Positions 1 through 64,000 of a DNA stretch of 64,000 bases are shown here, piece by piece. A program made the translations under genes and the position numbers. The stretch lies in contig CALXWE010000004.1 in NCBI GenBank assembly GCA_944392295.1, positions 45,819 to 109,818 on the forward strand, in the 5' to 3' direction. Under the pieces are notes generated by a model. That model made no database searches and was not told where the DNA came from. It was given only the letters and a program-made list of their open reading frames with translations. The DNA is from an uncultured Alphaproteobacteria bacterium. Lineage in GTDB: Bacteria; Pseudomonadota; Alphaproteobacteria; RF32; CAG-239. How positions within the stretch are numbered: position 1 is the stretch's first letter; every line of letters begins with the position of its first letter.

Positions 1-246
1 CGTCGGGCCGCCTTTGCCGTCAAGCCCCGTGCAGTTTAAAGCTCTGGCAATTAAGCGTGCGGTAGTGGTTTTGCCGACGCCTCGGATGCCGGTTAAAATA
101 TAGGCATGGTGCAAGCGGTTATTCTTTATGGCATTGGTTAAAGTTTGTACCAGCGCATCTTGACCCAGCAAATCTTCAAAAGTTTGCGGGCGGTATTTAC
201 GCGCCAAGACCACATACTGATTGTTGTTTGTTTCTTCTTCTGCCAT
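1..246 (-). CDS. dnaX: DNA polymerase III subunit gamma/tau, N-terminal part (partial, continues past window start)
   Basis: Reverse-strand translation from the ATG at 246..244 gives [72 protein letters not shown]. This is the canonical DnaX N-terminus with the Walker A GxxGxGKT. It is not in the ORF track because it is truncated by the window edge. Confidence 0.8.
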
Positions 247-440
247 ATTATTCTCTGGATATTAACCTTATAAAAGGCGAAGGGACAAAAACCTCGGAGT
301 ATCCGTTACGGCTGCTTCCTTCCGAACCTGACCGGGTTGGCGGACTACCGACCTTTTGCCCTTCATAAAAAAATCTACACTCTATATTGAAATAATTGCT
401 CAATTTTTCAAGTAAAAAATTGAACTATCAACATCACTTA

Positions 441-1853
441 TTACCATCCGATTATAAACGGTAAAGACGGCGTACTTTCATTGCGGCTTTTAAATAGGGC
501 GCTTTCAACAACCGCGGCATCTTTGCCATAAACCTTGGGCATGGGGTGTATATAGTTTGCCGTTTGATTTTTGCGGTTTGAAAATGAGCTTGGCGCTTTG
601 GCAACGATTTTAGGACCTTCGGCGGTTACTTTCATGACATCAAGTGCGTGCTGATTACTTCCGTCGGGTAAAATACGAAACGTACCGTTGATACCTATGT
701 AGCCTTCATCGTTGGTGATGGCAAAATTTAAATCATCGGTCTTTTTGCGCGATAAAGATGAAGCTAAGGCGATTCCGTCATAAGCAAAACTATACAACTG
801 ATTGGGCACTTCGCCGAAGTAATCTTGATATTTTTTATTAAAATATTCGTTATGAACGCGCGAAATTGCCGGATAAACACCGTTATACAAAGTTGTTTCT
901 TTTGATAAATCGGTGCTTTCCCAAACCGATGTGCCTAAAAACATAACCGTCGGATAGTTAACATCAAAATATCCGAAGGTGGCAACCGCCGCTTTTAATC
1001 GGTTGCCGGTTTCAGGAATTAAAATGGCATCAAAGTCTAAGTCGCCACTGGTATACGTCGTTTTTAATTTTTTTAATTCGTATTCAGCTTTTTTATCTCC
1101 GGCTTTGGCTTGAGCGGCAAGTAAATTTTTACGCTCGTTTACTTCTTGAGAACGAGTATCATAATCAGTCATCTGCTTTACAATATCCGCAAAATCCAGA
1201 GTATCTTGCGGGTAAAACCCGATTTTTACCAGCTCGGCATTGTTGTTTAAAACGCTCTGAAAGGTGGACGATGCCAAATTTAACCCCGATTGCGTATCGG
1301 GAACCAAAAGGGCAAAGCGTTTTCTGCCTTGTAAAACGGCGTAAGAAATAATCCGCTCCACTTGCTCGTTGCTTAATAAGCCTAAAGTATAAACTCCACT
1401 ACCTAAAACATCGGGCGAGGTGGAAAATGAAATAACCGGCACATCGTTTCTGGCGGCGATTGAGCTGATTGCCGAAACCTCACTTTTCATTAAAGGGCCG
1501 ATAATTAATTCAGAATCGTCTTTTATGGCTTCGCGGACCGCCATATCGGCTCCCGAGGGAGTACTTTGCGTATCGTAAAAATTAATTACCAGTTTGGCAT
1601 TATCCGCATCCTCAATGGCCATCATGGCGGCATTTTTTAAGCCTTGTCCGTAAACGGAAGCTTTGCCGCTTAAAGGCAGCAACATGGCTACCTTGAAATT
1701 ATCATTCTGTTCAAAAAATAAAGAATCGGCAGGTCTGCCAAAGCTTGTATCATAACTCCCGCCTTGCATGGAAACACGGTTTGGACCGCTTGACGAACAG
1801 CCGAATAAGATAATCATTAAAAAAAGAGCACTTATCTTTTTTAACACTTGCAT
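441..1853 (-). CDS. Lipoprotein with type I periplasmic-binding-protein fold (LppC/LpoA-like penicillin-binding protein activator family)
   Basis: Signal peptide with lipobox LFGC. The length and profile are PBP1-like. It is divergent from rsmI followed by yraN, the conserved lpoA/rsmI-yraN neighbourhood known from E. coli. Confidence 0.5.
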   Translation of the reverse strand: MQVLKKISALFLMIILFGCSSSGPNRVSMQGGSYDTSFGRPADSLFFEQNDNFKVAMLLPLSGKASVYGQGLKNAAMMAIEDADNAKLVINFYDTQSTPSGADMAVREAIKDDSELIIGPLMKSEVSAISSIAARNDVPVISFSTSPDVLGSGVYTLGLLSNEQVERIISYAVLQGRKRFALLVPDTQSGLNLASSTFQSVLNNNAELVKIGFYPQDTLDFADIVKQMTDYDTRSQEVNERKNLLAAQAKAGDKKAEYELKKLKTTYTSGDLDFDAILIPETGNRLKAAVATFGYFDVNYPTVMFLGTSVWESTDLSKETTLYNGVYPAISRVHNEYFNKKYQDYFGEVPNQLYSFAYDGIALASSLSRKKTDDLNFAITNDEGYIGINGTFRILPDGSNQHALDVMKVTAEGPKIVAKAPSSFSNRKNQTANYIHPMPKVYGKDAAVVESALFKSRNESTPSLPFIIGW

Positions 1854-1930
1854 TTTTCCTTAAAATATAAAACAATTCCGTTATGTTTTAAGTTGTAGAC
1901 TAAAAATGATGTATTGTAAAGAGTTATAAA

Positions 1931-2767
1931 ATGTCTGATTGCTCCTTATTTGTCGTAGCCACACCTATAGGTAATCTGCAGGATATTTCCGCAAGAGCCG
2001 TAAGTGTGTTAAATGCTGCCAAAATAATTGCTTGTGAAGATACACGCGTAACCAAAAAACTGTTTTCGCTGTTGGGTATTGCGCTTAATAAAGAATTTAT
2101 TTGTTATCAAAACTATAACGAAGAAGACAAGGCGCAGTTTATTGTCGATTTAATTAAAAACGGCAATGATGTGGCTTTGGTAAGCGATGCCGGTTCACCG
2201 CTTATTTCAGATCCGGGGTATAAGTTGGTAAGTTTGTGCCGCAAGCAAGGCGTGAAAGTGTGCCCCATACCAGGGGCTTCAGCCATTATTTGTGCATTGC
2301 AACTTTCGGGGCTGCCGACTAATCGGTTTATGTTTGCCGGATTTATTCCCAATAAAGATAAAGCCCGCTTTGACTTGTTTAATGAGTTAAAAGATATTGA
2401 TACAACCTTGGTCTTTTATGAAACGGCTCCGCGTTTGCTTAAAACTTTACAGGTTGCTGCTGAGGTTTTTAATTCCAGAGAAATTGCGGTGGTCCGTGAA
2501 ATAAGCAAGCTTTATGAAGAGGCGCAAAACGGCACGGCGGAAGAGTTGATAAATCACTTTACGCAAAATCCTCCCAAAGGGGAAATGGTGTTGGTTGTGG
2601 CTCCGCCTAAAGCTCAAGAAAACAAGTCCGCTATTGATGTTGAGCAAATGCTTTGTCAGGCACTTGAAAATATGAGCTTAAAATCGGCAGTGGCCGAAGT
2701 TGCCCTTAAAACCGGCATATCAAAAAAGGAAATTTATGATAAAGCTTTGGAACTTAAAAATAAATAA
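1931..2767 (+). CDS. rsmI: 16S rRNA (cytidine1402-2'-O)-methyltransferase RsmI
   Basis: Tetrapyrrole-methylase fold. N-terminal LFVVATPIGNLQDIS.RA...L......IACEDTR is the RsmI signature. yraN lies downstream. Confidence 0.85.
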   Translation: MSDCSLFVVATPIGNLQDISARAVSVLNAAKIIACEDTRVTKKLFSLLGIALNKEFICYQNYNEEDKAQFIVDLIKNGNDVALVSDAGSPLISDPGYKLVSLCRKQGVKVCPIPGASAIICALQLSGLPTNRFMFAGFIPNKDKARFDLFNELKDIDTTLVFYETAPRLLKTLQVAAEVFNSREIAVVREISKLYEEAQNGTAEELINHFTQNPPKGEMVLVVAPPKAQENKSAIDVEQMLCQALENMSLKSAVAEVALKTGISKKEIYDKALELKNK

Positions 2768-3125
2768 TCTCAAAAATCATGGTGGAAAGTTTGCCGAGCT
2801 TTTAGCACGATTTTATATGCGCTTTAAGGGCTATAAAATTGTGGCGACTAATGTAAAAGTCGGCAGAGGCACTACCGCCGGTGAAGTAGATTTTGTGGCG
2901 CTTAAGAGCGGAACTTTGGTGTTTGTTGAAGTTAAAAAACGTCAAAATTTAGATGTGGCAAGATATGCCATTTTACCTCAACAGCAAAAACGAATCGTAA
3001 CCGCAGCAAAAGTTTTTTTGCAAAATAATCGGCAATACCAAAACTATGATGTTCGTTTTGATGCGGTGCTCGTAAAATTACCGTTTACCATTGAGCATAT
3101 CCGAAATGCTTGGCAGGAAAAATAA
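2736..3125 (+). CDS. yraN: YraN family (UPF0102) endonuclease-like protein
   Basis: HGGKFAELLARFYMRFKGYKIV...GEVDFVA...LVFVEVKKR is typical of UPF0102. The likely start is the internal Met at 2736 (MIKLW). The 2700 start would overlap rsmI by 68 nt. Confidence 0.65.
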   Translation: MIKLWNLKINNLKNHGGKFAELLARFYMRFKGYKIVATNVKVGRGTTAGEVDFVALKSGTLVFVEVKKRQNLDVARYAILPQQQKRIVTAAKVFLQNNRQYQNYDVRFDAVLVKLPFTIEHIRNAWQEK

Positions 3126-3170
3126 AAAAGCCCGCTTTCCAGCGAGCTTTTTTGTTGCAATCAGCCTCTT

Positions 3171-4025
3171 TTATTTAGCTTGTTGCTCGGCGGCAACCGG
3201 AATTTCTTTTCCTTGTAAATCATATTTTTGGATTTTGCCGTTTTTATATAAACCGTCAAAGGTTTGAGCAATGGCTTCTTGTGTTAACAAATTTTTGATT
3301 TGCGGTTCAACGTCTTTTAACGGTAAAGGCTGAGAATCGCGGAAATCTTCAACCAAAATCACATGGTAACCGAATTGAGTTTTAACCGGAGTTTTGGTGT
3401 ATTCGCCTTTAGGCAAAGCAAAAGCGGCCTTGGTAAATTCCGGAACCATAATGTCTTCGGCAAAATAACCGAGCTCAACAGTTGAATCTTTGGTGTATTT
3501 TTTAGCTACTTCATCAAAGTTGCTGCCGGCGTTTAATTCGGCGATGACTTTATTGGCAGTGGCTTCATCTTCAACCAAGATGTGTTTAGCGCGAGCTTCT
3601 TTTTTGCTTTTGAAATTTTTAACGTAATTGTTGTCGTAAAAGTTTTTGATTGAAGCATCATTTACCTTTTCGGCAACGATTTTTTCTAAGTAAACTTTAC
3701 GAGCCAAATCTTCCTGAGCTACTTTTAATTGCTCTTTATATTCGGGAGATTCTTGAACTTTGGCGGCACTGGCTGCCTGATACAAAAGTTTGCCGTTTAC
3801 AAAAACATCAACCGCTTTGGGGTAAAATTGCTCAAAAGGAACTTGAGCAGCAATTTGCGGATTAGCCTCATAACCTTTTTTAACATCTTCAATGCTTATT
3901 ACTTCACCGTTAACACGTGCAGCAACACCGGCATTTCTTTCGGCGTAAACCTTAAATGATGCAAAAGCGGCGGCTGCAATAACTACAACGGCTGCGGTTG
4001 TTGTCAAAATATATCTTTTGTTCAT
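3171..4025 (-). CDS. Parvulin-type peptidyl-prolyl cis-trans isomerase (PpiC/SurA-like), signal-anchored
   Basis: The long ORF is trimmed to the Met at 4025 (MNKRYILTTTAAVVVIAAAAFA), which has a GGAGG RBS 8 nt upstream. The C-terminal parvulin domain contains FGYHVILVED. The gene is divergent from secA. Confidence 0.7.
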   Translation of the reverse strand: MNKRYILTTTAAVVVIAAAAFASFKVYAERNAGVAARVNGEVISIEDVKKGYEANPQIAAQVPFEQFYPKAVDVFVNGKLLYQAASAAKVQESPEYKEQLKVAQEDLARKVYLEKIVAEKVNDASIKNFYDNNYVKNFKSKKEARAKHILVEDEATANKVIAELNAGSNFDEVAKKYTKDSTVELGYFAEDIMVPEFTKAAFALPKGEYTKTPVKTQFGYHVILVEDFRDSQPLPLKDVEPQIKNLLTQEAIAQTFDGLYKNGKIQKYDLQGKEIPVAAEQQAK

Positions 4026-4189
4026 ATTGACCTCCAAAATTTTTAAAATTACTGACTTTAGATATAAACTTTTTTTATTAATATTCCAAGTCTTTTTTAT
4101 AAGTCGTTCATAACTTAGTTTGTGAGTATTGACATTAGTTAAGATAAACACTAAATGTATCATATTGCGATAAATAATAAGGTAAGAAC

Positions 4190-6934
4190 ATGTTAAATAA
4201 AATAGCCCGTGCACTGTTTGGAAGTGCTAATGACAGATTTGTTAAAAGACAAATGAGAACAGTTGAAAAAATCAACTCTTTGGAGCCTGATTTTGTGAAA
4301 CTTTCCGATGATGAATTAAAAGCCAAAACCGATGAGTTTAGAGAGCGTATTAAAAACGGCGAGACTTTAGATGAGTTGTTGCCCGAAGCGTTTGCAACCG
4401 TAAGAGAAGCCGCCAAAAGGACCTTGGGTCAACGTCATTATGACGTCCAGATGGTTGGCGGTATTGTTTTACATAAAGGTATGATTGCCGAAATGAAAAC
4501 CGGTGAAGGTAAAACTTTGGTAGCAACTTTGGCAGCATACTTAAATGCCTTGGAAGGAAAAGGCGTTCATATTGTTACGGTTAACGATTATTTGGCTAAG
4601 CGCGATGCCGAGTGGATGGGACAGGTTTATCGGTTTTTAGGCTTGACCGTCGATTATATTGTGCATGGTAAAGATGATAATCAAAGAAGAGAAGCTTATA
4701 ACTCTGATATTATTTACGGTACTAATAATGAGTTGGGCTTTGATTATCTGCGCGATAATATGAAGTTTAATTTGGAAGACAGAGTACAGCGTGATTTTAA
4801 TTTTGCAATCGTTGACGAGGTGGACTCCATTTTAATTGATGAAGCCAGAACTCCGTTGATTATTTCGGGAGCTGCCGAAGATTCTTCAGAACGCTATATT
4901 ACGGTTAACTCCATTATTCCGCAGTTGACACAAGCCGATTATGAAAAGGATGAAAAGGCGCGTACCGTTACTTTAACCGAAGCCGGTATGACCCATGTTG
5001 AACAGTTGTTAAAACAGGCCGGCTTAATTACCGAGGGCGGTTTGTACGATGTAGGTAATGTACAGCTCGTGCACCATGTTAACCAAGCTTTGCGGGCACA
5101 CAAAATGTTTACTCGCGATGTGGATTATATTGTAAAAGACGGCAAGGTTGTAATTGTTGATGAATTTACAGGCCGTATTATGGAGGGTCGTCGGTACAGT
5201 GATGGTTTGCATCAGGCTTTGGAAGCCAAAGAACACGTTAATATCCAGTCTGAAAACCAGACCTTGGCATCTATTACTTTCCAAAACTATTTCCGCTTAT
5301 ATCCCAAACTTTCGGGTATGACCGGTACGGCTATGACCGAAGAAGCCGAGTTTGGTGATATTTACGGACTTTCTTGTGTGGAAATTCCGACCAATAAGCC
5401 GGTTATAAGAGTTGATGAACACGATGAAATTTATCGTACCGAAAAAGAAAAGTATGCGGCAATTATTAAAACTATTTTGGATTGTCATCGCCGCGGACAG
5501 CCGGTGCTTGTCGGTACGACCTCGGTTGAAAAGTCGGAAATTGTTGCCGATTTGTTATCGAAGGCTGCTCCGAATGTTCATTTTGAGGTGTTAAACGCCC
5601 GTCATCACGAGCGTGAAGCTGCCATTGTGGCTCAGGCCGGTGTGCCGGGAGCAATTACCATTGCTACCAATATGGCCGGACGCGGTACCGATATTCAGCT
5701 CGGCGGTAACTTAGATATGAAGTTAAAGTCGGTATTGACCGGTAATGAGACTCCCGAGCAGGTTGCCGAAATAAAAGAAAAACTTAAAAAAGAAATTGAG
5801 GCCGATAAACAAAAAGTTTTAGCAGCCGGAGGTCTTTATATTTTAGGTACTGAGCGTCATGAAAGCCGCCGTATTGATAACCAATTACGTGGTCGTTCAG
5901 GTCGTCAGGGAGACCCGGGAACTTCTAAATTTTTCCTCTCTTTGGAAGACGATTTAATGCGTATTTTCGGTTCAGACAGAATGTCGGCCGTGTTGCATAA
6001 ATTGGGCTTGCCCGAGGGTGAGGCTTTAGTTCATCCTTGGATTAGCAAGGCTTTGGAAAAAGCTCAGCAAAAGGTTGAGGAGCGTAACTTTGATATTCGT
6101 AAAAACTTGTTGAAATATGACAATGTTATGAATGAACAACGTAAAGTTATTTATGCGCAACGTAAAGAGCTGATGGAAACTGATGATGTCTCCGATGTAG
6201 TGGCTGATATGCGTCAGGAATATTTATCTTCGGTAATTGCCGAATATATTCCTTACGGCTCGGCTCCTGAAGACTGGAAAAAAGAAGAGTTAAAGCAAGA
6301 ACTTGCTAAAATTACGGGCTTTGTTTTGCCGATTAATAACTGGGCAAATGATCCCGAGATTGACAGCGAGACTATGACTCAGAAAATTTTGGATGAAGTT
6401 GAAAAGCGCTTAAACGATAAAAATGAGAATATTCCGGTTAATGTGGTTAAAATGGTTGAGAAGAGCATTTTGCTGCAAGTTTTGGATCAGCTCTGGAAAG
6501 ACCACATTGCAACGTTAGATTTAATGCGTCATACCATTGTTTTGAGAGCTTATGGTCAAAAAGATCCGCTTAATGAGTATAAGCGTGAAGCATTTAATAT
6601 GTTTTCGGATATGTTAGATGCTCTAAAAGAAAAGGTAACGATAGTAACCTGTCGTACACTTATTCAGAGCAATTCACACGAAGCCATGCAGCGCGCCGAG
6701 CAAAAACAGCAAAATGTTAAAATGCAAGCCGTACATGAACAGCCGCAAAATTTGGTAGGCGGACAGTCTGCTCCGGCCGAAGAAAACGAAGAAGAAAAGG
6801 CTGAACCATTCCGTCATGTAACAGGGCAGATTGATCCGAATAATCCGGCCACATGGGGCAAGGTCGCCCGCAATGATTTATGCCCGTGCGGCAGTGGTAA
6901 AAAGTACAAACACTGCCATGGCAAAATTGCTTAA
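4190..6934 (+). CDS. secA: Preprotein translocase ATPase SecA
   Basis: 914 aa. DEAD motor motifs are present ([33 protein letters not shown]). The C-terminal zinc finger is [14 protein letters not shown]. Confidence 0.97.
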
Positions 6935-6940
6935 CATAAA

Positions 6941-6969
6941 AAACCTCCGTGTTAACGGAGGTTTTTTAT
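6941..6969 (+). terminator. Rho-independent terminator after secA
   Basis: Hairpin cctccg-N6-cggagg followed by a T6 run. Confidence 0.7.
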
Positions 6970-7017
6970 TGTTTAAGCGAACACATTGTTGTTGCATTTT
7001 AATAGTTGGTACTTTTT

Positions 7018-7659
7018 TTATTTTGTATTTTTAAAATAAAATTGGAAATAGACTTGCTTTTTATCAGTTAATTCGAACTGTTGTTCACATATGTTATTTA
7101 TTTCGGAAATACTCATATTGGCAAAATCATATTGAGCGTTTACCAGGTTTATGTTTTTTCCTCCACCGGGTTGATTTCTTAAATATATAAAAGTAAATCC
7201 TTTAGGATTTTCTCTGTAAATGGGTTGTAATGCAAGTAGAATATTACGGCAATAAGAAATACCGATATCAATGCTTGGGAAGGTTATTGGAGTTTCGTAT
7301 TGAGGTTTGCCGTATATGGCTAGTACCGTATCGTGATTTAATGGGTGATTGTAAATATATATTGTACTATAAGTACCAAAGGCATCTTTCAGATACTCGT
7401 TTTGAACAGACATACCGTCGGGAATAGCATTTAACTTTTGATATATCGGAATCAAAGAATCATTTGGTTCGGCTGATATTTGATATTGATAGGTATAAAT
7501 CATATTAATTAATGATGAAATTTGCTCAGCTTGCTTATTTAGTTTATATTTCATCATCGCCTTAGAGTAACCGGCGATGGCACCGACGGATAGCACTCCA
7601 ATTATCGCCAGAACGCCGAGCATTTCGACCATCGAGCGTCCAAGTTCATTAAATTTCAT
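7018..7659 (-). CDS. Type IV pilin-like protein (prepilin N-terminal methylation domain, variable Cys-containing C-terminal domain), paralog 1 of 6, short leader
   Basis: MKFNELG|RSMVEMLGVLAIIGVLSVGAIAGYSKAM is a class III signal peptide. A short basic leader ends in Gly, Glu sits at +5 and a ~21 aa hydrophobic helix (AIIGVL) follows. A GGAGAT RBS lies 5 nt upstream. Confidence 0.7.
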   Translation of the reverse strand: MKFNELGRSMVEMLGVLAIIGVLSVGAIAGYSKAMMKYKLNKQAEQISSLINMIYTYQYQISAEPNDSLIPIYQKLNAIPDGMSVQNEYLKDAFGTYSTIYIYNHPLNHDTVLAIYGKPQYETPITFPSIDIGISYCRNILLALQPIYRENPKGFTFIYLRNQPGGGKNINLVNAQYDFANMSISEINNICEQQFELTDKKQVYFQFYFKNTK

Positions 7660-7745
7660 CTAAAAACCTCCGATTTTGAGTTGTTAAAGGACTTTAAACG
7701 AAATCATAAACCGTTTTTTTTTTTTGCAACTTTAAAAGGAATAAA
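7660..7745 (-). promoter_or_regulatory. Conserved pilin promoter/5' leader module, copy 1 (T12 tract at 7714..7725)
   Basis: A ~75 bp block reads on the coding strand TTTAAAGTTGCA-(A)12-CGGTTTATGATTTCGTTTAAAGTCCTTTAACAACTCAAAATCGGAGGTTTTTAGATG. It is near-identical upstream of all six pilin-like genes and shows TTGCAA / TATGAT-like hexamers and an RBS. Confidence 0.55.
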
Positions 7746-7777
7746 GTTGATGTTTTATTTATAATATTGTTGTTAAA

Positions 7778-8407
7778 CTATTTCCAAGTAGCATAAAATA
7801 CGCATCCGCTTGATTCTTTTAAGCAACTATTACAGAGAGTATCAAAGTCTTCTAGAGTTAGACTTCTGATACATCTTTTGTTTTTAGATGTATCACAATA
7901 AGCGTCACCATGAAGAGTGTTTGATGAATATTCCGTATCTCCGTCTTCTGATTGACTTTGGATTTGTGAATAAGCGTTATACAATATTCCTGAATGTTCT
8001 TTGTATACATTAAGTAAGTTGCGGCATATTTCTAAACCGTTATTATCTGAACTAAATCGGTAGGCTAAACCGTAAACTGTTGGGTAGGCAAATACCCAAA
8101 TATCATTTTTAAAAATATCATTTAAATAGGTTGAGTTGCGGCGAGAGATTCCATCTGGGAGCATATTTAATTTATAAAGAGTTTCAGCAAAGTGCATGGC
8201 GGCGCCGTTGGTTGATGTATTAATTAACTTATGGCTTATTTCAAAAGCATTGATAAATAACATATTCATGCTTTCTGCTTGCTTATTTAGTTTATATTTC
8301 ATCATCGCCTTAGAGTAACCGGAGATGGCACCCACCGACAGTACGCCTATAATAGCCAAGACGCCGAGCATTTCGACCATCGAGCGTCCAAGTTCATTAA
8401 ATTTCAT
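7778..8407 (-). CDS. Type IV pilin-like protein, paralog 2 of 6, short leader
   Basis: The MKFNELGRSMVEMLGVLAIIGVLSVGAISGYSKAMMKYKLNKQAE N-terminus matches paralog 1. The C-terminal domain is divergent and carries LCNSC / Cys-rich motifs. Confidence 0.7.
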   Translation of the reverse strand: MKFNELGRSMVEMLGVLAIIGVLSVGAISGYSKAMMKYKLNKQAESMNMLFINAFEISHKLINTSTNGAAMHFAETLYKLNMLPDGISRRNSTYLNDIFKNDIWVFAYPTVYGLAYRFSSDNNGLEICRNLLNVYKEHSGILYNAYSQIQSQSEDGDTEYSSNTLHGDAYCDTSKNKRCIRSLTLEDFDTLCNSCLKESSGCVFYATWK

Positions 8408-8478
8408 CTAAAACCTCCGATTTTGAGTTGTTAACGGGCTTTAAACGAAATCATAAACCGTTTTTTTTTTTTGCAACT
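8408..8478 (-). promoter_or_regulatory. Conserved pilin promoter/5' leader module, copy 2 (T12 tract at 8461..8472)
   Basis: Same conserved block as 7660..7745. Confidence 0.55.
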
Positions 8479-8494
8479 TTAAAGATTCGGGCGA

Positions 8495-9250
8495 CTAATT
8501 TTTGTAGATAACGATTTCTTTATTGGAATTCATTTTGCCTAAAGCTTGGTCTAGCTCTTGGTTTGCCGGAAACATTCCGCTTTGATGAAAAATTTGCAAC
8601 TCGTTGACGTATTGACTGTAACGATTGCGATATTTGGGCAAATCGGGATTTATACCTCCTGTCTGCGGTGCCGTAATATCGGCAGTTTGAACACTATTAT
8701 TTTCCGGATTAATACCGCCCGTATTGTTAATATTGTCGGCAAAAGTCGGTACCGTAACGGGCTGTGGATTATCATCTTCAATAAAATCGGTGGTGATGAC
8801 GGCTTGATTGTTATTGTTTGCGTCTTGGCTCGTTGCCGTTTGTGTAATTTCAGATTTGGCAGGTGGTGTATTTTGAACAACATTGCCGGTTGCTTGATTA
8901 GCGTGGCTGCCGGTGTTAGAATCCGCGCCGGTCGCGGCTGCGGTATTTGTAGTTTCGGCTTTGGCGTATACCGGGATATATCTGCCGTCAACGGCTATGT
9001 AATGAGAAATTTTGGGCTTTTTTACTCTTATCGGGGCTTGTCTGGTATTTTGCCCGTTATTGCCGGTGTTATTGTTTCGGCTCCTTATTGCCGAAGGGAG
9101 CTTGGGCTGGGGAAGGGCTATAGGCGGAAGTTTTTCGTAACGGGGTTGTAGCTCGTTTTTCGGAATAAAAAAGGCTTCTTGCGCCGCAACAAACCTGCCG
9201 GCAGCTATTATACCGGTCGTTAAAAGTAAAAAAAATACCGTCTTTTTCAT
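8495..9250 (-). CDS. Secreted low-complexity (N/T/Q/P-rich) protein, hypothetical
   Basis: Signal peptide MKKTVFFLLLTTGIIAAGRFVAAQ. The central region is compositionally biased. It lies immediately upstream (in transcription order) of the pilin tandem. Confidence 0.45.
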   Translation of the reverse strand: MKKTVFFLLLTTGIIAAGRFVAAQEAFFIPKNELQPRYEKLPPIALPQPKLPSAIRSRNNNTGNNGQNTRQAPIRVKKPKISHYIAVDGRYIPVYAKAETTNTAAATGADSNTGSHANQATGNVVQNTPPAKSEITQTATSQDANNNNQAVITTDFIEDDNPQPVTVPTFADNINNTGGINPENNSVQTADITAPQTGGINPDLPKYRNRYSQYVNELQIFHQSGMFPANQELDQALGKMNSNKEIVIYKN

Positions 9251-9293
9251 AATGTTAACTCTAAATTGATAATTTTATAATAGCCTATTATAC

Positions 9294-9983
9294 ATGAAAA
9301 AGTTTTATTGTATATTAATTTTTGCATTTTGTGGGGTGTTTTGCAACGCAGCTCTCGCGGCGCCGACACCGGATGAAGTGTGCGCTAAAATTGTTCGTAA
9401 ACCAAAAGTCGAACTATCTGTTTCTTACGGCAAGCTGAAATATGATTTTTCTAAAAGCGGACGCAGTCTTACCAGAATGCATATTAAACATTACGGGGGA
9501 GGCGTTCCGGCCGGAAAATATGTTAACGGCTTGGCTACTAACGATTTAACTACCGAATTGACGTTTAAATTAACCAAAAACACCCTTAATAACGGTATGA
9601 CTTGCGTGTATCCTTCCGTGGTGGAACTGAAAGTTAAAATCGATAACCCGACTATTTATCTTGCTAAAGAAATGGAAAAAAATTCTTGCATGTACAATAT
9701 TGCCATGCGTCATGAACAAACTCATCAGCAAATAAATGTTGAAGCGTTTGATTATTATTTGCCGATGATTAAAAGTGCTTTGTTAAGAGCTGTGCAAAAT
9801 TTTCCGCTCATGAGCGGAAAAGCAGATGTAAGTTTGGTGCTTGCCAAGAAGCGTTTTACCGACGAATATATGAACGAGGTTAACCCCGTACTTAATGAGT
9901 TACAAAACGAAATAAAAACCGAACAAGCCAAACTTGACAGCCAATCGCATTACGACTATGAAGCCGCACTTTGCGGGAACTAA
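9294..9983 (+). CDS. Secreted putative Zn-metallopeptidase-like protein (DUF922-like, HExxH)
   Basis: Signal peptide ending at ALA|AP. HEQTH is an HExxH motif. The size and profile fit DUF922. Confidence 0.45.
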   Translation: MKKFYCILIFAFCGVFCNAALAAPTPDEVCAKIVRKPKVELSVSYGKLKYDFSKSGRSLTRMHIKHYGGGVPAGKYVNGLATNDLTTELTFKLTKNTLNNGMTCVYPSVVELKVKIDNPTIYLAKEMEKNSCMYNIAMRHEQTHQQINVEAFDYYLPMIKSALLRAVQNFPLMSGKADVSLVLAKKRFTDEYMNEVNPVLNELQNEIKTEQAKLDSQSHYDYEAALCGN

Positions 9984-9995
9984 ACTTTTGCGTTT

Positions 9996-10673
9996 TTACT
10001 CTTTATTTTTTTTGCAATCAGTTAAAAATTCAACGCAAGCATCAATGCCTTTGTAGGCAGCATCAATATATTCTTTGTCTTTAGATGAGTTATTTTGATA
10101 GTAAATTCTGATAGTGGCCATGCCGGTTTCTTTGGCAAACTCTAGGTTTGAATAACTGTCATCTACAAAAATGCAATCGTGCGGATTATAGCCGATTTTA
10201 TCACAATATTGACGGTAAACATCGGCACTCTCATTCTTTTTATAAACTCCGAAATCTTCAACCGAATAAAAGCGGTCTTTGAACATATCGTATAAACCTA
10301 TCCGTTTTAATATTTTCTCGGAAGCGTAACGATTACTTGCCGTAAATACGTATTGCTCAAACGGAATTTTTGCCAATTTTTCAGCTAAACCTTCATATGG
10401 CTCAATCAAATGAACGGGCTTGCGATTAAAGTAATATTCAAATAAATCTTTGGGAGATATGCCGTAGTCGCGATAAAAAACTTCACCTCCGTCGCGGTAT
10501 ACTTTGTATGATTCTTTTACCAAAGCCTTACATTCGGGCACGCTCATCTTTACGCCTAAATCTTTTACCAATGCTTCAGCCATGGCTTCATCCAATTTAT
10601 CGCCAAACTCGGGGGTTACTCTGTACAGTGTGTTGTCTAAATCCCAAATAACAACTTTTTTATCGCAAAACAC
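9996..10673 (-). CDS. HAD-superfamily hydrolase (pyrimidine 5'-nucleotidase-like)
   Basis: Motif I VIWDLDNTLY (DxDxT) is near the N-terminus. Motif III/IV is CIFVDDSYSNL. Confidence 0.7.
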   Translation of the reverse strand: MFCDKKVVIWDLDNTLYRVTPEFGDKLDEAMAEALVKDLGVKMSVPECKALVKESYKVYRDGGEVFYRDYGISPKDLFEYYFNRKPVHLIEPYEGLAEKLAKIPFEQYVFTASNRYASEKILKRIGLYDMFKDRFYSVEDFGVYKKNESADVYRQYCDKIGYNPHDCIFVDDSYSNLEFAKETGMATIRIYYQNNSSKDKEYIDAAYKGIDACVEFLTDCKKNKE

Positions 10674-10849
10674 GTTCTTTATTCTCCATTACTCAAATCA
10701 ACTCAAACACCTTAGATTAACATTTTAGATTTCGCCGTCAAGATTTATTTGTGATGTGAATTGATATATTTGTGTAGAATTTTGTAAAAAAATATTTGCT
10801 ATTATCAAAAATAGTTCTAAACTTTACGATGTTTTAATTAGATGAGGAC

Positions 10850-11878
10850 TTGAAAATGTTTCAAATGTATAAGGCTGGATTGTTATCGGTAGGTACCGTG
10901 TTGCTGTGGGCGTTAATGAACGTTAGTTTGCGCTACTGTATTTTGGAACACGGTTGCGATCAGTTTGCTATTGCTTGTTCAAATGCCGTTTTTTGCGGAT
11001 TGGCTCTGATTGCTATCGGTAATTATAAAATTAATGTTTGGAAAATTTTGAAAAATTATCAAACTTGGCTGTTTGGTCTTATACAGGTCTTGCGAAATGT
11101 TTGTATGATTTCGGCCTTTGTTTATATATCTTCAACTCAGGCCAACCTACTTACTAATATCGAAATCGTTTTTTCGGTTTTATTTGCCTGGTTTTGGTTA
11201 AAACGCCGCCCTTCAGGCGTTGATTTCTTTTCAATGTTCTTTATCATTTTGGGCTGTTTTATATTGGTGGCAGGTATTCCCTATGATGTAATGGGTATCG
11301 CAACCATGTGGGTGTTGGCAGCTTCGGTATTGTCTGCTTTGCATGCCTTGTTGGCCGAAATTCATCCTGATAATCGCGGCGATTTAACAATGAAAGATCG
11401 TTTCAGCGTTACGGGGTGGATTATGTTTGTCAGTGGCTTGGCCTTTATTTTGTTCTTTGCGGCACTCTCGATAATTGCTAACTTCTTGCCGGACGATTTA
11501 ATTTCTCAAACCTTTATCTTGAAACATTTGCCCGAGCCTTCAACCTATTTTGCTTGGAATAACCTTATCGGCGGCTTTGTTACCGGCGTGTTCTTTTATG
11601 CTATATCTATGTATTTTTATCTTTATGCCGTTAGTATATCAACCAGCGAATATTTTATGATGTACCGCTCAACTCAGGCTGTGTTTACTTATATTGTTGA
11701 AATAGGCTTTAGCGCATTTACCGCTTTGCCCTTCTTAGAACTTAACTTAAATGATTGGTTTGCCGCCGTTACTATTATTTTGAGCTCGCTGTGTATGATT
11801 TTAATGCGTACTCCGCGTGGCGAAAAATTAAGACGCGTGGTCGCCGGAATGTTTAAAACCATGTATCGTGACTCATAA
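10850..11878 (+). CDS. EamA/DMT-family membrane transporter (10 TM)
   Basis: Polytopic hydrophobic profile. The ISSTQANLLTNIEIVFSVLFAWFWLKRRPS segment is typical of EamA repeats. Confidence 0.5.
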   Translation: MKMFQMYKAGLLSVGTVLLWALMNVSLRYCILEHGCDQFAIACSNAVFCGLALIAIGNYKINVWKILKNYQTWLFGLIQVLRNVCMISAFVYISSTQANLLTNIEIVFSVLFAWFWLKRRPSGVDFFSMFFIILGCFILVAGIPYDVMGIATMWVLAASVLSALHALLAEIHPDNRGDLTMKDRFSVTGWIMFVSGLAFILFFAALSIIANFLPDDLISQTFILKHLPEPSTYFAWNNLIGGFVTGVFFYAISMYFYLYAVSISTSEYFMMYRSTQAVFTYIVEIGFSAFTALPFLELNLNDWFAAVTIILSSLCMILMRTPRGEKLRRVVAGMFKTMYRDS

Positions 11879-11907
11879 CTTAAACGGCTACGGCATTTTA
11901 TAATATA

Positions 11908-11940
11908 GGGCAGGCATCTGATTGAGAGCCTGCCTATTTT
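11908..11940 (+). terminator. Rho-independent terminator
   Basis: ggcaggc-N12-gcctgcc followed by tatttt. Confidence 0.55.
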
Positions 11941-12079
11941 ATGTTAATTTACTGACCGTTAATGCAAAGCTTAAACCTTAGGTCTGTGGTAAAGTTGATA
12001 AATCTTTTCAGAGCTTATCTTGAATTACGAATTTAAATGTTTATCTCCATATGCGGAAATCAATTTTAGGAGATTTACT

Positions 12080-12313
12080 ATGAAACATTTATCATTAATG
12101 AGTTTGATTTTGGCTTTGGTTGCTTTTGCTGCAGCTCCCTCGTATGCTCAGAGTATGTCGGATGATACTCAAGATACCGCAGATGTGGTAATTGAAGAAG
12201 ATGTTGTAACCGTAACTCCAGCAGATACTTCGGATTGTTCATCATCTCAATCTGCTGCAGATGACGGTGATGAAGAGGTTGTGGTTGAAGAAGATGAGGT
12301 TATGGCTGACTAA
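12080..12313 (+). CDS. Small secreted acidic protein, hypothetical
   Basis: AGGAGA RBS, then MKHLSLMSLILALVAFAAAPSYA signal peptide. The mature part is very acidic (D/E/V-rich). Confidence 0.5.
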   Translation: MKHLSLMSLILALVAFAAAPSYAQSMSDDTQDTADVVIEEDVVTVTPADTSDCSSSQSAADDGDEEVVVEEDEVMAD

Positions 12314-12332
12314 TATCTAATCAATATATATC

Positions 12333-12370
12333 CCCTAATCTTAGTTAAGGTTAGGGGATTTTTTTATTTT
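12333..12370 (+). terminator. Rho-independent terminator
   Basis: cccctaa-N11-ttagggg followed by atttttttatttt. Confidence 0.7.
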
Positions 12371-13651
12371 GAAGTTTCTTCAAGAGCCTCGCGCGTGGCT
12401 TCTAAATAAGCATAACCATATTTTTGATCAGGCTCTAAATGCGCGCCTTCCGCCCATTCGTTCCAGGCATTGATAAACACAAATTGTTCGTTGTCTTTAT
12501 GGTTTTTGTGGGTCCAGCTGATAATGTCTTTCAGCCAAGTTTTGTAGTCTTGCGGTGTGTTTTCACAAATTTGGGCACCGTTATAACATTTGCGGGGAGT
12601 GTTGTCCCATGACGGAAAACAGCCCTTAAAAAATCTTAACCGAAGAGTCGTATAGGTAGCCTTTTTCTTTTACAAATTTTGCCATGTCATAGCATATGCC
12701 CTTAAATTTAGAATTAACGATTTTTTCCGATTTTTGATCAAGCATTTTGCTTAATCCGGCCGGAAAAAATTCTACCAGGGCATCAAAGCCATATTTGTTG
12801 ACGGTCTCGGCATATTCGCTTCGGGCTCCTTTGGCGGTGGTTATTAAATATATTCCTTCAAATCCCTCATTTCTGGCAATGCTTTGTATTTTATTTATGA
12901 AAGCCTTTAGGGTATCAAGAGGGTATTTTTGCGGCTGATACAAAATCAATAAGGGACGGTTATCAATTTTAATATAACGCGAATCTTTCATAAAGGGTAA
13001 AATATCTTGCATAAATTTTTCGGCATCACCATCAACAATTTCTTGCTTATAGAGTATTTCTTTTTCTTTACCGTTATCCCACAGCATTGACCAATCTTCG
13101 TTGGCCCAAAATAAGAAAAACGGCATATCCAAAGAGGTGTCGGCTAAAAATTTTTGAATGGGCTTTTCCATAATCTTGGTGCCGGAAAACCAGTAATAAT
13201 AAAAGCAAAAACCATATATACCGTATTGCTTGGCAAGCTCAATTTGGCGTTTCATAACATTAATGTTATCTAAATTATAATAGCCGACATCAATCGGAAT
13301 ATGAGGCTGCCAATGACCGACGTACTGCGGCACGGCTTTGGAGGTGTTTGACCATTCGCTAAAACCGCGGCCGAACCATTTAATGTTTTCTGCAAAATCA
13401 TGGTATTGCGGCAGGTAAAAGGCAATGGGTTTTACTTTATTTGAACCGTTATATAAATTGTTGCGGTCGCAGCCGATAAATAACGATTTATCAAGCTGAT
13501 GATTGAGCACATATTCTATATAAGCGTCTTTATCATTATCGTTTATGACTGCCGCTTGTATTTTTTCTTTATGACGGATTTTAATTTTTATGCCTAAAAA
13601 TTTAATAACGGTCAGCTTTTTTTCTTTATTGATACCAAACAGAGAAGACAT
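12364..13651 (-). pseudogene. WbsX-like glycosyltransferase (Glyco_tran_WbsX family), interrupted by a frameshift at a T6 run near 12623..12632
   Basis: The annotated ORF 12626..13651 has the WbsX hallmarks (FYLPQYH, ENIKWFGRGFSEW, YYYWFSG). The conserved C-terminal ~85 aa (WDNTPRKCYNGAQICENTPQDYKTWLKDIISWTHKNHKDNEQFVFINAWNEWAEGAHLEPDQKYGYAYLEATREALEETSK) continue in another frame from 12625 down to a stop at 12364..12366. The break lies in attttttaagg on the coding strand. Confidence 0.6.
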
Positions 13652-13653
13652 TT

Positions 13654-14316
13654 TTATGCCTCCAGATATTTATCAATGATTTTTACGGCAAAGTCTATTT
13701 CTTCCTGAATGGTCATTTTTGAAGTATCAAGCAAAACGGCATCGGGTGCCGGTTTGAGCGGCGCAGTGCTGCGTTCGCTGTCGCGTTTATCGCGGGCGGT
13801 TAAATCTGCCAGAACCTGTTCAAAAGTGGTATCTATACCTTTGGCAGTAAATTCGGCAAAACGGCGTTTGGCTCTCACTTCAGGAGATGCTACCACAAAA
13901 AATTTAATATCGGCGTGCGGGCAGACTACTGTTCCCGTATCGCGACCGTCGTAGACAACGCCGTTGGCGGGAGTGCCGTCGGCAAATACCGGATTTAACG
14001 AAAAATCTTGTTGCATTTTAAGCAAGGCTCGTCTTACCTTGGGTAGTGCCGAAACTTTTGAAGCTGCCGTACCGCCTACCTGTGAACGGAAATCCGGGTG
14101 TTGGGATAATTGCATCATTTTGCTAAAAGTTAATTCTTTGGCAGCTTTTTCTGCCAAATTTTCATCTTCTGGATTTTGTCCGCTTAAAACCATCTCAAGA
14201 CCTACTGCGCGGTATAACATACCGGTGTCAAAATATGCCAAATGGTAGCGTTCGGCTAATGCCGATGATAAAGTGCCTTTGCCGGCGGCAGCCGGTCCGT
14301 CAATCGTAATTATCAT
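13654..14316 (-). CDS. cmk: Cytidylate kinase
   Basis: MIITIDGPAAAGKGTLSSALAERYHLAYFDTGMLYRAVG is the P-loop and CMP kinase signature. Confidence 0.9.
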   Translation of the reverse strand: MIITIDGPAAAGKGTLSSALAERYHLAYFDTGMLYRAVGLEMVLSGQNPEDENLAEKAAKELTFSKMMQLSQHPDFRSQVGGTAASKVSALPKVRRALLKMQQDFSLNPVFADGTPANGVVYDGRDTGTVVCPHADIKFFVVASPEVRAKRRFAEFTAKGIDTTFEQVLADLTARDKRDSERSTAPLKPAPDAVLLDTSKMTIQEEIDFAVKIIDKYLEA

Positions 14317-14406
14317 GATTTTTTCCGTTCCTGTTATAATGTTATTATTTCCTTAACATAATTTTTATACAATGTATAATCAAACTAACATTTTATACAA
14401 AGATAT

Positions 14407-15150
14407 TTGAGAGTAAACGTGAGTAAAAAAAATAGAATAAGACTTTATACCGATGTTAACTTAGAGCAGGGCGGCATTGTGGAGTGTAATGAAAATCAGA
14501 CTCATTACCTTAGTAACGTGTTGCGCTTGCAGGAAGGTGATGAAGTGTATTTGTTTAACGGTAAAGACGGTGAATTTAAAACTCATATTAACAAACTTTC
14601 AAAAAAGAGCATTGAGCTTGCGGTTGATGAGTGCTTTTTACCCTTTACGTCCAGCCCCGATTTATGGCTTTTGTTTGCTCCACTTAAAAAAGATAATACC
14701 GATTTGGTAACGGTAAAGGCTACCGAACTCGGGGTTTCCAGATTATGCCCGATTATCAGTGAATTTACCAATACGGTAAACGTACGCAGGCAAAGGCTTA
14801 ATTTGTTGGCGGTGGAAGCTGCCGAACAATCAAGAAGGCAAGATGTTCCGCAAATTGATGAGCCGATGGATTTATGTAAACGACTTGCCGAATGGCCGCA
14901 AAATCGAACGTTGTTTTATTTAGATGAAACAGGCGGCGGTAAAACTATTATACAGGCTTTGCAAAATATATCCGGACCGGCAGCTTTTTTGGTTGGACCG
15001 GAAGGTGGATTTTCGCAAAAAGAACTGGAATTTTTAAGAAATTGCTCTTATACTTGTCCCATAACGCTCGGGAAAAGAATTTTACGGGCCGAAACCGCAG
15101 CTGTGGCAGCTTTATCTTGTTGGCAGGCTTTGTGTGGTGATTGGCGTTAA
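14407..15150 (+). CDS. rsmE: 16S rRNA (uracil1498-N3)-methyltransferase RsmE
   Basis: N-terminal PUA-like domain. The C-terminal SPOUT domain has the LFYLDETGGG and FLVGPEGGFSQKELEFL motifs. The start is uncertain (TTG 14407 or GTG 14419). Confidence 0.75.
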   Translation: MRVNVSKKNRIRLYTDVNLEQGGIVECNENQTHYLSNVLRLQEGDEVYLFNGKDGEFKTHINKLSKKSIELAVDECFLPFTSSPDLWLLFAPLKKDNTDLVTVKATELGVSRLCPIISEFTNTVNVRRQRLNLLAVEAAEQSRRQDVPQIDEPMDLCKRLAEWPQNRTLFYLDETGGGKTIIQALQNISGPAAFLVGPEGGFSQKELEFLRNCSYTCPITLGKRILRAETAAVAALSCWQALCGDWR

Positions 15151-15163
15151 TTTTTATTCGATT

Positions 15164-15877
15164 ATGAGGAGAACGGATTTGAAAATACTTATTGCTGATG
15201 ATCACGAGTTGTTCTTAAGAGGATTGGAATTTATTTTGAAATCTGATTATCCTAATGCTCAGGTGTGTTTGAGCAAAAATTATACGGAAGTTTTTGAACA
15301 GCTTGAAAAAAATACCGATTTCGATTTGATTGTTACCGATTTAGCTATGCCCGGAGCTAACTGGCTTGAGGCTTTGAAAAAAATTCATGATATGGCCAAA
15401 GATACGCCCATCGTTATTATTTCAGCCGTTTTTGATAAGGAAATTGTACAGAAAACTCTTGAGGTTGGAGTTTCGGGGTACATACCGAAGTCTTCTTCCA
15501 ATGCTGTTATGTTAAGTGCTATTAATTTGGTTTTGGCAGGGGGAGTTTATATTCCTCACGAGCTGTTAAATAATGAAATAGATAATAAGGAAATTACCCA
15601 AGAATTTCAAAAGTTGAAAACCTTTAATGATAGTGAAAAAAATAATGAAACGGCTGCCAATAAAAAGAAACTTACTCCAAGGCAAATAGAGGTGGTTCGT
15701 GCCATAGCCAGAGGATTGTCTAATAAAATGATTGCTTATGAACTGGGTTTGACCGAAGGTACGGTTAAAGTTCATGTTACGGTCATTCTTAAAGTATTAG
15801 GCGTTACTAACCGAGTAGCTGCCGTTATGGAAGCCGTAAAGCAAGGTTATGTTTCAAAAAATGAAGTTAATTTGTAA
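15164..15877 (+). CDS. Two-component response regulator, NarL/FixJ (LuxR-type HTH) family
   Basis: The receiver domain has DD and a phospho-acceptor Asp in LIVTDLAMPG. The C-terminal LuxR HTH is LTPRQIEVVRAIARGLSNKMIAYELGLTEGTVKVHVTVILKVLGV. The start is trimmed to MRRTDLKIL. Confidence 0.8.
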   Translation: MRRTDLKILIADDHELFLRGLEFILKSDYPNAQVCLSKNYTEVFEQLEKNTDFDLIVTDLAMPGANWLEALKKIHDMAKDTPIVIISAVFDKEIVQKTLEVGVSGYIPKSSSNAVMLSAINLVLAGGVYIPHELLNNEIDNKEITQEFQKLKTFNDSEKNNETAANKKKLTPRQIEVVRAIARGLSNKMIAYELGLTEGTVKVHVTVILKVLGVTNRVAAVMEAVKQGYVSKNEVNL

Positions 15878-15903
15878 ATACCGTTAGATTATGAGGAAAA
15901 GGT

Positions 15904-16641
15904 ATGCCTGCTACAAAGTATAATATTGTTAAAAGCTCTAAGGCCGTTAAAACTCCGGCTTATGTTAAAGAGATATATGGTAAAATCTATGAAAATGAAA
16001 AATTGTGCCGCTTTTTAGATGATGATCGCATAGTTTCCGTTATGACATGGGGATTGCAAAATCGTTTGGTAGATGATGTGGTTAAAGAGATAAGTACTAA
16101 CAGTAAGGTGCTGCAAATAGGTTGCACTTTCGGTAAGCAAATCGGTGCGGTGGCCGAAAAAATCGGTGCTTACGGAAAGTATGTTATTGAAGATGTTTGT
16201 CCGCAACAAATAAATCGCTGCCGTAGTAAGGAAATTTATCAAAAAATAAGTTTCCAATCGCATGATGCGAGCCGGCCTCGCAGCGAAAAGTATGATACCG
16301 TTATTTGCTATATGTTATTGCATGAACTACCCCCTGTTACCAAAGCTAAAGTGATAAACAATGCCTTGGACAGTGTTGATGAAGGTGGAAAGGTTATATT
16401 TGTGGATTATCACAAACCAAGCAAATGGAATTTGTTGCGCTATATAATACAGCCTTTTAACCGTTTGTATCAACCGTTTGCCGAAAGTATGTGGAAATAC
16501 GGCATTGAAGACTATGCCAAAGATAAAGAGTGCTTTGTGTGGCGCAAAAAAACTTACGGTGGCAGAATGTATCAAAAATTGGTAGCAGTGCGGCAAATTC
16601 CGGCGTATGAAAAGCCTGTGGTAAAGCCCAGTTTTTATTAA
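15904..16641 (+). CDS. Class I SAM-dependent methyltransferase-like protein with atypical motif I
   Basis: Rossmann MTase topology, ~245 aa. Motif I reads VLQIGCTFG instead of the usual VLDVGCGTG. Confidence 0.55.
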   Translation: MPATKYNIVKSSKAVKTPAYVKEIYGKIYENEKLCRFLDDDRIVSVMTWGLQNRLVDDVVKEISTNSKVLQIGCTFGKQIGAVAEKIGAYGKYVIEDVCPQQINRCRSKEIYQKISFQSHDASRPRSEKYDTVICYMLLHELPPVTKAKVINNALDSVDEGGKVIFVDYHKPSKWNLLRYIIQPFNRLYQPFAESMWKYGIEDYAKDKECFVWRKKTYGGRMYQKLVAVRQIPAYEKPVVKPSFY

Positions 16642-16656
16642 CTCAAAATACAAAAT

Positions 16657-16700
16657 AAAAGCGGTACTTTTACAAAAGCACCGCTTTTATTTTATTGGGT
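16657..16700. terminator. Bidirectional terminator between convergent genes
   Basis: aaaagcggtac-N10-gcaccgctttt with T-runs on both sides. Confidence 0.5.
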
Positions 16701-19700
16701 TATAGAATTGTTATTTTCAAGTTTCTTTTGGCGATACATACGTATCAACTTGGTTATGTAATTTTGTATCATTGAAACCATATATTTTTGATTATAGCTG
16801 TTGTGAATTTCATCATAATTATCTGTAGATGAAATGTTTTGCGTTTCTTTACCCTTTACAAAAAGTTTGATAAGAGCTTTTTTAAGTGCGGTCGGATTGG
16901 TGTTTTCTTGGGCTAAAAATACTTCTAAACCTTTTCCGGCAACACTGCGTGTTAGGGAATTGGGGTTACGGGACTTAAAGGTATCCGACATACCGCGAAT
17001 AACTTCCTTATCATTTTTACCGGAAAGCAATATCGCTCTTACAGCATTATATCCGGCTAAATCTTCGTTAGTCTTTGAGTTGTTAATGCTTTGTGCTATC
17101 TTAATAATGGCGGCAATTTTGGCGGCGTATTGCGATTTATAATTACCGCTTTTATATAACATCATATAGGTTGTTATCATATCGGGAGTTTCGCCTTCGC
17201 CCTTTTCGGCTACCGTAAAGTTAAAGGTATCGTATAAAAGACGTCCGAATTCATATCGGTCCTCAGGTGAAAATGGATGATTGTTTTCTTGTCTGTTAAT
17301 GGTATAGATAACCTCTTTCATGATGCCTTTTAAAATGGCCGTATCAACATTTTGACGTTTGATTAATTCTCCGATTGTCGGCATAAATTCCTTTGGTATA
17401 TCCGGACTTAAGGAATTTTTATCAAGTTCCTGAATGCGATCGGCCATTATTTTGAGTAATGGTATTTTAACTTCCGATGCTTGTTGAACTTTAATTATTT
17501 CTTTCTTGATTACGCTGCCTATTTTGGCGGGTAAATACTTAAAGGAATCGGCGTACATATTAAACAACATACTGCCTAAAAATTCTCTGTCCGAATACGA
17601 TAATAAATTTTGTTCTGAATAAAATAAACCGAGTTGTTTTATTCCTTCATCAACAAAACCGGTTATGATGCTTTCATCAATTGAGGTATTGCCGTCAGCT
17701 AAGGCGTTGTTTATACAATCTACCAAATCAATGATTTGAAAATCTTTATAAAAATCAATAACAGAGAGCAGTGTCTTTAGGCAATCTGATAAGTAGGATG
17801 AAGTCGTTTGTTTTAGCCGATAAGCATCTTCAATTTTGTTTCCGAGAGTAACGCTGAACTGACGGAATAAATTTCCTTCAAAATTACTGCTTACCATTTT
17901 CTCAAAAGTTTGGTATAAAAATTTTCCAAGCAATTTTTTATCTTGTGCCGAGGCATATACGGTGGCTCGTGCTCCACTATCAAAAATACAAATGGTATTA
18001 GTTTCCGGATTGAGGCGTATCTGTCGGCCAAATTCAGTATTGCTGACATTTCCCCCGCTTATTAATTTGCTTAATTTAAGACTGTTATAAATTTTATTTA
18101 CTACCTGTCTGTAACGTAAATTTTTAATTGTATCTAATGTGTTGCCGTAACTTCTTTCCATTTCTGCCCAAGTTTTACCGTAAGCTGTCCAATTGGCTAC
18201 TCTTAGCTTAATCTTATAACCATCAATTTCAAATTCACGGTGATTGTAGGTCTTTTGGGCCGCTTTTAGCTGCTCGTAGCCTACACTTAAATCGGTCTCA
18301 ATTATAACATCATGTCGGGTTTGAGTAATTATTTGTAGAAGACTATTGATGTTTTCGGATAACAGATTGTCGTGGAATAAGTCGTACAAAGTGTCTTCAA
18401 ATGCCTTAAATTCTTTTTCGGCAGAAGTTTTTGTAGCAGCATAAACGATTTTTACAACTTTGTCGCTTTCAAATGGTGATTTGTTTTTTTCAAGTGCACC
18501 TTTTTCTAAAGTTATAAAATACGGATTGGAGCTTAGGCTGCGTCCGAGCCAGATGTTTGAACTGTAATCAAGTTTGTTATCGTCATCTTGTGTATTATAA
18601 AAGTCAAGCCATTCAAACAATTCCCAACGAGCTGGGTGCTGCTCCTTAAACTTTATTTTTTGTAACTCTTTACGTATATATTTAGGCAGAGCTAAACAAA
18701 CTGTTGCCGATTGTGCTATACGTGTAGCAACCGGACCGGCATTTTCTAAAAAGATGCGGGTGCACTCTGCTAAATTTTTATTAGCATCGATGGTTGCCGG
18801 TGTCTCAAGGGCAGCGCTCATGGCTGCAGCCAGATATAATGTGCGCTCTGAATTTTTATGAGCTTTGATGTAGCTGTGTAAAATCTTACATACAATTTGT
18901 TTCTTAACATCATCAACAGCGGGTAACAAATGTTTACATATGCAGTTGAAAATGTGCTCCCAATCATTGGCCGAAATCCCTAAATTAGAAGCTTGGATAA
19001 CTTCACCTAAAATGACGGCACGGGCCTCTATTGGATATCCCCAAAATTCATGGTAAAGCATATCAAGAGTTTGCGGAGATATTCTTTCTTTACGAGAGCG
19101 TTGACTTTCTTGCAGTGCAGAATTTAAATGCTGGCTGTAGGCTTCACAATCCTTGTTACTACCGAATGTTAAAAGAAAGTCTATCAGATTATCGGCTTCC
19201 GTGCGGGATAAGGATATTAATGATTTAATTGTAGCAAATCCGGCAATTTGCAGCCTACATCCGTCATCTTCTTCGCTTATTTCCATAAAACTTGCAGGGT
19301 AGGGTTTTAACAGAAAAGCAAGTTTTTTTTGTGCTACAAATCTTTCTGCCAACAAGTGTGATAATTCAAGTCGGTCAGCCTGATTAACATTTTCATCAAT
19401 GTCTATGCCGAACATATTTTGTTCATAACTGTAGCCGTGCAGTTTTTGAGCATATACTTTTACTTTGTTGTAAAGGGATTCTGATTTGTCATCAATTTGT
19501 GAACCGCAGGAGCTAAATACCGATTGTACCCATAGCTGTTGATAACGCCTTCTTAAATCGGGGTCTAAAATACGGTGCTGCTTATTGATGAAAATATCGT
19601 AATAACTGTTTTTTAATTCAGGCTCGCGAATACTTTCTATCTCGGGAATAAAGTTTTCCAAAAATTGATGTTGTAAAACATAATCGTCGGCAAATCCGTT

Positions 19701-22670
19701 GACTTCAACCAATTTTTGATAGGCCTTAATTTTACCTATTAAATCGACATTGAATGCCGGGTTGTCTTGGATTAGCATATTTTTGAGTTGGTTGTCGCCA
19801 ATGTAGTCTAGTGTTTTGGCTATCTCAACCGAGGCAGCAAGAGCTTTTTGCGGGTTGTTTTCTTTTTTAATTTGTTTGATTATGTAGCTCAAACTTTCCG
19901 TATCATCAATAAGACCTTGCTCGCGAAGGCTGCGGTAGACCTTAACCATGCCCAAAATGTCGGCAGGATAATTTTCTCTTTTGATTAAAAACGGTTTGAG
20001 CTTGGCTCTTTGCAAATCCAGCAATTCATAAAGCGGATACTTTGATAATATCTCAAGCGGAAACAGATGCTTGTCATCGGTGATGATGTATAGCAGCATA
20101 CCGGTTCGGATATTGGCTGCCAAATCATCGGAAGATTGTAAAAGTTTTTCATCTTTAAAGTCGGCAAAATCAACCGGAAAATCTAGAGCCTTTCGAATGT
20201 GTTCGTAAAAGACCGGTTGATATTTTTGGAAATTAATATTCTCTAATGTTAAGTGTTTGTCTGCAGCCATTTCGTTAAGAGCAAAAACGGCAAGACGTTT
20301 TAATTCGGGAATGACAATGTTGTTTTTGCTTAACAGACCTAAATCGAGAAGTTTCTTAACGCCTACTTTTTCAAACAAGGTGTTGTAATATTTAATAAAT
20401 TGGGCTTCGCTGAAAAATTGTACGCTGCGTGGGGATTTAAGCGCATCTTTACAAAATTGCATAAATTCATATTCGATAGGTTGCAATGTGTTAAGCGACC
20501 AACCGTATTCTGCATGTTCAACGTCGTTGCAAACGTGGCTTAAGTAAGCTTCAAAAATTATGTTGTCGTTTTCAAGACTATACTTCGAATTAACAAATGC
20601 TAAAATCTCGGGACCGAGCAGTTTGTTAAATCGCAGCTCGTTAAATTTGCTGTAACCTTCGTAAATTTCCGAGGAAGTTTTGAGCATGTAAAAACTATCT
20701 TCTATAAAATTTTCAACAGGCTGTTTTTGCGGATAGGCAACGCTGGTATTATCTTTGAGTAAGGCATTGGCATAATCAAGGGATGATACTGCTTCTGACT
20801 TTGCTACATATTTGTATGGACCGGTGAGACCTTTAAGATGTAAGAGGTCTTTACTGCTTAAGTTTTTAATTTTTTGCGGATTTTGCGAAGCCGTACGAAT
20901 TATATCGTAGTACTGCTTAATCTCCTTGGCAAGCTGCCGATAAATGGTATCTTCCCTGGTTTGCAGTAAATCTTCAAGTTTGGCTTTATATTCTTTTGGT
21001 GAAAACGAATCGAGGATTTTGCCTTGATTGTCGCAAATATAAAACCAGCTCTTATCGGTAACATCAGCTGAAAATGGGGCTTCGCGGTAATTGCCGCGAT
21101 AGTGTATTATATAGCACCCTTTATATATTTCTTTGGCGGTTAATCCTAGGATTTTTTCATATACGGAAGATCGCAAAGCAATTAAGGGTATGGTCTTACC
21201 TTTATCAGAACCGTTTTGTTCCAGAGGTAATTTAGGAAATCTGTCCAGCTTAAATTTTTTAAACAGATAGCTATCGCTTTTAGGGTAAAATTTTAAATCT
21301 TGCGGTAAAAATGTAGTCGGGTTGTCGGAGCTGAAACAATCTCGGATATTGGAAAATTTTGACCATACACGACGCTGATATGCAGGGTCTTCTTGGTTGT
21401 GAAATACTTTTTCAAATTCTTCCAAAATGTTTCTTCCGGTAGGAAGTTTGCTGATATCAATATCTTCTATGCCGCTTAAAATACATCCGTTATAAATGCT
21501 TAAATAATCGCCGTCGGGAAGCTGGGTTTCTAAATCAAGCAATTTATCCCAGAACAAAACGTTGGGAAAAGTTCCCTCAGCAATGGCCCGCTTTTGATAC
21601 TCTTCAAGCAGATTGTTAAATCGGGAAACAGTTTCAAATGCATCATCAGGTACAATTTTTTGCGGAAAACTTTCTAAAATTGAAATACGATGCTCAAGAG
21701 ATTCCGGCAAAGGCGTATGAAAAATTTCTTGCCAACGTTTTTGACGCAACTCTTCGTGAGCCGGATTATAACTTTTAAATAATTCATAGTCGCTTTGAGA
21801 GACAATTTTACGTGCCATATTGCGTCTTAAGTCGGCGACATAACTTAAAATAACATCTTCAATTTGTACGGCTTGATTATGAGTTAATTCCTTTGAAGGC
21901 GGAATAAATTCTTTTAGAGCAGAAATTAATATATCTTGCTTTTCGATTAAACTAAAGGAATCGTACTTTTTACTTTCTAAAAGTTTACGCAGGCTTGATT
22001 TATAGTAACTTTTGTTTACCGAAGTTTTAAATTTAACCGGAATTTCGGTCGGCTCAAAAGCCGTAATGTCAATATCTTGTTTGTAATAGAAACTTTGTAA
22101 AGATTGAATCTTTAACTGTAAAGCATTAAGCATACTTTCATTATTAGGGTATTGTTTGAAAGCTTTTAAGATTTTTGCAGATAAAGAGTGATATTTTTGT
22201 GAGTTAAGAAAAATATGGGTTATTAAACTTTCGGCCTGGGCAATGTTATATTTGGCCTGAGCTAACATTTTAAGGGCGTTAAAGTCAGAAGAATCTCCTG
22301 CGCTGTAATCGGTGTTTTTGAAATAAGCAGGAATAAGTTTTAGCTCATAACTCATAATGAAGGCTAATTGGTCTTCATTTTGTACAATATTGATTAGACC
22401 TTTGGTTACGGTTAGGACAGGAATAAGGTTTTGCTTGCCGGCTTGATTTTTAATTTGCGGAACAACAAAGGAAATATTAGGTTCACTATCGTCGGTGATG
22501 CAGAAAAATACGGGATTTTGATCAAGATCAAATGAGGTGCCGAAAAGTCGGCGGGCTATACCCTCAAGATAAGAGCATCTTTCTTGTTCTTCTTGCAAAG
22601 TACCATCAATGATTTTAATCTGGTCATACAAATCAGAAGGTAAATTTCTTTTAATCTGTAAAACATCCAT
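16692..22670 (-). CDS. Giant hypothetical protein (1992 aa), no recognisable domains; candidate secreted effector
   Basis: A single uninterrupted 5979-nt ORF. It has no signal peptide or TM segments and no P-loop or other motifs I can place. It is K/N/E/L-rich and mostly helical. Confidence 0.6.
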   Translation of the reverse strand: MDVLQIKRNLPSDLYDQIKIIDGTLQEEQERCSYLEGIARRLFGTSFDLDQNPVFFCITDDSEPNISFVVPQIKNQAGKQNLIPVLTVTKGLINIVQNEDQLAFIMSYELKLIPAYFKNTDYSAGDSSDFNALKMLAQAKYNIAQAESLITHIFLNSQKYHSLSAKILKAFKQYPNNESMLNALQLKIQSLQSFYYKQDIDITAFEPTEIPVKFKTSVNKSYYKSSLRKLLESKKYDSFSLIEKQDILISALKEFIPPSKELTHNQAVQIEDVILSYVADLRRNMARKIVSQSDYELFKSYNPAHEELRQKRWQEIFHTPLPESLEHRISILESFPQKIVPDDAFETVSRFNNLLEEYQKRAIAEGTFPNVLFWDKLLDLETQLPDGDYLSIYNGCILSGIEDIDISKLPTGRNILEEFEKVFHNQEDPAYQRRVWSKFSNIRDCFSSDNPTTFLPQDLKFYPKSDSYLFKKFKLDRFPKLPLEQNGSDKGKTIPLIALRSSVYEKILGLTAKEIYKGCYIIHYRGNYREAPFSADVTDKSWFYICDNQGKILDSFSPKEYKAKLEDLLQTREDTIYRQLAKEIKQYYDIIRTASQNPQKIKNLSSKDLLHLKGLTGPYKYVAKSEAVSSLDYANALLKDNTSVAYPQKQPVENFIEDSFYMLKTSSEIYEGYSKFNELRFNKLLGPEILAFVNSKYSLENDNIIFEAYLSHVCNDVEHAEYGWSLNTLQPIEYEFMQFCKDALKSPRSVQFFSEAQFIKYYNTLFEKVGVKKLLDLGLLSKNNIVIPELKRLAVFALNEMAADKHLTLENINFQKYQPVFYEHIRKALDFPVDFADFKDEKLLQSSDDLAANIRTGMLLYIITDDKHLFPLEILSKYPLYELLDLQRAKLKPFLIKRENYPADILGMVKVYRSLREQGLIDDTESLSYIIKQIKKENNPQKALAASVEIAKTLDYIGDNQLKNMLIQDNPAFNVDLIGKIKAYQKLVEVNGFADDYVLQHQFLENFIPEIESIREPELKNSYYDIFINKQHRILDPDLRRRYQQLWVQSVFSSCGSQIDDKSESLYNKVKVYAQKLHGYSYEQNMFGIDIDENVNQADRLELSHLLAERFVAQKKLAFLLKPYPASFMEISEEDDGCRLQIAGFATIKSLISLSRTEADNLIDFLLTFGSNKDCEAYSQHLNSALQESQRSRKERISPQTLDMLYHEFWGYPIEARAVILGEVIQASNLGISANDWEHIFNCICKHLLPAVDDVKKQIVCKILHSYIKAHKNSERTLYLAAAMSAALETPATIDANKNLAECTRIFLENAGPVATRIAQSATVCLALPKYIRKELQKIKFKEQHPARWELFEWLDFYNTQDDDNKLDYSSNIWLGRSLSSNPYFITLEKGALEKNKSPFESDKVVKIVYAATKTSAEKEFKAFEDTLYDLFHDNLLSENINSLLQIITQTRHDVIIETDLSVGYEQLKAAQKTYNHREFEIDGYKIKLRVANWTAYGKTWAEMERSYGNTLDTIKNLRYRQVVNKIYNSLKLSKLISGGNVSNTEFGRQIRLNPETNTICIFDSGARATVYASAQDKKLLGKFLYQTFEKMVSSNFEGNLFRQFSVTLGNKIEDAYRLKQTTSSYLSDCLKTLLSVIDFYKDFQIIDLVDCINNALADGNTSIDESIITGFVDEGIKQLGLFYSEQNLLSYSDREFLGSMLFNMYADSFKYLPAKIGSVIKKEIIKVQQASEVKIPLLKIMADRIQELDKNSLSPDIPKEFMPTIGELIKRQNVDTAILKGIMKEVIYTINRQENNHPFSPEDRYEFGRLLYDTFNFTVAEKGEGETPDMITTYMMLYKSGNYKSQYAAKIAAIIKIAQSINNSKTNEDLAGYNAVRAILLSGKNDKEVIRGMSDTFKSRNPNSLTRSVAGKGLEVFLAQENTNPTALKKALIKLFVKGKETQNISSTDNYDEIHNSYNQKYMVSMIQNYITKLIRMYRQKKLENNNSITQ

Positions 22671-22887
22671 ATCTCTATTCCTGAACCTATAATACGTTTA
22701 ATACTTATTGTTACATTCTAATACAAATTTGGTTTACAAATTATTACGATATTGTGAATTTTTTGCTTGAAGAATCGGAATTAGTAGTATAAATTTTAGC
22801 AGAATTGAAAGTTTTTTAATTTGGTTGCACATTTTTGTGTGCAGCTTGTGTTTAACTGAAATAGCTGCGAAAGGAGCTTAAATAACC

Positions 22888-25587
22888 ATGAGTAAATGGG
22901 TTTATACATTTGGAAACGGCAAAGCCGAAGGCGATGCCAGCATGCGTAATCTCCTCGGCGGTAAAGGTGCTAACCTTGCTGAAATGAACAAGGTTGGTTT
23001 GCCTGTTCCTCCGGGATTTACCGTAACAACTGAAGTTTGTACTTATTACTATGATAACAACAATACTTATCCGGCAGATTTGAAAGATCAGGTAAGAGAA
23101 GCCGTTGCCGGTGTTGAAAAAATTATGGGCAAAAAGTTTGCTGATGCCAATAATCCGTTGTTGTTCTCAGTTCGTTCCGGTGCAAGAGTTTCAATGCCTG
23201 GTATGATGGATACCGTTTTGAACTTGGGCTTAAACGATGAAACAGTTAAAGCTTTGGCTAAAGCTTCCGGCAGTGAAAGATTTGCTTACGACTCTTATCG
23301 CCGTTTCTTGCAAATGTTCTCCGACGTAGTTTTGGGTGCCGATTTGGATTTGTATGAAGAAGCTTTGGATAATATGAAAAAATCTAAAGGTTACAAGTCG
23401 GATACCGATTTAACTGCCGAAGATTTGAAAGAACTCGTTAAAGAATATAAAGAAATCGGTGCTAAATTAGGTAAAATCGTTCCGCAAGATCCTTGGGAAC
23501 AATTATGGGCAGGTATCGGTGCCGTATTTGGTTCTTGGATGTCGGCTCGTGCCATTACTTACCGTAAATTAAACAATATCCCCGGCGATTGGGGAACAGC
23601 CGTTAACGTTCAAACCATGGTATTTGGTAATGCCGGTGATGATTGTGCTACGGGTGTTTGCTTCTCTCGTGACCCTGCAACCGGTGAAAACGTATATTAC
23701 GGCGAATATTTAGTTAACGCTCAAGGTGAAGACGTTGTTGCCGGTATTCGTACTCCGCAACCGATGGGCAGTATCGGTGATGGCACTTCTTTGGAAGAAA
23801 AATGGCCTAACTTGTATAAAGAATTGGTTGATGCCAGAAATAATCTGGAAAATCACTACAAAGATATGCAGGATATGGAATTTACCATTGAACATGGTAA
23901 ACTTTGGATGTTGCAATGCCGTAACGGTAAAAGAACAGCTGCTGCTGCCGTTCGTATGGCCGTTGAAATGGTTGAAGAAGGTTTGCTCACCCCTGAGGAA
24001 GCTATTATGCGTGTAGGTGCTGACCAATTAGACCAATTGTTGCACCCGATGCTTGATCCTAAAGCTAAGAAAAATGTTATTGCTACCGGTTTGCCGGCTT
24101 CTCCTGGTGCTGCCGTTGGTCGTGCCGTATTTAACGCTGAAGATGCTGAAGCTTGGGCAGAAAAAGGTGAAAAAGTTATCTTGATCCGTAACGAAACCTC
24201 TCCGGAAGATATTGGCGGTATGCACGCTTCTCAAGGTGTTATTACTGCTCGCGGCGGTATGACTTCTCACGCAGCCGTTGTTGCTCGTGGTATGGGTACT
24301 CCTTGCGTTTCCGGTTCTAAAGATATTACAATCGATTATAAAACCAAAACTATGACCACTAAGTCTGGTGTTGTTGTTAAAGAAGGCGACTGGGTATCTT
24401 TGGATGGTGCTAAAGGTCAAATCATTGAAGGTCAAATTCCGACCGTTAAGGCTGATACCAATACCGGTAACTTCGGTAAATTGATGACTTGGGTTGATCA
24501 AATTCGTACTATGAAAGTTCGTGCTAACGCTGAAACTCCTAAAGATGCTCAACAAGCTCTTGATTTTGGTGCAGAAGGTATCGGTTTGGCTCGTACCGAA
24601 CATATGTTCTTCGATGCCGGTCGTATTGCTGATATGCGCGCTATGATTTTGGCTGATAACGAAGCTGGTCGTCGTGAGGCTTTGGCTCGTTTGCTGCCTT
24701 ATCAAAAACAAGACTTCAAAGACTTGTTCAAAATTATGAACGGTTTGCCGGTTACTATTCGTTTGTTGGATCCTCCGTTGCATGAATTCTTGCCTCATAC
24801 CGATCCGGAAATGAAGGAATTGGCCGATAAATTAGGTAAAACTTTGGAAGAAGTTAAAGTAAGAGCTAACGCTTTGCACGAATTGAACCCGATGTTGGGT
24901 CATCGTGGTTGCCGTTTGCCGATTACTTATCCTGAAATCGGTGAAATGCAAACTCGCGCTATCTTAGAAGCTGCTTTGGAATGCGAAGCTGAAGGAATTA
25001 AAGTTATTCCTGAAATCGAAGTTCCGTTAACAGGTTCTAAGAAAGAGTTGGATATTGTTAAAAACATTATCGATACAACTGCTGAAAAAGTATTTGCTGA
25101 AAAAGGTAAGAAGATTGATTACATCGTAGGTACCATGATTGAGTTGCCTCGTGCCGCTTTGATGGCTGAAGAAATTGCTGAATCTGCTGCATTCTTCGGT
25201 TTTGGTACAAACGACTTAACTCAAACCACTTTGGGTATGAGCCGTGATGATACCGGTGCCATTTTGGATGAATACCGCGCTAAAGGTGTTTATGTAGCTG
25301 ATCCGTTTGCTTCGATCGATGTTGACGGTGTTGGTAAATTGGTTCGTCGTGCCGCTGTTGAAGGCCGCGCTACCAATCCGGATTTACACTTAGGTGTTTG
25401 CGGTGAGCACGGTGGTGATCCTAAATCTATCGAATTCTTTGATGAAGTAGGTTTGGATTATGTTTCTTGCTCTCCGTTCCGTGTACCGGTTGCTCGTTTG
25501 GCTGCAGCTCAAGCTGCTGTTAAACACAAAGGCAAAAAGAAAGATGTCGATGGTGCATCTCACGGTTGCTGCAAAAAATGCGCTTAA
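22888..25587 (+). CDS. ppdK: Pyruvate, phosphate dikinase
   Basis: N-terminal ATP-grasp. The central phospho-His domain is GGMTSHAAVVARGMG. The C-terminal PEP-utilising TIM barrel has GLRTEHMF and CGE.GGDP. There is a ~20 aa Lys/Cys-rich C-terminal tail. Confidence 0.95.
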   Translation: MSKWVYTFGNGKAEGDASMRNLLGGKGANLAEMNKVGLPVPPGFTVTTEVCTYYYDNNNTYPADLKDQVREAVAGVEKIMGKKFADANNPLLFSVRSGARVSMPGMMDTVLNLGLNDETVKALAKASGSERFAYDSYRRFLQMFSDVVLGADLDLYEEALDNMKKSKGYKSDTDLTAEDLKELVKEYKEIGAKLGKIVPQDPWEQLWAGIGAVFGSWMSARAITYRKLNNIPGDWGTAVNVQTMVFGNAGDDCATGVCFSRDPATGENVYYGEYLVNAQGEDVVAGIRTPQPMGSIGDGTSLEEKWPNLYKELVDARNNLENHYKDMQDMEFTIEHGKLWMLQCRNGKRTAAAAVRMAVEMVEEGLLTPEEAIMRVGADQLDQLLHPMLDPKAKKNVIATGLPASPGAAVGRAVFNAEDAEAWAEKGEKVILIRNETSPEDIGGMHASQGVITARGGMTSHAAVVARGMGTPCVSGSKDITIDYKTKTMTTKSGVVVKEGDWVSLDGAKGQIIEGQIPTVKADTNTGNFGKLMTWVDQIRTMKVRANAETPKDAQQALDFGAEGIGLARTEHMFFDAGRIADMRAMILADNEAGRREALARLLPYQKQDFKDLFKIMNGLPVTIRLLDPPLHEFLPHTDPEMKELADKLGKTLEEVKVRANALHELNPMLGHRGCRLPITYPEIGEMQTRAILEAALECEAEGIKVIPEIEVPLTGSKKELDIVKNIIDTTAEKVFAEKGKKIDYIVGTMIELPRAALMAEEIAESAAFFGFGTNDLTQTTLGMSRDDTGAILDEYRAKGVYVADPFASIDVDGVGKLVRRAAVEGRATNPDLHLGVCGEHGGDPKSIEFFDEVGLDYVSCSPFRVPVARLAAAQAAVKHKGKKKDVDGASHGCCKKCA

Positions 25588-25632
25588 TTTAGAAGTGTTT
25601 AGATAATACTTATAAATTGGAAGCAAATTGCA

Positions 25633-25665
25633 AAGAGCGTCTGATATTTATCAGGCGCTCTTTAA
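25633..25665. terminator. Hairpin terminator between convergent ppdK and pilin paralog 3
   Basis: agagcgtctga-N6-tcaggcgctct with a weak T-run. Confidence 0.45.
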
Positions 25666-25774
25666 TGATTTAAATTTGATGAAACTTTTGGGTAATAATA
25701 CGGTGTTAAATTTCTGGAAATGATGACTTTAACGTTTATTTAAGTGCTTTTACCGATTAGGATTATGTGTTAAT

Positions 25775-26443
25775 TTACTTAAATACATAATATACAACAC
25801 ATATGTTACCCTTTAAGCATTGATTACATAAATTCCAGATAGTGCTAATATCTGCTGAATAAATACAATAGTCCTGGTTACTACACGTTTTACCATAGAG
25901 CCACTGCTGTTGATTTTCGTCGTTACTATCGGTACCGTTAAATCCGATTGCTTGTAATTCATAGGCAAAGCCTTTTGCTAAGTTAAAGCGATTAATACAA
26001 GAATCTATATCGCTGTTATAAAAACGGATGAATGTTTGCTTACTTGTATTGTCTCTGTATATAAGTATTTGATTATTGAAACTATCATAAATATAATCAG
26101 TATTATCTTTAATCATTTCTTGGGGGATTATGTTAAGCTTTTTATAATATGGAAGCATATATGTTACTTGTTCAGATGAATTTGTTTCGTATAATATGTT
26201 TTTGTATTCAATCATTCCGCTTAAAAGCTGGCTAAGTTGTTCGGTCTGTTTGTTAAGTTTATATTTCATCATTGCTTTAGAGTAACCGGCGATGGCGCCG
26301 ACGGACAAAACTCCGATAATTGCCAGCACGCCCAGCATTTCGACCATACTTCTTCCGGCGGAAAGTTTGTATAAGGGCTCATCTAAAGCCGTTTTATGGG
26401 AGCTTATTTTTACGAATTGGCATAAAAATTTATAAAATTTCAT
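25775..26443 (-). CDS. Type IV pilin-like protein, paralog 3 of 6, long leader
   Basis: MKFYKFLCQFVKISSHKTALDEPLYKLSAG|RSMVEMLGVLAIIGVLSVGAIAGYSKAMMKYKLNKQTEQ. The C-terminal domain is divergent with the LCNQC..C motif. Confidence 0.7.
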   Translation of the reverse strand: MKFYKFLCQFVKISSHKTALDEPLYKLSAGRSMVEMLGVLAIIGVLSVGAIAGYSKAMMKYKLNKQTEQLSQLLSGMIEYKNILYETNSSEQVTYMLPYYKKLNIIPQEMIKDNTDYIYDSFNNQILIYRDNTSKQTFIRFYNSDIDSCINRFNLAKGFAYELQAIGFNGTDSNDENQQQWLYGKTCSNQDYCIYSADISTIWNLCNQCLKGNICVVYYVFK

Positions 26444-26520
26444 CTAAAACCTCCGAGTTTTGTTCAATAAAGGACTTTAAACGAAATCATAAACCGTTTT
26501 TTTTTTTTGCAATTTTAAAG
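26444..26520 (-). promoter_or_regulatory. Conserved pilin promoter/5' leader module, copy 3 (T12 tract 26497..26508)
   Basis: Same conserved block. It shares the intergenic region with the divergent gene at 26654. Confidence 0.55.
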
Positions 26521-26653
26521 TTAATGCGTTTGATAAAATCAGCTGGTATGTTATGTTTATTTTTTGTTAAATCTTATTGGTTACACTTTGTTTTATTGAC
26601 TTTTGTCGCTCTTTATTTTATAATGTGACAAAAGAAGACAAAAAAGGTGCGCC

Positions 26654-28144
26654 ATGAAAAAGGCTGAGTTGGTAAATTTTTTAGAGGCGGAATATGCCGC
26701 TGCACATCGTTCTCCAAAAACTATAAAGCTGTTGGGGCATTCTTATGTTATCCCTTGCGTGTATTTGACCGAATATCAAGATCCAGAAAAATCTTTTATG
26801 AATGATTTTTTTGAGTTAATGCGTAAAGATTATCTGCATTATAAACGTTGTAATGAAGAACCTCAGTATGTTTGTTTGGCGCTCGGTGATAAAAGTATAA
26901 GACTGGTGGTGCCTTATGCCTTACGCTATAAAAATCATACCCCAAATGAAATTGCCGATAAAATCTTAAAAAGAGCCAGTGATAAATATTGGCGGGCGGT
27001 TAGATTATCATCGGAGATGGCCGAAATTTATCCTGACAGACCGTTCAAAACATTTATTAATTTGGCTAACTTAAAAGAAATGCGTAACGCCTTAAGATTG
27101 CACCGTCTCAAAGAAGCTCGCGATAGAACTGCCTATATTACGAAAAAGGTTGGCACGTTCTTGGCTAAAAATGCTCGTAAAGTTACGAATAATATTAAAC
27201 ATATGGATGTTGACCGCCTTAAGGCCAAAGCTAAAACCTGGGCGGTGGTAGCGGTGCTTGGAGCAACCATTAATGCCGCTGTTTATACTGCTTTCCAAAT
27301 TAAAGATAAATCAGAACAAAAAAAAGAAGTACAAGCTAAAGACCCTTTGGGGCATATCAGAATGTTTTCACGTTGTCATGATGCCATTAAGGTTAGTTTG
27401 GCTTTTGCCGAAAATTTTGCTCCTAAAGCTTTTAAAGACGGTGTAGGTGTACCGACTATCGGTTACGATTGTACTTATTATTTGGATGAAAACGGTAAGG
27501 GAAGCCGTGCAACGTCGCCGGTGAAAATAGGAGATAATATTACTAAAGAAGAAGCCAATGTTCAAAAAGAGCGCTACTTACAGTTTGAAATCTTAAATCA
27601 AATTCAAGAAAATGTTAAAGTCCCGTTAGATGAAGCAACAATGATTGCTACATGTAATTTTGCTTATGTGTTGGGCTCAACGAACTTTAGGAATTCAGAG
27701 TATCTAAAAGCCTTAAATGAGGGTAAAAAAGGTGAAGAGCTCGTTAAATATTTAACCGGATATCGTCAGCAAAAGGGCTTGCTACCAAGATTTTATTTTA
27801 TGGGTGCTTTGCTTAACGGTAAATTAAAAACTTCCGATTTTTTGAATTTAACGGCAGAAGGTTGTTATAATCTTAGTACCAAAGATGTGTGCGTCTATAA
27901 AGGAAATAGAATAAAACTTGATGGTGAAGGGTTTGCCGAGTTTGATTATGATAAGTTAGAGCAAAATCTTGTAAAATCTAACAGAGCACGACGCAGTAAA
28001 GCTTGCGGAAATAAAAAGTGTCCGCCGGTTAAAGATATTTTACCGCAATCGGTAATTGACGGTGTTTTACAAATGGAAAAATCATCAAATTATACGGGCT
28101 TATTGTCGGAAAGTTTGTTGAATCTAAATGCCAATTCGAGATAA
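26654..28144 (+). CDS. Membrane-anchored protein with C-terminal T4/GH24-type lysozyme-like domain
   Basis: One TM segment (TWAVVAVLGATINAAVYTAF). The C-terminal region has the T4-lysozyme catalytic spacing E-x8-D-x5-T (AENFAPKAFKDGVGVPTIGYD) and downstream FAYVLGSTNF, which is GH24-like. Confidence 0.55.
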   Translation: MKKAELVNFLEAEYAAAHRSPKTIKLLGHSYVIPCVYLTEYQDPEKSFMNDFFELMRKDYLHYKRCNEEPQYVCLALGDKSIRLVVPYALRYKNHTPNEIADKILKRASDKYWRAVRLSSEMAEIYPDRPFKTFINLANLKEMRNALRLHRLKEARDRTAYITKKVGTFLAKNARKVTNNIKHMDVDRLKAKAKTWAVVAVLGATINAAVYTAFQIKDKSEQKKEVQAKDPLGHIRMFSRCHDAIKVSLAFAENFAPKAFKDGVGVPTIGYDCTYYLDENGKGSRATSPVKIGDNITKEEANVQKERYLQFEILNQIQENVKVPLDEATMIATCNFAYVLGSTNFRNSEYLKALNEGKKGEELVKYLTGYRQQKGLLPRFYFMGALLNGKLKTSDFLNLTAEGCYNLSTKDVCVYKGNRIKLDGEGFAEFDYDKLEQNLVKSNRARRSKACGNKKCPPVKDILPQSVIDGVLQMEKSSNYTGLLSESLLNLNANSR

Positions 28145-28146
28145 TA

Positions 28147-28180
28147 AAAAAGCTCCTTAATTTTTAAGGAGCTTTTTTAT
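28147..28180. terminator. Bidirectional terminator
   Basis: aaaagctcctta-N6-taaggagctttt plus a T-run. Confidence 0.65.
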
Positions 28181-28200
28181 TGTTTAAAGTTGACTTGGAA

Positions 28201-29379
28201 CTAGAATACCAATCTCATTGTATCTTTGGCAATCATCAATTCTTCATCGGTCGGGATAACAAAAACTTTTACTTTAGAATCCGGGGTTGATATTTCCAAA
28301 GTTTGTCCGCGTTTATTGTTATTTTCTTCATTAAGCTTAATGCCTAAATAAGCTAAGCGCTCAACAACAAGTTTACGAACGATTGAACCGTTTTCACCTA
28401 CACCTGCGGTAAAGACAATGGCGTCAACGCCGCCCAACACGGCAATGTAACCGCCGATAAAACGCAATAAGGTGTGAACATAGACGTTCATAGCATCAAT
28501 AGCATCTTGCTCGCCGTTTAAATAACGTGCTTCAACATCACGATTATCGGAAAATCCGCAAATGCCGAACATGCCGCTTTGTTTGTTAAGCAAAGTATTT
28601 ACTTCGTCTACGGTCTTGTTTTGAGTTTTCATAATGTACAGCGGAATGTAGGGATCGATATCGCCGGAACGAGTACCCATAACAACACCGGCCAGCGGAG
28701 TAAAGCCCATGGAGGTATCAACGCATTTACCGTGCTCAATGGCGGCAATTGACGCTCCGTTGCCTAAATGGCAGGTAATGATTTTACCTTCTTTACCAAT
28801 AAGTTCGGCAGCTTTTTGTGATACATATTTATGCGAAGTGCCATGGAAACCGTAACGACGAATTTTGTGCTCGGTGTATTGTTCTTTAGGCAGAGCGTAT
28901 AAAAAGGCTTCTTTAGCCATGGTCTGATGAAAAGCCGTATCAAATACTACAACTTGCGGAATATTTGGCAAAATGCTCTTTACGGCTCTGATACCGGCAA
29001 CGCTTGCCGGATTGTGTAAAGGTGCGAGCTCGGAAAGTTCGGCAATTTCTTCAATAACCTCATCGGTTACTATAGCAGAGCCCTTAAATGTTTCGCCGCC
29101 ATGCACAATACGGTGTCCTACGGCGCTTAATTCATCCATGCTGTGCAAAGGACCGCTCAAGAGCATATTTAATACCTCGCGGATGGCTTCGGTATGGGTC
29201 GGTAATTCAACATCTTTAACTTGTTTATCATCACCTATTTTTAAGCTGACAAAAGAGCCGTGAATACCGATACGATCGGCAACACCTTTGGCCAAAACTT
29301 CGTAGTTGTCGCCGTCAACGTTAAACAGCTGATATTTTAATGATGAGGAACCGGAGTTTAATACTAAAATTTTTTTCAT
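28201..29379 (-). CDS. ackA: Acetate kinase
   Basis: MKKILVLNSGSSSLKYQLF N-terminus with downstream ASKHD-family motifs. Confidence 0.92.
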   Translation of the reverse strand: MKKILVLNSGSSSLKYQLFNVDGDNYEVLAKGVADRIGIHGSFVSLKIGDDKQVKDVELPTHTEAIREVLNMLLSGPLHSMDELSAVGHRIVHGGETFKGSAIVTDEVIEEIAELSELAPLHNPASVAGIRAVKSILPNIPQVVVFDTAFHQTMAKEAFLYALPKEQYTEHKIRRYGFHGTSHKYVSQKAAELIGKEGKIITCHLGNGASIAAIEHGKCVDTSMGFTPLAGVVMGTRSGDIDPYIPLYIMKTQNKTVDEVNTLLNKQSGMFGICGFSDNRDVEARYLNGEQDAIDAMNVYVHTLLRFIGGYIAVLGGVDAIVFTAGVGENGSIVRKLVVERLAYLGIKLNEENNNKRGQTLEISTPDSKVKVFVIPTDEELMIAKDTMRLVF

Positions 29380-29403
29380 GTCTGTTTCCTTAAAAATTGA
29401 ATA

Positions 29404-30408
29404 TTACTTGTGAGTAGCCTGTAAGCAGGTGATGGCAATTACGCCGGCGATATCTTCGGCAAAGGCTCCGCGAGATAAATCGTTAATCGGGGCATTTAAG
29501 CCTTGCAACATCGGACCGTAAGCTTCACATCCGCCCAATCTTTGCAACAATTTATATCCGATGTTTCCGGCTTCCAAGTTAGGGAAGATTAAAACTTTGG
29601 CCTTACCGGCAACGTGGCTGTCGGGAGCTTTTTTCTTGGCAACTACGGCATCAAGTGCTGCATCGGCTTGCATTTCACCATCAATTTCAATGCCGGAATC
29701 TTTATAAATATCGGCTTTTAATGCTTCTTGAGCCAGGGCTGTGGCATTGCGTACTTTATCAACGTTTTCGCTCTTGGCCGAGCCACGGGTTGAAAATGAT
29801 AACATGGCAACTTTGGGCTCAATTCCGAATTGAATGGCTGTTTCGGCGGCGGTTAAAGCAATATCAGAAAGTTCTTTTTCCGTCGGATTAATTACTACTC
29901 CGCAGTCGGAAAATAAATATGGGGTGTCGTTTGATATCATAATCAAAAATGATGAAACACAGCGGTCTTTCTTAGCTGATTTTATAATCTGTAAGGCCGG
30001 ACGAACCGTATCGGCCGTTGAGTGATTGGCTCCCGATACCATACCGTCGGCATCACCGGCTTTTACCATTAAGGTTCCAAAGTAGGTATAGTTTACGGCA
30101 GTCTGTGCAGCTTGCTCTAAAGTCATACCTTTTTCTTTACGAAGGTTATATAATAATTCGGTATATTCGGCAAGCTTGGGTGATTTTTCGGGTTCTACTA
30201 CTTCAATCCCTCTTAAGCTCCAACCGTTCTTATTAAAATAATCGTGAATTTGGTCTTCTTTTCCGAGTATTATGAGCTTAGCGGCGTTGGCATCGGCAAT
30301 GATGTGTGCTGCTTTTAAAACTCTTTCCTCTTCACCTTCGGGTAAGACTATTGTTTTTAAATTTTCTGAGGCTTTGGCTATTATGCCGTTGAGATATTTA
30401 CTGAGCAT
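29404..30408 (-). CDS. pta: Phosphate acetyltransferase (PTA_PTB domain only)
   Basis: 334 aa of the PTA_PTB family. It lies immediately downstream of ackA in the same orientation. Confidence 0.88.
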   Translation of the reverse strand: MLSKYLNGIIAKASENLKTIVLPEGEEERVLKAAHIIADANAAKLIILGKEDQIHDYFNKNGWSLRGIEVVEPEKSPKLAEYTELLYNLRKEKGMTLEQAAQTAVNYTYFGTLMVKAGDADGMVSGANHSTADTVRPALQIIKSAKKDRCVSSFLIMISNDTPYLFSDCGVVINPTEKELSDIALTAAETAIQFGIEPKVAMLSFSTRGSAKSENVDKVRNATALAQEALKADIYKDSGIEIDGEMQADAALDAVVAKKKAPDSHVAGKAKVLIFPNLEAGNIGYKLLQRLGGCEAYGPMLQGLNAPINDLSRGAFAEDIAGVIAITCLQATHK

Positions 30409-30543
30409 TTTTTATTTCCTTGTTTTTATTAAGATTATTTATGCCTAAACATTAAGCACTATATTGATAAAAAGTCTATAAAAAGTTTTGATTTTTACCA
30501 GATTTTATAATACCATACCCTAAATTATGTATAATGAGGTGGT

Positions 30544-31587
30544 GTGCTTATGAAATTGAAGTTTTTTGTAGCTGTTTTGCTTTGCTTGTTCCCAATGATT
30601 TCTTGGGCCGAGGTTAGCTTTGATGCCGAGGTTAAGGCCTTTGCCGAGGCCGATAATGCGGCGCTTGCCAAAGAACAGGCTTTAACCAAAGCTAACAGAG
30701 AAGCCTTCTTAAAAGTTGCCTCGCGGCTTACAACCAAGGCTAATGTTGATGAGCTTGATAAATTAACCGATGAACAGATTGCTCATTTTATTCGTTCGGC
30801 ATCTTTTGCGGATGAAGTTAACGGCGCCACCACTTATGAAGCCGATTTAACGGTTAATATTAACGGTAAGTTGTTAAAACAGTATATGCAGGAAAATAAT
30901 ATGCTGGAAATGGTTTCGGCTCCGGCGCAAATATTAATTGTTCCGCTGTTTGCCGATACTTTATATCCGGATAAGGTCTTGTGGGAAGACGGTAATGTTT
31001 GGATGTCGGCATGGCTTGATAAAGGACTTATTAAATCGGGGTCGTTTGATTTTAAGGTTATTCCCGATATAGCTCCCAATAAAAATCTGCTATCGACCTA
31101 TAAAGCCGCAAATATGACAAGAGATGTTTATGACAGGCTTGTTGAAATTAACGGCATTAAAGATGTTTTTGTGGTAAGTGCCGTAAGGGCCGGCAGAAAT
31201 AATTTGGTGCTGATTATTACTTCGGTTCCCGATAATGTTGAAAAACGTTTTATGGTTACTGATGAAAACGGGCAAACACTCGAAAAAGCAATTGCCGAAA
31301 CGGTTGGCTATATAACTCTTACCATGCAGGAAAAAAATATGAGTGAAAATACCCGTACAGGTTATATATCTGCTGTCTTTCGTTATCAGAAACTGAAAGA
31401 TTGGCTTAATATGGAAAAACGCCTAAAGTCGGTGCCACAGGTTAAAAATGTTAAAACCGAATCGGTAGGCAACGGACAGGTTAAACTTAATTTTGAATTT
31501 TCCGGCTCGGAAGCATCACTGCGTTCCTCTATGGAAAATTTGGGCATCTTCTTGCAATCAGATAACGGAAATTATATCTTAAGATAG
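30544..31587 (+). CDS. Secreted hypothetical protein (DUF2066-like)
   Basis: Signal peptide MKLKFFVAVLLCLFPMISWA. It lies upstream of an AI-2E family transporter. Confidence 0.4.
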   Translation: MLMKLKFFVAVLLCLFPMISWAEVSFDAEVKAFAEADNAALAKEQALTKANREAFLKVASRLTTKANVDELDKLTDEQIAHFIRSASFADEVNGATTYEADLTVNINGKLLKQYMQENNMLEMVSAPAQILIVPLFADTLYPDKVLWEDGNVWMSAWLDKGLIKSGSFDFKVIPDIAPNKNLLSTYKAANMTRDVYDRLVEINGIKDVFVVSAVRAGRNNLVLIITSVPDNVEKRFMVTDENGQTLEKAIAETVGYITLTMQEKNMSENTRTGYISAVFRYQKLKDWLNMEKRLKSVPQVKNVKTESVGNGQVKLNFEFSGSEASLRSSMENLGIFLQSDNGNYILR

Positions 31588-31601
31588 AAAAGGGTAATTT
31601 T

Positions 31602-32801
31602 ATGAAACAACAATCTCAAAAAAATAATGATATAAAAAAATTAGTAAGTGACTTAAAGGCAGAACAATCGCTTAAAGCTGAAGTTAAAGAAAAAAAGGAA
31701 CCGGCAAAAGAAACCGTTAAATCGCCGAAAATCCATGCCGTAAAGATTGCCGGAAACCATAACGCAATTACTTGGCTTACTATCTTTTTGTTGTTTTGTG
31801 TTGCCGTGTATACATTGCGTTCGGTTTTAATGCCGTTTGTTGCCGGTATTGTTTTGGGCTATTTGTTTGACCCGTTGGCGAGCCGCTTTGAAAAATGGGG
31901 AATGTCGAGAACTCTTGCTACCATTTTAGTTTTTGTGGTGGTGATTGTAATTGCCGTGCCGGCGATTTTATTCTTGTTCGGGATGATTAATGAGCAGTTG
32001 ACCGTTTTTGTTGATGCAACTCCGGGATATATCGCTTCTTTTATAAAACGTACGGAACCGATGCTTTTAAGTCTGCAGGAAAAATTTCCTGATTTGGAAA
32101 TTGCCAATATTAAAGCCGTTTTAAAAGATAATATGACCAGCGGACTGCAGCTGGGCGGTAAACTCTTAAAAGGGGTTATTAATAACGGTTTTGCCATTAT
32201 TAACCTTATATCTTTGCTCTTAATTACTCCTGTTGTGGCCTTTTATATGTTAAGAGATTGGGATACTTTTGTTAAAAAAGTAGATACTCTTTTACCGCGT
32301 AAATCAAAGGCTACCATTCGTGAACAATTTAAACAAATCGACAGAGCTTTATCCGGTTTTATCAGAGGTCAACTCAGTGTTTGCTTGATTTTGGGAACTT
32401 ATTATTCTCTCGGATTAAAGTTTATCGGTTTGGAACTTGGTGTGTTGGTAGGCTTTTTGGCAGGACTTATCTCATTTATCCCTTACGTCGGAAGTATTTC
32501 GGGGTTTGTTATAAGTATTGTTTTGGCCTTAGCTCAATTTAATGATTATACCAAAGTTTTGGAAGTTATTGCCGTGTTTGCCGTAGGTCAGTTTGTTGAA
32601 GGCAACTTCTTAACTCCGAAACTTGTTGGTGATAATGTGGGGCTGCACCCTGTATGGGTTATGTTTGCTTTACTGGCAGGTGGTGTCCTTTTAGGATTTT
32701 TAGGCTTGATGATTGCTGTGCCGGTTGCTGCCATTATCGGTGTATTAATGCGTTATGCCATTAATAACTACAAAAAAAGCAGCTTGTATCTTGAAGATTA
32801 A
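31602..32801 (+). CDS. AI-2E family transporter (UPF0118/PerM-like)
   Basis: 8 TM segments. The VAGIVLGYLFDPL N-terminal core motif and the C-terminal GLMIAVPVAAII fit AI-2E. Confidence 0.75.
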   Translation: MKQQSQKNNDIKKLVSDLKAEQSLKAEVKEKKEPAKETVKSPKIHAVKIAGNHNAITWLTIFLLFCVAVYTLRSVLMPFVAGIVLGYLFDPLASRFEKWGMSRTLATILVFVVVIVIAVPAILFLFGMINEQLTVFVDATPGYIASFIKRTEPMLLSLQEKFPDLEIANIKAVLKDNMTSGLQLGGKLLKGVINNGFAIINLISLLLITPVVAFYMLRDWDTFVKKVDTLLPRKSKATIREQFKQIDRALSGFIRGQLSVCLILGTYYSLGLKFIGLELGVLVGFLAGLISFIPYVGSISGFVISIVLALAQFNDYTKVLEVIAVFAVGQFVEGNFLTPKLVGDNVGLHPVWVMFALLAGGVLLGFLGLMIAVPVAAIIGVLMRYAINNYKKSSLYLED

Positions 32802-32803
32802 TA

Positions 32804-32828
32804 AAGGAGGCGTTAAGCCTCCTTTATT
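32804..32828. terminator. Hairpin terminator
   Basis: aaggaggc-gttaa-gcctcctt. Confidence 0.45.
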
Positions 32829-32863
32829 AATAGTAATTTATTTGGTTATCTGTCGTTTTTTTA

Positions 32864-33829
32864 TTAATATTCTCGACTTTTATTGTAACCCTTAAGGCGA
32901 GCAGCCTCACGGCATTTGTCGCGCGCGTTTAAAAACTTATCATACTGCTCTTTGGCCTTTTGAGCTTCTTGAGTGTTACCGACTTGCTGATATAGATAAT
33001 TTAACGAGTAATATATATTTTTCTTTTCATTAAATTTGCGACCGCGGCTGAAATCTTGATCATTAATAACGGTTAACAGCTCTTGGTATATGGCGATTTT
33101 ATCATCAGTTGTGTGCGGCTTGTTAAGTTCTTCTCTTAATTGCTCATAGCGAATCTGGTTAAACTCCTGCCGTTCGGCGCGTTGTTGGGCTAAATCTTGT
33201 TTATACTCAAAATACAATTCTTTAATTTGGCGGTTATAATCGTAAGCTTTAGTGTCGATGGTTTTCTTTTTTATTTCCAGTAATAAAGCATAGCGCTTTT
33301 GTGCCGGAATATTTTTCATAAAATACTGCACTTGGCGGGCAATAATATTTAATGGCTGATGGTCAAAACTACCGTCATTGTGCTTTATATCTTTTACCGA
33401 TTTTTTAACGATTTCAAAGCGGTTGTTCCATGAAGTAGGTAAACGTTGTTCATCAATATCGTAAAGATGCTCATAAATACCAATACGGGTTGTAGTATTT
33501 TGCTTAGAATCATTGGGAATAAATTGTAAAATTTTTTTAAACTTGTTATAGGTTATGAGCATAAGCTCATCATCTTCGCAGTCGGCATCAATTTTGTAAC
33601 GATTGTTTATAGCTTGTTCTACAAGAGCCACTTTCTTTTGATAGTTTTCGGGGATATGGGGCAAAAGTTCGGCAACGGCTTCTTGATGAGGCATTTTGGC
33701 AACGGTGTCTATATCTTTTCTTGCTAAACGGCACAATGGCTCTAAAGATTTTCGTGGTCCGTCAATATTAAAATCATCACATACGCGGTGGTACACATAT
33801 TGTTCAAAAAGAGTTTTATTTCCGTTCAT
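32864..33829 (-). CDS. Hypothetical protein (K/E/Q-rich, helical)
   Basis: ORF only. No recognisable motifs. Confidence 0.4.
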   Translation of the reverse strand: MNGNKTLFEQYVYHRVCDDFNIDGPRKSLEPLCRLARKDIDTVAKMPHQEAVAELLPHIPENYQKKVALVEQAINNRYKIDADCEDDELMLITYNKFKKILQFIPNDSKQNTTTRIGIYEHLYDIDEQRLPTSWNNRFEIVKKSVKDIKHNDGSFDHQPLNIIARQVQYFMKNIPAQKRYALLLEIKKKTIDTKAYDYNRQIKELYFEYKQDLAQQRAERQEFNQIRYEQLREELNKPHTTDDKIAIYQELLTVINDQDFSRGRKFNEKKNIYYSLNYLYQQVGNTQEAQKAKEQYDKFLNARDKCREAARLKGYNKSREY

Positions 33830-33841
33830 GCAAAAAACTTC

Positions 33842-34279
33842 CTACAATTTTTTTACCATCTTGGCAAAAGTTAGTCCCTGTTCTTCAAATAAATCGCCTT
33901 CTTGGTGGTAACCGAGCTTTTCATAAAAATGTACCACGGAAAGCATTGCATGCATAACAATTTGTGAATATCCGGCTTCTTTGGCGCGTTTTTCGGCGTA
34001 AGCAACCAGAGCTTTACCAACACCTTCGCCTTGATGTACGGTATCTACGGCAACCTGCATCAATCTGATTTCTTTATCATTTACAGGAGCTAAAATTAAG
34101 CCGCCGACCAGTTTGTCATCAAGGCTTTCAATACAGCCGATATGTAAATAAGAAATTTCCTTATCGCGAAACGAATCAAGAAACTTTAGACCAAGCGGCT
34201 CAAGCAGAATTTTATAACGAAGTTCTACCAATTCATCATAACGGGAAGAGCCAAATTCAATATCTACTATTTTTTTCAT
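33842..34279 (-). CDS. GNAT family N-acetyltransferase
   Basis: Acetyl-CoA binding motif A is QVAVDTVHQGEGVGKALVAYAEKRAKEAG. Confidence 0.8.
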   Translation of the reverse strand: MKKIVDIEFGSSRYDELVELRYKILLEPLGLKFLDSFRDKEISYLHIGCIESLDDKLVGGLILAPVNDKEIRLMQVAVDTVHQGEGVGKALVAYAEKRAKEAGYSQIVMHAMLSVVHFYEKLGYHQEGDLFEEQGLTFAKMVKKL

Positions 34280-34396
34280 GAGCCGTCTCCTTTAATACTA
34301 AACATTAGAACATATTTTACTGATTTTTTCAATATTATATTGCTTAAAGTAAAAAATTAATTTATCAATGGTGTAAAATGAATAAAGGATAGTAAC

Positions 34397-36199
34397 ATGA
34401 CGGATTTAAGCTTGATTAGAAATTTTGCGATTATTGCCCATATCGACCATGGTAAATCGACATTGGCCGACAGAATGATTGAATATTGCGGTGGTTTGAG
34501 CGAACGAGAAATGACCGATCAAGTGTTAGATTCGATGGATATCGAAAAAGAACGCGGCATTACCATCAAAGCCCAGACCGTAAGGCTTAATTATAAGGCT
34601 AAAGATGGTAAAACTTATCAGCTTAATTTAATGGATACTCCGGGACACGTAGATTTTTCATATGAGGTTTCGCGCTCGCTGGCTTCATGTGAAGGCTCGG
34701 TATTGGTGGTTGACGCTACCCAAGGGGTTGAGGCTCAAACTTTGGCTAACGTTTATTTGGCAATTGAAAATAATCATGAGATTGTGCCGGTGTTAAACAA
34801 AGTTGATTTACCCTCGGCCGATGTGGAAAGGGTTAAGCAGCAGATAGAGGATGTTATCGGGCTTGATGCTTCCGATGCGGTTGAGACATCGGGTAAAACC
34901 GGTTTTGGCGTACCGGATTTGTTGGAAGCTATAGTACATAGATTACCGGCGCCGAAAGGCGATGAAAATGCTCCGTTAAAGGCTCTTTTGATTGATAGCT
35001 GGTATGATTCATATCTTGGTGTTATTATTTTAGTACGAATTAAAGACGGCGTATTAAAGAAGAAAATGCCAATACGTATGATGTCGAATAATGCAGTATA
35101 TTCTGTTGATAAAGTAGGTATATTTACGCCCAAGATGCAAGATGTTGAAGCCTTATATCCGGGTGAAGTCGGCTTTATTACCGCAAGTATTAAGAGTGTT
35201 AGCGACTGTCGTGTAGGTGATACAATTACCGATAATAAAACCCCTTGTTTGGAAGCGCTGCCGGGGTTTAAACCTTCCATTCCGGTGGTGTTCTGCTCTA
35301 TTTTTCCGGTAGATTCAAGCCAGTATGATGCCTTAAAAGATGCTTTGGCTAAGTTAAAACTTAATGATGCCAGTATTAATTATCAGAACGAAAATTCAGC
35401 GGCCCTTGGTTTGGGTTTTAGATGCGGATTTTTGGGCTTGCTTCATATGGAAATTATTCAAGAGCGAATCGGTCGTGAGTTTGATTTAGATATTATTACC
35501 ACGGCGCCATCGGTTGCTTATAAACTTCATATGACAACAGGTGAAGAACTTATGCTCCACAATCCGGCCGATATGCCCGATTTAAGTACCGTACGCTCTA
35601 TTGAAGAACCTATGGTAAGAGCAACAATTTTAGTGCCGGATAATTATTTGGGTGCCGTGTTAAAATTATGTACGGAAAGACGCGGTGAACAAGAAGAATT
35701 AACTTATGTCGGCAGCCGTGCCATGGTGGTTTATAAAATTCCGCTTAATGAGATTGTTTTTGATTTTTATGATCGCTTAAAATCGATTACCAGCGGATAT
35801 GCCAGCTTTGATTATGAGCTGACCGGATATCAGGAAGCGGATTTGGTTAAGGTACAGATTTTAATTAATGAAGAGCCGGTTGACGCGTTGGCGTTTTTGT
35901 GTCATCGCAGTGAGGCAGAATCTCGTGGAAGACAGATTTGCGAACGCTTAAAAGACTTAATTCCGAGGCACTTATTTAAGATTCCGATACAAGCGGCTAT
36001 CGGCGGAAGAGTTGTAGCACGTGAAACCATTTCGGCACTGCGTAAAGATGTAACGGCAAAATGTTACGGCGGGGATGTAACCCGTAAACGTAAGTTATTG
36101 GATAAGCAAAAGAAAGGTAAACAGCGTATGCGTCAATTCGGTAAAGTTGAAGTACCGCAATCGGCGTTTATCGAAGCTTTGCGAATCGGCGACGATTAA
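34397..36199 (+). CDS. lepA: Elongation factor 4 (LepA)
   Basis: [21 protein letters not shown]1 motif, DTPGHVDF, and the LepA-specific C-terminal domain. Confidence 0.95.
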
Positions 36200-36277
36200 A
36201 AGGCGTGATATGGCTTTGTACAGAGTAGTGAAACTATAAAGTATGGTTAGTTTATTAATGCTTTTGTTATGACTTTT

Positions 36278-37069
36278 TTATTTTGTAAAATCAAACTGTA
36301 TCCACTGGTAAAAGTAAAGACTACCGTTATTTACAAACTCATTGTAACTTTTTTGGCAGGCTTCATAAAAATCGTGGGTTGTCATATTAGGTAGGCAAGG
36401 GGATGTAGATTTACAATTTTGCCGATAATAGTAATAATATGGTCGCTCAATCCAAACGGTTGTCAAAGATGAAGTTTCTGGTTGTATGGATTTTAACATC
36501 TGAAACGTATTAACACAAGCATCTACGGAGCTTTGTGCTTTGTTATAATGAATAATAAATGCAAGATTATTTCCATTTTTTCCTACATATAATTCTATGC
36601 TTATACCAAGAGAGGTTTTGACAACGTTTTTGCTTATATAAGATACACCATCAGGTAATGATTTTAATGTATTCAGTAACCCGGCGACATCTGTTCCCGA
36701 AGATGTTTTTTCGTAATATTTTTGTGAAATAGTCGATGTAACAGCGGTCAGCAGTTCCGAAATTTGTTGGGTGTGTTTATTTAATTTATATTTTGTCATC
36801 GCCTTAGAGTAGCCGGATATAGCGCCAACCGATAGAATGCCAATGATAGCAAGAACACCAAGCATTTCGACCATACTTCTTCCGGCGGAAAGTTTGTATA
36901 AGTGCTCATCTAAAGCCGTTTTACGGTACTGAAAAAAATTCATGTACTTTTTGTGTACACTAAAATTTTTTTCGCCCCTAGAAACGACTTTATCTAAACT
37001 CTTCTCCAAACTTTCGGGAAAAAAGGGGCTGATTTTTACGAATTGGCATAAAAATTGATAAAATTTCAT
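36278..37069 (-). CDS. Type IV pilin-like protein, paralog 4 of 6, long leader carrying a 102-bp in-frame insertion
   Basis: MKFYQFLCQFVKIS-[34 aa insert]-RKTALDEHLYKLSAG|RSMVEMLGVLAIIGILSVGAISGYSKAM. The C-terminal domain is divergent. Confidence 0.65.
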   Translation of the reverse strand: MKFYQFLCQFVKISPFFPESLEKSLDKVVSRGEKNFSVHKKYMNFFQYRKTALDEHLYKLSAGRSMVEMLGVLAIIGILSVGAISGYSKAMTKYKLNKHTQQISELLTAVTSTISQKYYEKTSSGTDVAGLLNTLKSLPDGVSYISKNVVKTSLGISIELYVGKNGNNLAFIIHYNKAQSSVDACVNTFQMLKSIQPETSSLTTVWIERPYYYYYRQNCKSTSPCLPNMTTHDFYEACQKSYNEFVNNGSLYFYQWIQFDFTK

Positions 37070-37150
37070 CTAAAATCTCCGAGTTTTATTCACTAAAGGA
37101 CTTTAAACGAAATCATAAACCGTTTTTTTTTTTTGCAACTTTAAAAGGAA
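37070..37150 (-). promoter_or_regulatory. Conserved pilin promoter/5' leader module, copy 4 (T12 tract 37123..37134)
   Basis: Same conserved block. Confidence 0.55.
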
Positions 37151-37195
37151 GTTGTCGGAAATTATCTGAGAATAAAACTTAATTTGATTACAAAA

Positions 37196-37228
37196 AAAAA
37201 CACTCTCATTACTGAGAGTGTTTTTTTA
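37196..37228. terminator. Terminator downstream of tuf
   Basis: aaaaacactctca-ttac-tgagagtgttttttt. Confidence 0.75.
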
Positions 37229-37256
37229 CTTAACAATTCCGATAAGTTTATAAATC

Positions 37257-38447
37257 TTACTTCAAGATTTTAGAAACTACACCGGCACCTACTGTGTGAC
37301 CGCCTTCACGAATAGCAAAACGTAAACCTTCGTTCATAGCAATCGGGTGAATCAATTTTGCTGTCATTGTGATGTTATCACCAGGCATTACCATCTCGGT
37401 TCCTTCAGGTAATTCAATCGAACCGGTTACGTCCGTTGTACGGAAGTAGAATTGAGGACGGTAGTTAGAGAAGAACGGAGTATGACGTCCACCTTCTTCT
37501 TTAGTCAAAATGTAGCATTCACAGGTAAATTCTGTGTGAGGTGTAATGGAGCCAGGAGCTGCCAATACTTGACCACGTTCTACTTCTTCTCTCTTGGTGC
37601 CACGCAACAATACACCAATGTTATCGCCGGCTTCACCTTCATCCAACAACTTACGGAACATTTCAATACCGGTACATGTTGTCTTTTGGGTCGGCTTAAT
37701 ACCTACGATTTCAATTTCATCGCCTACTTTGATTACACCGCGTTCTACACGTCCGGTTACCACTGTACCACGACCGGAAATTGAGAATACGTCTTCAATC
37801 GGCATCAAGAACGGTTTGTCCTTCGGACGATCAGGTTGCGGAATGTAGTTGTCTACGGCGTTCATCAATTCAATGATAGAATCGTGTCCAATCTTCGGAT
37901 CGCCGTTTTCCAATACTGCCAAGGCACTTCCTTTAATAATCGGAATTTCATCTCCAGGGAAACCGTAAGAGGTTAACAAATCTCTGATTTCCATCTCTAC
38001 CAATTCCAACAATTCAGGATCGTCTACTTGGTCTACTTTGTTCATGTATACAACAATCGCCGGTACACCTACTTGACGAGCAAGCAAAATGTGCTCACGA
38101 GTTTGCGGCATCGGTCCATCTGCTGCACTTACTACCAAAATTGCACCATCCATTTGGGCTGCACCGGTAATCATGTTCTTTACATAGTCTGCGTGGCCGG
38201 GGCAGTCTACGTGTGCGTAGTGACGCTTTGCTGTTTCATATTCTACGTGTGAGGTCGAAATGGTAATACCACGAGCCTTCTCTTCAGGTGCTTTATCAAT
38301 TTGATCATATGCAGTGAAGTTGGCTCCGCCTTGCTCTGCCAATACTTTGGTAATGGCGGCGGTTAATGTTGTTTTACCATGGTCTACGTGACCGATAGTT
38401 CCTATGTTGCAGTGCGGCTTGCTCCGCTCAAATTTCTCTTTTGCCAT
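37257..38447 (-). CDS. tuf: Elongation factor Tu
   Basis: The long ORF is trimmed to [33 protein letters not shown] at 38447. Full EF-Tu of 396 aa. Confidence 0.97.
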
Positions 38448-38501
38448 TGTTGCTCTACCTTTAAAAAAAAGATTAAATTGACTTCCGATATTTAAGGATT
38501 T

Positions 38502-38575
38502 TGGAGCGGGTGAGGGGAATCGAACCCCCGTAATAAGCTTGGAAGGCTTCTGCTCTACCATTGAGCTACACCCGC
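38502..38575 (-). tRNA. tRNA-Gly (anticodon UCC)
   Basis: Reverse complement reads GCGGGTGTAGCTCAATGGTAGAGCAGAAGCCTTCCAAGCTTATTACGGGGGTTCGATTCCCCTCACCCGCTCCA. This is a cloverleaf with a CTTCCAA loop and an encoded CCA. Confidence 0.9.
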
Positions 38576-38605
38576 AAACTCTTAATATATCAGAAGCGAT
38601 TAAAC

Positions 38606-38691
38606 TGGTGGAGGGGGATGGATTCGAACCATCGTAGACGAAAGTCGACGGATTTACAGTCCGTTGCATTTGACCGCTCTGCCACCCCTCC
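38606..38691 (-). tRNA. tRNA-Tyr (anticodon GUA)
   Basis: Reverse complement reads GGAGGGGTGGCAGAGCGGTCAAATGCAACGGACTGTAAATCCGTCGACTTTCGTCTACGATGGTTCGAATCCATCCCCCTCCACCA. It has a long variable arm and a GTA anticodon. The Tyr-Gly pair is arranged ahead of tuf as in tufB loci. Confidence 0.9.
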
Positions 38692-38841
38692 GTTAATCAG
38701 ACGGGAAAAGAACTTTTCTTTTTTACCTTCTGAATTGCAAATAACCTTATTTTTCGGATAATGTCAACCCTTTTTTCACAATATCTTAATTAATTTTGCA
38801 TATTTTATTTGTTTATAAGAGGTTAGAACGGAGATTCGTCT

Positions 38842-39729
38842 ATGTATAAAGCACCTTTAACCGAAGATATTAACCCTAATACGCTAAATATTGACCTGAT
38901 GAGTTCGTATGAAATTGCCAAAGTAATGAATAACGAAGATAAAAAAGTTGCGGCGGCGGTTGAAACTCAGTTAAAACCGATTGCCGAAGCCATAGATTTA
39001 ATTGCTAAGGCATTTTTACGGGGCGGCAGGCTGGCTTATTTCGGGGCAGGTACCAGCGGAAGACTGGGAGTTTTGGACGCAAGCGAGTGTGTGCCGACTT
39101 TCGGCGTTGCTCCCGATATGGTACAAGGGTTTATCGCCGGCGGCGACAAAGCCTTAAGAAATTCAATCGAGGCCGCAGAAGACAGCAAAGAAAAAGCCCT
39201 CGAAGATGTGGAAAAATTTAATCCGAGTGCCGATGATGTGGTGGTCGGAATTTCGGCCAGCGGTAATCCTAAATACGTAATTACCGCGTTGCAGTTTGCC
39301 AAAGAAGCCGGATGTGCGACAGTGGCATTGGTTTGTAACCCTGAAGCCGAGGTAAAACGTTTTGCCGATGTTTTTATTTGTCCGATTGTCGGGCAGGAGG
39401 TTATTTCGGGGTCTTCGCGCTTAAAAGCCGGAACGGCGCAAAAAATGATTTTGAATATGCTCTCAACCGGGGCGATGATACGAATCGGCAAAACCTACAA
39501 AAATTATATGGTAGATATGCAGATGACTAACGAAAAATTGACCAGACGAGGCAAAAAAATCGTTGCGGAAATTACCGGTGTGGATATATCTCGTGCGGAA
39601 GAGCTTTTAAAACAATCCGATAATAAAATAAAAGAAGCTTGTGTAATGGCGGTTAAAAATTGTTCTTTGCCACAAGCTGAAAGTATGCTAAAAGAAGCCG
39701 GCGGTATTTTGAGAAAGGTTATCAAATGA
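38842..39729 (+). CDS. murQ: N-acetylmuramic acid 6-phosphate etherase
   Basis: SIS domain. The GAGTSGRLGVLDASECVPTF and C-terminal EA...ACV motifs are typical of MurQ. Confidence 0.9.
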   Translation: MYKAPLTEDINPNTLNIDLMSSYEIAKVMNNEDKKVAAAVETQLKPIAEAIDLIAKAFLRGGRLAYFGAGTSGRLGVLDASECVPTFGVAPDMVQGFIAGGDKALRNSIEAAEDSKEKALEDVEKFNPSADDVVVGISASGNPKYVITALQFAKEAGCATVALVCNPEAEVKRFADVFICPIVGQEVISGSSRLKAGTAQKMILNMLSTGAMIRIGKTYKNYMVDMQMTNEKLTRRGKKIVAEITGVDISRAEELLKQSDNKIKEACVMAVKNCSLPQAESMLKEAGGILRKVIK

Positions 39730-40481
39730 AAAAATTTAATAAAAATTTTCCAGCAAAAACAGATGGCAAAGGTTTGATTTTATACGGCAGACACGCTGTA
39801 TTGTCGGCCTTAGAGAATCCGGCGCGAAAAATATTTAAATTAATGTGTACACCCGAAAACGCTAAAGAAATTTCGCAAAAATTTCCGAGTGTCCCGTTGG
39901 TAACGCTCGATAAAAAAGAAATTGATAAACTTTTGCCGGGTGATTGCGTACACCAGGGATTGGCTTTGTCTTGTCAGCCGTTGCCGGGGTTGAGTATTGA
40001 AGAATTGTGTGCCAAGGCCGAAAGAGTTGATAATGCACGGGTGCTTATTTTAGACCAAGTTACCGATCCGCAAAACATCGGGGCAATTATTCGCTCATGT
40101 GCGGCGTTTGGGGCTTTGGCTCTTATAGTGCAAGATAAAAACTCGCCGCTTGAAAGCGGAGCTATGGCTAAGGCTGCTGCCGGAACGATGGAATTTTTAC
40201 CGATAGTAAGAGTAACCAATTTGTCTCGGAGTATCGAAATTTTGAAAAAACACGGGTTTTGGGTTGTCGGTATGGACGGTTATGCTCAAACAACTATTGA
40301 TAAAATGGATAAAAGCGGCAAATTAGCAGTGATTATGGGAAGCGAAGGGGCAGGTATGCGTCGGCTTGTGGAGGAATCTTGCGACATAACGGTAAGATTG
40401 CCGATATCGGAAAAAGTCGAGAGCTTAAATGTTTCAACGGCGGCGGCCATTACTTTATACGAGCTGAGTTTGCAACGTTAA
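39726..40481 (+). CDS. rlmB: 23S rRNA (guanosine2251-2'-O)-methyltransferase RlmB (SpoU/TrmH family)
   Basis: N-terminal L30e-like substrate domain (ILYGRHAVLSAL). SPOUT motifs are LILDQVTDPQNIGAIIRSCAAFGA and VIMGSEGAGMRRLV...LNVSTAAAITLYEL. Confidence 0.8.
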   Translation: MKKFNKNFPAKTDGKGLILYGRHAVLSALENPARKIFKLMCTPENAKEISQKFPSVPLVTLDKKEIDKLLPGDCVHQGLALSCQPLPGLSIEELCAKAERVDNARVLILDQVTDPQNIGAIIRSCAAFGALALIVQDKNSPLESGAMAKAAAGTMEFLPIVRVTNLSRSIEILKKHGFWVVGMDGYAQTTIDKMDKSGKLAVIMGSEGAGMRRLVEESCDITVRLPISEKVESLNVSTAAAITLYELSLQR

Positions 40482-40496
40482 TTTTTTTATCAAAAC

Positions 40497-40530
40497 AAAA
40501 AGAGCGGCTTTTTAAAGCGGCTCTTTTTTA
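40497..40530. terminator. Terminator hairpin (element repeated at 43091..43125)
   Basis: aaaagagcggctttttaaagcggctctttttt. Confidence 0.55.
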
Positions 40531-40547
40531 GTTTTAGTGTCGGTATT

Positions 40548-40781
40548 TTAGTGTTGATATCTATATACCGTTTCCAGTATGTCGCCAAAGGTTTGCCAAT
40601 GGTCGACTTCTAAATCGGGGATGCAGATTGTAAAGTTGATTTCCAAGTCGTATGACAACATGTCTTTACAAAAGTCATCAAACCCCACATCAGCTAAGAG
40701 CGTATGCTCATCCATTTCCGGCAAGTCAGGTATAATAAACTCCATAAGCTCCCGGACTTTTTGTGTTACATTTATTACCAT
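40548..40781 (-). CDS. Small acidic ACP-like protein lacking the phosphopantetheine serine (paralog A)
   Basis: ADVGFDDFCKDMLSYDLEINFTICIPDLE aligns to the ACP [28 protein letters not shown] segment, with Ser replaced by Asp. Confidence 0.4.
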   Translation of the reverse strand: MVINVTQKVRELMEFIIPDLPEMDEHTLLADVGFDDFCKDMLSYDLEINFTICIPDLEVDHWQTFGDILETVYRYQH

Positions 40782-40929
40782 AATTATAAATATTTATGAG
40801 TATGGTAAATTTTGTGAAAAATATAGTCAAGTACTATTTATATGTATAATCTGCTAACTTTATGAAAAAAGTGCTTGCTTTTATAAAAAAGGGGTTTTAT
40901 ATAAGACTTGTTTGATTGTTAAAGTCAGA

Positions 40930-40975
40930 CGGGACGTAGTTCAGCTTAGGTCAAGCGCTTGCATGGGGCTGGAGG
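40930..40975 (+). pseudogene. Degenerate partial copy of the 5' half of tRNA-Pro
   Basis: CGGGACGTAGTTCAGCttagGTcaAGCGCTTGCATGGGGctGgAGG compares with the intact gene CGGGACGTAGTTCAGCctggtaGAGCGCTTGCATGGGGtgcaaGAAGTCGGAGG. A further tRNA-like piece, caagaagtcggag, sits at ~41128..41141. Confidence 0.6.
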
Positions 40976-41183
40976 CGAAAAACGTTCCGGTGGAACGTTT
41001 TTAACGACAGACGAAGTTTTGTTATTTTGTTTTCAAACGATAGTTTGAGTAAATAAAAGTTACAAAACAAGTGACCGCAGCGAGTTAGCGATTGACTTTT
41101 GGGAAAAGGCAGAGCTTACGAGCCAGACAAGAAGTCGGAGACTTCTTGCACGGAGCACAAGGGATTATTATATGTTTTATATA

Positions 41184-41260
41184 CGGGACGTAGTTCAGCC
41201 TGGTAGAGCGCTTGCATGGGGTGCAAGAAGTCGGAGGTTCAAATCCTCTCGTCCCGACCA
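41184..41260 (+). tRNA. tRNA-Pro (anticodon GGG)
   Basis: CGGGACGTAGTTCAGCCTGGTAGAGCGCTTGCATGGGGTGCAAGAAGTCGGAGGTTCAAATCCTCTCGTCCCGACCA. The acceptor stem is 7 bp, the anticodon loop is ATGGGGT (G37) and the T-loop is TTCAAAT. Confidence 0.85.
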
Positions 41261-41263
41261 AAT

Positions 41264-41297
41264 AAAAAAACCGCCTTTATGGCGGTTTTTTTATTCG
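41264..41297 (+). terminator. Rho-independent terminator after tRNA-Pro
   Basis: aaaccgcc-tttat-ggcggttt followed by a T-run. Confidence 0.75.
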
Positions 41298-41468
41298 GAG
41301 AGGATTATCCTCTTTGGCATCTAATTTCGCTTACGGCAATTCATTGCCTTAGCTCAATAAAATGTTCCAAAGAACCTGCAGACAAAAAACGCCGGAGCAG
41401 CGGCGTTTTTTACTTAAATAAAAAAGATACATCGACACATAATGCAAGGTATCTTTAGCTATGACCTA

Positions 41469-41741
41469 TTACTGCAGCAAAAGGACTATAAATTGTTTAT
41501 CCATTGATACCGTAGGCTCAAATATATAGCCTTTGCGCCCATCACGTAATATTCTCCACATTCCGGGAATGCTTGTGCTGATTTCAAGGACAACCTCTCC
41601 ATCAAGTTTCCACTGAGCAGTGGTGCTCTTTTTGTTATTGGTGGTGAAAGTTGATTTTGAAAAGCCAAAACGCTTTCCCCTGGCGTCTACCGTAAAAGTT
41701 TTACTTTCGGTTAATGCTTCTAGAACTATTTCCATAAACAA
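41469..41741 (-). CDS. Small hypothetical protein
   Basis: ORF only. A bidirectional hairpin lies at ~41391..41420 downstream. Confidence 0.35.
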   Translation of the reverse strand: MFMEIVLEALTESKTFTVDARGKRFGFSKSTFTTNNKKSTTAQWKLDGEVVLEISTSIPGMWRILRDGRKGYIFEPTVSMDKQFIVLLLQ

Positions 41742-41920
41742 AAAAATTAAAGAGTTATGATAATTTATTATACCTATGTATTTATATCACATCTTTTATT
41801 ATGCGCAAGTTTTAAATGTACATTAGATATAGATTCTGTGTTTGTTTTTTATTGTTGATTTTCTTGACTTTGCAACGCAAAGTCAGTACCTTGCCGGATG
41901 TTATTAAAAGGAGAATCGTG

Positions 41921-43072
41921 ATGAAAAAATTGTGGCTGGCTTTGATGCTTATTATATGCTCTGCCAATTCGGCTTGGGCTATGCAAATCTTTGTTAAAAC
42001 TTTAACCGGTAAACATATTACTCTGGAAGTTGAACCTACCGATACAATTGGAGACATAAAACTTAAAATTCAAGATAAAGAGGGCATTGCCCCAAGTGAA
42101 CAAACCTTGGTCTTTGCCGGAAAAGAACTTGAAGATGCTAATACTTTACAAGATTACAGCATTTTCAAAGATTCAACTCTGCATTTAGTCTCAAACAATA
42201 AGGTTACCAATTTATCATTAAATGTTAATCCGGCTCATATTGTAAGGCAAAATGCCGATATGCTGCTTAATAACGTTGCAGCTCGTACAAGCGGCGGGAT
42301 TAGCTCCTATAAAAGTGCCGAACAAATAAATCTGCAGGATAATACTTCTCTTTGGGTCAGCACTCTTGCCGGACATTCACAATATTTAAATACCGATACT
42401 TATGGTCTTTCGTTGGCCTTTGAAAAGAAGCTGGCAGATTTTAAATATGGTTTAGGTTATGCTTATTTAAAAAATGATATTGATGATGCTTTAAACACCG
42501 ATGTACAAAATCATTCCGGCTTTGTATATGCCGAATATAAGCCTTCAGCTTGGTATACCAATGCCATAGTTATGTATTCTCATTCGCGGTTTGAAGAAAA
42601 TGATTTTAATAAATATAACGTTCAAGCTATATCTTCTCAGTTGATGAGCGGATATGATTTTTATTATGTTACGCCGGAAATGGGAATTAGATATATCCAT
42701 ATTTGGAATAACCGCTATACCAATGCTCAAAATATGCAAATGACTAAAAATAATGAAGATATTTTAACGGGGGTTATCGGTATAAAGCTGGCAAAAGAGA
42801 TAACCTTAAATGCCGATTATAGTTTTGTTCCGCAAGCCAAGGTCTCGGCATTATATGATTTTTCACGAGCCAGCGGCGTTGCCAATGCTTATGTAAACGG
42901 CAAATATGCTGTTGTTCATAGTGATGTAATGGCTAAGTATGCCACGGAAATTAATGTCGGGCTTAAACTGGTTAAACAAAATTCGTGGGAGACTTATTTA
43001 GGCTATTATGCACAGTTGCGGAATAATTATAATATTCATTCCGTAATTGTTAATTTTGCCTATGACTTTTAA
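41921..43072 (+). CDS. Signal peptide + eukaryote-like ubiquitin domain + C-terminal outer-membrane beta-barrel (autotransporter-like) fusion protein
   Basis: An AAAGGAGA RBS precedes [20 protein letters not shown]|[70 protein letters not shown]. The ubiquitin-like part is ~74% identical over 70 aa to eukaryotic ubiquitin. K48 and K63 are retained and the LRLRGG tail is missing. The ~290 aa C-terminus has alternating hydrophobic beta strands and ends in VNFAYDF, the terminal-Phe signature of outer-membrane proteins. Confidence 0.75.
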
Positions 43073-43090
43073 AAGTCTTTTGCTTTAAAA

Positions 43091-43125
43091 CAAAAAAAAG
43101 AGCGGCTTTTGTAAAGCGGCTCTTT
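43091..43125. terminator. Terminator hairpin (second copy of the element at 40497..40530)
   Basis: aaaagagcggcttttgtaaagcggctctttttt. Confidence 0.55.
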
Positions 43126-43149
43126 TTTCTATTTCTTTACAATGATGTT

Positions 43150-43401
43150 CTACTCGGCGTGGCTTTCCACACTCTCATAGAATTCATCGAGCATGTACCA
43201 GTCATCATCGACTTCGTCGGCCGGTACATCAATACCGAGCTGCTCTTTGAGCAGTCTGGCAAGCTCCTGGCATTCGAATGCTCCGAAACCCAAATCGGCA
43301 GCAAGACCGATTCTTGCAGGGTCAATGTCGTTGATGTTGGAAGGCAGGGTACGAACCTGGTTCATGACTGCCTGTACTTTGTCTCTTAATTCTGTATTCA
43401 T
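43150..43401 (-). CDS. Small acidic ACP-like protein lacking the phosphopantetheine serine (paralog B)
   Basis: ADLGFGAFECQELARLLKEQLGIDVPADE aligns to ACP [29 protein letters not shown], with Ser replaced by Ala. Confidence 0.45.
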   Translation of the reverse strand: MNTELRDKVQAVMNQVRTLPSNINDIDPARIGLAADLGFGAFECQELARLLKEQLGIDVPADEVDDDWYMLDEFYESVESHAE

Positions 43402-43486
43402 GGCTATACTTATTGGTTAATAATTCAAATTTGTAAATGTATCCTAACGGAGTTTTTGCCACAAGTCAAGATATTTTTGTCAAAAT

Positions 43487-44419
43487 TTAATCGCCGTGTT
43501 GGGATAACTCCTCATCAATGGCCTTGGCAAGCTCATCATCTATGGTAAAACCATCCTCATCTTCAGGTATAACGGTATAGTTTTGCGTATCTTCTAAAGA
43601 TTTTGCTTCAGGAGCATCGGGTTTTTGTTCGTTTGGTGTTACCGAATCGATGACTTCTTGTTTCGGGCTGTCAGATTGCTCGTTTTTTCCCGATACTGAC
43701 GAGTTTTGAGATGCCTCTTGGGCTGATAGCTTTTCCGACTCCGCATTTAAGGCTTTGGAAAGTTCTTCGGCAGGTATTACAACCGTTTCTTCCTCAGGGT
43801 CTTCATACGAGGTTTTTATATTGAGCAGGTTTTCAGGACCTCCGCTGTTTTCTTCTTTGTTTTCAGTTATCTTTTCTTCAGCTTTTTCTTCTTTATACAT
43901 AGTATCTTTAAATTCTATGGTGTTGTCGGCTTTTTCAAAGCTGTTTTCTTCAAGCTGTTGTTGTTCTTGTCTGATTTCTGCTAAACGCGGTAAGTTGTCG
44001 CGAGCAGCTAATGCCTCTTCGGATAATAACTGTTCGGGTTTGACCTCAGTATTGATGCACTTTAACAACCATACATCATATATCGGGTGTTCAACAGCGT
44101 TAATTGCCGGTGATGATGAAAACATCCAGCCTTTGAAAATGTTAAATTCTTCTTTATCAAAGCTTTTATCTGTTACATCTACAAAAGCAAAGTTTTCAGG
44201 TATTTCATCTTCCGAACGAGTTTTACAAGAGCGTACCACTACCGAAAATGATCCGAATTTTACTTCGCCTCCGACCGGAACTTCAATAACGCTTACGCGC
44301 CCGGTTATTTTATCCATGGCCTGCATTTGCGCCGTGTTCATATCTATCTCCGCGGCTCTAACCCCGGAAATGCTTAATAAAAAAGCGGCTGTCGAAAAAA
44401 GTGTTTGTTTAATTTTCAT
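43487..44419 (-). CDS. DUF2155 domain protein with acidic low-complexity C-terminal tail (Mla-associated in alphaproteobacteria)
   Basis: Signal peptide, then a conserved N-terminal ~130 aa domain, then an E/K/S-rich tail. It lies immediately downstream of two MCE genes. Confidence 0.55.
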   Translation of the reverse strand: MKIKQTLFSTAAFLLSISGVRAAEIDMNTAQMQAMDKITGRVSVIEVPVGGEVKFGSFSVVVRSCKTRSEDEIPENFAFVDVTDKSFDKEEFNIFKGWMFSSSPAINAVEHPIYDVWLLKCINTEVKPEQLLSEEALAARDNLPRLAEIRQEQQQLEENSFEKADNTIEFKDTMYKEEKAEEKITENKEENSGGPENLLNIKTSYEDPEEETVVIPAEELSKALNAESEKLSAQEASQNSSVSGKNEQSDSPKQEVIDSVTPNEQKPDAPEAKSLEDTQNYTVIPEDEDGFTIDDELAKAIDEELSQHGD

Positions 44420-44861
44420 TGTCGGTCACCATAAAGATAATTTCGCCTACCATATCTTCTAAAGTCTTAAAATCTTTGGCGTTGGCAAAAGTATCCCCTT
44501 CTTTTAAATATTCTTTGGATTTTCCGGGAACGATTTTTATAAATTTATCTCCTACAAGACCGTCCCCGACGATTGCTACCTCACTGTCTACGGGCAGCTT
44601 TATCTCTGGAGAAATGCTCAAAATAACATCTACCAAATAATCGGTGTTGTCGAGCTTTTGGTTTACTACAGTGCCGACTTTTATGCCGTTAATGCGAACA
44701 TCGGAGCCTATGTTTAACCCTCCGACTTTTAAAAATTTGGCATTTAACTCATAGCCCTTTACTACCTGTAAATCGGAAACACGGTATGCAAACAGCAGAA
44801 AAAATACGGCAACCACCAGTACTACCATACCCATAATTGTTTCTATCGGCTTTTTATTCAT
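44409..44861 (-). CDS. mlaD: MCE-domain protein, MlaD-like
   Basis: N-terminal TM, then the MCE domain (GLNIGSDVRINGIKVGTV...L..SPEIKLPVDS). Confidence 0.75.
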   Translation of the reverse strand: MNKKPIETIMGMVVLVVAVFFLLFAYRVSDLQVVKGYELNAKFLKVGGLNIGSDVRINGIKVGTVVNQKLDNTDYLVDVILSISPEIKLPVDSEVAIVGDGLVGDKFIKIVPGKSKEYLKEGDTFANAKDFKTLEDMVGEIIFMVTDNEN

Positions 44862-44865
44862 CTTA

Positions 44866-45396
44866 TTATTCTCCTTGTTGATTGCTTGTTGTATCGGCGC
44901 TATCTGTTGTATTATCCGCTTGCGGTGTTCTTTTGGCTTTTCCTAACGCTATAATCCTATCTAACAATTCTTCCAAAACCATGGCATCTTGCGTGTAGCT
45001 GAACTGCCCGCCGTCGGTGATGTATTCTTCCGATCCACCGGGCTCTATCTCTATGTATTTACTGCCCATTAAACCACTGCTGACTATTGATGCGCTACTG
45101 TCGTCGGGAATTAATATGCCGTCTTTTATCTCAAGGGTGAGCACGGCGTTGAAATGATCATCAAGCTCAGCCCCGGAAACGCGACCAACATCAACTCCGG
45201 CTAAGCGAACCTTGTCGCCGGTTAATAAACCGTCAGTGCGGCCGAATGTTGCTTTTATGTGATAAACGTTGGTATCTATATGTTTGTATTTATGTGTAGA
45301 AAAGGCCATAAAACAAAATATACCTACGAAAAACAATAACGCTATCAGCCCAAAATTGAACGCTTTATTTTCTTCTTTTGAAAAAGTGTCTTGCAC
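44866..45396 (-). CDS. MCE-domain protein, MlaD-like (second tandem copy)
   Basis: N-terminal TM, then the MCE domain (GDKVRLAGVDVGRVSGAEL). Confidence 0.7.
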   Translation of the reverse strand: MQDTFSKEENKAFNFGLIALLFFVGIFCFMAFSTHKYKHIDTNVYHIKATFGRTDGLLTGDKVRLAGVDVGRVSGAELDDHFNAVLTLEIKDGILIPDDSSASIVSSGLMGSKYIEIEPGGSEEYITDGGQFSYTQDAMVLEELLDRIIALGKAKRTPQADNTTDSADTTSNQQGE

Positions 45397-45547
45397 TTTA
45401 ACTTTCTCCTCTCATCGTTAACATCGTATAAACTAATGCAAATTTTGCACTTTGTCATCAGAATTTTGCATATTTGTGAAAATATCCGACTGTTAAAAAT
45501 CTTTTTGAAGATTATATCTAGGTAAGAAAGGTTTAACAGCGTGTAAA

Positions 45548-46627
45548 ATGAAAATGTTGGATGATATTGCTTTTGAAAATGCAAACTTGATAGAAAAATT
45601 ATCGGGCATAGGTTATTGGAAATTTGATGTTAAGAATCGTAAATTTTATTACTCTCAACAGATGTGTCAAATTTTGGGCGTGAAAAAGACGGCCTCTAAT
45701 CTTAAAAAATATTTACCCCTTAAGGATTATAAAAAATTAATTGCAAACTTTGGCAGACTGTTACGCTACGGTGAAAAAAATACGCAGGATGTTAAGTTTA
45801 TAAGATCGGATAAATCGGTAATCTATTGCCGGGTTAATGCTTGCTTAATAAAGGAAAAAAATATAATTTGCGGAACGCTGCAAGATATAACCGAGTTTGT
45901 TAATATTAAAGCTCAGCTCATAAAAGCCAGAAACGAAGCCGAAAATTTAAGTCGTGAAAAATCGTTTTTTTTGGCGCAGGCCAGCCACGATTTAAGACAG
46001 CCTCTTTATGCCTTAAAATTGTATCTTGATTTATTGCAGCCGAAAAACTTTACTAAACAACAGTGGAAGTTGTGGGAAAATATTAATAAAAGTTCCGATA
46101 GCTTAAAATATTTGCTGGAAAATGTTTTAGATTTATCAAAACTTGATTATGGCGGTACCAAAGTTTTTAAAACAAATTTTAATATCGGAATGCTCATAAG
46201 CGATTTAGGAAGAGAGTTTAAGCATACCGCCGAATGCCAAGATTTGACATTGGAATATGTAATTTGCAACTGTCTTGTTTGTTCTGATGCTTTTTTGGTG
46301 GAGCGTATTTTACGCAATTTACTAAGCAACGCATTTAAGTTTGCCGATAAAAAGGTAAGTATGTTTTGCCATGAGCATAAACAAAAACTGATAGTTGAGG
46401 TTAAAGACGACGGAATAGGCATTGCCCCGCAAGATAAAAAGTATATCTTTGATGCTTTTTATCAGGGGCAGAATGTGCGTGATAACAATATTGAGGGTAT
46501 GGGGCTGGGGCTGACTATAGTAAAGCGTATAGCTACGGTTTTACACATTAAAATCAGTGTTACATCAAAACCCAATAAGGGAACTTCATTTAAATTATTT
46601 TTGCCTAAGGCTGCAGTTAAACATTAG
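45548..46627 (+). CDS. Soluble PAS-domain sensor histidine kinase
   Basis: The H-box is FFLAQASHDLRQPL. The HATPase_c G-boxes are DDGIGIAPQDKKYIFDAFYQG and GMGLGLTIVKRIA. There is no TM segment. Confidence 0.8.
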   Translation: MKMLDDIAFENANLIEKLSGIGYWKFDVKNRKFYYSQQMCQILGVKKTASNLKKYLPLKDYKKLIANFGRLLRYGEKNTQDVKFIRSDKSVIYCRVNACLIKEKNIICGTLQDITEFVNIKAQLIKARNEAENLSREKSFFLAQASHDLRQPLYALKLYLDLLQPKNFTKQQWKLWENINKSSDSLKYLLENVLDLSKLDYGGTKVFKTNFNIGMLISDLGREFKHTAECQDLTLEYVICNCLVCSDAFLVERILRNLLSNAFKFADKKVSMFCHEHKQKLIVEVKDDGIGIAPQDKKYIFDAFYQGQNVRDNNIEGMGLGLTIVKRIATVLHIKISVTSKPNKGTSFKLFLPKAAVKH

Positions 46628-47064
46628 TCGTCGACTTCATCTTCCTCACCGCCGGTATTGGCAGCAAAAATAACTTCTTGTATTAATTTTAGATGGTCGT
46701 TATTAAACGAAAAAATGCATTTTTCTTTGTTGAAATCAGCTCCGCCGAAGGTGTTTTGTGAGGCGGTTTGGTATAACGAACAATAACGGTTACGGTAGGC
46801 AAGCCAGCTGTTATACATATCTTTCAAATTACCGGAGAGCAAACCATTACCGTTGTTCCATTTGTTGGTAATTTCATTTTTGGTTAAATTAAGGTATATT
46901 TGTTGTATTTGCCTTAATATACGGGTGTTTTCGGCCTTCAGGCAAAGGGCAACTTCGTTATCGGTTTGGGCTTTGGCATAACAGGCTTCATATTCGGGAG
47001 ATGCCGCTTTAACATTGGTGTAGATGCAGCACATAAGTATAACGGCGGATATTTTTTTTAACAT
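46624..47064 (-). CDS. DUF1311/LprI-like periplasmic protein (lysozyme-inhibitor-like fold)
   Basis: Trimmed to MLKKISAVILMCCIYTNVKA with a GGAGA RBS upstream. The Cys pattern and W..YR..YC match DUF1311. Confidence 0.5.
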   Translation of the reverse strand: MLKKISAVILMCCIYTNVKAASPEYEACYAKAQTDNEVALCLKAENTRILRQIQQIYLNLTKNEITNKWNNGNGLLSGNLKDMYNSWLAYRNRYCSLYQTASQNTFGGADFNKEKCIFSFNNDHLKLIQEVIFAANTGGEEDEVDD

Positions 47065-47119
47065 AGTATTTCTCCCCATAATTAACCATAAATCTGCCGA
47101 TATTCTAGATATATCTTTA

Positions 47120-47878
47120 TTAATTGTCAATTGCGAAAAATGACTTGCCAAGACGTAAAATCTGCTCGGCAGCTTCGGTATACGAGCCGTCTTGGTTATG
47201 GGTATAAAACGGAGGTAAAATTATGCTCGGAGCTTTGGAATCTTTTTGTGCAATCAACATTACGCGCTTGGCATTTTGCTTTTGTTTAGAATAAATGGGA
47301 ATTACTTTTATGCCTCCGGCCTTGCCTTGCAAAGCTGTTATAAATTCGTTTATGGCTTCCGTACGGTGTATGAAATATAAGTATCCGAACGGCTTTAACA
47401 TCTTTAGGCAAAAGTTTATCCACTGCGTTAAAGTAAAATCGGTGTGATTATGTGCCGTTGCTTTGCTTTTATTGGGAGAGGGCATATCGTGATCGGAGTA
47501 TGGAGGGTTAGATATAACATGATTAAAAGAGCAGGGCTTAACCGGCAGATTCTTGGTTTTAATGTCGCAGTTGTAGTAGCTAAGATTATCAAAACCGTTG
47601 GCTTGGGCACTTAAATTGCTGAGTTCTGCCAGCTCAGGTTGAATTTCAAGCCCGATTATTTTGTTTTGGGGAAAGCGTTTGGCCAAGCAAAGGGAAATGC
47701 CGCCGGTGCCGGAGCCTACGTCTAAAATACTGTCTTCAGGTTTAATTTTATTAGGTAGCGATGACAAAAGTACGGCATCAGATGATGTGTGGTAACCGTC
47801 AACGGGTTGAAAGATTTTTATTTGTTGATTAAGAAGGTAATTGTTGCAGTATTCCATATTTATTTTCCGATAGGGCAT
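47120..47878 (-). CDS. tRNA (adenine37-N6)-methyltransferase-like (TrmN6/YfiC family, NPPY motif)
   Basis: SAM motif I is LDVGSGTGGISLCLAKRF. The catalytic motif IV is ISNPPY. The start may be the Met at 47857. Confidence 0.7.
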   Translation of the reverse strand: MPYRKINMEYCNNYLLNQQIKIFQPVDGYHTSSDAVLLSSLPNKIKPEDSILDVGSGTGGISLCLAKRFPQNKIIGLEIQPELAELSNLSAQANGFDNLSYYNCDIKTKNLPVKPCSFNHVISNPPYSDHDMPSPNKSKATAHNHTDFTLTQWINFCLKMLKPFGYLYFIHRTEAINEFITALQGKAGGIKVIPIYSKQKQNAKRVMLIAQKDSKAPSIILPPFYTHNQDGSYTEAAEQILRLGKSFFAIDN

Positions 47879-47965
47879 AAATTTATTGATAATATGCCGA
47901 AAAACTTTATCTTTGTAAAGAATTTAAATTGAAAAGACCCTTAAAACTTTTATCTCAAACTAACA

Positions 47966-47990
47966 AAAAAGCCCCGATAACTCGGGGCTT
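47966..47990 (-). terminator. Terminator for the small ORF 48008..48211
   Basis: On the minus strand it reads aagccccgag-ttat-cggggctt followed by ttttttgtt. Confidence 0.6.
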
Positions 47991-48007
47991 AACTTGTATA
48001 AAGAAGC

Positions 48008-48211
48008 TTAGCTACGCTCGCTCTTGCTTTTTGTATCTTGATTGACAGGAGTGGTAATAACTTTTAACTCTTCTTTACGAGAATCTTCAGCATTCATAAC
48101 TGCAACGCGTTCGCGCATATAATTTATGTTTGCCCGAAAGGCTCGGTTGCTAAATTCCTTTGCTTTCTTAACTGATATAACATTTACCATGACTATTCTC
48201 CTTCTAGCCAA
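48008..48211 (-). CDS. Small basic hypothetical protein
   Basis: ORF with a downstream terminator. No family recognised. Confidence 0.35.
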   Translation of the reverse strand: MARRRIVMVNVISVKKAKEFSNRAFRANINYMRERVAVMNAEDSRKEELKVITTPVNQDTKSKSERS

Positions 48212-48329
48212 TCATCCTATTATGCTTAATGTAGCATATTTTATAAAACCTGTCAAGAAAATGTGACAAAAATGTTACAAGCCTTTTTTGTCAGGTCAAA
48301 ATGCTTATTTAACAATAGGTTATATCACC

Positions 48330-50765
48330 TTAGCCATTAATGCAGCCATGGGTTTCTTGAGCATAGTGAACGTAACATTTGTAATATTCTTCCAAGTTTT
48401 TGGCTACCATGTAATTTACCGTACCCTTAGGATATTGTCCGTTTTTATCAGGAGTACCGGCTTTCTTACCGGTTAATATCTCAATGCCGTCATCTACGGT
48501 ATCAACCGCATAAATATGGAATAAACCGTTTTCTACCGCTTCGACGATTTCTTCTTTCAGCATTAAGTTGCCGATATTGGTGCGCGGAATAATTACACCT
48601 TGTGTACCGGTTAATCCGTCATATTTGCAAACCTCAAAAAATCCTTCGATTTTTTCGTTTACTCCGCCGATGGGTTGAATTTCACCAAATTGATTGATGG
48701 AACCGGTTACCGCAATGTTTTGTTTTATCGGTAATTCGGCAATGGCCGATAACAGACAGTAGTACTCGGTTGAAGATGCACTATCTCCGTCAACCCCGCC
48801 GTAAGATTGTTCAAATACTACCGAGGCAGATAGTGATAACGGTTTGCGTTTGGCAAAGCGATTGGAAAGTAAGGCTTGCAAGATTAATACACCTTTGGTG
48901 TGAATAGGTCCGCTCATCTCAATTTCGCGCTCAATATCTACAAACTCGCCGTTACCCATACGAACCTGTGCCGTAATACGAGCCGGTTTACCAAAAGAAT
49001 TGCGTGAGAAGTTATATACTACCAAGCCGTTAATCTGACCTATACGCTCACCTTTAACATCCATTAAAATGGTGCCTTTATCAATCTGTTCAAGCATGGC
49101 TTTGTTAATACGGTCGCTGCGGTAAATTTGTGCAGATATTGCTTGCATAATGTGATTCTTTCCAATTTGTTTGGAGTTAGATACACGGGCCCAGTAATCC
49201 GCCTCTCTTAATAAGTCTCCGATTGAGGAAATGTGTGCCGTCAATTTTTCCGAATCGTCAGCTAACCGCGAAGCATATTCAATTACTTTGGCGACGGCCT
49301 GCTTGTTTAATGATCTAAGATGCTTCTTTTTGGTTAATGAACCGATTAATTTGGCATACTCTATTTCATTTTCTTCGGTACGATCCATTACTACTCCGAA
49401 ATCGGCTTCAACCTTGAAATAATCCGAAAAATCAGGGTCGCGCTCGCTTAATAACTCATATAATTCTTCATCGCCGGTTAAAATTACTTTGACATCTAAT
49501 GGTATCGGCTGAGGATCAAGAGATATGGTCGTAAAGCTCGTTTCATCTCCCGGAGATTCTATCTTTACGGTTTTGGAAGCCAGGGCTCGTTTTAATGAAT
49601 CCCAAGCGTAAGGCTGCATTAAAAGTTTGCGGGCATCTATTAATAAAAATCCGCCGTTGGCCTGATGCAAAGCTCCGGCTTTAATTAATGTAAAGTCGGT
49701 TAACAAAGCACCGTATTGTTGAATGCGCTCAACTTTACCTACCAGATTTCCTTGTGTGGGGTGGTCAAGCAAAACTATCGGGGCTCCCGAGCCGGGAATG
49801 TTTTTTACTACCACATTAACTTTGAATTTGGCAAACTTGTCTTCTTCGCTTTTGTTCATGCGGCTTAATAACAGGCTTAAAGCATCGTCCTCGCCGGCAG
49901 ATACCTGATTTTCATTAGAGGGCATAAAATCATCAATGTTTTCCAAAATGTTCTTTTGAATCGATTTTAAAAAGTCGGTTGCCGGTTTGTATGGTTTGTA
50001 TTTGCGGCGCAATTCATCAACCGGTGTGCTGATAACATTTTTTGCCAATTTTTCGCGTAAGTGCTCAATCTCTTCACGTTGTCTTTCTTCCCATTGAGGT
50101 AAATCTTGTGCGGTATTTTCAATTTCAACCTGCATGGCATTTAAATCATCGGTAATCTTTTGTTTTTCTTCATCCGATAATTGTTCAAAAGCTTCCGGAC
50201 TTAATACTTCTCCGTCTTTTACGGGGGCAACTACCAGTCCTACCGGCATGTGTAATAAAGAAACACTCTTACCTTTGGCTTTTTTTTGCAAAATCTTTAC
50301 GTATTCTTCTTTTTTACTTTTGTATTTTTGACGAATAATTTCAACCGCGGCTTTGTATTCGTCACTTTCCATAATGGCTGGTAAAGATGTGCTAAGTTCG
50401 GTTATTAAGCTGTCAACGTCTTTGGCAAACTCTCCGGCGGTTCCGGCTTCAAAATTAATGGCAATCGGCTTGTGCGGTTCATCAAAATTATACACATATG
50501 CCCAATCGTTAGGAGTGGGGCGCAGCTTTGATTCTTTTTCCAAAATGCGCTTAACCAAACTCATCTTACCGGTGCCCTCGGGACCAAAGCAAAACAGGTT
50601 ATACCCTTTCGATTTAATGTTGATACCAAGTTCAACCGCGCTTATGGCTCTATCTTGACCGAGAGCGGATAGCCTTTCTTCCAAATCGGCTGTCGAGTTG
50701 AAATCAAATTTGGAGGTATCGCATTTTTTGTAAAGCTGTTCGGGAGTTAATTTTGTAATTGCCAT
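48330..50765 (-). CDS. Lon-like ATP-dependent protease (COG1067 type: AAA+ module plus C-terminal Lon S16 protease domain)
   Basis: Walker A GPEGTGKMSL. The C-terminal Lon protease domain has a Ser in GVDGDSASSTE and a Lys in KIEGFF. It is not canonical LonA, as it has no LonA N-domain. Confidence 0.75.
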   Translation of the reverse strand: MAITKLTPEQLYKKCDTSKFDFNSTADLEERLSALGQDRAISAVELGINIKSKGYNLFCFGPEGTGKMSLVKRILEKESKLRPTPNDWAYVYNFDEPHKPIAINFEAGTAGEFAKDVDSLITELSTSLPAIMESDEYKAAVEIIRQKYKSKKEEYVKILQKKAKGKSVSLLHMPVGLVVAPVKDGEVLSPEAFEQLSDEEKQKITDDLNAMQVEIENTAQDLPQWEERQREEIEHLREKLAKNVISTPVDELRRKYKPYKPATDFLKSIQKNILENIDDFMPSNENQVSAGEDDALSLLLSRMNKSEEDKFAKFKVNVVVKNIPGSGAPIVLLDHPTQGNLVGKVERIQQYGALLTDFTLIKAGALHQANGGFLLIDARKLLMQPYAWDSLKRALASKTVKIESPGDETSFTTISLDPQPIPLDVKVILTGDEELYELLSERDPDFSDYFKVEADFGVVMDRTEENEIEYAKLIGSLTKKKHLRSLNKQAVAKVIEYASRLADDSEKLTAHISSIGDLLREADYWARVSNSKQIGKNHIMQAISAQIYRSDRINKAMLEQIDKGTILMDVKGERIGQINGLVVYNFSRNSFGKPARITAQVRMGNGEFVDIEREIEMSGPIHTKGVLILQALLSNRFAKRKPLSLSASVVFEQSYGGVDGDSASSTEYYCLLSAIAELPIKQNIAVTGSINQFGEIQPIGGVNEKIEGFFEVCKYDGLTGTQGVIIPRTNIGNLMLKEEIVEAVENGLFHIYAVDTVDDGIEILTGKKAGTPDKNGQYPKGTVNYMVAKNLEEYYKCYVHYAQETHGCING

Positions 50766-50846
50766 TTTTTTAAAATTCCTTTATTACTTTCGATTGTGTT
50801 TACTAGTACTTATAGTCAATAAAAGCTAATTTAGTGTAAATGTTTT

Positions 50847-52325
50847 ATGAAATATTTTAATTTTGAACTTTTGGTATTTGTTTGCGTGGCGGCTTCTTGC
50901 TTTTGGACTTGGCGTTGCTTTGTGCTTAAAAAACACTTCTTGCTGATGATGCTTGAAAAAATTGTTTTAAAAAAACAGGCCGAAAATGAAAATTTAACTT
51001 TTTTTTCAGGACGTATTTTGCAACAACTCTCTTCCGTGCTGGCTAGGCAGAAAAAAATAAAACGTCAGCAAATTTTGACCGAATTACAAAAAGGAGAATA
51101 TCAACCTTTCTTGCAAATTTTATCTGATGATGTTGATAAAATAGGGTGTTTGGCCCATTTTGACATAAAAAAAGCTTTAGAATCGGCTGAGCGAAAAATT
51201 AAAGAAAATCCACAAAACGTTAATTTGCTGATTTTACTTGGATTTTTGTATGTTAATAATTTTGATTACGATAAAGCTCAAATAGTTGTTGATGATTTAC
51301 AAACTAAAAAACTTAATAAATGGCAAAAAGCTTATTTTTTGATGATGCGTGCCAAGTTGGAGTTTTATTTGGGAGATATGCACGAGGCTTGTGCCGATGT
51401 TTTGAATGCGCTACGCTTTTTTAAAAAACAAAGACTTGGTTTTGAAGAGGCCGGAGCCTATGGCTTGCTTGGTGAAATATACAGAGCCTGCGCCGTGTAT
51501 GATTTATCGCAAATGATGTTCGAGGTAGCTCAAAATTTATTTGATAAAATGAATCTTTCTGCCGAAAAGGCTAAGATATCGGCCCTGCTGGGTATGTTGT
51601 TGGCAGGGCAAAAAAGATTTAAAGAGGCGGCTGCTCACCTAAAGGAAAGCCGTAATATATTTAAAAAACTTAAATTTCACAAAGCTGAGGCTGAAGTTGT
51701 AAATCAGCAAGCCTTAAATTATTTGCTGACCGGAAAAAATGCTTTGGCTATGCGCTATGCACAAAAAGCCCTTGATATGCACATCAAATGTGAAAATATA
51801 GGAGGAGTTGCACAAAGTTTTGATTTAATGGCAATGTGCGCCTCGGAAAAGAAAAGTTTTAAGCAAGCTTTGCAGTTGGCAGAATCGGCAGCAGAAAATT
51901 ATCTGCAAGTTCGCAATTATTCCGCTTATGCCGAGAGCTTGTTTTTAAAAGCTACGCTGTTTTTTAAAAGTAATAATACCAAATCGGCCGAAAAAATATG
52001 CCGAGAATTGTTAAAGTTGTGTTCCGAACATAAAACGTGTTTTCATATTGCAAATATATATGCCATGTTAGGCAATATCTGTTTGCAGAAAAATAATTTA
52101 CATAAAGCCAAATCTTGGTTTCAACAATCATTGGCAAGAGAACAATCAGATGAACGCTATGCCGGTGCCGCTCTTGATTATTTTAATTTAGCACTTGTGG
52201 AACGTAAATTGTGTAATATGTCGGAGATGAAAAACAATATGGAAAAGGCTCTTGAAGCAGCAAAACAGAGCAATGACGAAAACTTGTGTGCAATTATCAG
52301 CAAACAAATTGCAAAAATAAGTTAA
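50847..52325 (+). CDS. TPR-like repeat protein, hypothetical
   Basis: Multiple 34-aa helical repeats with the W-LG-Y...A......A pattern. Confidence 0.5.
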   Translation: MKYFNFELLVFVCVAASCFWTWRCFVLKKHFLLMMLEKIVLKKQAENENLTFFSGRILQQLSSVLARQKKIKRQQILTELQKGEYQPFLQILSDDVDKIGCLAHFDIKKALESAERKIKENPQNVNLLILLGFLYVNNFDYDKAQIVVDDLQTKKLNKWQKAYFLMMRAKLEFYLGDMHEACADVLNALRFFKKQRLGFEEAGAYGLLGEIYRACAVYDLSQMMFEVAQNLFDKMNLSAEKAKISALLGMLLAGQKRFKEAAAHLKESRNIFKKLKFHKAEAEVVNQQALNYLLTGKNALAMRYAQKALDMHIKCENIGGVAQSFDLMAMCASEKKSFKQALQLAESAAENYLQVRNYSAYAESLFLKATLFFKSNNTKSAEKICRELLKLCSEHKTCFHIANIYAMLGNICLQKNNLHKAKSWFQQSLAREQSDERYAGAALDYFNLALVERKLCNMSEMKNNMEKALEAAKQSNDENLCAIISKQIAKIS

Positions 52326-52412
52326 AATATTTATATTCGGTAATATATTTTTAATTTATTTGGAGTACAACGAAAAAAGTTATTCGTAGAAAATGACAGG
52401 AAAGGACTAAGT

Positions 52413-53831
52413 TTGATACTGTTGCAAGATATAGCATTGTTCTTACTGACTAACCGTCTAAGCATTGCCGTTACTCAAAATTTAAGCGGTATGGCAGGTT
52501 TTTTTCAACGCCATTTTTCGGGTACCGATAATTTAAGAGTTGTTTCCATTATCTTGTTGTTGTTAGCTTTTATCTTATTCTTATTCCTGATTGTTATCTT
52601 ATATATAAAATCTTTGCTGTCCTTTATTAAAAATGATGTTGCTCCCGGAGTTAAGGCGACGGGTTTTGGTGCATCTGCCGGCGGAAGAGAAAATGAGCAA
52701 GAAGAACAAATTATCGTAAAACAAAACGATACTTCACAGCAGCAAAAATTGGCCTACCAACAACAATTAAATAAAATGGAAGCAGAGCGTAAAGCTAGGG
52801 AACAGGCAGAAAAAGAACTTGCCGAACGCAGCAAAAAAGAAGCTAAAGAAAAAGCAATGCAAAATTCGGGAATGTCAGGTGTGCAGAGTTCAATGCCGTT
52901 TGCTTCGCAATCGGGCGGTAGGGGCAAGGCTTCGGCCAGCGAGTTTGATTGGCGTAAAGGCAGACAAGGTGAGCTAGACGAGATGGCTGCCGGTATTAGA
53001 CCGTTTAAGTATACACCTTCACATAAGCCTCTTGATGAAACGGTCGGTCTGATTGTTAATATGTTGGGTCGTGATATAGATGAAGGTAAAATAGCTCAGG
53101 TAGTAAAAGCTAAATGCGGCGATTTGGCCGGTGAAGATGATGTTATTCAAGTTATAGATTCTATTAAAAACTTTATATCTTTAAGTAATAACGGTAAATT
53201 TGATAATCTGCCAGATGCTCAAGATTTACCGGGTGCCGATGAAGCTTTGTATAATTTGACCAAAGGTGATCCTTCATATTGCTTGGCTTTGATGGAATCA
53301 TTGATGAATACCAATATTGATAAATGTCATCAGCTTAAAAATTCACCCAAAAGAGATATCGCATTTTTGGAAACCTCTAATTACGCATGTACGTTCGGAA
53401 CTTTGGCAAGTCTGCAAGATGTGCAACTGGCAACGGGCGCCTTTGAGTTGGCTATTGAACTTTCTCCCAAAAATGTTAACGCGTGGGGCAGAGCCGGTGA
53501 TATGTATGTTAAGGCCGATTCTGACAGCAAGGCTATTTGGGCTTACCAAAATGTTTTAAATATGGGCGATGAAGATATTTATCCGCATCAGGTAGCTAAT
53601 GCCAATAAGCATTTATCGCAATATTATTACGACCAAGGCGATACCAAAAAGGCAGCTAATCTTTATAATAAGAGTAACGACTACTATGCAACAATCGGTA
53701 TTAATCAAGATTTAACTGGCCGCGAAGAAGAAATCATTAATATTATAGAATCAAAACAAGAAGAAGATATGCCTGCAACCATCAGTAAGTTGCTAAATAT
53801 GAATATGAACCGCCGCAGCGGATATATGTAA
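52413..53831 (+). CDS. Membrane-anchored coiled-coil/TPR-like hypothetical protein
   Basis: N-terminal TM (VVSIILLLLAFILFLFLIVILYI), a K/E/Q-rich coiled coil and a C-terminal helical-repeat region. The start is uncertain. Confidence 0.45.
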   Translation: MILLQDIALFLLTNRLSIAVTQNLSGMAGFFQRHFSGTDNLRVVSIILLLLAFILFLFLIVILYIKSLLSFIKNDVAPGVKATGFGASAGGRENEQEEQIIVKQNDTSQQQKLAYQQQLNKMEAERKAREQAEKELAERSKKEAKEKAMQNSGMSGVQSSMPFASQSGGRGKASASEFDWRKGRQGELDEMAAGIRPFKYTPSHKPLDETVGLIVNMLGRDIDEGKIAQVVKAKCGDLAGEDDVIQVIDSIKNFISLSNNGKFDNLPDAQDLPGADEALYNLTKGDPSYCLALMESLMNTNIDKCHQLKNSPKRDIAFLETSNYACTFGTLASLQDVQLATGAFELAIELSPKNVNAWGRAGDMYVKADSDSKAIWAYQNVLNMGDEDIYPHQVANANKHLSQYYYDQGDTKKAANLYNKSNDYYATIGINQDLTGREEEIINIIESKQEEDMPATISKLLNMNMNRRSGYM

Positions 53832-53856
53832 CCATTGTTTGTTTTGGGGTAATTAA

Positions 53857-54558
53857 ATGCTAAAACAGGCAGTTTTGTTTGATGAATTAGAAAAGTTACC
53901 CCCGCTTAAAGAAAATTGGGTAAGATTAGTGCATCGCCTAATAATAGGCGATGGTAAGGGCATTGATGATATTAAGCAAAATGGTTTAATCTTTAACAGA
54001 CAAGCCGCTGAAGTTTCGGTTTTGCAAAGGGGTGGAAATTACCAAAATTTAAGCTCCATGGTTTCGGTTTATAATGAAAATTTATTCTGGAAAAGTATGG
54101 AAAAGGACGATTTTGCCAATTTTGATAATGCCCGTTATGCCGATGCTAAATTGATTTTTGATGTACCTTTGGAAGAGTTTGCGTTTTTACAGGCTTACGG
54201 TAAATATGTAAAAGGCAAGGTTGATGCCAAATATTTGGTGGGGTGCGTTAAAAATGTTAATGCAAGCAATCCGACTTTAACGTTAAGCGAAAAAGAAGTA
54301 AGAAGAGCAAAAGAAAAATCGGTAAGCAGGCCTAATAAGAAGGTAGCGGAAAATAATGTAAAGTTATTGATAAACAGTTTACTAAATAAAGTAAAAATGG
54401 GCGATAAAGAGTACCTAAAAGAAGTAATAAACCAAAAGATAGCGGATGTAAAATCAGAAGTTGTTGAAGCTTTTAGGGAAAGGGAAGAAGCTCTTAGAGT
54501 TAATTTAAGCAGTAAAGTTAGTAATTCCGTTTTTAACGACCGCAATTTATCAAGATAA
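53857..54558 (+). CDS. Hypothetical protein
   Basis: ORF only. Confidence 0.4.
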   Translation: MLKQAVLFDELEKLPPLKENWVRLVHRLIIGDGKGIDDIKQNGLIFNRQAAEVSVLQRGGNYQNLSSMVSVYNENLFWKSMEKDDFANFDNARYADAKLIFDVPLEEFAFLQAYGKYVKGKVDAKYLVGCVKNVNASNPTLTLSEKEVRRAKEKSVSRPNKKVAENNVKLLINSLLNKVKMGDKEYLKEVINQKIADVKSEVVEAFREREEALRVNLSSKVSNSVFNDRNLSR

Positions 54559-54559
54559 A

Positions 54560-54592
54560 CAAAAAAGCCCCAGGTATGGGGCTTTCAGGAGC
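54560..54592. terminator. Bidirectional hairpin terminator (serves tRNA-Val on the minus strand)
   Basis: aagcccc-aggtat-ggggctt. The minus-strand reading is followed by ttttttgttt. Confidence 0.6.
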
Positions 54593-54600
54593 TATATTTA

Positions 54601-54677
<77 letters not shown>

Positions 54678-54800
54678 GAACGCTATCCTAACTATCATAG
54701 CATTTTTACTTTGGCAAGTGCTTTTTTTTCTTTGTTTATTTTTTTATAAAAAGTTAAGACTTTTTTGTTACTATCTAACCCTCAATGAAAGGGGTTTGCT

Positions 54801-55682
54801 TTGTCTGATACTCACTGCGATTTTTCCGTTAATTATAAAAATGTAACCGTATTTAATGAACAGGGAACCGATGACCCTAAATATCCGTTGCTTGTTTGTG
54901 TCCCTCATGCCGGTACTTATCTTCCTGATGAATTCTTAAAAGCTTCGCTCTTAGATAAGAAGCAGCTGCTTTCTAATGCCGATTTATTTGTCGATGAATT
55001 GGCTATGCCTCTGGTTAATATTGGTATTCCAGTGATTTCAATGCAAATTGCCCGCTCGTTTATTGATGTTAATCGTGATAAAATTGAACTTGATGCCAAA
55101 ATGTTTTACGACTATCCGGCCGATAAAATTGCCGTAGAAAATAATCGCTGCCGTTTTGGCTTGGGACTTATTCATAGAATCGATGCTGAAAATAACCCTA
55201 TTTATGGGGGGCTTATTTCTTATAGTGAAGTGCAACAGCGTATTAAAAATGTCTACGATGTTTATCATAAACGCTTGCAATACCTTATTAATAAATGTCT
55301 TAAAAAGTTTGGTATCTGCTTGCTACTTGATTATCATTCCATGCCTTCCAAAATTTGCAGCATTATTCCCGATAGCCCCAAAATAGATTTTTGTTTGGGT
55401 GATTTATTTTCTCAAAGCTGTCCTACGCAATATACTGCCTGTCTGCAGGAAAATTTGAAAAATAAGGGCTATATGGCAACCGTGAATGTACCATATTCCG
55501 GCGCCTTTACAACCTTTAATTATTGCCAGCCGCGGCGTAAAATCTATACGTTGCAATTAGAGGTTAACAGGGGCATTTATGCTGATGAAAAATCTTTTGA
55601 AAAAAATAATAATTTTCAAAAGGTTAGTCTGGATGTTGCCGAGTCTGTTCATGAGCTGGCAAAAAAAATGCTGGATTTTTAA
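54801..55682 (+). CDS. N-formylglutamate amidohydrolase family protein
   Basis: The LLVCVPHAGTYLP and IDVNRD motifs are characteristic of the FGase family. Confidence 0.7.
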   Translation: MSDTHCDFSVNYKNVTVFNEQGTDDPKYPLLVCVPHAGTYLPDEFLKASLLDKKQLLSNADLFVDELAMPLVNIGIPVISMQIARSFIDVNRDKIELDAKMFYDYPADKIAVENNRCRFGLGLIHRIDAENNPIYGGLISYSEVQQRIKNVYDVYHKRLQYLINKCLKKFGICLLLDYHSMPSKICSIIPDSPKIDFCLGDLFSQSCPTQYTACLQENLKNKGYMATVNVPYSGAFTTFNYCQPRRKIYTLQLEVNRGIYADEKSFEKNNNFQKVSLDVAESVHELAKKMLDF

Positions 55683-55873
55683 AAAAATATATGTTATCTA
55701 ACTACGAAATTTAATTTTCTGTTAATCTTTTGTTAGCGGAAAATTAAGCTTTTGTTTAACGCCTTTTTTAAGACTGCCGCTTTTGCTTTTATGCTTGCGG
55801 TTTGTAAGGTGGAAATCGGATAACGAGGGAAATCTTTTGCTTAAAATCGGCAAATATAGGATATTTTTTAATC

Positions 55874-56485
55874 GTGCTAAGAAAAATACTTTTTTTATTG
55901 GTTATTTCTTTAGTCATTGTTCACCCGCTTAAAGCTCAGAAAGAATACGAAGTAAATGCATCAAGACCCTTGCAGGCTGATGCTTCGGAGGTTTGTTCAC
56001 TGGCTGCGGCGCGTATGGAAGAAAAATACGCTATTAAAGATCATTTGTTGCAAACTATCTCAAGTGTTGAGACTGGTTTGTGGAATTATGAAAAAGAGCA
56101 GTTCGTTTCTTGGCCGTGGACTATTAATGTTAACGGACGTGGTTATCGTTTTGATACTAAGGAAGAGGCTATTGCTAAAGTTGAAGAACTGCAGGCTAAA
56201 GGAATAAAAAGCATAGATGTAGGGTGTATGCAAATAAGCCTTAAATATCATAAAAATGCGTTTGCTAACCTTGATGATGCTTTTGACCCTGATAAAAACG
56301 TCGAATACAGCGCTAAGTTTTTAACTAAACTTTATAAAAATCGCGGTAGTTGGCAGAAAGCTGCTATGGCTTATCATTCCAAAGTTCCTTCTCGCGGTTT
56401 GCGTTATAAAAATAAATTAGTATCTCGTTTTGAGCAAATAAATGTGGCTTTGGCCGATAATGCTCAGGATGTTTCCTTATTCTAA
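55874..56485 (+). CDS. Lytic transglycosylase (SLT domain) protein, secreted
   Basis: Signal peptide. TISSVETG carries the catalytic Glu-Ser-type motif. GCMQI matches the SLT GLMQ motif. Confidence 0.55.
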   Translation: MLRKILFLLVISLVIVHPLKAQKEYEVNASRPLQADASEVCSLAAARMEEKYAIKDHLLQTISSVETGLWNYEKEQFVSWPWTINVNGRGYRFDTKEEAIAKVEELQAKGIKSIDVGCMQISLKYHKNAFANLDDAFDPDKNVEYSAKFLTKLYKNRGSWQKAAMAYHSKVPSRGLRYKNKLVSRFEQINVALADNAQDVSLF

Positions 56486-56500
56486 AGGATTTTTTAAGTC

Positions 56501-57226
56501 ATGGATAAATTTGTTAAACAGTATAATATTCGCACTTATGAATGCGATAAAAATTCTAACTTACGCATTTTGACTTTGATGAATATTTTACAGGATATGG
56601 CAGATTCCCATGCTACCGATTTACATTTGGGGTTAGAGTTCTGCTTAAGCCAGGGGTTGGCTTGGGTAGGCTCTAATTACCATATTAAAATAAACCGCTT
56701 GCCGACTTTACATGAAACCATTAAGGTTACTACTTGGCCTGCGGCTGAGAAAAAAATCGGGGCTATCCGTGATTTTGTTGTTGAAGATGAAGAGGGCAAT
56801 CAGATTATTGTTGCCTCAAGTCAGTGGATTTTAATTGATTTTAATAAGAAAAAGCCGGTTTCTTTGCGTGAGCATTTGCCTTTTTATCAAATTATTGATG
56901 AACGGGTATTGGAAACCGATTTTGTAAGATTGCCCGAACTTGAAAGAGTTGATTGCTCAAGGCAGTTTAAAGTGCGTTTTGATGATATAGATATCAATAA
57001 ACACGTTAACAATGCGGTTTATCCTCTGTGGGCAACAGAGGCTGTGGATTATGATTTTAGAGATGCTCATATTCCTGCGGAAATTGAAATTGCTTTCAAA
57101 AAAGAATGTCATTTGCAAGAAACCGTTGAGGTTAAAACGCAAATGACGGATATGACATCAATAACTTCAATTACTTCCTTAACCGATGGTCGTGAACTTG
57201 CTAAACTACGTATTCACTGGAAATAA
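56501..57226 (+). CDS. Acyl-ACP thioesterase
   Basis: Two hotdog halves. The YNIRTYECD N-terminus and the NKHVNN motif are typical of Acyl-ACP_TE. Confidence 0.7.
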   Translation: MDKFVKQYNIRTYECDKNSNLRILTLMNILQDMADSHATDLHLGLEFCLSQGLAWVGSNYHIKINRLPTLHETIKVTTWPAAEKKIGAIRDFVVEDEEGNQIIVASSQWILIDFNKKKPVSLREHLPFYQIIDERVLETDFVRLPELERVDCSRQFKVRFDDIDINKHVNNAVYPLWATEAVDYDFRDAHIPAEIEIAFKKECHLQETVEVKTQMTDMTSITSITSLTDGRELAKLRIHWK

Positions 57227-57246
57227 GTTTAACCCGATAAATTGTT

Positions 57247-57276
57247 AAAAAAGCCTGCTTAATGCAGGCTTTTTTG
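57247..57276. terminator. Bidirectional terminator
   Basis: aaaaagcctgc-ttaat-gcaggcttttt. Confidence 0.7.
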
Positions 57277-57291
57277 TGCATTATAACGCTT

Positions 57292-57750
57292 TTAATTTTC
57301 CAGATAATTGTTGATTTGCTCGGTTAGGTAGTTGGTAAAATCTTGTCCGGTCGAGAGCATATTCTGCGGGTTGGGAATCTTGGCATAGCCTTGGGTTTGT
57401 CCGTTTTCATTTTTTACCAAAACAATGGCGATTTGTTCGGTTAACTTATAAGCCGTTGCGTAATCATATTCATTATCTTGTTGATAATTTAAGACGTAAA
57501 AATCGTACACGCCGTTATAATATTGATTAAAAATTTGTTGAGTAAGCTCCATAGTTTGCGGACATTGATAACAATCATTATCGTTATTGTAAAATAAATA
57601 AATGACGGAGCGATTGTTTTGCGGATTTTCGGCAGCAAAATACTCTTCTATCGGCTGGTTTAGCGGATAGTTACCTTCAAAGGTGAGTTGGGCGTGAGCA
57701 ACATTCAAGCCGGTAATCAAAATTACGGCGCTTAAAATCAGGCTTTTCAT
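57292..57750 (-). CDS. Secreted hypothetical protein with CxxC motif (possible thioredoxin-like)
   Basis: Signal peptide MKSLILSAVILITGLNVAHA. Contains CYQC. Otherwise N/Q/Y-rich. Confidence 0.35.
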   Translation of the reverse strand: MKSLILSAVILITGLNVAHAQLTFEGNYPLNQPIEEYFAAENPQNNRSVIYLFYNNDNDCYQCPQTMELTQQIFNQYYNGVYDFYVLNYQQDNEYDYATAYKLTEQIAIVLVKNENGQTQGYAKIPNPQNMLSTGQDFTNYLTEQINNYLEN

Positions 57751-57774
57751 ATTAACCTCGTGTGTTTTATCGGT

Positions 57775-59469
57775 TTACAGAGGTGCGCAAGCCTTTTTTA
57801 GCCATTTAAGCTCTGCTTTGTTCATATACGGAGCAAGAGCATTATAAACGCTTGAATGATAATTATTAAGCCAGCTTACCTCACTATCGTTTAACAGATA
57901 TTTATTGATGAGGTGTTTATCAATAGGGATAAGCGTTAAATATTGAAATTTTAAAAAGCCGTCATATTCGGAGTTGGTGGTATATACCAAGTTTTCAATG
58001 CGAATTCCGTAAGCATTTTCTTTATAATATCCGGGTTCAATTGAGGTTATATAGTTGGCTTTTACGGGCATATGGCTGCGTAAACTTAATCCGAACGGCG
58101 CTTCATGGACATCGGAAAAATGCCCGACACTGTGTCCGGTGCCGTGTTTGTAGTCTTTACCTTGTTGCCATAATGGTTGGCGGCATACGGCATCTAAAAC
58201 ATTTGCCGGCGTATTTTGCGGAAATATGGCAGAAGCTAAAGCAATATGCGCCTTTAATACTTGAGTGAAACTTTCTTTAATTTCATCACTTGGGTTGCCT
58301 AAGGCAATGGTACGCGTAACATCGGTGGTTCCGTCATAATACTGGGCGCCGCTGTCCAGTAACAATACCGAATTGTTTTCTAATTTTTTATTGCTGTTCT
58401 CGTTGGGTTGGTAGTGGACAATGGCGGCATTGCTTGCCGTGGCGGCAATAGTGGCAAAACTGTCGGAAAAAAACAATTCTTGCTCTTGGCGCAGGCTTTT
58501 TAATTTGGCGACGACATCAAGCTCGCTTATCTCTTGATAATTATCATCCAGCCAGCATAAAAACTTGCTTACGGCAACACCGTCGCGCAGATGAGAGTTT
58601 TTATAACCTTCAAGTTCAACGGGATTTTTGGTTAGTTTGTGTTCAACAATCGGGTTGTTGATTTTGTTTTCAATTTTTACACCTTCGGGCAATAAGGAAA
58701 GCACTATTTGCGGGGTTTGTTTTTCATCAATAAAAATAGTTTTACCCTTATATTTGCTTAAAAGGTTTGAAAGTTCGGCAAATGGCTTAAAACCATACTT
58801 TTCCAAATTGTCGGCAATTAAGGTTAATTTACCGCTGCGCTCTAATAAGCCCCAGGCTCTTACAATCGGAGTATCGGGTAAATCGTAAGAGCGCAAGTTG
58901 CTAAGCCATGATACCAAATCGGAGGCACAAATTAACATGGCGTCAACAAAGGGTGGAAAATCGGCAATAACTTCGGCGCATTTTTCTTTAGAGCTTTTAC
59001 CACAGAATTTTATATCGTGCTGAAAAACTTTAACGGTTGAAGAGGCCGGCTCATTATCTAATGTATCTAAATCCGTGTTTTCGCTAAAGGTTATATCGGG
59101 AGCGTGCTTTTTTAAAAACTTAACGGTGGCAACAGATAAACATTCGGGATTATAGGCTAACTGTTTAATATTGTTTTGAGTACATATTTCCAGTATTTCA
59201 GCAAAGCTTCCCGAATAATCGACAACGGTTATGATGTTGCTGTCGGTTTCATTGCGAGCCTGAATGGAGTATCTGCCGTCAACAAACAACCAGGCATGAT
59301 TTTGGCTTATAAGCAAATTGCCGGCTGAGCCGCTAAATCCGGTTAAGTCTAAGATTTTGTTTTCTTGAGGTAAAATATCTTCACCGACAAAGTATGGCTT
59401 GTTACGGGTTATCAGCAGGGCTTGTAGATTTTGTTTACTTAAAAGTTTTTGAATATCGGTTATGCTCAT
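57775..59469 (-). CDS. Xaa-Pro aminopeptidase (M24B family, creatinase N-domains)
   Basis: The C-terminal pita-bread fold has the metal ligands HGTGHSVG...H and E..Y.E. Confidence 0.8.
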   Translation of the reverse strand: MSITDIQKLLSKQNLQALLITRNKPYFVGEDILPQENKILDLTGFSGSAGNLLISQNHAWLFVDGRYSIQARNETDSNIITVVDYSGSFAEILEICTQNNIKQLAYNPECLSVATVKFLKKHAPDITFSENTDLDTLDNEPASSTVKVFQHDIKFCGKSSKEKCAEVIADFPPFVDAMLICASDLVSWLSNLRSYDLPDTPIVRAWGLLERSGKLTLIADNLEKYGFKPFAELSNLLSKYKGKTIFIDEKQTPQIVLSLLPEGVKIENKINNPIVEHKLTKNPVELEGYKNSHLRDGVAVSKFLCWLDDNYQEISELDVVAKLKSLRQEQELFFSDSFATIAATASNAAIVHYQPNENSNKKLENNSVLLLDSGAQYYDGTTDVTRTIALGNPSDEIKESFTQVLKAHIALASAIFPQNTPANVLDAVCRQPLWQQGKDYKHGTGHSVGHFSDVHEAPFGLSLRSHMPVKANYITSIEPGYYKENAYGIRIENLVYTTNSEYDGFLKFQYLTLIPIDKHLINKYLLNDSEVSWLNNYHSSVYNALAPYMNKAELKWLKKACAPL

Positions 59470-60347
59470 AATACTTTCTCCATTAATGCGGCGCGCCAGT
59501 TGTCAATTTTATACAGCTTTATTAATTTTAAGCCGAGTTTTTCATGAGCAGATAATACCCAATCGGTTTGGTCGTCAATAAAGCCGGATAATATGCAGCA
59601 GCCGCCGTTTTTCAAGCTTTTTGCCAAGTCGGGAGCCATTTCAATTAAGGGGCGTGCCAAAATATTTGCCATTATAAGATCGTAAGGGGCGTTGTTTTTA
59701 ATAAGGTCAGCCTTATAACCGTCGCTTTGCGTAACATCAATGTATTGCTCTAAATGATTGTCAAAGGCATTTTGAGCGGTTACATTTACGGCTTCATGGT
59801 CAATGTCGCCGGCAATTATTATAGGTTTTTGTTCAGCCCAAAGTTTGGCGCAAGCCAAAGATAATATGCCGGAACCCGTGCCGATATCTAAAATTTTATG
59901 ATGAGCTTTACCTAACTTGTTAACATCGCTTATTGCCTCTAAACAACAACGAGTGGTTTGGTGTGATGAACCGAAGGCAGTGGCTGCATAAATTTTTAAG
60001 GGTAGCTTATCGGTTTTTGGGGAGTGTTCTTCATGAATCCCGTAAATACAAAAATCGGCAACCTCAAAGGGGGCAAACTTAATAACGTTTTCGGTAAGCC
60101 AATTCTTATTTTCAAGCTTTTCTACACTAAACGGCGGAAGAGTAATGTTTTGAATTTGGGCCGCTTGTAATAAATCGTTCTCATTAAAATCGGTATTGGC
60201 ATAGCCGACATATTCTTCTTTGCCATCATCGGTATAGTTGCAGGCGGTTACACCGAAATATTCATCTAAAAAATCGGCCAATTCTTGAGGAGTTGTTTCT
60301 TGGGGGGTAAATTTTACCAATATGCAACTTGAAAAATTATTACTCAT
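59466..60347 (-). CDS. prmA: Ribosomal protein L11 methyltransferase
   Basis: ILDIGTGSGILSLA motif I and the PrmA C-terminal pattern (ANILARPLIEMAPDL). Confidence 0.8.
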   Translation of the reverse strand: MSNNFSSCILVKFTPQETTPQELADFLDEYFGVTACNYTDDGKEEYVGYANTDFNENDLLQAAQIQNITLPPFSVEKLENKNWLTENVIKFAPFEVADFCIYGIHEEHSPKTDKLPLKIYAATAFGSSHQTTRCCLEAISDVNKLGKAHHKILDIGTGSGILSLACAKLWAEQKPIIIAGDIDHEAVNVTAQNAFDNHLEQYIDVTQSDGYKADLIKNNAPYDLIMANILARPLIEMAPDLAKSLKNGGCCILSGFIDDQTDWVLSAHEKLGLKLIKLYKIDNWRAALMEKVL

Positions 60348-60437
60348 CTTTTCTCCGTTTGTTATCTTTTTATTTACTAAATTTAGTTTATATTACACTC
60401 AGATATATGTTTAAACATTTAAAAAGAGATTATTCCT

Positions 60438-61199
60438 ATGAAAAAACTTGCAGCTATATTATCAGTTTCTATGCTCGCGGCTTGTGTTTATGCCGGAGAA
60501 GTAGATATCTTTAAAGGTCGTAATAAAATTTTTCAGGTTTGGCAGACCAATGAGATTTTTTTCTATGATACTCAATCGGGAGATGAGACTTTAACCGAGA
60601 GCAAGACCATTACCGAAGATGAAATTGACCGTAATCAGGTGCTTATTACTAAGGTTAATGATACGATGTTATTCAGCCGCACACAGCGAATCGATTTTTA
60701 CGGTTCAAGTAAGCTGACTGTTAATAAAGATGCCGTGATGAGCTCAAGCTATACTCCGGCTTATATTTATAAAAACAGCAATTTTGAAGCTTTGGGAGAG
60801 ACCAACATTGACGGTGCGGTTTATATGCTGGTAAAGCAAGGCAAGAGTAAAGATATTTTGCTTGTTGATGAAAAAGGTGAGGTATATCCACGTTTAGGAC
60901 GTATTGTTGATGATAGACTTGCTATTCTGGATATTGAATTTTTTGTAGAGCCGGATGATGTTAAGTTTACGCCGGTAGTAAGTACTCGTTCTGAAACATC
61001 AGACGTTATTTCCGGTTATGAACTGCGTTATAGCGGTGTTTCAAATAATTATATGAACTTTACGTACTCAACATTAGGTGATAACGGTCAGTCGGAAGAA
61101 TTTAGTTTTCCGCTCGGACAGGGCACCATCGAAATTAAAAATTTCCGCATTAATGTAATTGATGCCGGATACGATAAAATTGAGTACATAATTTTATAA
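60438..61199 (+). CDS. Lipoprotein, hypothetical
   Basis: Signal peptide with lipobox LAAC. Confidence 0.45.
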   Translation: MKKLAAILSVSMLAACVYAGEVDIFKGRNKIFQVWQTNEIFFYDTQSGDETLTESKTITEDEIDRNQVLITKVNDTMLFSRTQRIDFYGSSKLTVNKDAVMSSSYTPAYIYKNSNFEALGETNIDGAVYMLVKQGKSKDILLVDEKGEVYPRLGRIVDDRLAILDIEFFVEPDDVKFTPVVSTRSETSDVISGYELRYSGVSNNYMNFTYSTLGDNGQSEEFSFPLGQGTIEIKNFRINVIDAGYDKIEYIIL

Positions 61200-61216
61200 G
61201 ATGTTTGAGCTTTAAT

Positions 61217-61250
61217 CAAAATCCCTCGGTTTTATGACCGGGGGATTTTT
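61217..61250 (+). terminator. Rho-independent terminator
   Basis: aaaatccctcgg-N8-ccgggggatttt. Confidence 0.65.
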
Positions 61251-61272
61251 GTTATAACAAATGTTTTACCTA

Positions 61273-61983
61273 TTACTTTATAGGTAAAAAGATGTAAAAA
61301 TCACAACTGACTTCCGCTTCACAGCTATTACATAAAGTATCGATATCGGTTAAAGAAGCATTACGAAGACAGTTATTGGGATTAGTACATATAGAGTCTC
61401 CGTATAAAGCCGTGGTACCGTAACCATCTTCGTTTTTTTGCCGCATTTGAATAGAGTTTATGTTAGCGGCATTTTCTTTGGCGGCGGTAACTATATTGCG
61501 GCAGATTTGTGCCGAATAGGGGCTTATTTTGTTATTTACCCTATTCATGTTTATATAAATATTATATTCAACATGTTTGAATACAGCTTCAAAGTAATAT
61601 GAGGTGGAAATACGGTTATTAAATATATCGTAGATACGGTTGGTAGCTTCATCGTAATGCATACCCTCAGGTATCAGATTAAGTTGTTTGAAAATGATTG
61701 TGCCTATGGCCTGTTGTTGGAAGGAGCGATTTAATTGCGGACCCAATTGAATAGCATTATTAATCAGCGTGTTCATTGATTCTGCGTGTTTATTAAGTTT
61801 ATATTTGAACATGGCTTTGGAGTAGCCGGCAATAGCACCGACAGAAAGTACACCAATAATGGCTAAAACTCCCAACATTTCAACCATACTTCTTCCGGCG
61901 GAAAGTTTGTATAAGGGCTCATCTAAAGCCGTTTTACGGGAATTAAGTTTTACAAAATGGCATAAAAATTGATAAAATTTCAT
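61273..61983 (-). CDS. Type IV pilin-like protein, paralog 5 of 6, long leader
   Basis: MKFYQFLCHFVKLNSRKTALDEPLYKLSAG|RSMVEMLGVLAIIGVLSVGAIAGYSKAM. The C-terminus has LCNSCEAEVSC. Confidence 0.7.
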   Translation of the reverse strand: MKFYQFLCHFVKLNSRKTALDEPLYKLSAGRSMVEMLGVLAIIGVLSVGAIAGYSKAMFKYKLNKHAESMNTLINNAIQLGPQLNRSFQQQAIGTIIFKQLNLIPEGMHYDEATNRIYDIFNNRISTSYYFEAVFKHVEYNIYINMNRVNNKISPYSAQICRNIVTAAKENAANINSIQMRQKNEDGYGTTALYGDSICTNPNNCLRNASLTDIDTLCNSCEAEVSCDFYIFLPIK

Positions 61984-62075
61984 CTAAAATCTCCGAGTTT
62001 TATTCACTAAAGGACTTTAAACGAAATCATAAACCGTTTTTTTTTTTTGCAACTTTAAAAGGAGCTGTGCCCACA
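61984..62075 (-). promoter_or_regulatory. Conserved pilin promoter/5' leader module, copy 5 (T12 tract 62037..62048)
   Basis: Same block. It is extended by aaaaggagctgtgccca, which is shared only with copy 6. Confidence 0.55.
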
Positions 62076-62109
62076 CCTAAGTGTTGTACTACTTTCGGCA
62101 AAGTTATTT

Positions 62110-62787
62110 CTATAAACGCCAGTTGATGTCAATGTTACAGGTTACTTTATCCATGCAGCTTTTGCACATACTGTATATTTCATCAAGAGTAATATCCGTA
62201 ATGCATTTTTGCGATGAATTGCAAGTCTTGCCGTAAAAATAAAACTCATATTGATGATCGTTGTTTCCGGATGAAGAACCGATGAATAAGTGTGAAAAAT
62301 CTTGTGAATGAGCCTTAGCAACATTTAACAGATTTTGGCAGGTTGTGAAGTTATCGGAAGTAGGTTCAAGATAATATACAATATGAGTGAGTAAAAAAGT
62401 CGGACCGCCGTTGTTACTGATTAATACTTTATTTCCCATAGCGTCATATAAAAACCCGTTTTCGACTTTCATACCATCTGGAATTAGGTTCATTTTTTGA
62501 AACAATGTTATCAAATTAGTCCACTGGTTATATTTTAATTGCGGAGTGTAGGTGGTCATAACATTAAATAGCCAGGAGATTTGCTCGGCTTGTTTGTTAA
62601 GCTTATATTTAGTCATCGCCTTAGAGTAGCCGGAAATGGCACCGACAGATAATACGCCTATGATTGCAAGAACGCCGAGCATTTCGACCATACTTCTTCC
62701 GGCGGAAAGTTTGTATAAGGGCTTATCTAAAGCTGTTTTACGGGGTCTTATTTTTACGAATTGGCATAAAAATTGGTAAAATTTCAT
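62110..62787 (-). CDS. Type IV pilin-like protein, paralog 6 of 6, long leader
   Basis: MKFYQFLCQFVKIRPRKTALDKPLYKLSAG|RSMVEMLGVLAIIGVLSVGAISGYSKAM. The C-terminus has MCKSCMDKVTC. Confidence 0.7.
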   Translation of the reverse strand: MKFYQFLCQFVKIRPRKTALDKPLYKLSAGRSMVEMLGVLAIIGVLSVGAISGYSKAMTKYKLNKQAEQISWLFNVMTTYTPQLKYNQWTNLITLFQKMNLIPDGMKVENGFLYDAMGNKVLISNNGGPTFLLTHIVYYLEPTSDNFTTCQNLLNVAKAHSQDFSHLFIGSSSGNNDHQYEFYFYGKTCNSSQKCITDITLDEIYSMCKSCMDKVTCNIDINWRL

Positions 62788-62880
62788 CTAAAATCTCCAA
62801 AGTTTGATTCACTAAAGGACTTTAAACGAAATCATAAACCGTTTTTTTTTTTGCAACTTTAAAAGGAGCTGTGCCCAAAA
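62788..62880 (-). promoter_or_regulatory. Conserved pilin promoter/5' leader module, copy 6 (T11 tract 62842..62852)
   Basis: Same block with one fewer T in the homopolymer. Confidence 0.55.
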
Positions 62881-62959
62881 GTTGTGGGATTTATTGTAAA
62901 ATAATTCTGGTATTGTATCATAACTTGCCGTACTATCTTTCAAACTAAGGAGATGTATA

Positions 62960-63589
62960 ATGCCGGATTGGTCAGAAGAAAATAAATTTCAGGGTTTAAT
63001 CGCCGGAGTTGATGAAGCCGGACGCGGTCCGTGGGTCGGTCCGGTTGTTGCCGGTACCGTGGTATTTTTTAATCATGAAATTCATCCTTTTTTGTTAAAA
63101 AATCTTAATGATTCTAAAAAACTTACACCAAAAAAACGTGAGGAATTGTTTGAGGTTTTACAACAAGAAGCTAAACTTAATCATTTGGCTTGGGCGGTAG
63201 GTGAGGCTTCGGCTCAAGAAATTGATGAAATAAATATTTTGCAGGCAACGTTTATGGCTATGCAAAGAGCGGTTCAAGCACTTAATTGTAAGCCGGATAT
63301 GGCTCTTATTGACGGTAACCGCAATCCGCGAAATTTTCCTTGTCCGTCACAAACCCTTGTTAAAGGTGATGCTAAATCTTTTTCCGTTGCCGCGGCTTCC
63401 GTTGTTGCTAAAGTTTATCGTGATAATTTAATGAAAAAACTGGCAATCCAATATCCGGGATACGGTTTTGAAAAAAATGCCGGATACGGAACTAAAGAAC
63501 ATATCGCGGCTTTGCAAACATTGGGCGTTACTCCAGAACATAGAAAATCGTATAAGCCGGTTGCTGAAATCTTGGCTAAGAACCTCTAG
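62960..63589 (+). CDS. rnhB: Ribonuclease HII
   Basis: GVDEAGRGPWVGPVVAG is the catalytic DEAGRG motif. Confidence 0.9.
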   Translation: MPDWSEENKFQGLIAGVDEAGRGPWVGPVVAGTVVFFNHEIHPFLLKNLNDSKKLTPKKREELFEVLQQEAKLNHLAWAVGEASAQEIDEINILQATFMAMQRAVQALNCKPDMALIDGNRNPRNFPCPSQTLVKGDAKSFSVAAASVVAKVYRDNLMKKLAIQYPGYGFEKNAGYGTKEHIAALQTLGVTPEHRKSYKPVAEILAKNL

Positions 63590-64000
63590 ATTTTTGTAAT
63601 TTGCCGATAAAGTTTTTTAAATCGTTTATTTTTAATTTTAATTCGGTCGACGGGTTGCTTTTTTGTGCTTTGTCAAGCTGTAGGGCGGCGGCATTTAAAT
63701 TTCCCAAACCGATGTTATATTGCGCCGAAGCATATAAAGCATGAGCCTCTTGATTATTTTCGTGGTAGGCTTTGGCAAGTAATAACCAAGCGGTGGAATT
63801 GTATTTTTTTATAACGATTTTATTTAAACTGCCGATAATTTCCGGCAACAACTCTCGATGTTCGGGCATTTCCAAAGCAGCTTGCGCCCAGCCTAATGAT
63901 ATTTCGGGAGAATCTCGTAATTGTTTTGCTTTTGAATATGCTTCAAAAGCCAGTTTAATTTTACCGCTTTCAAATAAAAACTGTCCTTTAAGTTCGTAAA
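63576..64000 (-). CDS. TPR-like repeat protein (partial, N-terminus beyond window end)
   Basis: The ORF stays open upstream of the Met at 63875 on the minus strand (…YELKGQFLFESGKIKLAFEAYSKAKQLRDSPEISLGWAQAALEMPEHRELL…). The true start therefore lies beyond position 64000. Confidence 0.5.
   Translation of the reverse strand, partial: YELKGQFLFESGKIKLAFEAYSKAKQLRDSPEISLGWAQAALEMPEHRELLPEIIGSLNKIVIKKYNSTAWLLLAKAYHENNQEAHALYASAQYNIGLGNLNAAALQLDKAQKSNPSTELKLKINDLKNFIGKLQKSRGS

Follow-up and report, generated by a model that had tools for sequence, protein, structure and literature searches.

Type IV pili function in adhesion, aggregation, DNA uptake and phage attachment. Proteins with a prepilin-type N-terminus also make up the PVC pilin-like families (Planctomycetes DUF1559/H-X9-DG and Verru_Chthon), which have tens to hundreds of paralogs per genome. 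In the vlp genes of Mycoplasma hyorhinis and in opc and porA of Neisseria meningitidis, which undergo phase variation through their promoter tracts, a homopolymer of varying length lies between the -35 and -10 boxes. The Rickettsia palindromic elements (RPE), which Ogata and colleagues are said to have described in 2000, are reportedly palindromic repeats of ~100-150 nt that stand in frame in protein-coding genes and are translated.

Here, we analyzed a stretch of 64,000 nucleotides (the window) from an uncultured Alphaproteobacteria bacterium, in which an earlier note had described a family of six pilin-like genes. We consider it probable, taking the reading as a whole with its mechanism, that these genes are members of a paralogous family of type IVb-like prepilins in uncultured gut Alphaproteobacteria, one that is very large and has so far gone unannotated. 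An 11-12 nt poly-A tract, palindromic in-frame insertions that make long leaders, and the sheer size of the family go beyond what had been noted before.

Six complete units among housekeeping genes

The six minus-strand ORFs reported earlier were all complete, with the coordinates given for them then:

7018..7659, (-) strand: putative prepilin gene c1, 213 aa; 7-aa leader MKFNELG; mature start (Arg) at 7638; just the two invariant Cys
7778..8407, (-) strand: putative prepilin gene c2, 209 aa; 7-aa leader; mature start at 8386; six Cys
25775..26443, (-) strand: putative prepilin gene c3, 222 aa; 30-aa leader, mostly the right arm of a palindromic element; mature start at 26353
36278..37069, (-) strand: putative prepilin gene c4, 263 aa; 63-aa leader; mature start at 36880
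61273..61983, (-) strand: putative prepilin gene c5, 236 aa; 30-aa leader; mature start at 61893
62110..62787, (-) strand: putative prepilin gene c6, 225 aa; 30-aa leader; mature start at 62697

The mature proteins of the six copies are 192-206 aa long. A GGAG-type RBS followed by ATGAAATTT opens every ORF (6/6), as had been claimed. The prepilin block G|RSMVEMLGVLAIIGVLSVGAI(A/S)GYSKAM.KYKLNK, earlier called identical among the copies, is near-invariant, but c4 has I for V at one position; the back-translated MVEMLGVLAIIG block occurs exactly six times in the window. The proposed Cys framework held for two Cys that are invariant throughout the family, while the remainder differs between copies, with two Cys in c1, four in c4 and six in the others. 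Family members are dispersed single units or tandem pairs amid housekeeping genes (secA, lepA, tuf, ppdK, rnhB) and lie outside any pilus biogenesis operon, and Rfam models matched only tRNAs and the SRP RNA in the window. Every copy is a self-contained unit with its upstream module, GGAG-type RBS, ATG, variable leader ending in an invariant Gly, constant N-terminus and ~150-aa globular domain. The host, earlier labeled endosymbiont-like, turned out to belong to a free-living gut MAG lineage.

Clustering of the family at 50% identity gives at least 5,592 clusters and clustering at 90% at least 7,995; a single MAG carries at least 11-17 copies. There were at least 563 matches in GTDB species representatives and at least 505 metagenome matches, and all the fetched genome loci (78/78) came from gut or fecal Alphaproteobacteria bins. 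Literature searches on the family motif, RF32 pili and pilin promoter-tract families found nothing relevant. One member, MDY4885815.1, is named 'type II secretion system protein' at NCBI, and weak sub-threshold matches to GspG/GspH models point the same way, namely to T2SS pseudopilins. We regard this assignment as very improbable, as the matches reach at most 16 bits against cut-offs of 80-89, GspD/E/F/L homologs are absent nearby, each genome has tens of copies, and the mature proteins of ~200 aa have type IVb major pilins as their best structural matches.

Shared 5' DNA of ~250 bp had been put forward as a substrate for gene conversion between copies. Such DNA is present, extending from 211 nt (c1/c2) to 273-294 nt (c3, c5, c6) with exact tracts of 33-106 nt, and the comparisons with c4 are split by a 99-nt insert; no sign of recent conversion was seen. 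The conserved coding block is 88% identical at codon positions 1 and 2 and 51% identical at position 3, and the third-position value thus gives no sign of recent gene conversion or mosaicism; recent conversion of this block was rejected on this ground. The C-terminal halves, earlier said to have diverged, are unrelated at the DNA level, with nothing detectable by blastn beyond the shared 5' DNA. The globular domain has diverged anciently and has been kept by selection. When c1 and c2 were compared between strains, synonymous/nonsynonymous codon differences numbered 6/1 and 13/2, respectively, and both copies are under purifying selection.

These data bear on antigenic variation of the Neisseria type, in which one pilin locus would be expressed and the other copies would serve as donor cassettes through the shared 5' sequence. 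The length of that sequence and its exact tracts are consistent with such a scheme, and exchange at the 5' end does take place, since strains differ in the leader attached to one and the same mature protein. However, module, RBS, ATG and full ORF are present in every copy, the variable parts are without any similarity as DNA, the shared block is just 51% identical at its third codon positions, and orthologs are stable and under purifying selection. The complete units together with the purifying selection on c1 and c2 therefore argue that these are not silent cassettes of the pilS kind, as the earlier note had held, and we judge the Neisseria-type scheme to be extremely improbable.

Cleavage site, leaders and predicted fold

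Among the relatives compared, Gly-1 (187/187), Arg+1 (186/187), Ser+2 (187/187) and Glu+5 (186/187) are practically fixed, and the leader upstream of the invariant Gly-1 varies freely over the 187 copies. The mature N-terminus reads R-S-M-V-E(+5) and continues into a hydrophobic alpha-1 helix, with conservation to about residue 42. When the family profile was aligned to Geopilin, G-1 and E+5 coincided and MLGVLAIIGVLSVGAI aligned with LLIVVAIIGILAAIAI. Position +1 is Arg and not the usual Phe or Met, or the Leu or Val of type IVb pilins; we know of no characterized pilin with Arg at this position. The Pfam N_methyl profile (PF07963), to which the earlier note had looked for confirmation, scored 13.7-14.5 bits against a cut-off of 21.2 and matched with its positions 8-27 alone, and NCBIfam TIGR02532 likewise stayed below threshold (~10 bits against 16.3).

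If translation began at the internal MVEM Met, the proteins would be ordinary signal-anchored membrane proteins. In many long-leader copies, the G-R-S codons GGAAGAAGT do resemble a weak Shine-Dalgarno sequence before that ATG. However, short- and long-leader copies alike use CGN as well as AGA codons for the Arg and TCN as well as AGY codons for the Ser, and conservation of G-R-S through so many synonymous codon sets means that G-R-S is translated and that the start lies upstream of the internal Met. Moreover, the short-leader copies have a strong GGAGG RBS 7-8 nt before ATGAAATTT with a stop codon directly upstream, and the long leaders run in frame from the same RBS-linked ATG. An internal start is therefore the least probable of the explanations that we weighed, and we give it almost no weight.

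The predicted fold of the ~150-aa globular domain is that of CofA/TcpA, with a Cys pair at mature positions ~121 and ~185; TcpA has its disulfide at similar positions. The predicted structure shows a long N-terminal helix on an antiparallel sheet and a C-terminal disulfide-bounded region, and the best structural matches of the predicted models are all type IVb pilins, although a Foldseek search against the PDB gave no significant match. The two AF2 models are not independent, because one alignment is common to both. With a class III site, Glu+5 and a predicted type IVb pilin fold, the prepilin-like reading first given to these genes is supported, and we take the six ORFs to be prepilin genes. 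Assignment to the type IVb subclass is partly supported by the mature length, the non-Phe residue at +1 and the fit of the modeled fold.

The leaders in the window are of two kinds, the 7-aa MKFNELG (c1, c2) and a 30-aa form (c3, c5, c6), besides the 63-aa leader of c4. Palindromic insertions that keep the reading frame account for a spread of leader lengths across the family, from 5 to 95 aa. For type IVb pilins, 15-30 aa is the norm, and the family extends both below and above it. One complete element lies in the leader-coding region of c4:

36876..37025, (-) strand: complete palindromic element of ~150 nt in the c4 leader-coding region, translated in frame

The RNA of this element folds at -72.5 kcal/mol (z = -4.78), a stability equaled by 0/200 shuffles, and its left arm aligns with the reverse-complemented right arm at a score of 53 (shuffles: mean 17.9, maximum 32). 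The leaders of c3, c5 and c6 carry the sequence of its right arm as well, and within the window the arm sequence is restricted to the four long-leader copies; a 5' region of the c3 type has no unusual RNA structure (z = +0.72). The insertion point of the elements is the cleavage site, and each regenerates Gly-Arg-Ser at its own 3' end. No in-frame stop was present in the 2,225 codons of 44 long leaders, compared with 148 and 173 in the other frames; this count is partly circular, as the furthest in-frame ATG was used to define each leader. All copies, however, have this ATG in the same place, linked to the RBS and ~50 nt after the A tract.

Upstream module and poly-A tract

Each gene is preceded by a copy of one module:

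7692..7735, (-) strand: c1 upstream module, TTAAAGTTGC-A12-CGGTTTATGATTTCGTTTAAAG; A tract at 7714-7725
8439..8482, (-) strand: c2 upstream module; A12 at 8461-8472
26475..26518, (-) strand: c3 upstream module; A12 at 26497-26508
37101..37144, (-) strand: c4 upstream module; A12 at 37123-37134
62015..62058, (-) strand: c5 upstream module; A12 at 62037-62048, A13 in another sample
62820..62862, (-) strand: c6 upstream module; A11 at 62842-62852, one base fewer than the other five copies; A11 in sample BRZ_IK too

The 44-nt module is almost identical in all six copies, whereas the next 60 nt upstream are 34% identical. A 26-nt piece of it has exactly six matches in the window, with 0 mismatches and at no other location, and shuffles lead one to expect 0. 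The family-specific pattern is TTGC-A(n)-...-TA(T/G)(G/A)AT, and a homopolymer of at least 8 nt lies between -35-like and -10-like hexamers that were assigned by pattern rather than mapped. Copies in the window read TTGC-A11/12-CGGTT-TATGAT, those of other species TTGC-A10-CGCGAGC-TAAAAT, and the distance from TTGC to the -10 hexamer is 17 nt in both species groups (A10 + 7 nt vs A12 + 5 nt). An intact promoter-like module had been claimed for each copy. The module is indeed there in 6/6 copies, but a standard sigma-70 scan with a spacer of 16-18 nt makes no call, because the hexamers TTGCAA and TATGAT are 15 nt apart, and we therefore speak of a putative promoter. An exact scan of GTDB genomes with 22 nt of the module gave no match, so either the representatives do not include this species or the module is confined to it.

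Among the genome-derived copies, the tract lengths were A10 (39 copies), A12 (25), A9 (8), A11 (5), A13 (2), and A14, A20 and A21 (1 each). The modal length is strongly conserved, one species group having A10 and another A12. Of 81 canonical genome-derived tracts, 17 (~21%) differ by 1-2 bases from the mode of their own group. Tract length differs in 2 of ~11 orthologous pairs, a result with few cases and possible assembly error; locus L090 has A9 and its ortholog L091 has A10. In c5, the change from A12 to A13 is the sole difference over 11,041 aligned bp between two samples, and here too an assembly error is possible.

A poly-A tract in front of each gene suggests a wardrobe of interchangeable surface proteins. 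There is also a real chance, which we put a little below even, that the tract serves a strong, co-regulated promoter simply as a spacer of fixed length or as an element that bends the DNA, so that the copies would be expressed together as one regulon without stochastic switching. The sharply conserved modal lengths of the two species groups point to this, as do the compensating flank that keeps TTGC and the -10 hexamer 17 nt apart, the A12 shared by five of the six window copies, and a 44-nt core better conserved than the coding DNA next to it, which is what a site bound by a regulator would show. Owing to the conserved modal length and the TTGCAA-15-TATGAT geometry that the sigma-70 scan leaves uncalled, the tract could have a purely structural role at fixed length, and errors in assembling homopolymers could account for the few differences in length. 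The off-mode tracts, the two orthologous pairs and the c5 tract as the only change in 11 kb speak against a fixed spacer.

Peptidase, assembly and comparison with known systems

The earlier note had made its reading depend on a prepilin peptidase, and a stand-alone A24 enzyme was found adjoining family members in two related contigs, which belong to relatives and not to the window's own genome. A Pfam Peptidase_A24 fragment (E = 1.4e-16) and a family member share one 4.7-kb contig (L159), and in the other (L168) the peptidase lies between two family members. The enzyme of this clade has ~237 aa, matches PF01478 only, and has neither the DiS_P_DiS methyltransferase domain nor CxxC motifs. It is widespread in related MAGs. 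Its gene adjoins groES/groEL. The peptidase clusters sampled for the enzyme of the window's species came from bioreactor, ruminant and other metagenome samples, and no NCBI accession tied a peptidase to the MAG of MDY4885815.1. Two A24-like motif matches were set aside as PlsY-like, solely by their GSGNIGATN motif.

No T4P/T2SS assembly ATPase, platform protein or secretin is encoded in the window, as had been stated. In a search of 1.66 Mb (4,144 ORF segments) with motifs and with phmmer using E. coli GspD/E/F/L/O, only peptidases and a VirB11 were found, and T2SSE, T2SSF, secretin and GspL were all absent within 10 kb of any of the 196 copies. The sole T2SSE-family match was the VirB11, which adjoins VirB10/TrbI and belongs to an unrelated type IV secretion system. 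Because no assembly ATPase, platform or secretin lies near the 196 copies, fiber formation and phase variation are steps that we infer.

The same absence, near the copies and in the window, favors a class III signal that is cut by the peptidase in proteins that do not polymerize into a pilus and stay membrane-anchored, periplasmic or at the surface. Archaeal 'bindosome' substrates and the DUF1559 and Verru_Chthon cassette pilin-like families of Planctomycetes and Verrucomicrobia, respectively, are comparable cases, and dozens of paralogs per genome are typical of the latter two; the family also has weak sub-threshold NCBIfam matches to Verru_Chthon cassette protein D, and the lone peptidase gene, next to groES/groEL, has no pilus operon around it. 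Nevertheless, Glu+5 is invariant and alpha-1 near-invariant to residue 42 over thousands of paralogs, a conservation that packing of a fiber core demands, the whole predicted globular domain resembles major type IVb pilins, and the absence of machinery covers gene neighborhoods only. We therefore find proteins without a filament rather unlikely.

Under the pilus reading, which we prefer, the precursor would be inserted into the inner membrane and cut after Gly-1 by the stand-alone A24 peptidase without an N-methyltransferase domain; the lack of this domain agrees with a +1 residue that is Arg and neither Phe nor Met. One assembly system may take all paralogs, which can feed it because the alpha-1 helix is common to all, and the fibers would have the same core and display different surfaces. 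Long leaders would go back to palindromes inserted in frame at the cleavage site, which could be tolerated because the leader is removed. The slippage-prone poly-A in the promoter spacer would probably modulate or switch single copies, and the subset of pilins displayed by the population would then change, providing variant adhesins or antigens or a means of phage evasion. The specific proposal that follows is tentative, and we think it possible but on the unlikely side: tens of independently promoted major-pilin genes with mutable poly-A tracts would form a contingency-locus wardrobe that reshapes one type IVb-like fiber by transcriptional switching and not by recombination, with a G|R site processed without N-methylation and a leader that acts as a landing pad for in-frame palindromic mobile elements regenerating the cleavage site.

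With thousands of clusters and no Pfam family or literature found, the family may provide a widespread group of uncultured gut Alphaproteobacteria with its main variable surface structure. Should the A tracts switch individual genes, antigenic variation of the pilus would here rest on many complete genes with mutable promoters and not on an expression site with silent cassettes. The G|R site and the methyltransferase-less peptidase would widen the rules for class III signals, and annotation pipelines currently miss such proteins or call them hypothetical. The leader insertions would offer a clean natural case of mobile palindromes tolerated in a protein segment that does not last into the mature product.

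Among known systems, the type IVb major pilins (TcpA of V. cholerae, CofA of ETEC, PilS of S. Typhi/R64) share with the family a leader that ends in Gly, Glu+5, a mature length of ~190-205 aa, a +1 residue other than Phe, two conserved Cys at ~121 and ~185 and, by prediction, an alpha/beta domain behind a long N-terminal helix. Identity to them is just 10-14%, however, and the family differs in its Arg at +1, its leaders of 5-95 aa and its tens of paralogs per genome. Its members are dispersed monocistronic units amid housekeeping genes, unlike the first gene of operons of the tcp/cof/bfp type, and, unlike in type IVb systems, the peptidase of its clade is without the methyltransferase domain.

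Like vlp of M. hyorhinis, the family is a multigene family of putative surface proteins with a conserved putative promoter and signal-peptide region and divergent mature parts, and a homopolymer of varying length lies between its -35-like and -10-like boxes as well; unlike in vlp, opc and porA, its modal tract length is strongly conserved, the products are putative pilins rather than lipoproteins or outer-membrane proteins, and the switching is presumptive. As in pilE/pilS of Neisseria, the pilin-coding sequences are numerous, constant in their N-terminal part and variable in their C-terminal one, but the family has neither promoterless 5'-truncated cassettes nor conserved DNA islands in the variable region. 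The PVC families differ from it in phylum and habitat, and the family stands apart from them by a C-terminal domain predicted to be type IVb pilin-like and by a conserved A-tract module. As with the RPE, the palindromes are in frame in alphaproteobacterial ORFs and are translated; unlike the RPE, they are seen in the window solely in the leader-coding segment of one pilin family, at the cleavage site, where they recreate Gly-Arg-Ser.

Anatomy and translation of the six genes

ORF listing recovered the six prepilin-like genes proposed in the earlier note (c1 to c6) as complete reading frames, at exactly the coordinates first read from the sequence:

c1: 7018-7659, minus strand, prepilin-like gene
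c2: 7778-8407, minus strand, prepilin-like gene
c3: 25775-26443, minus strand, prepilin-like gene
c4: 36278-37069, minus strand, prepilin-like gene
c5: 61273-61983, minus strand, prepilin-like gene
c6: 62110-62787, minus strand, prepilin-like gene

Alignment of the 5' DNA regions revealed an invariant block, TTTAAAGTTGC-A(11/12)-CGGTTTATGATTTCGTTTAAAG, followed about 30 nt later by a GGAG-type ribosome-binding site and ATGAAATTT. A 26-nt piece of the upstream block was found without mismatch in 6/6 copies and was absent from the rest of the window (chance expectation, none), which bears out the observation that each gene has its own near-identical upstream module. The back-translated MVEMLGVLAIIG motif also occurred exactly six times in the window. 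The proteins share 31-42% identity overall, and their invariant columns are mostly G-R-S-M-V-E-M-L-G-V-L-A-I-I-G...K-Y-K-L-N-K plus two cysteines; the cysteine framework described previously thus holds for this pair, but its remaining cysteines are not invariant. Similarity between copies in blastn ended after the first 211-294 nt, and no DNA similarity among c1 to c6 was detected beyond this boundary. Of thirty-two 2-kb windows, all except 3 had positive GC skew on the plus strand, so the six copies, all on the minus strand, would be lagging-strand and head-on to replication. Copies were co-oriented in 19/25 multi-copy loci.

To test where translation starts, 196 family copies were gathered, drawn from 78 loci in genomes, 80 in metagenomes and the window itself. 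With an anchor set downstream of the site, 187 copies showed Gly-1 in 187/187, Arg+1 in 186/187, Ser+2 in 187/187 and Glu+5 in 186/187, the mature protein being numbered from Arg. About 20 different sets of three codons specify G-R-S; Arg appears as both CGN and AGA, and Ser as both TCN and AGY, whether the leader is short or long. Only selection at the protein level explains this pattern, which means that G-R-S is part of the protein. For c1 and c2 the start is fixed by a stop codon directly before ATGAAATTT. Translation from the internal Met of MVEM, the alternative raised in the earlier note, was therefore rejected. One copy elsewhere (L062 261, BRZ_RN bin68) reads ATA instead of ATG at the start with module and ORF otherwise intact, and is a candidate pseudogene or off-state copy.

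Against strain L080 (1.4% divergence), synonymous and nonsynonymous codon differences numbered 6 and 1 in c1 and 13 and 2 in c2, similar to secA (35 and 5) and other neighbours, indicating that c1 and c2 are stable genes under purifying selection. The C-terminal domains called hypervariable thus reflect ancient divergence between paralogues and not ongoing mutation. Immediately upstream of c2 and in the same orientation lies the gene for a 251-aa secreted-looking Q/N/T-rich protein without Pfam match (8495-9250, minus strand); it had 11 nonsynonymous and 9 synonymous codon differences between two strains and evolves far faster than its neighbours.

Protein identity, peptidase and assembly machinery

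Pfam N_methyl (PF07963), to which the earlier note looked for confirmation, scored c1 to c6 at 13.7-14.5 bits, where 21.2 is required. The scores for TIGR02532 and for the GspG/H models likewise fell far short of threshold, as the GFTLIE part of these profiles is replaced by GRSMVE. A T2SS pseudopilin identity was rejected on the GspG/H scores. The reading of c1 to c6 as pilS-like silent cassettes was rejected as well, all six being complete frames that carry the upstream module. When a profile of 83 members was searched against PDB sequences, the sole match was Geopilin PilA-N (E = 0.05), with G-1, E+5 and AIIG(I/V)L in register. AlphaFold2 models of c2 (pLDDT 85.1, pTM 0.76) and of c1, the most aberrant copy (pLDDT 83.6, pTM 0.78), both built on one common alignment, predicted an N-terminal helix of 50 residues that leads into an alpha/beta domain. 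The invariant cysteines at mature positions ~121 and ~185 and the mature length of 192-206 aa resemble those of type IVb pilins, and the predicted fold is type IVb-like.

Among all the loci fetched, motif scanning picked out a single A24-like ORF. It lies at the end of L159, a metagenome contig of 4.7 kb on which groESL and a family member are also encoded. Pfam assigned the ORF to Peptidase_A24 (E = 1.4e-16). Homologues of the enzyme fall into at least 197 clusters, of which several are titled 'MAG: prepilin peptidase [Alphaproteobacteria bacterium]'. In locus L168 (GCA_965350415.1), a family member lies 120 bp upstream of the peptidase gene, divergently transcribed, and a second lies just beyond groEL; in other loci the peptidase gene is solitary among housekeeping genes, usually near groES/groEL. 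The peptidase is ~237 aa long, with PF01478 as its only match. It lacks the DiS_P_DiS domain and CxxC motifs, suggesting that the clade's enzyme, known from relatives' contigs, is probably non-methylating, which is consistent with Arg+1.

In the precomputed Pfam annotation, the window and its flanks contained only housekeeping genes, in agreement with the previous statement that pilus machinery is absent from the window. Further window genes were observed as follows:

16692-22670, minus strand, 1,992-aa ORF, no Pfam match at E <= 0.01
26654-28144, plus strand, 496-aa product carrying a Phage_lysozyme domain (E = 9.5e-15), divergent from c3
37257-38669, minus strand, mechanical 470-aa EF-Tu ORF; its N-terminal extension overlaps tRNA-Gly and tRNA-Tyr (38502-38691), so the true tuf start must be internal
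41816-43072, plus strand, 418-aa product whose residues 58-126 are a strong match to the eukaryote-type ubiquitin domain (PF00240, E = 2.6e-24); just upstream of this gene, strain L081 has an insertion of 4.8 kb, and the 1,517-aa protein encoded by the insertion contains a NOV_C domain

We then searched 4,144 ORF segments (1.66 Mb around the 196 copies) for pilus/T2SS machinery with a Walker-A motif and phmmer, using E. coli GspD, E, F, G, L and O as queries, and recovered only peptidases and one VirB11-like ATPase. The latter adjoins TrbI/VirB10 proteins fused to beta-flower repeats, which assigns it to a type IV secretion system. At L008 2812-12153 (also L011 and L056), it stands beside two giant beta-flower-repeat proteins of 1,431 and 1,370 aa, the former with an additional TrbI/VirB10 domain; this cluster, which is convergent with a copy of the family, resembles a type IV secretion system of unusual make-up. 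Assembly machinery, if present, is unlinked to the family members in the neighbourhoods searched. This keeps alive the reading that the proteins are processed but not polymerised, which we nonetheless consider unlikely. We favour fibre assembly, in which one common helix would mediate packing and the paralogues would differ in the exposed domain.

The A tract and the palindromic leaders

The 44-nt core of the upstream module is identical among c1 to c6 save one A/G difference and tract length, whereas the next 60 nt upstream are 34% identical and the adjoining conserved coding block is 51% identical at third codon positions (88% at positions 1+2), indicating direct sequence constraint on the core. 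The third-position value also argues against recent homogenisation, and so against the gene conversion suggested earlier. Read as a promoter, the module is TTGCAA-15 nt-TATGAT, and a simple sigma-70 scan (16-18 nt spacer) did not report it. As alphaproteobacterial housekeeping promoters tolerate shorter spacers, the modal tract state may well be 'on'. One species group has TTGC-A10-CGCGAGC-TAAAAT and the other TTGC-A12-CGGTT-TA(G/T)(A/G)AT; TTGC and the -10-like box are 17 nt apart in both, so that the design persists with compensation.

Tract length varies among copies. Genome-derived copies carried A10 (39 copies), A12 (25), A9 (8), A11 (5), A13 (2), A14 (1), A20 (1) and A21 (1); among the window copies, only c6 has A11, the rest having A12. 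L082, from another sample, aligned to the window for 11,041 bp without a mismatch, and the single gap fell in the c5 tract (A13 in L082, A12 in the window). Tracts differed in 2 of ~11 orthologous pairs. Taken together, these differences bear the signature of a slippage-prone tract in a promoter spacer, in a small sample where homopolymer assembly errors are possible. That the tract is instead a fixed promoter element without switching is a serious contender, somewhat short of even, and is compatible with pilin identity. The A20 and A21 tracts belong to L054 1309 and L055 201 (BRZ_EQ bin53), which lack the upstream TTGC box; their promoters may have been inactivated or may be under different regulation.

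The shortest leader is 5 aa long (MRENG) and the longest 95 aa. Each begins at the same RBS-linked, promoter-proximal ATG ~50 nt past the tract, which is also the start codon of the long leaders, and ends in Gly. The 44 long leaders had 0 in-frame stops in 2,225 codons, compared with 148 and 173 in the other frames, a comparison partly circular by construction. Within one 90%-identity cluster, a 6-aa or a 47-aa leader precedes the same mature protein, and leader lengths differ between orthologous pairs too. Sequences of the type MKFNELGRS-FFRK...ATFSG|RSMVEM reveal nested insertions directly after G-R-S, each restoring G-R-S at its own 3' end and bounded by inverted repeats, TCTTTCTTCCG...CGGAAGAAGT. 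The extra 99 nt of c4 are an inverted copy of a 70-nt segment found in c3, c5 and c6, and together the two form a ~150-nt palindrome (RNA fold z = -4.78; arm against reverse-complemented arm, 53; shuffle maximum, 32). A single arm alone showed no unusual RNA structure (z = +0.72), and the arm sequence occurred in the window only in c3, c4, c5 and c6. Such insertions have built up nowhere but in the leader, which is indirect evidence that the leader is removed.

Family size and comparison with known systems

A word-indexed search returned at least 7,995 candidates, none of those listed with a Pfam domain. In an exhaustive profile search of 50%-identity representatives, 5,592 proteins reached E <= 1e-3 and 3,947 reached E <= 1e-10, and genome and metagenome scans confirmed at least 563 and at least 505 relatives, respectively. 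All 78 genome loci fetched came from gut or faecal 'Alphaproteobacteria bacterium' MAGs (human samples and roe deer colon among the sources), one bin being labelled Lachnospiraceae, presumably by mislabelling. Single MAGs carried at least 11-17 copies, even counting the top-80 subset alone. Many copies lay at contig ends, as expected if the repeated 5' module breaks assemblies. At NCBI, family proteins go under the names 'type II secretion system protein' or 'hypothetical', and a literature search found no paper on the family.

With moderate confidence, we propose that c1 to c6 belong to a large family of type IVb-like prepilin genes, each driven by its own promoter. A non-methylating A24 peptidase would cleave the products at G|R, and the products would share a helix for assembly beneath differing exposed domains. 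The module would act as promoter, and the mutable A tract may modulate each copy by phase variation. Slippage-prone tracts in promoter spacers occur in Mycoplasma vlp and meningococcal opc/porA, to which the family is likened in this respect, and Rickettsia palindromic elements are the closest analogy to the leader insertions. The kind of protein is already known and the variant is new: a family without annotation, Arg at +1 together with a peptidase without a methyltransferase domain, tens of dispersed complete genes with a common conserved A-tract module, and leaders lengthened by in-frame palindromes.

Follow-up and report, generated by a model that had tools for sequence, protein, structure and literature searches.

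How bacteria control their own wall-cutting enzymes is a central open problem, and we know of very few trans-membrane control modules for such enzymes. The bitopic wall hydrolases MltG and MpgA combine a cytoplasmic tail, a TM segment and an extracytoplasmic glycan-cleaving domain. In the Caulobacterales, a GH24 muramidase domain of prophage origin has been co-opted into SpmX, a core factor in development (Randich et al., bioRxiv 10.1101/418723). SagA of Brucella abortus, a small protein with an inhibitor, PhiA, is the GH108 autolysin of the VirB T4SS (PMC8334348).

The gene compared with these systems here lies in a 64-kb stretch of DNA from an uncultured alphaproteobacterium, which we call the window. 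Its coding region (26654..28144, + strand) specifies a 496-aa protein in which an N-domain, a hydrophobic anchor, a GH24 domain and a C-domain follow one another; the exact protein occurs in eight public contigs (P0147). A Shine-Dalgarno-like AAGGTG, read off the sequence (26644..26649, +), is placed 4 nt 5’ of the ATG, and a predicted sigma70-like promoter, TTGACT-17-TATAAT (26596..26624, +), lies ~30 nt 5’ of the same codon with 11 of 12 consensus matches. By consensus match, this site was the top-scoring one within positions 25500-28400, and it falls outside the upstream module of the neighboring pilin gene. The lysozyme gene is convergent with ackA, and the window locus has no ORF downstream of it. 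On these features it is a stand-alone gene with its own putative sigma70-like promoter. The likeness to SagA is that of a phage-type muramidase as host autolysin in Alphaproteobacteria; SagA, however, is without the N-domain or anchor module, and neither PhiA-like nor T4SS genes were seen here.

A T4-lysozyme (GH24)-like domain had been proposed from the letters of the sequence, and a profile search confirmed it. Residues 253-374 matched PF00959 (Phage_lysozyme) at 55.5 bits against a cutoff of 22.3 (E=9.5e-15), inside a GH24 (P22/T4-type) muramidase domain that spans residues 233-388 (27350..27817, +) and has the two-lobed lysozyme fold. The catalytic hairpin, E253-x8-D262-x5-T268 (27410..27457, +), carries a complete triad and is invariant in alignment A1. 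Among 80 domains, the E and the T were each present in 80/80, and position 262 was D in 60, C in 17 and E in three. The catalytic fold and the E-x8-D/C-x5-T motif are common to the window protein and to P22 gp19, R21, P1 Lyz and DLP12 RrrD, and the GH24 core is 30-38% identical to phage endolysins. These comparisons show that the predicted GH24 identity is real and the catalytic motif intact, and they point to muramidase activity. In SpmX the muramidase is N-terminal and followed by two C-terminal TM helices, whereas in the window protein it follows a domain of a new kind and just one anchor; positions D20 and T26 are degenerate in SpmX, whereas the E/D/T triad is conserved in the window family. 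SpmX and the window family appear to be independent domestications.

Ahead of the enzyme, residues 196-218 (WAVVAVLGATINAAVYTAFQI; 27239..27307, +) form a weakly hydrophobic, uncharged, Gly/Ala/Thr-rich segment that is a probable N-in signal-anchor. Its Kyte-Doolittle value is 1.65; relatives range from 1.1 to 1.7, many of them under the classical threshold of 1.6, and AF2 pLDDT is < 50 over the segment. The flank on its N-side is consistently the more positive one, and the protein has no N-terminal signal peptide. Since this hydrophobicity is marginal, we infer membrane insertion and the topology that goes with it; to that extent, the membrane-anchored protein of the original prediction was borne out. 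A charged linker follows (residues 219-232; 27308..27349, +), which varies in length and sequence in alignment A1 and has the highest polymorphism density within the species. In several relatives without the N-domain (L016-L019, L021, L022 and L024), this GH24 and C-domain core stands behind lipoprotein-type signal peptides (..GCS). Their signal peptides place the enzyme in the periplasm, showing that these paralogous cores are bound for that compartment.

The C-domain (residues 389-478; 27818..28087, +) is clade-specific, has an AF2 pLDDT of about 87-95 and contains two conserved cysteines, C404 (in 55/56 sequences) and C456 (in 51/56), which are likely to form a disulfide; the conserved pair is a further point in favor of a periplasmic location. 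The domain had no match in PDB, Pfam or PHROG, nor any among phage endolysins. This Cys-containing C-terminal domain had been missed by the original prediction.

The N-domain (residues 1-192; 26654..27229, +) is an orphan alpha/beta domain with a long helical hairpin; it has no signal peptide and is presumably cytoplasmic. Alignments A2/A4 and a profile search identified E13-Y14, P34, Y37, F48, Y63, P87 and Y112 as its conserved positions. The novelty ascribed earlier to the N-terminal ~190 aa was upheld by the libraries and structures searched: there were zero matches in Pfam, NCBIfam, PHROGs, PDB (by sequence and by fold), BFVD, phage genomes and PADLOC, the last searched for a defence system. 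A word-indexed search with a diverse N-domain alignment returned four fragments only. A profile search of 1.84 billion representative proteins found the N-domain in ~75 clusters, at or near the N-terminus and with a hydrophobic segment next at about residues 165-235. GH24 lies downstream of it in 23 clusters by Pfam and in ~35 by a purpose-built HMM, and GH108 in 14 clusters by Pfam, with the EGGY motif kept; a third type of partner is an uncharacterised region with TPR repeats at its end. GH108 and GH24 are muramidase families unrelated in sequence, and the GH108 fusions belong to sister lineages. The original prediction had overlooked that this module is common to GH24 and GH108 enzymes. Four TPR proteins (P0048, P0084, P0087 and P0100) were rejected as N-domain carriers, their multiple short matches to the helical hairpin region being taken as spurious.

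We looked for genes that might accompany the module. A search for a second N-domain gene, covering the window and the loci collected at that stage, gave a single N-domain gene at each locus, which was the muramidase gene every time, and no conserved neighboring partner gene was found in the loci of the GH108 and TPR variants. The GH108 versions also stand alone, in housekeeping neighborhoods. We propose “N-domain + anchor + muramidase” as a new family, defined by sequence: an N-domain of ~150-190 aa with the conserved residues, then a hydrophobic segment free of charges, then a glycan hydrolase. The window protein has all three and was the founding query.

Comparison of 28 related loci revealed a fixed setting for the gene. 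The order PPDK-gene-ackA-pta-orf347-AI2E-orf321-GNAT-lepA holds in 11 of them (L001-L011), and the PPDK-lysozyme order extends to distant ones (L012-L014 and L028); conserved synteny extends to at least 12 species, all of them uncultured Alphaproteobacteria from gut and rumen. The 23 full-length homologs, with identity as low as 32%, all come from MAGs of uncultured Alphaproteobacteria. No phage genes or families were found within the 64-kb window, in agreement with the earlier statement that none lie nearby. None of 50,697 phage genomes contained the N-domain or the C-domain, and searches of IMG/VR matched the GH24 core only. Synteny and distribution show vertical inheritance, and the phage endolysin can be called domesticated insofar as its gene is a fixed part of the core.

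On the basis of these features, and with moderate confidence, we propose that the protein is a domesticated, inner-membrane-tethered periplasmic muramidase, a housekeeping autolysin that a new module positions or controls from the cytoplasm. The ~190-aa N-domain would remain cytoplasmic and segment 196-218 would serve as the N-in signal-anchor, with the short charged linker holding the GH24 domain, and the C-domain with its disulfide, on the periplasmic side. There the GH24 enzyme would cut glycan strands of the cell’s own peptidoglycan. Since the N-domain plus anchor is also fused to GH108, the job of this module appears to be positioning, oligomerising or gating a glycan-cleaving enzyme, which it would do from the cytoplasmic side. 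The result would be a trans-membrane-controlled autolysin that remodels the wall as the cell grows or divides, or that opens local gaps. MltG and MpgA offer a similar plan, a cytoplasmic part, a single TM and a tethered enzyme that cleaves glycan strands, but theirs is a YceG fold, as against GH24 here, and the cytoplasmic domains are unrelated. The neighborhoods indicate no partner for the N-domain, so cytoplasmic control is an argument from architecture only, and we infer both the physiological role and the partner.

A more tentative proposal, possible in our view but doubtful, goes further for the N-domain itself. Together with the marginal helix, it may be a new trans-membrane autolysin control module that gates periplasmic glycan cleavage, acting in the cytoplasm as a sensor, an oligomeriser or an adaptor to the divisome. 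In gut Alphaproteobacteria, GH24 and GH108, two unrelated muramidase families derived from phages, would have recruited it independently. It would be functionally analogous, though unrelated, to FtsEX-EnvC or to the cytoplasmic domain of MltG.

Allelic variation complicates the picture of an active enzyme. The window allele has Asp at residue 272 (codon at 27467..27469, +), where Gly is found in 79/80 related GH24 domains and in all other alleles of the species. The D272 allele is present on eight contigs, so an error in one read does not explain it. G341D and G375D, again Gly-to-Asp changes at conserved GH24 glycines, occur in further alleles of this species, and two alleles within the species have C-terminal frameshifts. 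The gene also evolves much faster than its metabolic neighbors, with a dN/dS of 0.28 against a same-species strain and values of 0.01-0.03 for the neighbors. The Gly-to-Asp alleles and frameshifts suggest that catalysis may be dispensable or undergoing attenuation, as in SpmX. An SpmX-like scaffold, in which a lysozyme domain with attenuated catalysis serves mainly as a localisation or interaction module and organises a polar or septal complex instead of cutting the wall in bulk, nevertheless seems unlikely. Across the 80 domains, E, D/C (E in the same three) and T are retained, whereas in SpmX D20 has become L/R and T26 is unconstrained. The domain order is reversed, and the NCBIfam SpmX model (NF051871, LysLocSpmX) scored 12.3 bits against a cutoff of 700. 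Finally, the exchange with a GH108 enzyme that keeps EGGY argues for selection on enzymatic activity.

Programmed lysis is improbable as well. Here the N-domain would sense a signal and a SAR-like segment would trigger the muramidase, with lysis of a subpopulation freeing DNA, vesicles or GTA-like particles. The anchor is indeed Gly/Ala/Thr-rich and marginally hydrophobic, resembling the weakly hydrophobic Gly/Ala-rich membrane segment of SAR endolysins; phage endolysins are the nearest matches to the GH24 core, and a Bartonella GTA endolysin model gave a weak match of 38 bits. That model (BgtA, NF058676) has a cutoff of 315, however, against an exact score of 38.4, and none of the loci had genes for a holin, a spanin, a GTA or a phage structural protein nearby. 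In SAR endolysins of the R21 and P1 Lyz type the segment is at the extreme N-terminus, whereas here it occupies residues 196-218, and a folded 190-aa N-domain ahead of the anchor is incompatible with periplasmic release of the SAR type. In place of a lysis cassette, the neighbors are PPDK, pilin, ackA and pta. The window protein thus differs from phage and SAR endolysins in having no lysis cassette, an internal hydrophobic segment, an extra C-domain and a chromosomal syntenic site.

The neighboring pilin had led the original prediction to a hydrolase serving a pilus or other envelope machine. The pilin-like paralog (GRSMVEMLGVLAIIGVLS; 25775..26443, -) lies outside the unit described here and is missing at this position in most related species. 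Its 77-bp upstream module (26444..26520, -), likewise outside the unit, is conserved in an alignment of six pilin paralogs, as had been claimed for the 77 bp proximal to the pilin start. A pilin lies between PPDK and the lysozyme gene only in the window species (the window and L062) and in L011; in L010 one is close by, with two other genes intervening. The six paralogs are scattered over the 64 kb and make up ~6/57 of the window ORFs of at least 120 aa, so that chance adjacency is likely. The enzyme might still make local openings in peptidoglycan for type IV pili, or for some other apparatus that spans the envelope, as SagA does for the Brucella T4SS. The divergent adjacency to a pilin paralog, the very many pilins encoded by these organisms, and the precedent of a GH108 T4SS autolysin in Alphaproteobacteria (PMC8334348), GH108 being among the N-domain partners, are all in its favor. 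We nonetheless regard it as quite improbable. The adjacency is found in only ~3 of at least 12 species and is accounted for by pilin abundance; the promoters of the two genes are separate; and no pilus or secretion assembly genes, among them PilB/C/M/N/O/Q-type genes, were found in the 64-kb window, nor assembly genes of either kind in the GH108 loci. The co-conserved cluster that marks machine-dedicated hydrolases (VirB1, SagA, EtgA or FlgJ-like) was not found. With its position not conserved across the 28 loci, we rejected the pilin link; from the gene arrangement, the pilin next to the lysozyme gene looks like coincidence.

An antibacterial polymorphic effector, with a constant N-terminal trafficking domain and swapped GH24 or GH108 toxin domains directed at competitors, is very unlikely. 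A constant N-terminus with exchanged C-terminal lytic domains is a hallmark of polymorphic toxins, and the periplasm-facing part evolves relatively fast. Against this, the gene converges on ackA and the window locus has no immunity-sized ORF downstream; the small unannotated ORFs that adjoin the GH108 genes lie on the opposite strand; no genes of the T6SS, T7SS, CDI or Rhs type lie close by; and the N-domain matches no known family. The gene is single-copy per ~20-kb locus examined and fixed in its syntenic position, its product has an internal hydrophobic anchor, and the sister proteins are ordinary lipoproteins. The earlier suggestion of an antibacterial or host-targeting effector is correspondingly weak: the window locus lacks a downstream immunity candidate, and there are no secretion genes. 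A functionless, decaying prophage endolysin, for which the 30-38% identity of the core speaks, is effectively ruled out by full-length conservation to 32% identity, the intact triad, a fixed site amid housekeeping genes, dN/dS < 1, a window free of phage genes and families, and the absence of the full architecture from phage genomes; of the “domesticated phage endolysin remnant” first suggested, “domesticated” stands, as a fixed core gene, and “remnant” falls, the gene being conserved, syntenic and under a dN/dS of 0.28.

This phage-type lysin, fixed as a core gene, would be a second independent case after SpmX; unlike SpmX it retains a complete triad, and it is tethered behind a cytoplasmic domain without a match in any library or structure collection searched. 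The analysis does away with an attractive link, not borne out by the evidence, from the enzyme to the organism’s many pilin genes, and the gene family offers a marker for an uncultured gut lineage about which little is known. One domain on two unrelated muramidase families is the kind of swap that usually marks a functional module, which makes the N-domain with its anchor a testable candidate for cytoplasm-to-periplasm control of autolysins.

The gene at 26654-28144 (plus strand) begins with ATG and encodes 496 aa, at the location originally predicted. An AAGGTG sequence, read from the DNA, lies 4 nt upstream of the start on the same strand, and the top-scoring sigma70-like site of the region, TTGACT-17-TATAAT, occupies 26596-26624 (plus strand), ~30 nt upstream. 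A T4-lysozyme-like domain had been proposed from its catalytic motif, and it was recovered by profile: Phage_lysozyme (Pfam PF00959) matched residues 253-374 with E=9.5e-15 and 55.5 bits, where the gathering score is 22.3. Sequence matches in the PDB were GH24 endolysins only (9kbq and 9kbs, of the PHAb10/11 type; 6et6, 7m5i, RrrD and P22), and the PHROGs match was 'endolysin'. The E-x8-D-x5-T constellation corresponds to E253, D262 and T268, which are invariant in an alignment of 23 full-length homologs. Profile, motif and fold were each tested and agree that the protein is a bona fide GH24 member.

The GH24 domain (residues 233-388) is the third of four parts, all encoded on the plus strand. 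Modelled alone, residues 1 to ~190 (the N-domain) gave a confident prediction (pLDDT 87, pTM 0.79): short helices pack with a pair of beta-hairpins, and a long helical hairpin comes after them. This part lacks a signal peptide and, consistent with the novelty originally claimed for it, had no match in the libraries searched. A single hydrophobic segment (WAVVAVLGATINAAVYTAFQI, residues 196-218), as had also been predicted, separates it from the lysozyme. The segment is the protein's sole hydrophobic stretch, uncharged and Ala/Gly/Thr-rich, flanked by KAKAK on its N-side and KDKSEQKK on its C-side; its Kyte-Doolittle hydropathy of 1.65 (1.1-1.7 among relatives) makes it marginal as an anchor. 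The fourth part, a well-predicted C-domain (residues 389-478), was missed in the original prediction. It contains two conserved cysteines (C404 in 55 and C456 in 51 of 56 sequences). Searches of Pfam, PDB and PHROGs gave no match to it, and phage endolysins, whose matches end at ~residue 380-397, have no counterpart.

Our main new result is that the N-domain is a reusable module. Among 1.84 billion representative proteins, its profile matched only 80 clusters at E<=1e-3, ~4 of which were discarded as spurious multi-hit repeat/TPR proteins. In genuine matches the domain begins at or near residue 1, and those that are full-length then have an uncharged hydrophobic segment at ~residues 165-235. 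Downstream lies either a GH24 domain (23 by Pfam, ~35 by our family HMM) or a GH108 domain (PF05838; 14 by Pfam), the latter retaining its catalytic EGGY and D-x-x-T-N-x-G-I motifs. GH24 and GH108 are both phage-type N-acetylmuramidases of unrelated sequence; the same tether is thus shared by two enzyme families. The GH108 versions likewise come from Alphaproteobacteria MAGs, as stand-alone genes in unrelated housekeeping neighborhoods (e.g., between ferritin and cysS), and gene context indicates no partner for the N-domain. A third architecture (P0049, P0051, P0063, P0066, P0074 and P0080, from loci L060/L061) carries a ~670-aa region with no known hydrolase domain: after the N-domain and anchor come ~380 aa without a recognizable domain, which might conceal another wall-active enzyme, and then C-terminal TPR repeats.

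Four indirect lines of sequence evidence bear on the orientation of the GH24 domain. There is no signal peptide and only one hydrophobic segment; positive charge is greater on the N-side flank, consistently across relatives; and the conserved Cys404/Cys456 pair fits an oxidizing compartment. The most telling line is that sister proteins sharing the GH24 and C-domain core lack the N-domain and carry instead a lipoprotein-type signal peptide (e.g., ...LTGCS, ...VAGCS, ...ASGCS and ...VQGCS in L016, L019, L021 and L022); at the orthologous PPDK-linked position of L028 the core has a short tail and anchor. Together, these lines suggest that the GH24 and C-domain core is built for the periplasm, and the N-domain of the window protein would then be cytoplasmic.

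A search of 5.8 billion clusters returned the 23 full-length homologs, with identities falling from 98% to 32%. When one genome per GTDB species was scanned, the family proved confined to MAGs of uncultured Alphaproteobacteria from gut and rumen (L001-L028); the remaining matches covered the lysozyme core only. The order PPDK - lysozyme - ackA - pta - orf347 - AI-2E permease - orf321 - GNAT - lepA is kept in L001-L011, and PPDK-lysozyme adjacency persists in the distant L012-L014 and L028. Across syntenic loci the neighbors are 80-97% identical and the lysozyme protein 57-75%; given the strong synteny, this indicates a vertically inherited, fast-evolving core gene. Comparison of the window with L062, a conspecific strain, gave dN/dS values of 0.28 for the lysozyme gene, 0.03 for PPDK, 0.008 for ackA and 0.02 for pta, and the gene is therefore under relaxed purifying selection. 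Housekeeping genes make up the remainder of the 64-kb window (SecA, Cmk, RsmE, PPDK, AckA, Pta, LepA, EF-Tu, MlaD and others, with a Lon-like protease and PrmA); as originally noted, no phage genes occur in it, nor did we find pilus or secretion assembly genes there. It also encodes a 418-aa protein (41816-43072, plus strand) with a eukaryote-type ubiquitin domain (PF00240, residues 58-126, E=2.6e-24), unusual in bacteria, and a 203-aa SLT-domain lytic transglycosylase (55874-56485, plus strand; PF01464, E=2.6e-7), so the GH24 protein is accompanied in this organism by one or more glycan-cleaving enzymes of conventional type. A multi-pass membrane protein of ~346-369 aa (MFNISEFIRTNRVYFIWG...) lies between the lysozyme gene and ackA, on the opposite strand, in L002-L005 and L009, and is absent from the window.

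Three things are established: the GH24 catalytic apparatus is complete, the gene is fixed in the chromosome, and GH108 enzymes share the tether architecture. Our best explanation, whose architectural part is close to certain and which as a whole we hold to be somewhat better than an even bet, is an inner-membrane-tethered muramidase whose substrate is the cell's own sacculus. The GH24 domain would face the periplasm; the cytoplasmic N-domain, with its helical hairpin, would control the enzyme by positioning, oligomerizing or gating it; and the C-domain may take part in substrate binding or influence the active site. MltG/MpgA follow a similar logic of cytoplasmic domain, TM and glycan-cleaving enzyme. 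Phage-type muramidases serve Alphaproteobacteria as autolysins, as for the GH108 protein SagA of Brucella (PMC8334348), which lacks the N-domain module. BgtA identity was ruled out (38 bits vs 315).

The nearest known parallel is SpmX of Caulobacterales, in which a prophage GH24 domain was co-opted into a core factor, by its authors' account the first housekeeping domestication of this kind (bioRxiv 10.1101/418723). The protein is not SpmX itself (12 bits against an NCBIfam cutoff of 700): its domain order is reversed, and it retains D20 and T26, which are degenerate in SpmX. The two look like independent domestications. Alleles within the species nevertheless favor an SpmX-like scaffold with attenuated catalysis. 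The window allele (P0147), found on 8 contigs, has Asp at codon 272 (27467-27469, plus strand), a position held by Gly in 79 of 80 related GH24 domains and in every sister allele. Among the other same-species alleles (P0001, P0148-P0155), some alter conserved glycines (G341D, n=3; G375D, n=1), and frameshifts truncate the C-terminus in two. These changes could reflect attenuation of the enzyme or G-to-A mutation bias, and they hint that full catalytic strength may be dispensable, or even selected against, in this species, which is the route that SpmX took. However, the catalytic triad is universally conserved and the tether also carries GH108, and we consider a scaffold unlikely.

An autolysin for triggered lysis, suggested by the SAR-like composition of the anchor, is equally doubtful: holin, GTA and phage genes are absent, and an N-domain of this size rules out release of the SAR type. 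Nor is the protein a SAR endolysin, since the anchor lies away from the N-terminus and a lysis cassette is missing.

The original prediction also tied the gene to an envelope-spanning machine through its divergent pilin neighbor (25775-26443, minus strand). The 210-bp shared intergenic region is real, and a conserved 77-bp module adjoins the pilin start (26444-26520); that module (TTGC-A12-CGGTTTATGATTTCG...GGAGG, A12 being a run) is common to all six pilin-like paralogs of the window (GRSMVEMLGVLAIIGVLS), the others lying, also on the minus strand, at 7018-7659, 7778-8407, 36278-37069 (its leader with an extra ~100-bp insertion), 61273-61983 and 62110-62787. Four of the six have a conserved, in-frame stretch of ~66 nt that separates an upstream ATG from the pilin N-terminus, so that their leader is ~33 aa long (MKFYKFLCQFVK...KLSAG before RSMVE); the other two have a short leader (MKFNELG before RSMVE). 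The lysozyme's own promoter sits outside this module. Only the window species (window and L062) and L011 have a pilin in the interval from PPDK to the lysozyme gene; in L010 one is nearby, separated by two other genes, and in other species the spot is empty or holds unrelated small genes. Six of the ~57 window ORFs that reach 120 aa are pilin paralogs, which makes chance adjacency unremarkable. A hydrolase for a pilus or secretion machine is thus improbable, and as far as local evidence reaches we rejected it: the pilin association is not kept across species. The PPDK-lysozyme gap itself (25588-26653 in the window; also L004, L005, L008 and L010-L014) is a variable insertion spot, containing by species a pilin, HPF/PtsN-like genes, further small ORFs or nothing. 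Upstream of PPDK, a 1992-aa ORF without Pfam domains (16692-22670, minus strand) has same-position counterparts at 37-52% identity in L004, L005 and L011.

A polymorphic antibacterial effector would agree with the constant-N, variable-C pattern, but the window locus has no downstream immunity gene, secretion loci are absent, each locus has one syntenic copy and the anchor is internal; we regard this as very unlikely. A dead prophage remnant is refuted by the conservation of the gene. Of the original interpretation, then, the GH24 assignment, the novel N-terminus and domestication stand, and the machine link and the remnant fall. What is new is a domesticated GH24 muramidase with a library-unmatched domain that it shares with GH108 enzymes. 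In this uncultured lineage, where the protein's function is argued from architecture alone, it provides a solid and testable lead for work on the cell wall and on the domestication of phage genes.

Follow-up and report, generated by a model that had tools for sequence, protein, structure and literature searches.

The window analysed here is the entire 64-kb stretch of DNA, and it carries six related pilin genes, all on the − strand: copy 1 (7018..7659, 213 aa), copy 2 (7778..8407, 209 aa), copy 3 (25775..26443, 222 aa), copy 4 (36278..37069, 263 aa), copy 5 (61273..61983, 236 aa) and copy 6 (62110..62787, 225 aa). These genes are dispersed singly or in pairs among housekeeping genes (secA, ppdK, ackA, lepA, rnhB). 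All six products display a class III (prepilin) signal with G at −1, E at +5 and about 20 hydrophobic residues, and the motif G|RSMVEMLGVLAIIGVLSVGAI is invariant in 6/6 window ORFs and in 46 homologues. The leader comprises 29 residues or more in four pilins and 6 residues in two, namely the short-leader copies 1 and 2 (MKFNELG|RSMVEML in copy 2). In copy 6, a 29-residue leader precedes G|RSMVEML..., and the extended leader of copy 4 harbors a 33-residue insertion relative to pilins 3, 5 and 6. Across the family, leaders range from 5–6 residues (MKFNELG|, MRENG|) to 29, 62 or more, with repetitive low-complexity inserts, and the longest far exceed usual prepilin leaders.

Pfam and NCBIfam pilin models matched these proteins below threshold only (Pfam N_methyl, 14 vs 21.2 bits), and a PDB profile search of the pilin returned only the N-terminus of Geobacter PilA, weakly. 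An AlphaFold model built with 46 homologues (pLDDT 82.9) predicts a 50-residue N-terminal helix packed on a β-sheet, the arrangement of a long N-terminal helix on an antiparallel sheet that defines the pilin fold. On the strength of this model, the six genes are pilins with a predicted type IVb-like fold, copy 6 included, an assignment with which their long leaders are consistent. They differ from the type IVb pilins CofA (CFA/III), TcpA and Salmonella PilS in having R, not M/L/V, at residue +1, and share only about 11–12% sequence identity with them. To our knowledge, known type IVb systems rely on a single major pilin encoded in a single operon and never on dozens of dispersed paralogues, whereas the family described here consists of dozens of dispersed monocistronic genes.

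The family is very large and fast-diverging, with 2,043 clusters at E ≤ 1e-20 and a closest non-self homologue that is 50% identical. More than 559 loci were found in species-representative genomes, all from uncultured Alphaproteobacteria and mostly gut-derived; one related MAG alone contributed at least 16 of the 80 related loci kept for comparison. No prepilin peptidase or assembly machinery was seen among the annotated window genes, and a literature search found nothing on this pilin family in gut Alphaproteobacteria. Gene content also varies between strains: strain L084 (ERZ16268303) lacks pilin copy 1 (vs window 6935–7777) and has secA directly after pilin 2, identifying copy 1 as a presence/absence polymorphism of a tandem copy.

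Each pilin gene is preceded by a compact module in the order TTTAAAG-TTGC-A(n)-CGGTT-TATGAT-5′UTR-GGAG-ATG, with the run reading as A on the coding − strand and as T on the + strand. In copy 6, the gene flagged by the first-pass annotation, the module (62785..62868, −) reads CTCCTTTTAAAG-TTGC-A11-CGGTT-TATGAT-UTR-GGAGA-N6-ATG. Its −35-like hexamer TTGCAA (62851..62856) is palindromic and matches TTGACA at 4/6 positions, the A11 run (62842..62852) is a −1 variant of the modal A12, and the −10-like TATGAT (62831..62836) follows TTGCAA after a 14-bp spacer. The Shine-Dalgarno sequence GGAGA (62794..62798) lies 6 nt 5′ of the ATG at 62787. The other five modules, also on the − strand, are built alike: copy 5 at 61981..62064 (A12 62037–62048, TTGCAA 62047–62052, TATGAT 62026–62031, 15-bp spacer), copy 4 at 37067..37150 (A12 37123–37134, TTGCAA 37133–37138, TATGAT 37112–37117), copy 3 at 26441..26524 (A12 26497–26508, TTGCAA 26507–26512, TATGAT 26486–26491), copy 2 at 8405..8488 (A12 8461–8472, TTGCAA 8471–8476, TATGAT 8450–8455) and copy 1 at 7657..7741 (A12 7714–7725, TTGCAA 7724–7729, TATGAT 7703–7708). 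The first-pass annotation had listed five tracts of 12 nt and one of 11 nt, each placed between these two hexamers; the coordinates and lengths agree exactly with the sequence, and both hexamers, with the A-run between them, are present in all six pilin copies.

Alignment of the six upstream regions disclosed the invariant block TTTAAAG-TTGC-A(n)-CGGTTTATGATTTCGTTTAAAG...GGAG-N6-7-ATGAAATTT. Invariance extends from about 12 nt 5′ of TTGC through the ATG and has an abrupt 5′ edge. The 22-mer CGGTTTATGATTTCGTTTAAAG directly 3′ of each run occurs 6 times against 0 expected from shuffles. TTGCAA shares its last two bases with the first two A's of the run, and TATGAT is placed 5 nt past the run in all six window copies, so that the hexamers of the A12 copies are 15 bp apart and those of the flagged A11 copy 14 bp. 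No homopolymer of 10 nt or more other than the pilin A-runs occurs in the 64-kb window. When an uninterrupted homopolymer of about 9 nt or more is taken as slippage-capable, the A11/A12 runs are long enough for a promoter simple-sequence-repeat contingency locus.

We then compared the upstream regions of the 80 related loci. Exact DNA scans for TTGCA-N(3–30)-CGGTTTATGATTTCGTTTAAAG in genome and metagenome contig collections that do not contain this species gave 0 matches; relatives were therefore reached through protein search. TTGC, a pure A-run, 5–7 nt and TAnnAT stand ahead of genes of this family in no fewer than 11 further genomes of uncultured gut Alphaproteobacteria, in two forms. Clade 1 (this genome, BRZ_RN bin68, BRZ_EQ bin53, BRZ_KS bin114 and SIG55) carries TTGC-A12-CGGTT-TA(T/G/A)(G/A)AT, and clade 2 (MGYG-HGUT-00610, HGM16767, H07603, B13_bin31 and ERR2619727 bin69) carries GACTCGTAAATATTGC-A10-CGCGAGC-TAAAAT. 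The distance from TTGC to the −10 hexamer is 17 nt in 52/71 modules (73%), 16 nt in 13/71, 18 nt in 3/71, and 19, 15 or 14 nt in 1/71 each. These 17 nt are composed as A12+5 in one clade and as A10+7 in the other, so total spacing has been conserved across deep divergence. The −10 hexamer is TAnnAT in 71/71 modules with varying inner bases (TAAAAT 35, TAGAAT 19, TATGAT 9, TAATAT 4, TAAGAT 4, TATAAT 2). TTGC is conserved in 98 modules, and the A-run is pure in 98/98 modules recognisable by an anchor on the 3′ part only, with 0 interruptions in 1,083 A positions. In relatives, a GACTC-N7 box is also conserved just 5′ of TTGC.

Unlike the A-run, the adjacent C of TTGC and the 5–7 nt 3′ of the run vary. 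Because its immediate neighbours change while the run stays uninterrupted, the purity of the run is maintained in itself. Read across these alignments, constraint acts on both elements that flank the run, on the total distance separating them, and on keeping the run a pure homopolymer. Length variants do occur, with off-mode lengths, mostly −1, in 19/71 paralogous modules (about 27%).

Two further observations were made in the relatives. The module also precedes genes for non-pilin small secreted proteins, including a Cys-rich one that has a signal peptide (L043 134–757; L081 ~114; L034 788–1222, −; L028 ~2716, −), which suggests a shared promoter class or regulon and not a relic of pilin duplication. 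In addition, a record named 'Lachnospiraceae bacterium H07603-L1_cleanbin_000017' (CAVBCV...) contains numerous pilin genes of this alphaproteobacterial family, preceded by the clade-2 module (L008, L010, L013, L015, L044–L046, L049, L058 and L073), and is probably mislabelled or mis-binned.

The genomic surroundings locate the promoter. About 40 nt 5′ of the copy-4 module, a terminator-type hairpin with a U-run at the end of the upstream gene (37192..37225, −; dG −17 kcal/mol, z −3.45) separates that gene from the pilin, and copies 3 and 6 face divergent genes. Given this terminator and these divergent neighbours, the promoter must sit within the module, and each pilin gene must be transcribed from the 100–200 bp that hold it. 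TAnnAT with varying inner bases looks like the signature of a functional −10, and TTGC(AA) is the only conserved candidate for a −35 or an activator site.

Measured against a canonical sigma-70 promoter, the module has a −10 of the form TAnnnT (TATGAT here) and a −35 with intact TTG (TTGCAA, 4/6 to TTGACA), and departs in its spacer, which measures 15 bp with A12 and 14 bp with A11 instead of 17 ± 1 bp. A sigma-70 scan allowing spacers of 16–18 bp did not call the six pilin modules. The run does lie between the conserved TTGC and TAnnAT, 17 nt apart, but the predicted −35/−10 spacer is 15 bp. Thus, the earlier placement of the run between promoter hexamers holds insofar as it lies inside a conserved promoter-like module, and has to be amended in that the spacer is 15 bp, shorter than implied, and not 17. 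Since 15 bp falls outside the typical 16–18 bp range for sigma-70, the mode of recognition is uncertain and may need an activator; by analogy with Bordetella fim, the promoter could reasonably be one that is assisted by an activator. Neighbouring housekeeping genes have canonical-looking candidates with 16–17 bp, such as TTGACT-N17-TATAAT at 26596; a survey of TTG-N(s)-TAnnnT spacing in 29 regions upstream of other window genes was noisy, with a few canonical 16–17 bp candidates.

Other readings of the module were tried and rejected. A sigma-28 promoter does not fit, as its −35 'TAAA' is not conserved and relatives have TTTTTGA or TTTTTAC before TTGC. An invertible promoter of the fimS type was dismissed because no inverted repeats bracket any module. 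The T-run of the + strand was discounted as a terminator, as the terminator scan found no preceding stem. Rfam gave no match in the modules and only tRNAs and the SRP RNA in the window.

Downstream of the −10, the 5′UTR is predicted to fold into a hairpin in which the Shine-Dalgarno sequence and a portion of the start codon are sequestered (window 62785–62825; likewise in the five other copies). The window-type fold has a dG of −8.7 to −10.5 kcal/mol (z −1.3 to −1.9). Clade-2 5′UTRs (e.g. L039, L022) have another sequence with the same design (UCUUCUCAAA/UUUGAGGAGA; dG −10 to −11.5, z −2 to −3.2), and no such sequestering fold was found in the BRZ_RN-type 5′UTR. The predicted hairpin may represent a layer of translational control.

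To follow tract length at single loci, the same loci were retrieved from other metagenome assemblies by exact-protein look-ups; all are consensus assemblies, and several are 100% identical to the window and may represent the same strain instead of independent samples. Copies 1 and 4 measured 12 and 12 each, and copy 2 measured 12 in five assemblies, including two strains 2–3.5% divergent. Copy 3 was 12 in three assemblies, with one further allele (L087) that departs over 5,669 bp at a single base, a C→A change at 26509 adjoining the run. Copy 5 was 12 in the window and 13 in assembly L001, and this A12/A13 indel is the sole difference in 4,891 bp. Copy 6 was 11 in the window, 11 in L001 and 12 in strain L092; because L001 is an independent metagenome assembly, the A11 is not a slip of this one assembly. 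Among further family loci, P0052 had 12 in six assemblies, 11 in one and 10 in one, plus a contig starting with 13 or more A's; P0079 had 12 in three and 11 in one, with identical flanks; P0031 had 12 and 12; and P0092, from a clade-2 species, had 10 in four assemblies.

Taken together, 30/36 orthologous alleles were at the mode and 6/36 off it, and tract length varied at 4/10 loci. Where two genomes are almost identical, they differ mainly in the tract or at its edge. Length thus differs between strains at the same locus, within a narrow distribution to which some low-coverage assemblies contribute; a number of the variants were read from thinly covered Illumina assemblies (L001 at 7.9x) and may reflect error. 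The copy-to-copy variation noted at first sight is borne out, amounting to ±1 to 2 among paralogues and among assemblies of the same locus. At the same time, the A5 and A7 runs found in this intergenic DNA differ about as often among strains 95–97% identical. An unconstrained A12 should vary far more, which argues for stabilizing selection (or gene conversion) and against free switching. Judged from these alleles, the run is slippage-prone, with its length held by selection or gene conversion.

Assembly quality deserves care in such counts. The A21 'tracts' of L033, L089 and L101 were rejected as artefacts, since A's stand in place of TTGC and adjoining bases while the overall length stays the same. 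There (L033 ~107–127, L089 ~795–815, L101 ~454–467), the flanks TTGC and TAAAA are turned to A's, giving apparent runs of A14–A21; by contig name, coverage is 1.7–1.9x for L089 and L101. These patterns look like read errors beside a homopolymer and are a warning for any census of tract lengths from MAGs. In representative MAGs, about half of the pilin loci (L002–L081) are found no more than a few hundred bases from the end of their contig, and the first base of several contigs (L004, L048, L025 and L102) falls within the module or the A-run itself. Assembly in this lineage evidently breaks down at the repeated promoter/N-terminal block, and the repeated module explains why its MAGs are fragmented at the 5′ ends of pilin genes. 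Contigs that end within the run were set aside as a sign of heterogeneity, being indistinguishable from breaks due to the repeated module.

The anatomy of the module, the conservation of its elements and of their total spacing, the purity of the run and its length polymorphism among paralogues and strains were read directly from the sequences. The explanation we favor, to which we give a probability of about one half, is that the A-run is a spacing-critical promoter spacer in which slippage produces occasional heritable expression variants, acting as a dimmer or switch for each gene. Each pilin gene would own a copy of a family-specific promoter, in which a −35-like TTGC(AA) and a −10 TAnnAT are separated by a spacer made up almost wholly of the A-run (A12 plus CGGTT). 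We infer that RNA polymerase, or an activator together with polymerase, uses these two elements and that transcription starts just 3′ of TAnnAT. The distance between the elements would be functionally critical and set by run length. Because a homopolymer of 10–12 nt is prone to replication slippage, single genes would occasionally gain or lose an A. The spacer would then change from 15 bp to 14 or 16 bp, shifting the elements in rotational as well as linear register. Such a shift would change how strongly that one gene is transcribed, heritably and reversibly; ±1 changes in length would thus alter expression, and the variation might be used adaptively. The flagged copy, with its A11 run and 14-bp spacer, would be a gene currently in the shifted state. 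Selection, or gene conversion between the 87–98% identical 5′ blocks, would return lengths to the set point.

Run stability is where this explanation meets its strongest competitor, which we regard as quite possible if on balance doubtful: the A-run may be a fixed structural element, a rigid, straight, narrow-groove spacer of exact length that RNA polymerase or a family-specific activator would need, with ±1 variants representing mildly deleterious mutational noise or sequencing error, weeded out by selection or gene conversion, and no switching in use. A narrow length distribution with one mode over paralogues, strains and genera is what such an element predicts, and structural or sequence selection would directly explain purity over 1,083 positions. 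Nearby short A-runs are as variable as the A12, several aberrant tracts are clearly low-coverage assembly artefacts, and the promoter plus N-terminal coding block is 87–98% identical between paralogues, so that gene conversion could reset lengths. A pure spacing need, however, would tolerate substitutions in the run, and we know of no promoter class that requires a pure A10–12 spacer. Off-mode lengths are, moreover, not rare (27% of paralogues; 4/10 loci polymorphic) and occur on intact genes, and the A11 of copy 6 is stable in two assemblies. It also counts against a fixed element that a slippage-prone sequence has long been kept in front of variable surface genes, as at contingency loci (PMC1891110, PMC10502178).

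The first-pass annotation had proposed the tracts as candidates for classic slipped-strand switches. That part of its proposal which concerns the run itself stands, as the run is slippage-prone and its lengths vary; the narrow length distribution, together with nearby A5–A7 runs that vary about equally, speaks against the remainder, and a classic ON/OFF contingency switch is for these A-runs a hypothesis. Two things are usually conflated here: a promoter homopolymer can be slippage-prone and still be held at one length, and for this reason sequence alone cannot establish a phase-variation switch. A more ambitious version of the spacer explanation, which we find rather improbable, would make the pure A10–12 run, with its purity and set length preserved by selection, the shared 'knob' of a dedicated promoter class serving dozens of dispersed pilin genes per genome and other secreted proteins across the lineage. 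Independent slippage would then dim or switch genes one by one and generate combinatorial pilus display at the level of the population, with the non-canonical 15-bp spacing accommodated by specialised activator or sigma recognition.

We consider it very unlikely that the A-run lies outside the promoter spacer, with transcription starting upstream of or within the run (from TAAAGT/TAAAAT/TAAATA before TTGC) and the run forming the mRNA 5′ end (reiterative transcription/leader), or that it is an UP-like element serving a promoter located further 3′. The 15-bp spacing is non-canonical, and a TAnnnT-like hexamer does stand before TTGC in all module types; yet no −35-like element is found at a usable distance 5′ of that first hexamer, and in this genome conservation does not extend beyond about 12 nt 5′ of TTGC. 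A second TAAAGT 17 nt past the run in the window-type module could be cited in its favor, but it is missing from other module clades, whereas TAnnAT after the run is universal. This arrangement would also leave the conserved TTGC-to-TAnnAT distance without explanation. Sigma-54 promoters, usual for type IVa pilin genes, have GG and GC one helical turn apart (TGGCAC-N5-TTGCA). That TTGCA is a sigma-54 −12 element, or part of another alternative-sigma site with the A-run downstream, is scarcely credible: TTGCA fits the −12 consensus, and there is a GGGCAC upstream in two window copies and a GG upstream of TTGC in clade 2, but GG and GC stand 21 nt apart in window copies and 15 nt apart in clade 2 where sigma-54 strictly needs 12, GG is absent from 4/6 window copies, and the conserved TAnnAT is left unexplained.

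The spacing-critical spacer that we favor can be placed beside known homopolymer-controlled promoters. Mycoplasmas lack mismatch repair, and the vlp promoter spacer is roughly 17 bp. In Mycoplasma hyorhinis, each vlp paralogue has a promoter containing a poly-A tract (Citti & Wise 1995, summarised in PMC10502178), and ON/OFF switching and its link to tract length have been shown experimentally (PMC10502178). Common to vlp and window pilins are paralogous variable surface genes, each with its own conserved promoter copy containing an A tract. Indels in a vlp tract change transcription of its own gene alone, whereas the window pilins offer sequence polymorphism only; vlp products are lipoproteins and the window products type IVb-like pilins, most copies of which are at one modal length with a 15-bp spacer.

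The fim2, fim3, fimX and fimN genes of Bordetella pertussis/bronchiseptica have promoters made of a 'fim box' plus a C-stretch (PMC1891110). The C-stretch sets the distance from the upstream recognition/activator region to the −10, and one-base changes alter transcript levels (PMC1891110). Tract length among strains ranges over 10–15 for fim2 and 13–18 for fim3 (PMC1891110). Fim and window genes alike are paralogous pilus major-subunit genes behind a conserved promoter with a homopolymer, and the GACTC-N7-TTGC box upstream of the run in relatives may be compared with the fim box. The fim system is poly-C, BvgA-dependent and serves chaperone-usher fimbriae, while the runs described here are poly-A and precede type IVb-like pilins; lengths here span 10–13 with A12 dominant, a narrower range than at the validated fim2 and fim3 switches, and the family numbers dozens of genes against four fim genes per genome.

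Promoter homopolymers are also found at porA and opc of Neisseria meningitidis. Meningococcal and window surface-protein genes alike have a homopolymer within their core promoter or beside it; meningococcal tract length correlates with expression level (rheostat-like), and these cases are single genes as opposed to a family-wide module. At nspA of N. meningitidis, which has an A5/A6 promoter tract, the authors did not succeed in detecting switching, and −35/−10 spacing was excluded as the mechanism (PMC6389960). As nspA illustrates, length polymorphism in a promoter A-tract can alter expression even where no rapid switching is detected, and need not mean a fast switch.

Other window ORFs merit mention. 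The product of ORF 41816–43072 (+) has a signal peptide, then a near-eukaryotic ubiquitin sequence (...STLHLV; Pfam ubiquitin E 2.6e-24) and finally about 290 more residues; their ending, ...NFAYDF, resembles the C-terminus of an autotransporter or outer-membrane barrel. Judging from this sequence, it could be a surface-displayed or secreted ubiquitin mimic. No Pfam match was obtained for ORF 16692–22670 (−; 1,992 aa) or for ORFs 8495–9250, 9294–9983, 32864–33829 and 60438–61199.

The class of mechanism proposed is well known; what is new is the lineage of uncultured gut Alphaproteobacteria, the dispersed type IVb-like pilin family with its dozens of copies, the conservation of a pure A-run throughout the family and across genera, and the 15-bp geometry. 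As a practical tool, the module TTGC-A(n)-CG...TAnnAT marks these genes cleanly and can be used to find them. If the run tunes or switches each gene, uncultured gut Alphaproteobacteria would possess a very large repertoire of individually adjustable pilus subunits. If true, this would be a commensal counterpart of the surface-variation systems of pathogens, relevant to adhesion, phage receptors and gut immune recognition. And should the 'knob' reading be true, this would be by far the largest homopolymer-controlled surface-gene family known.
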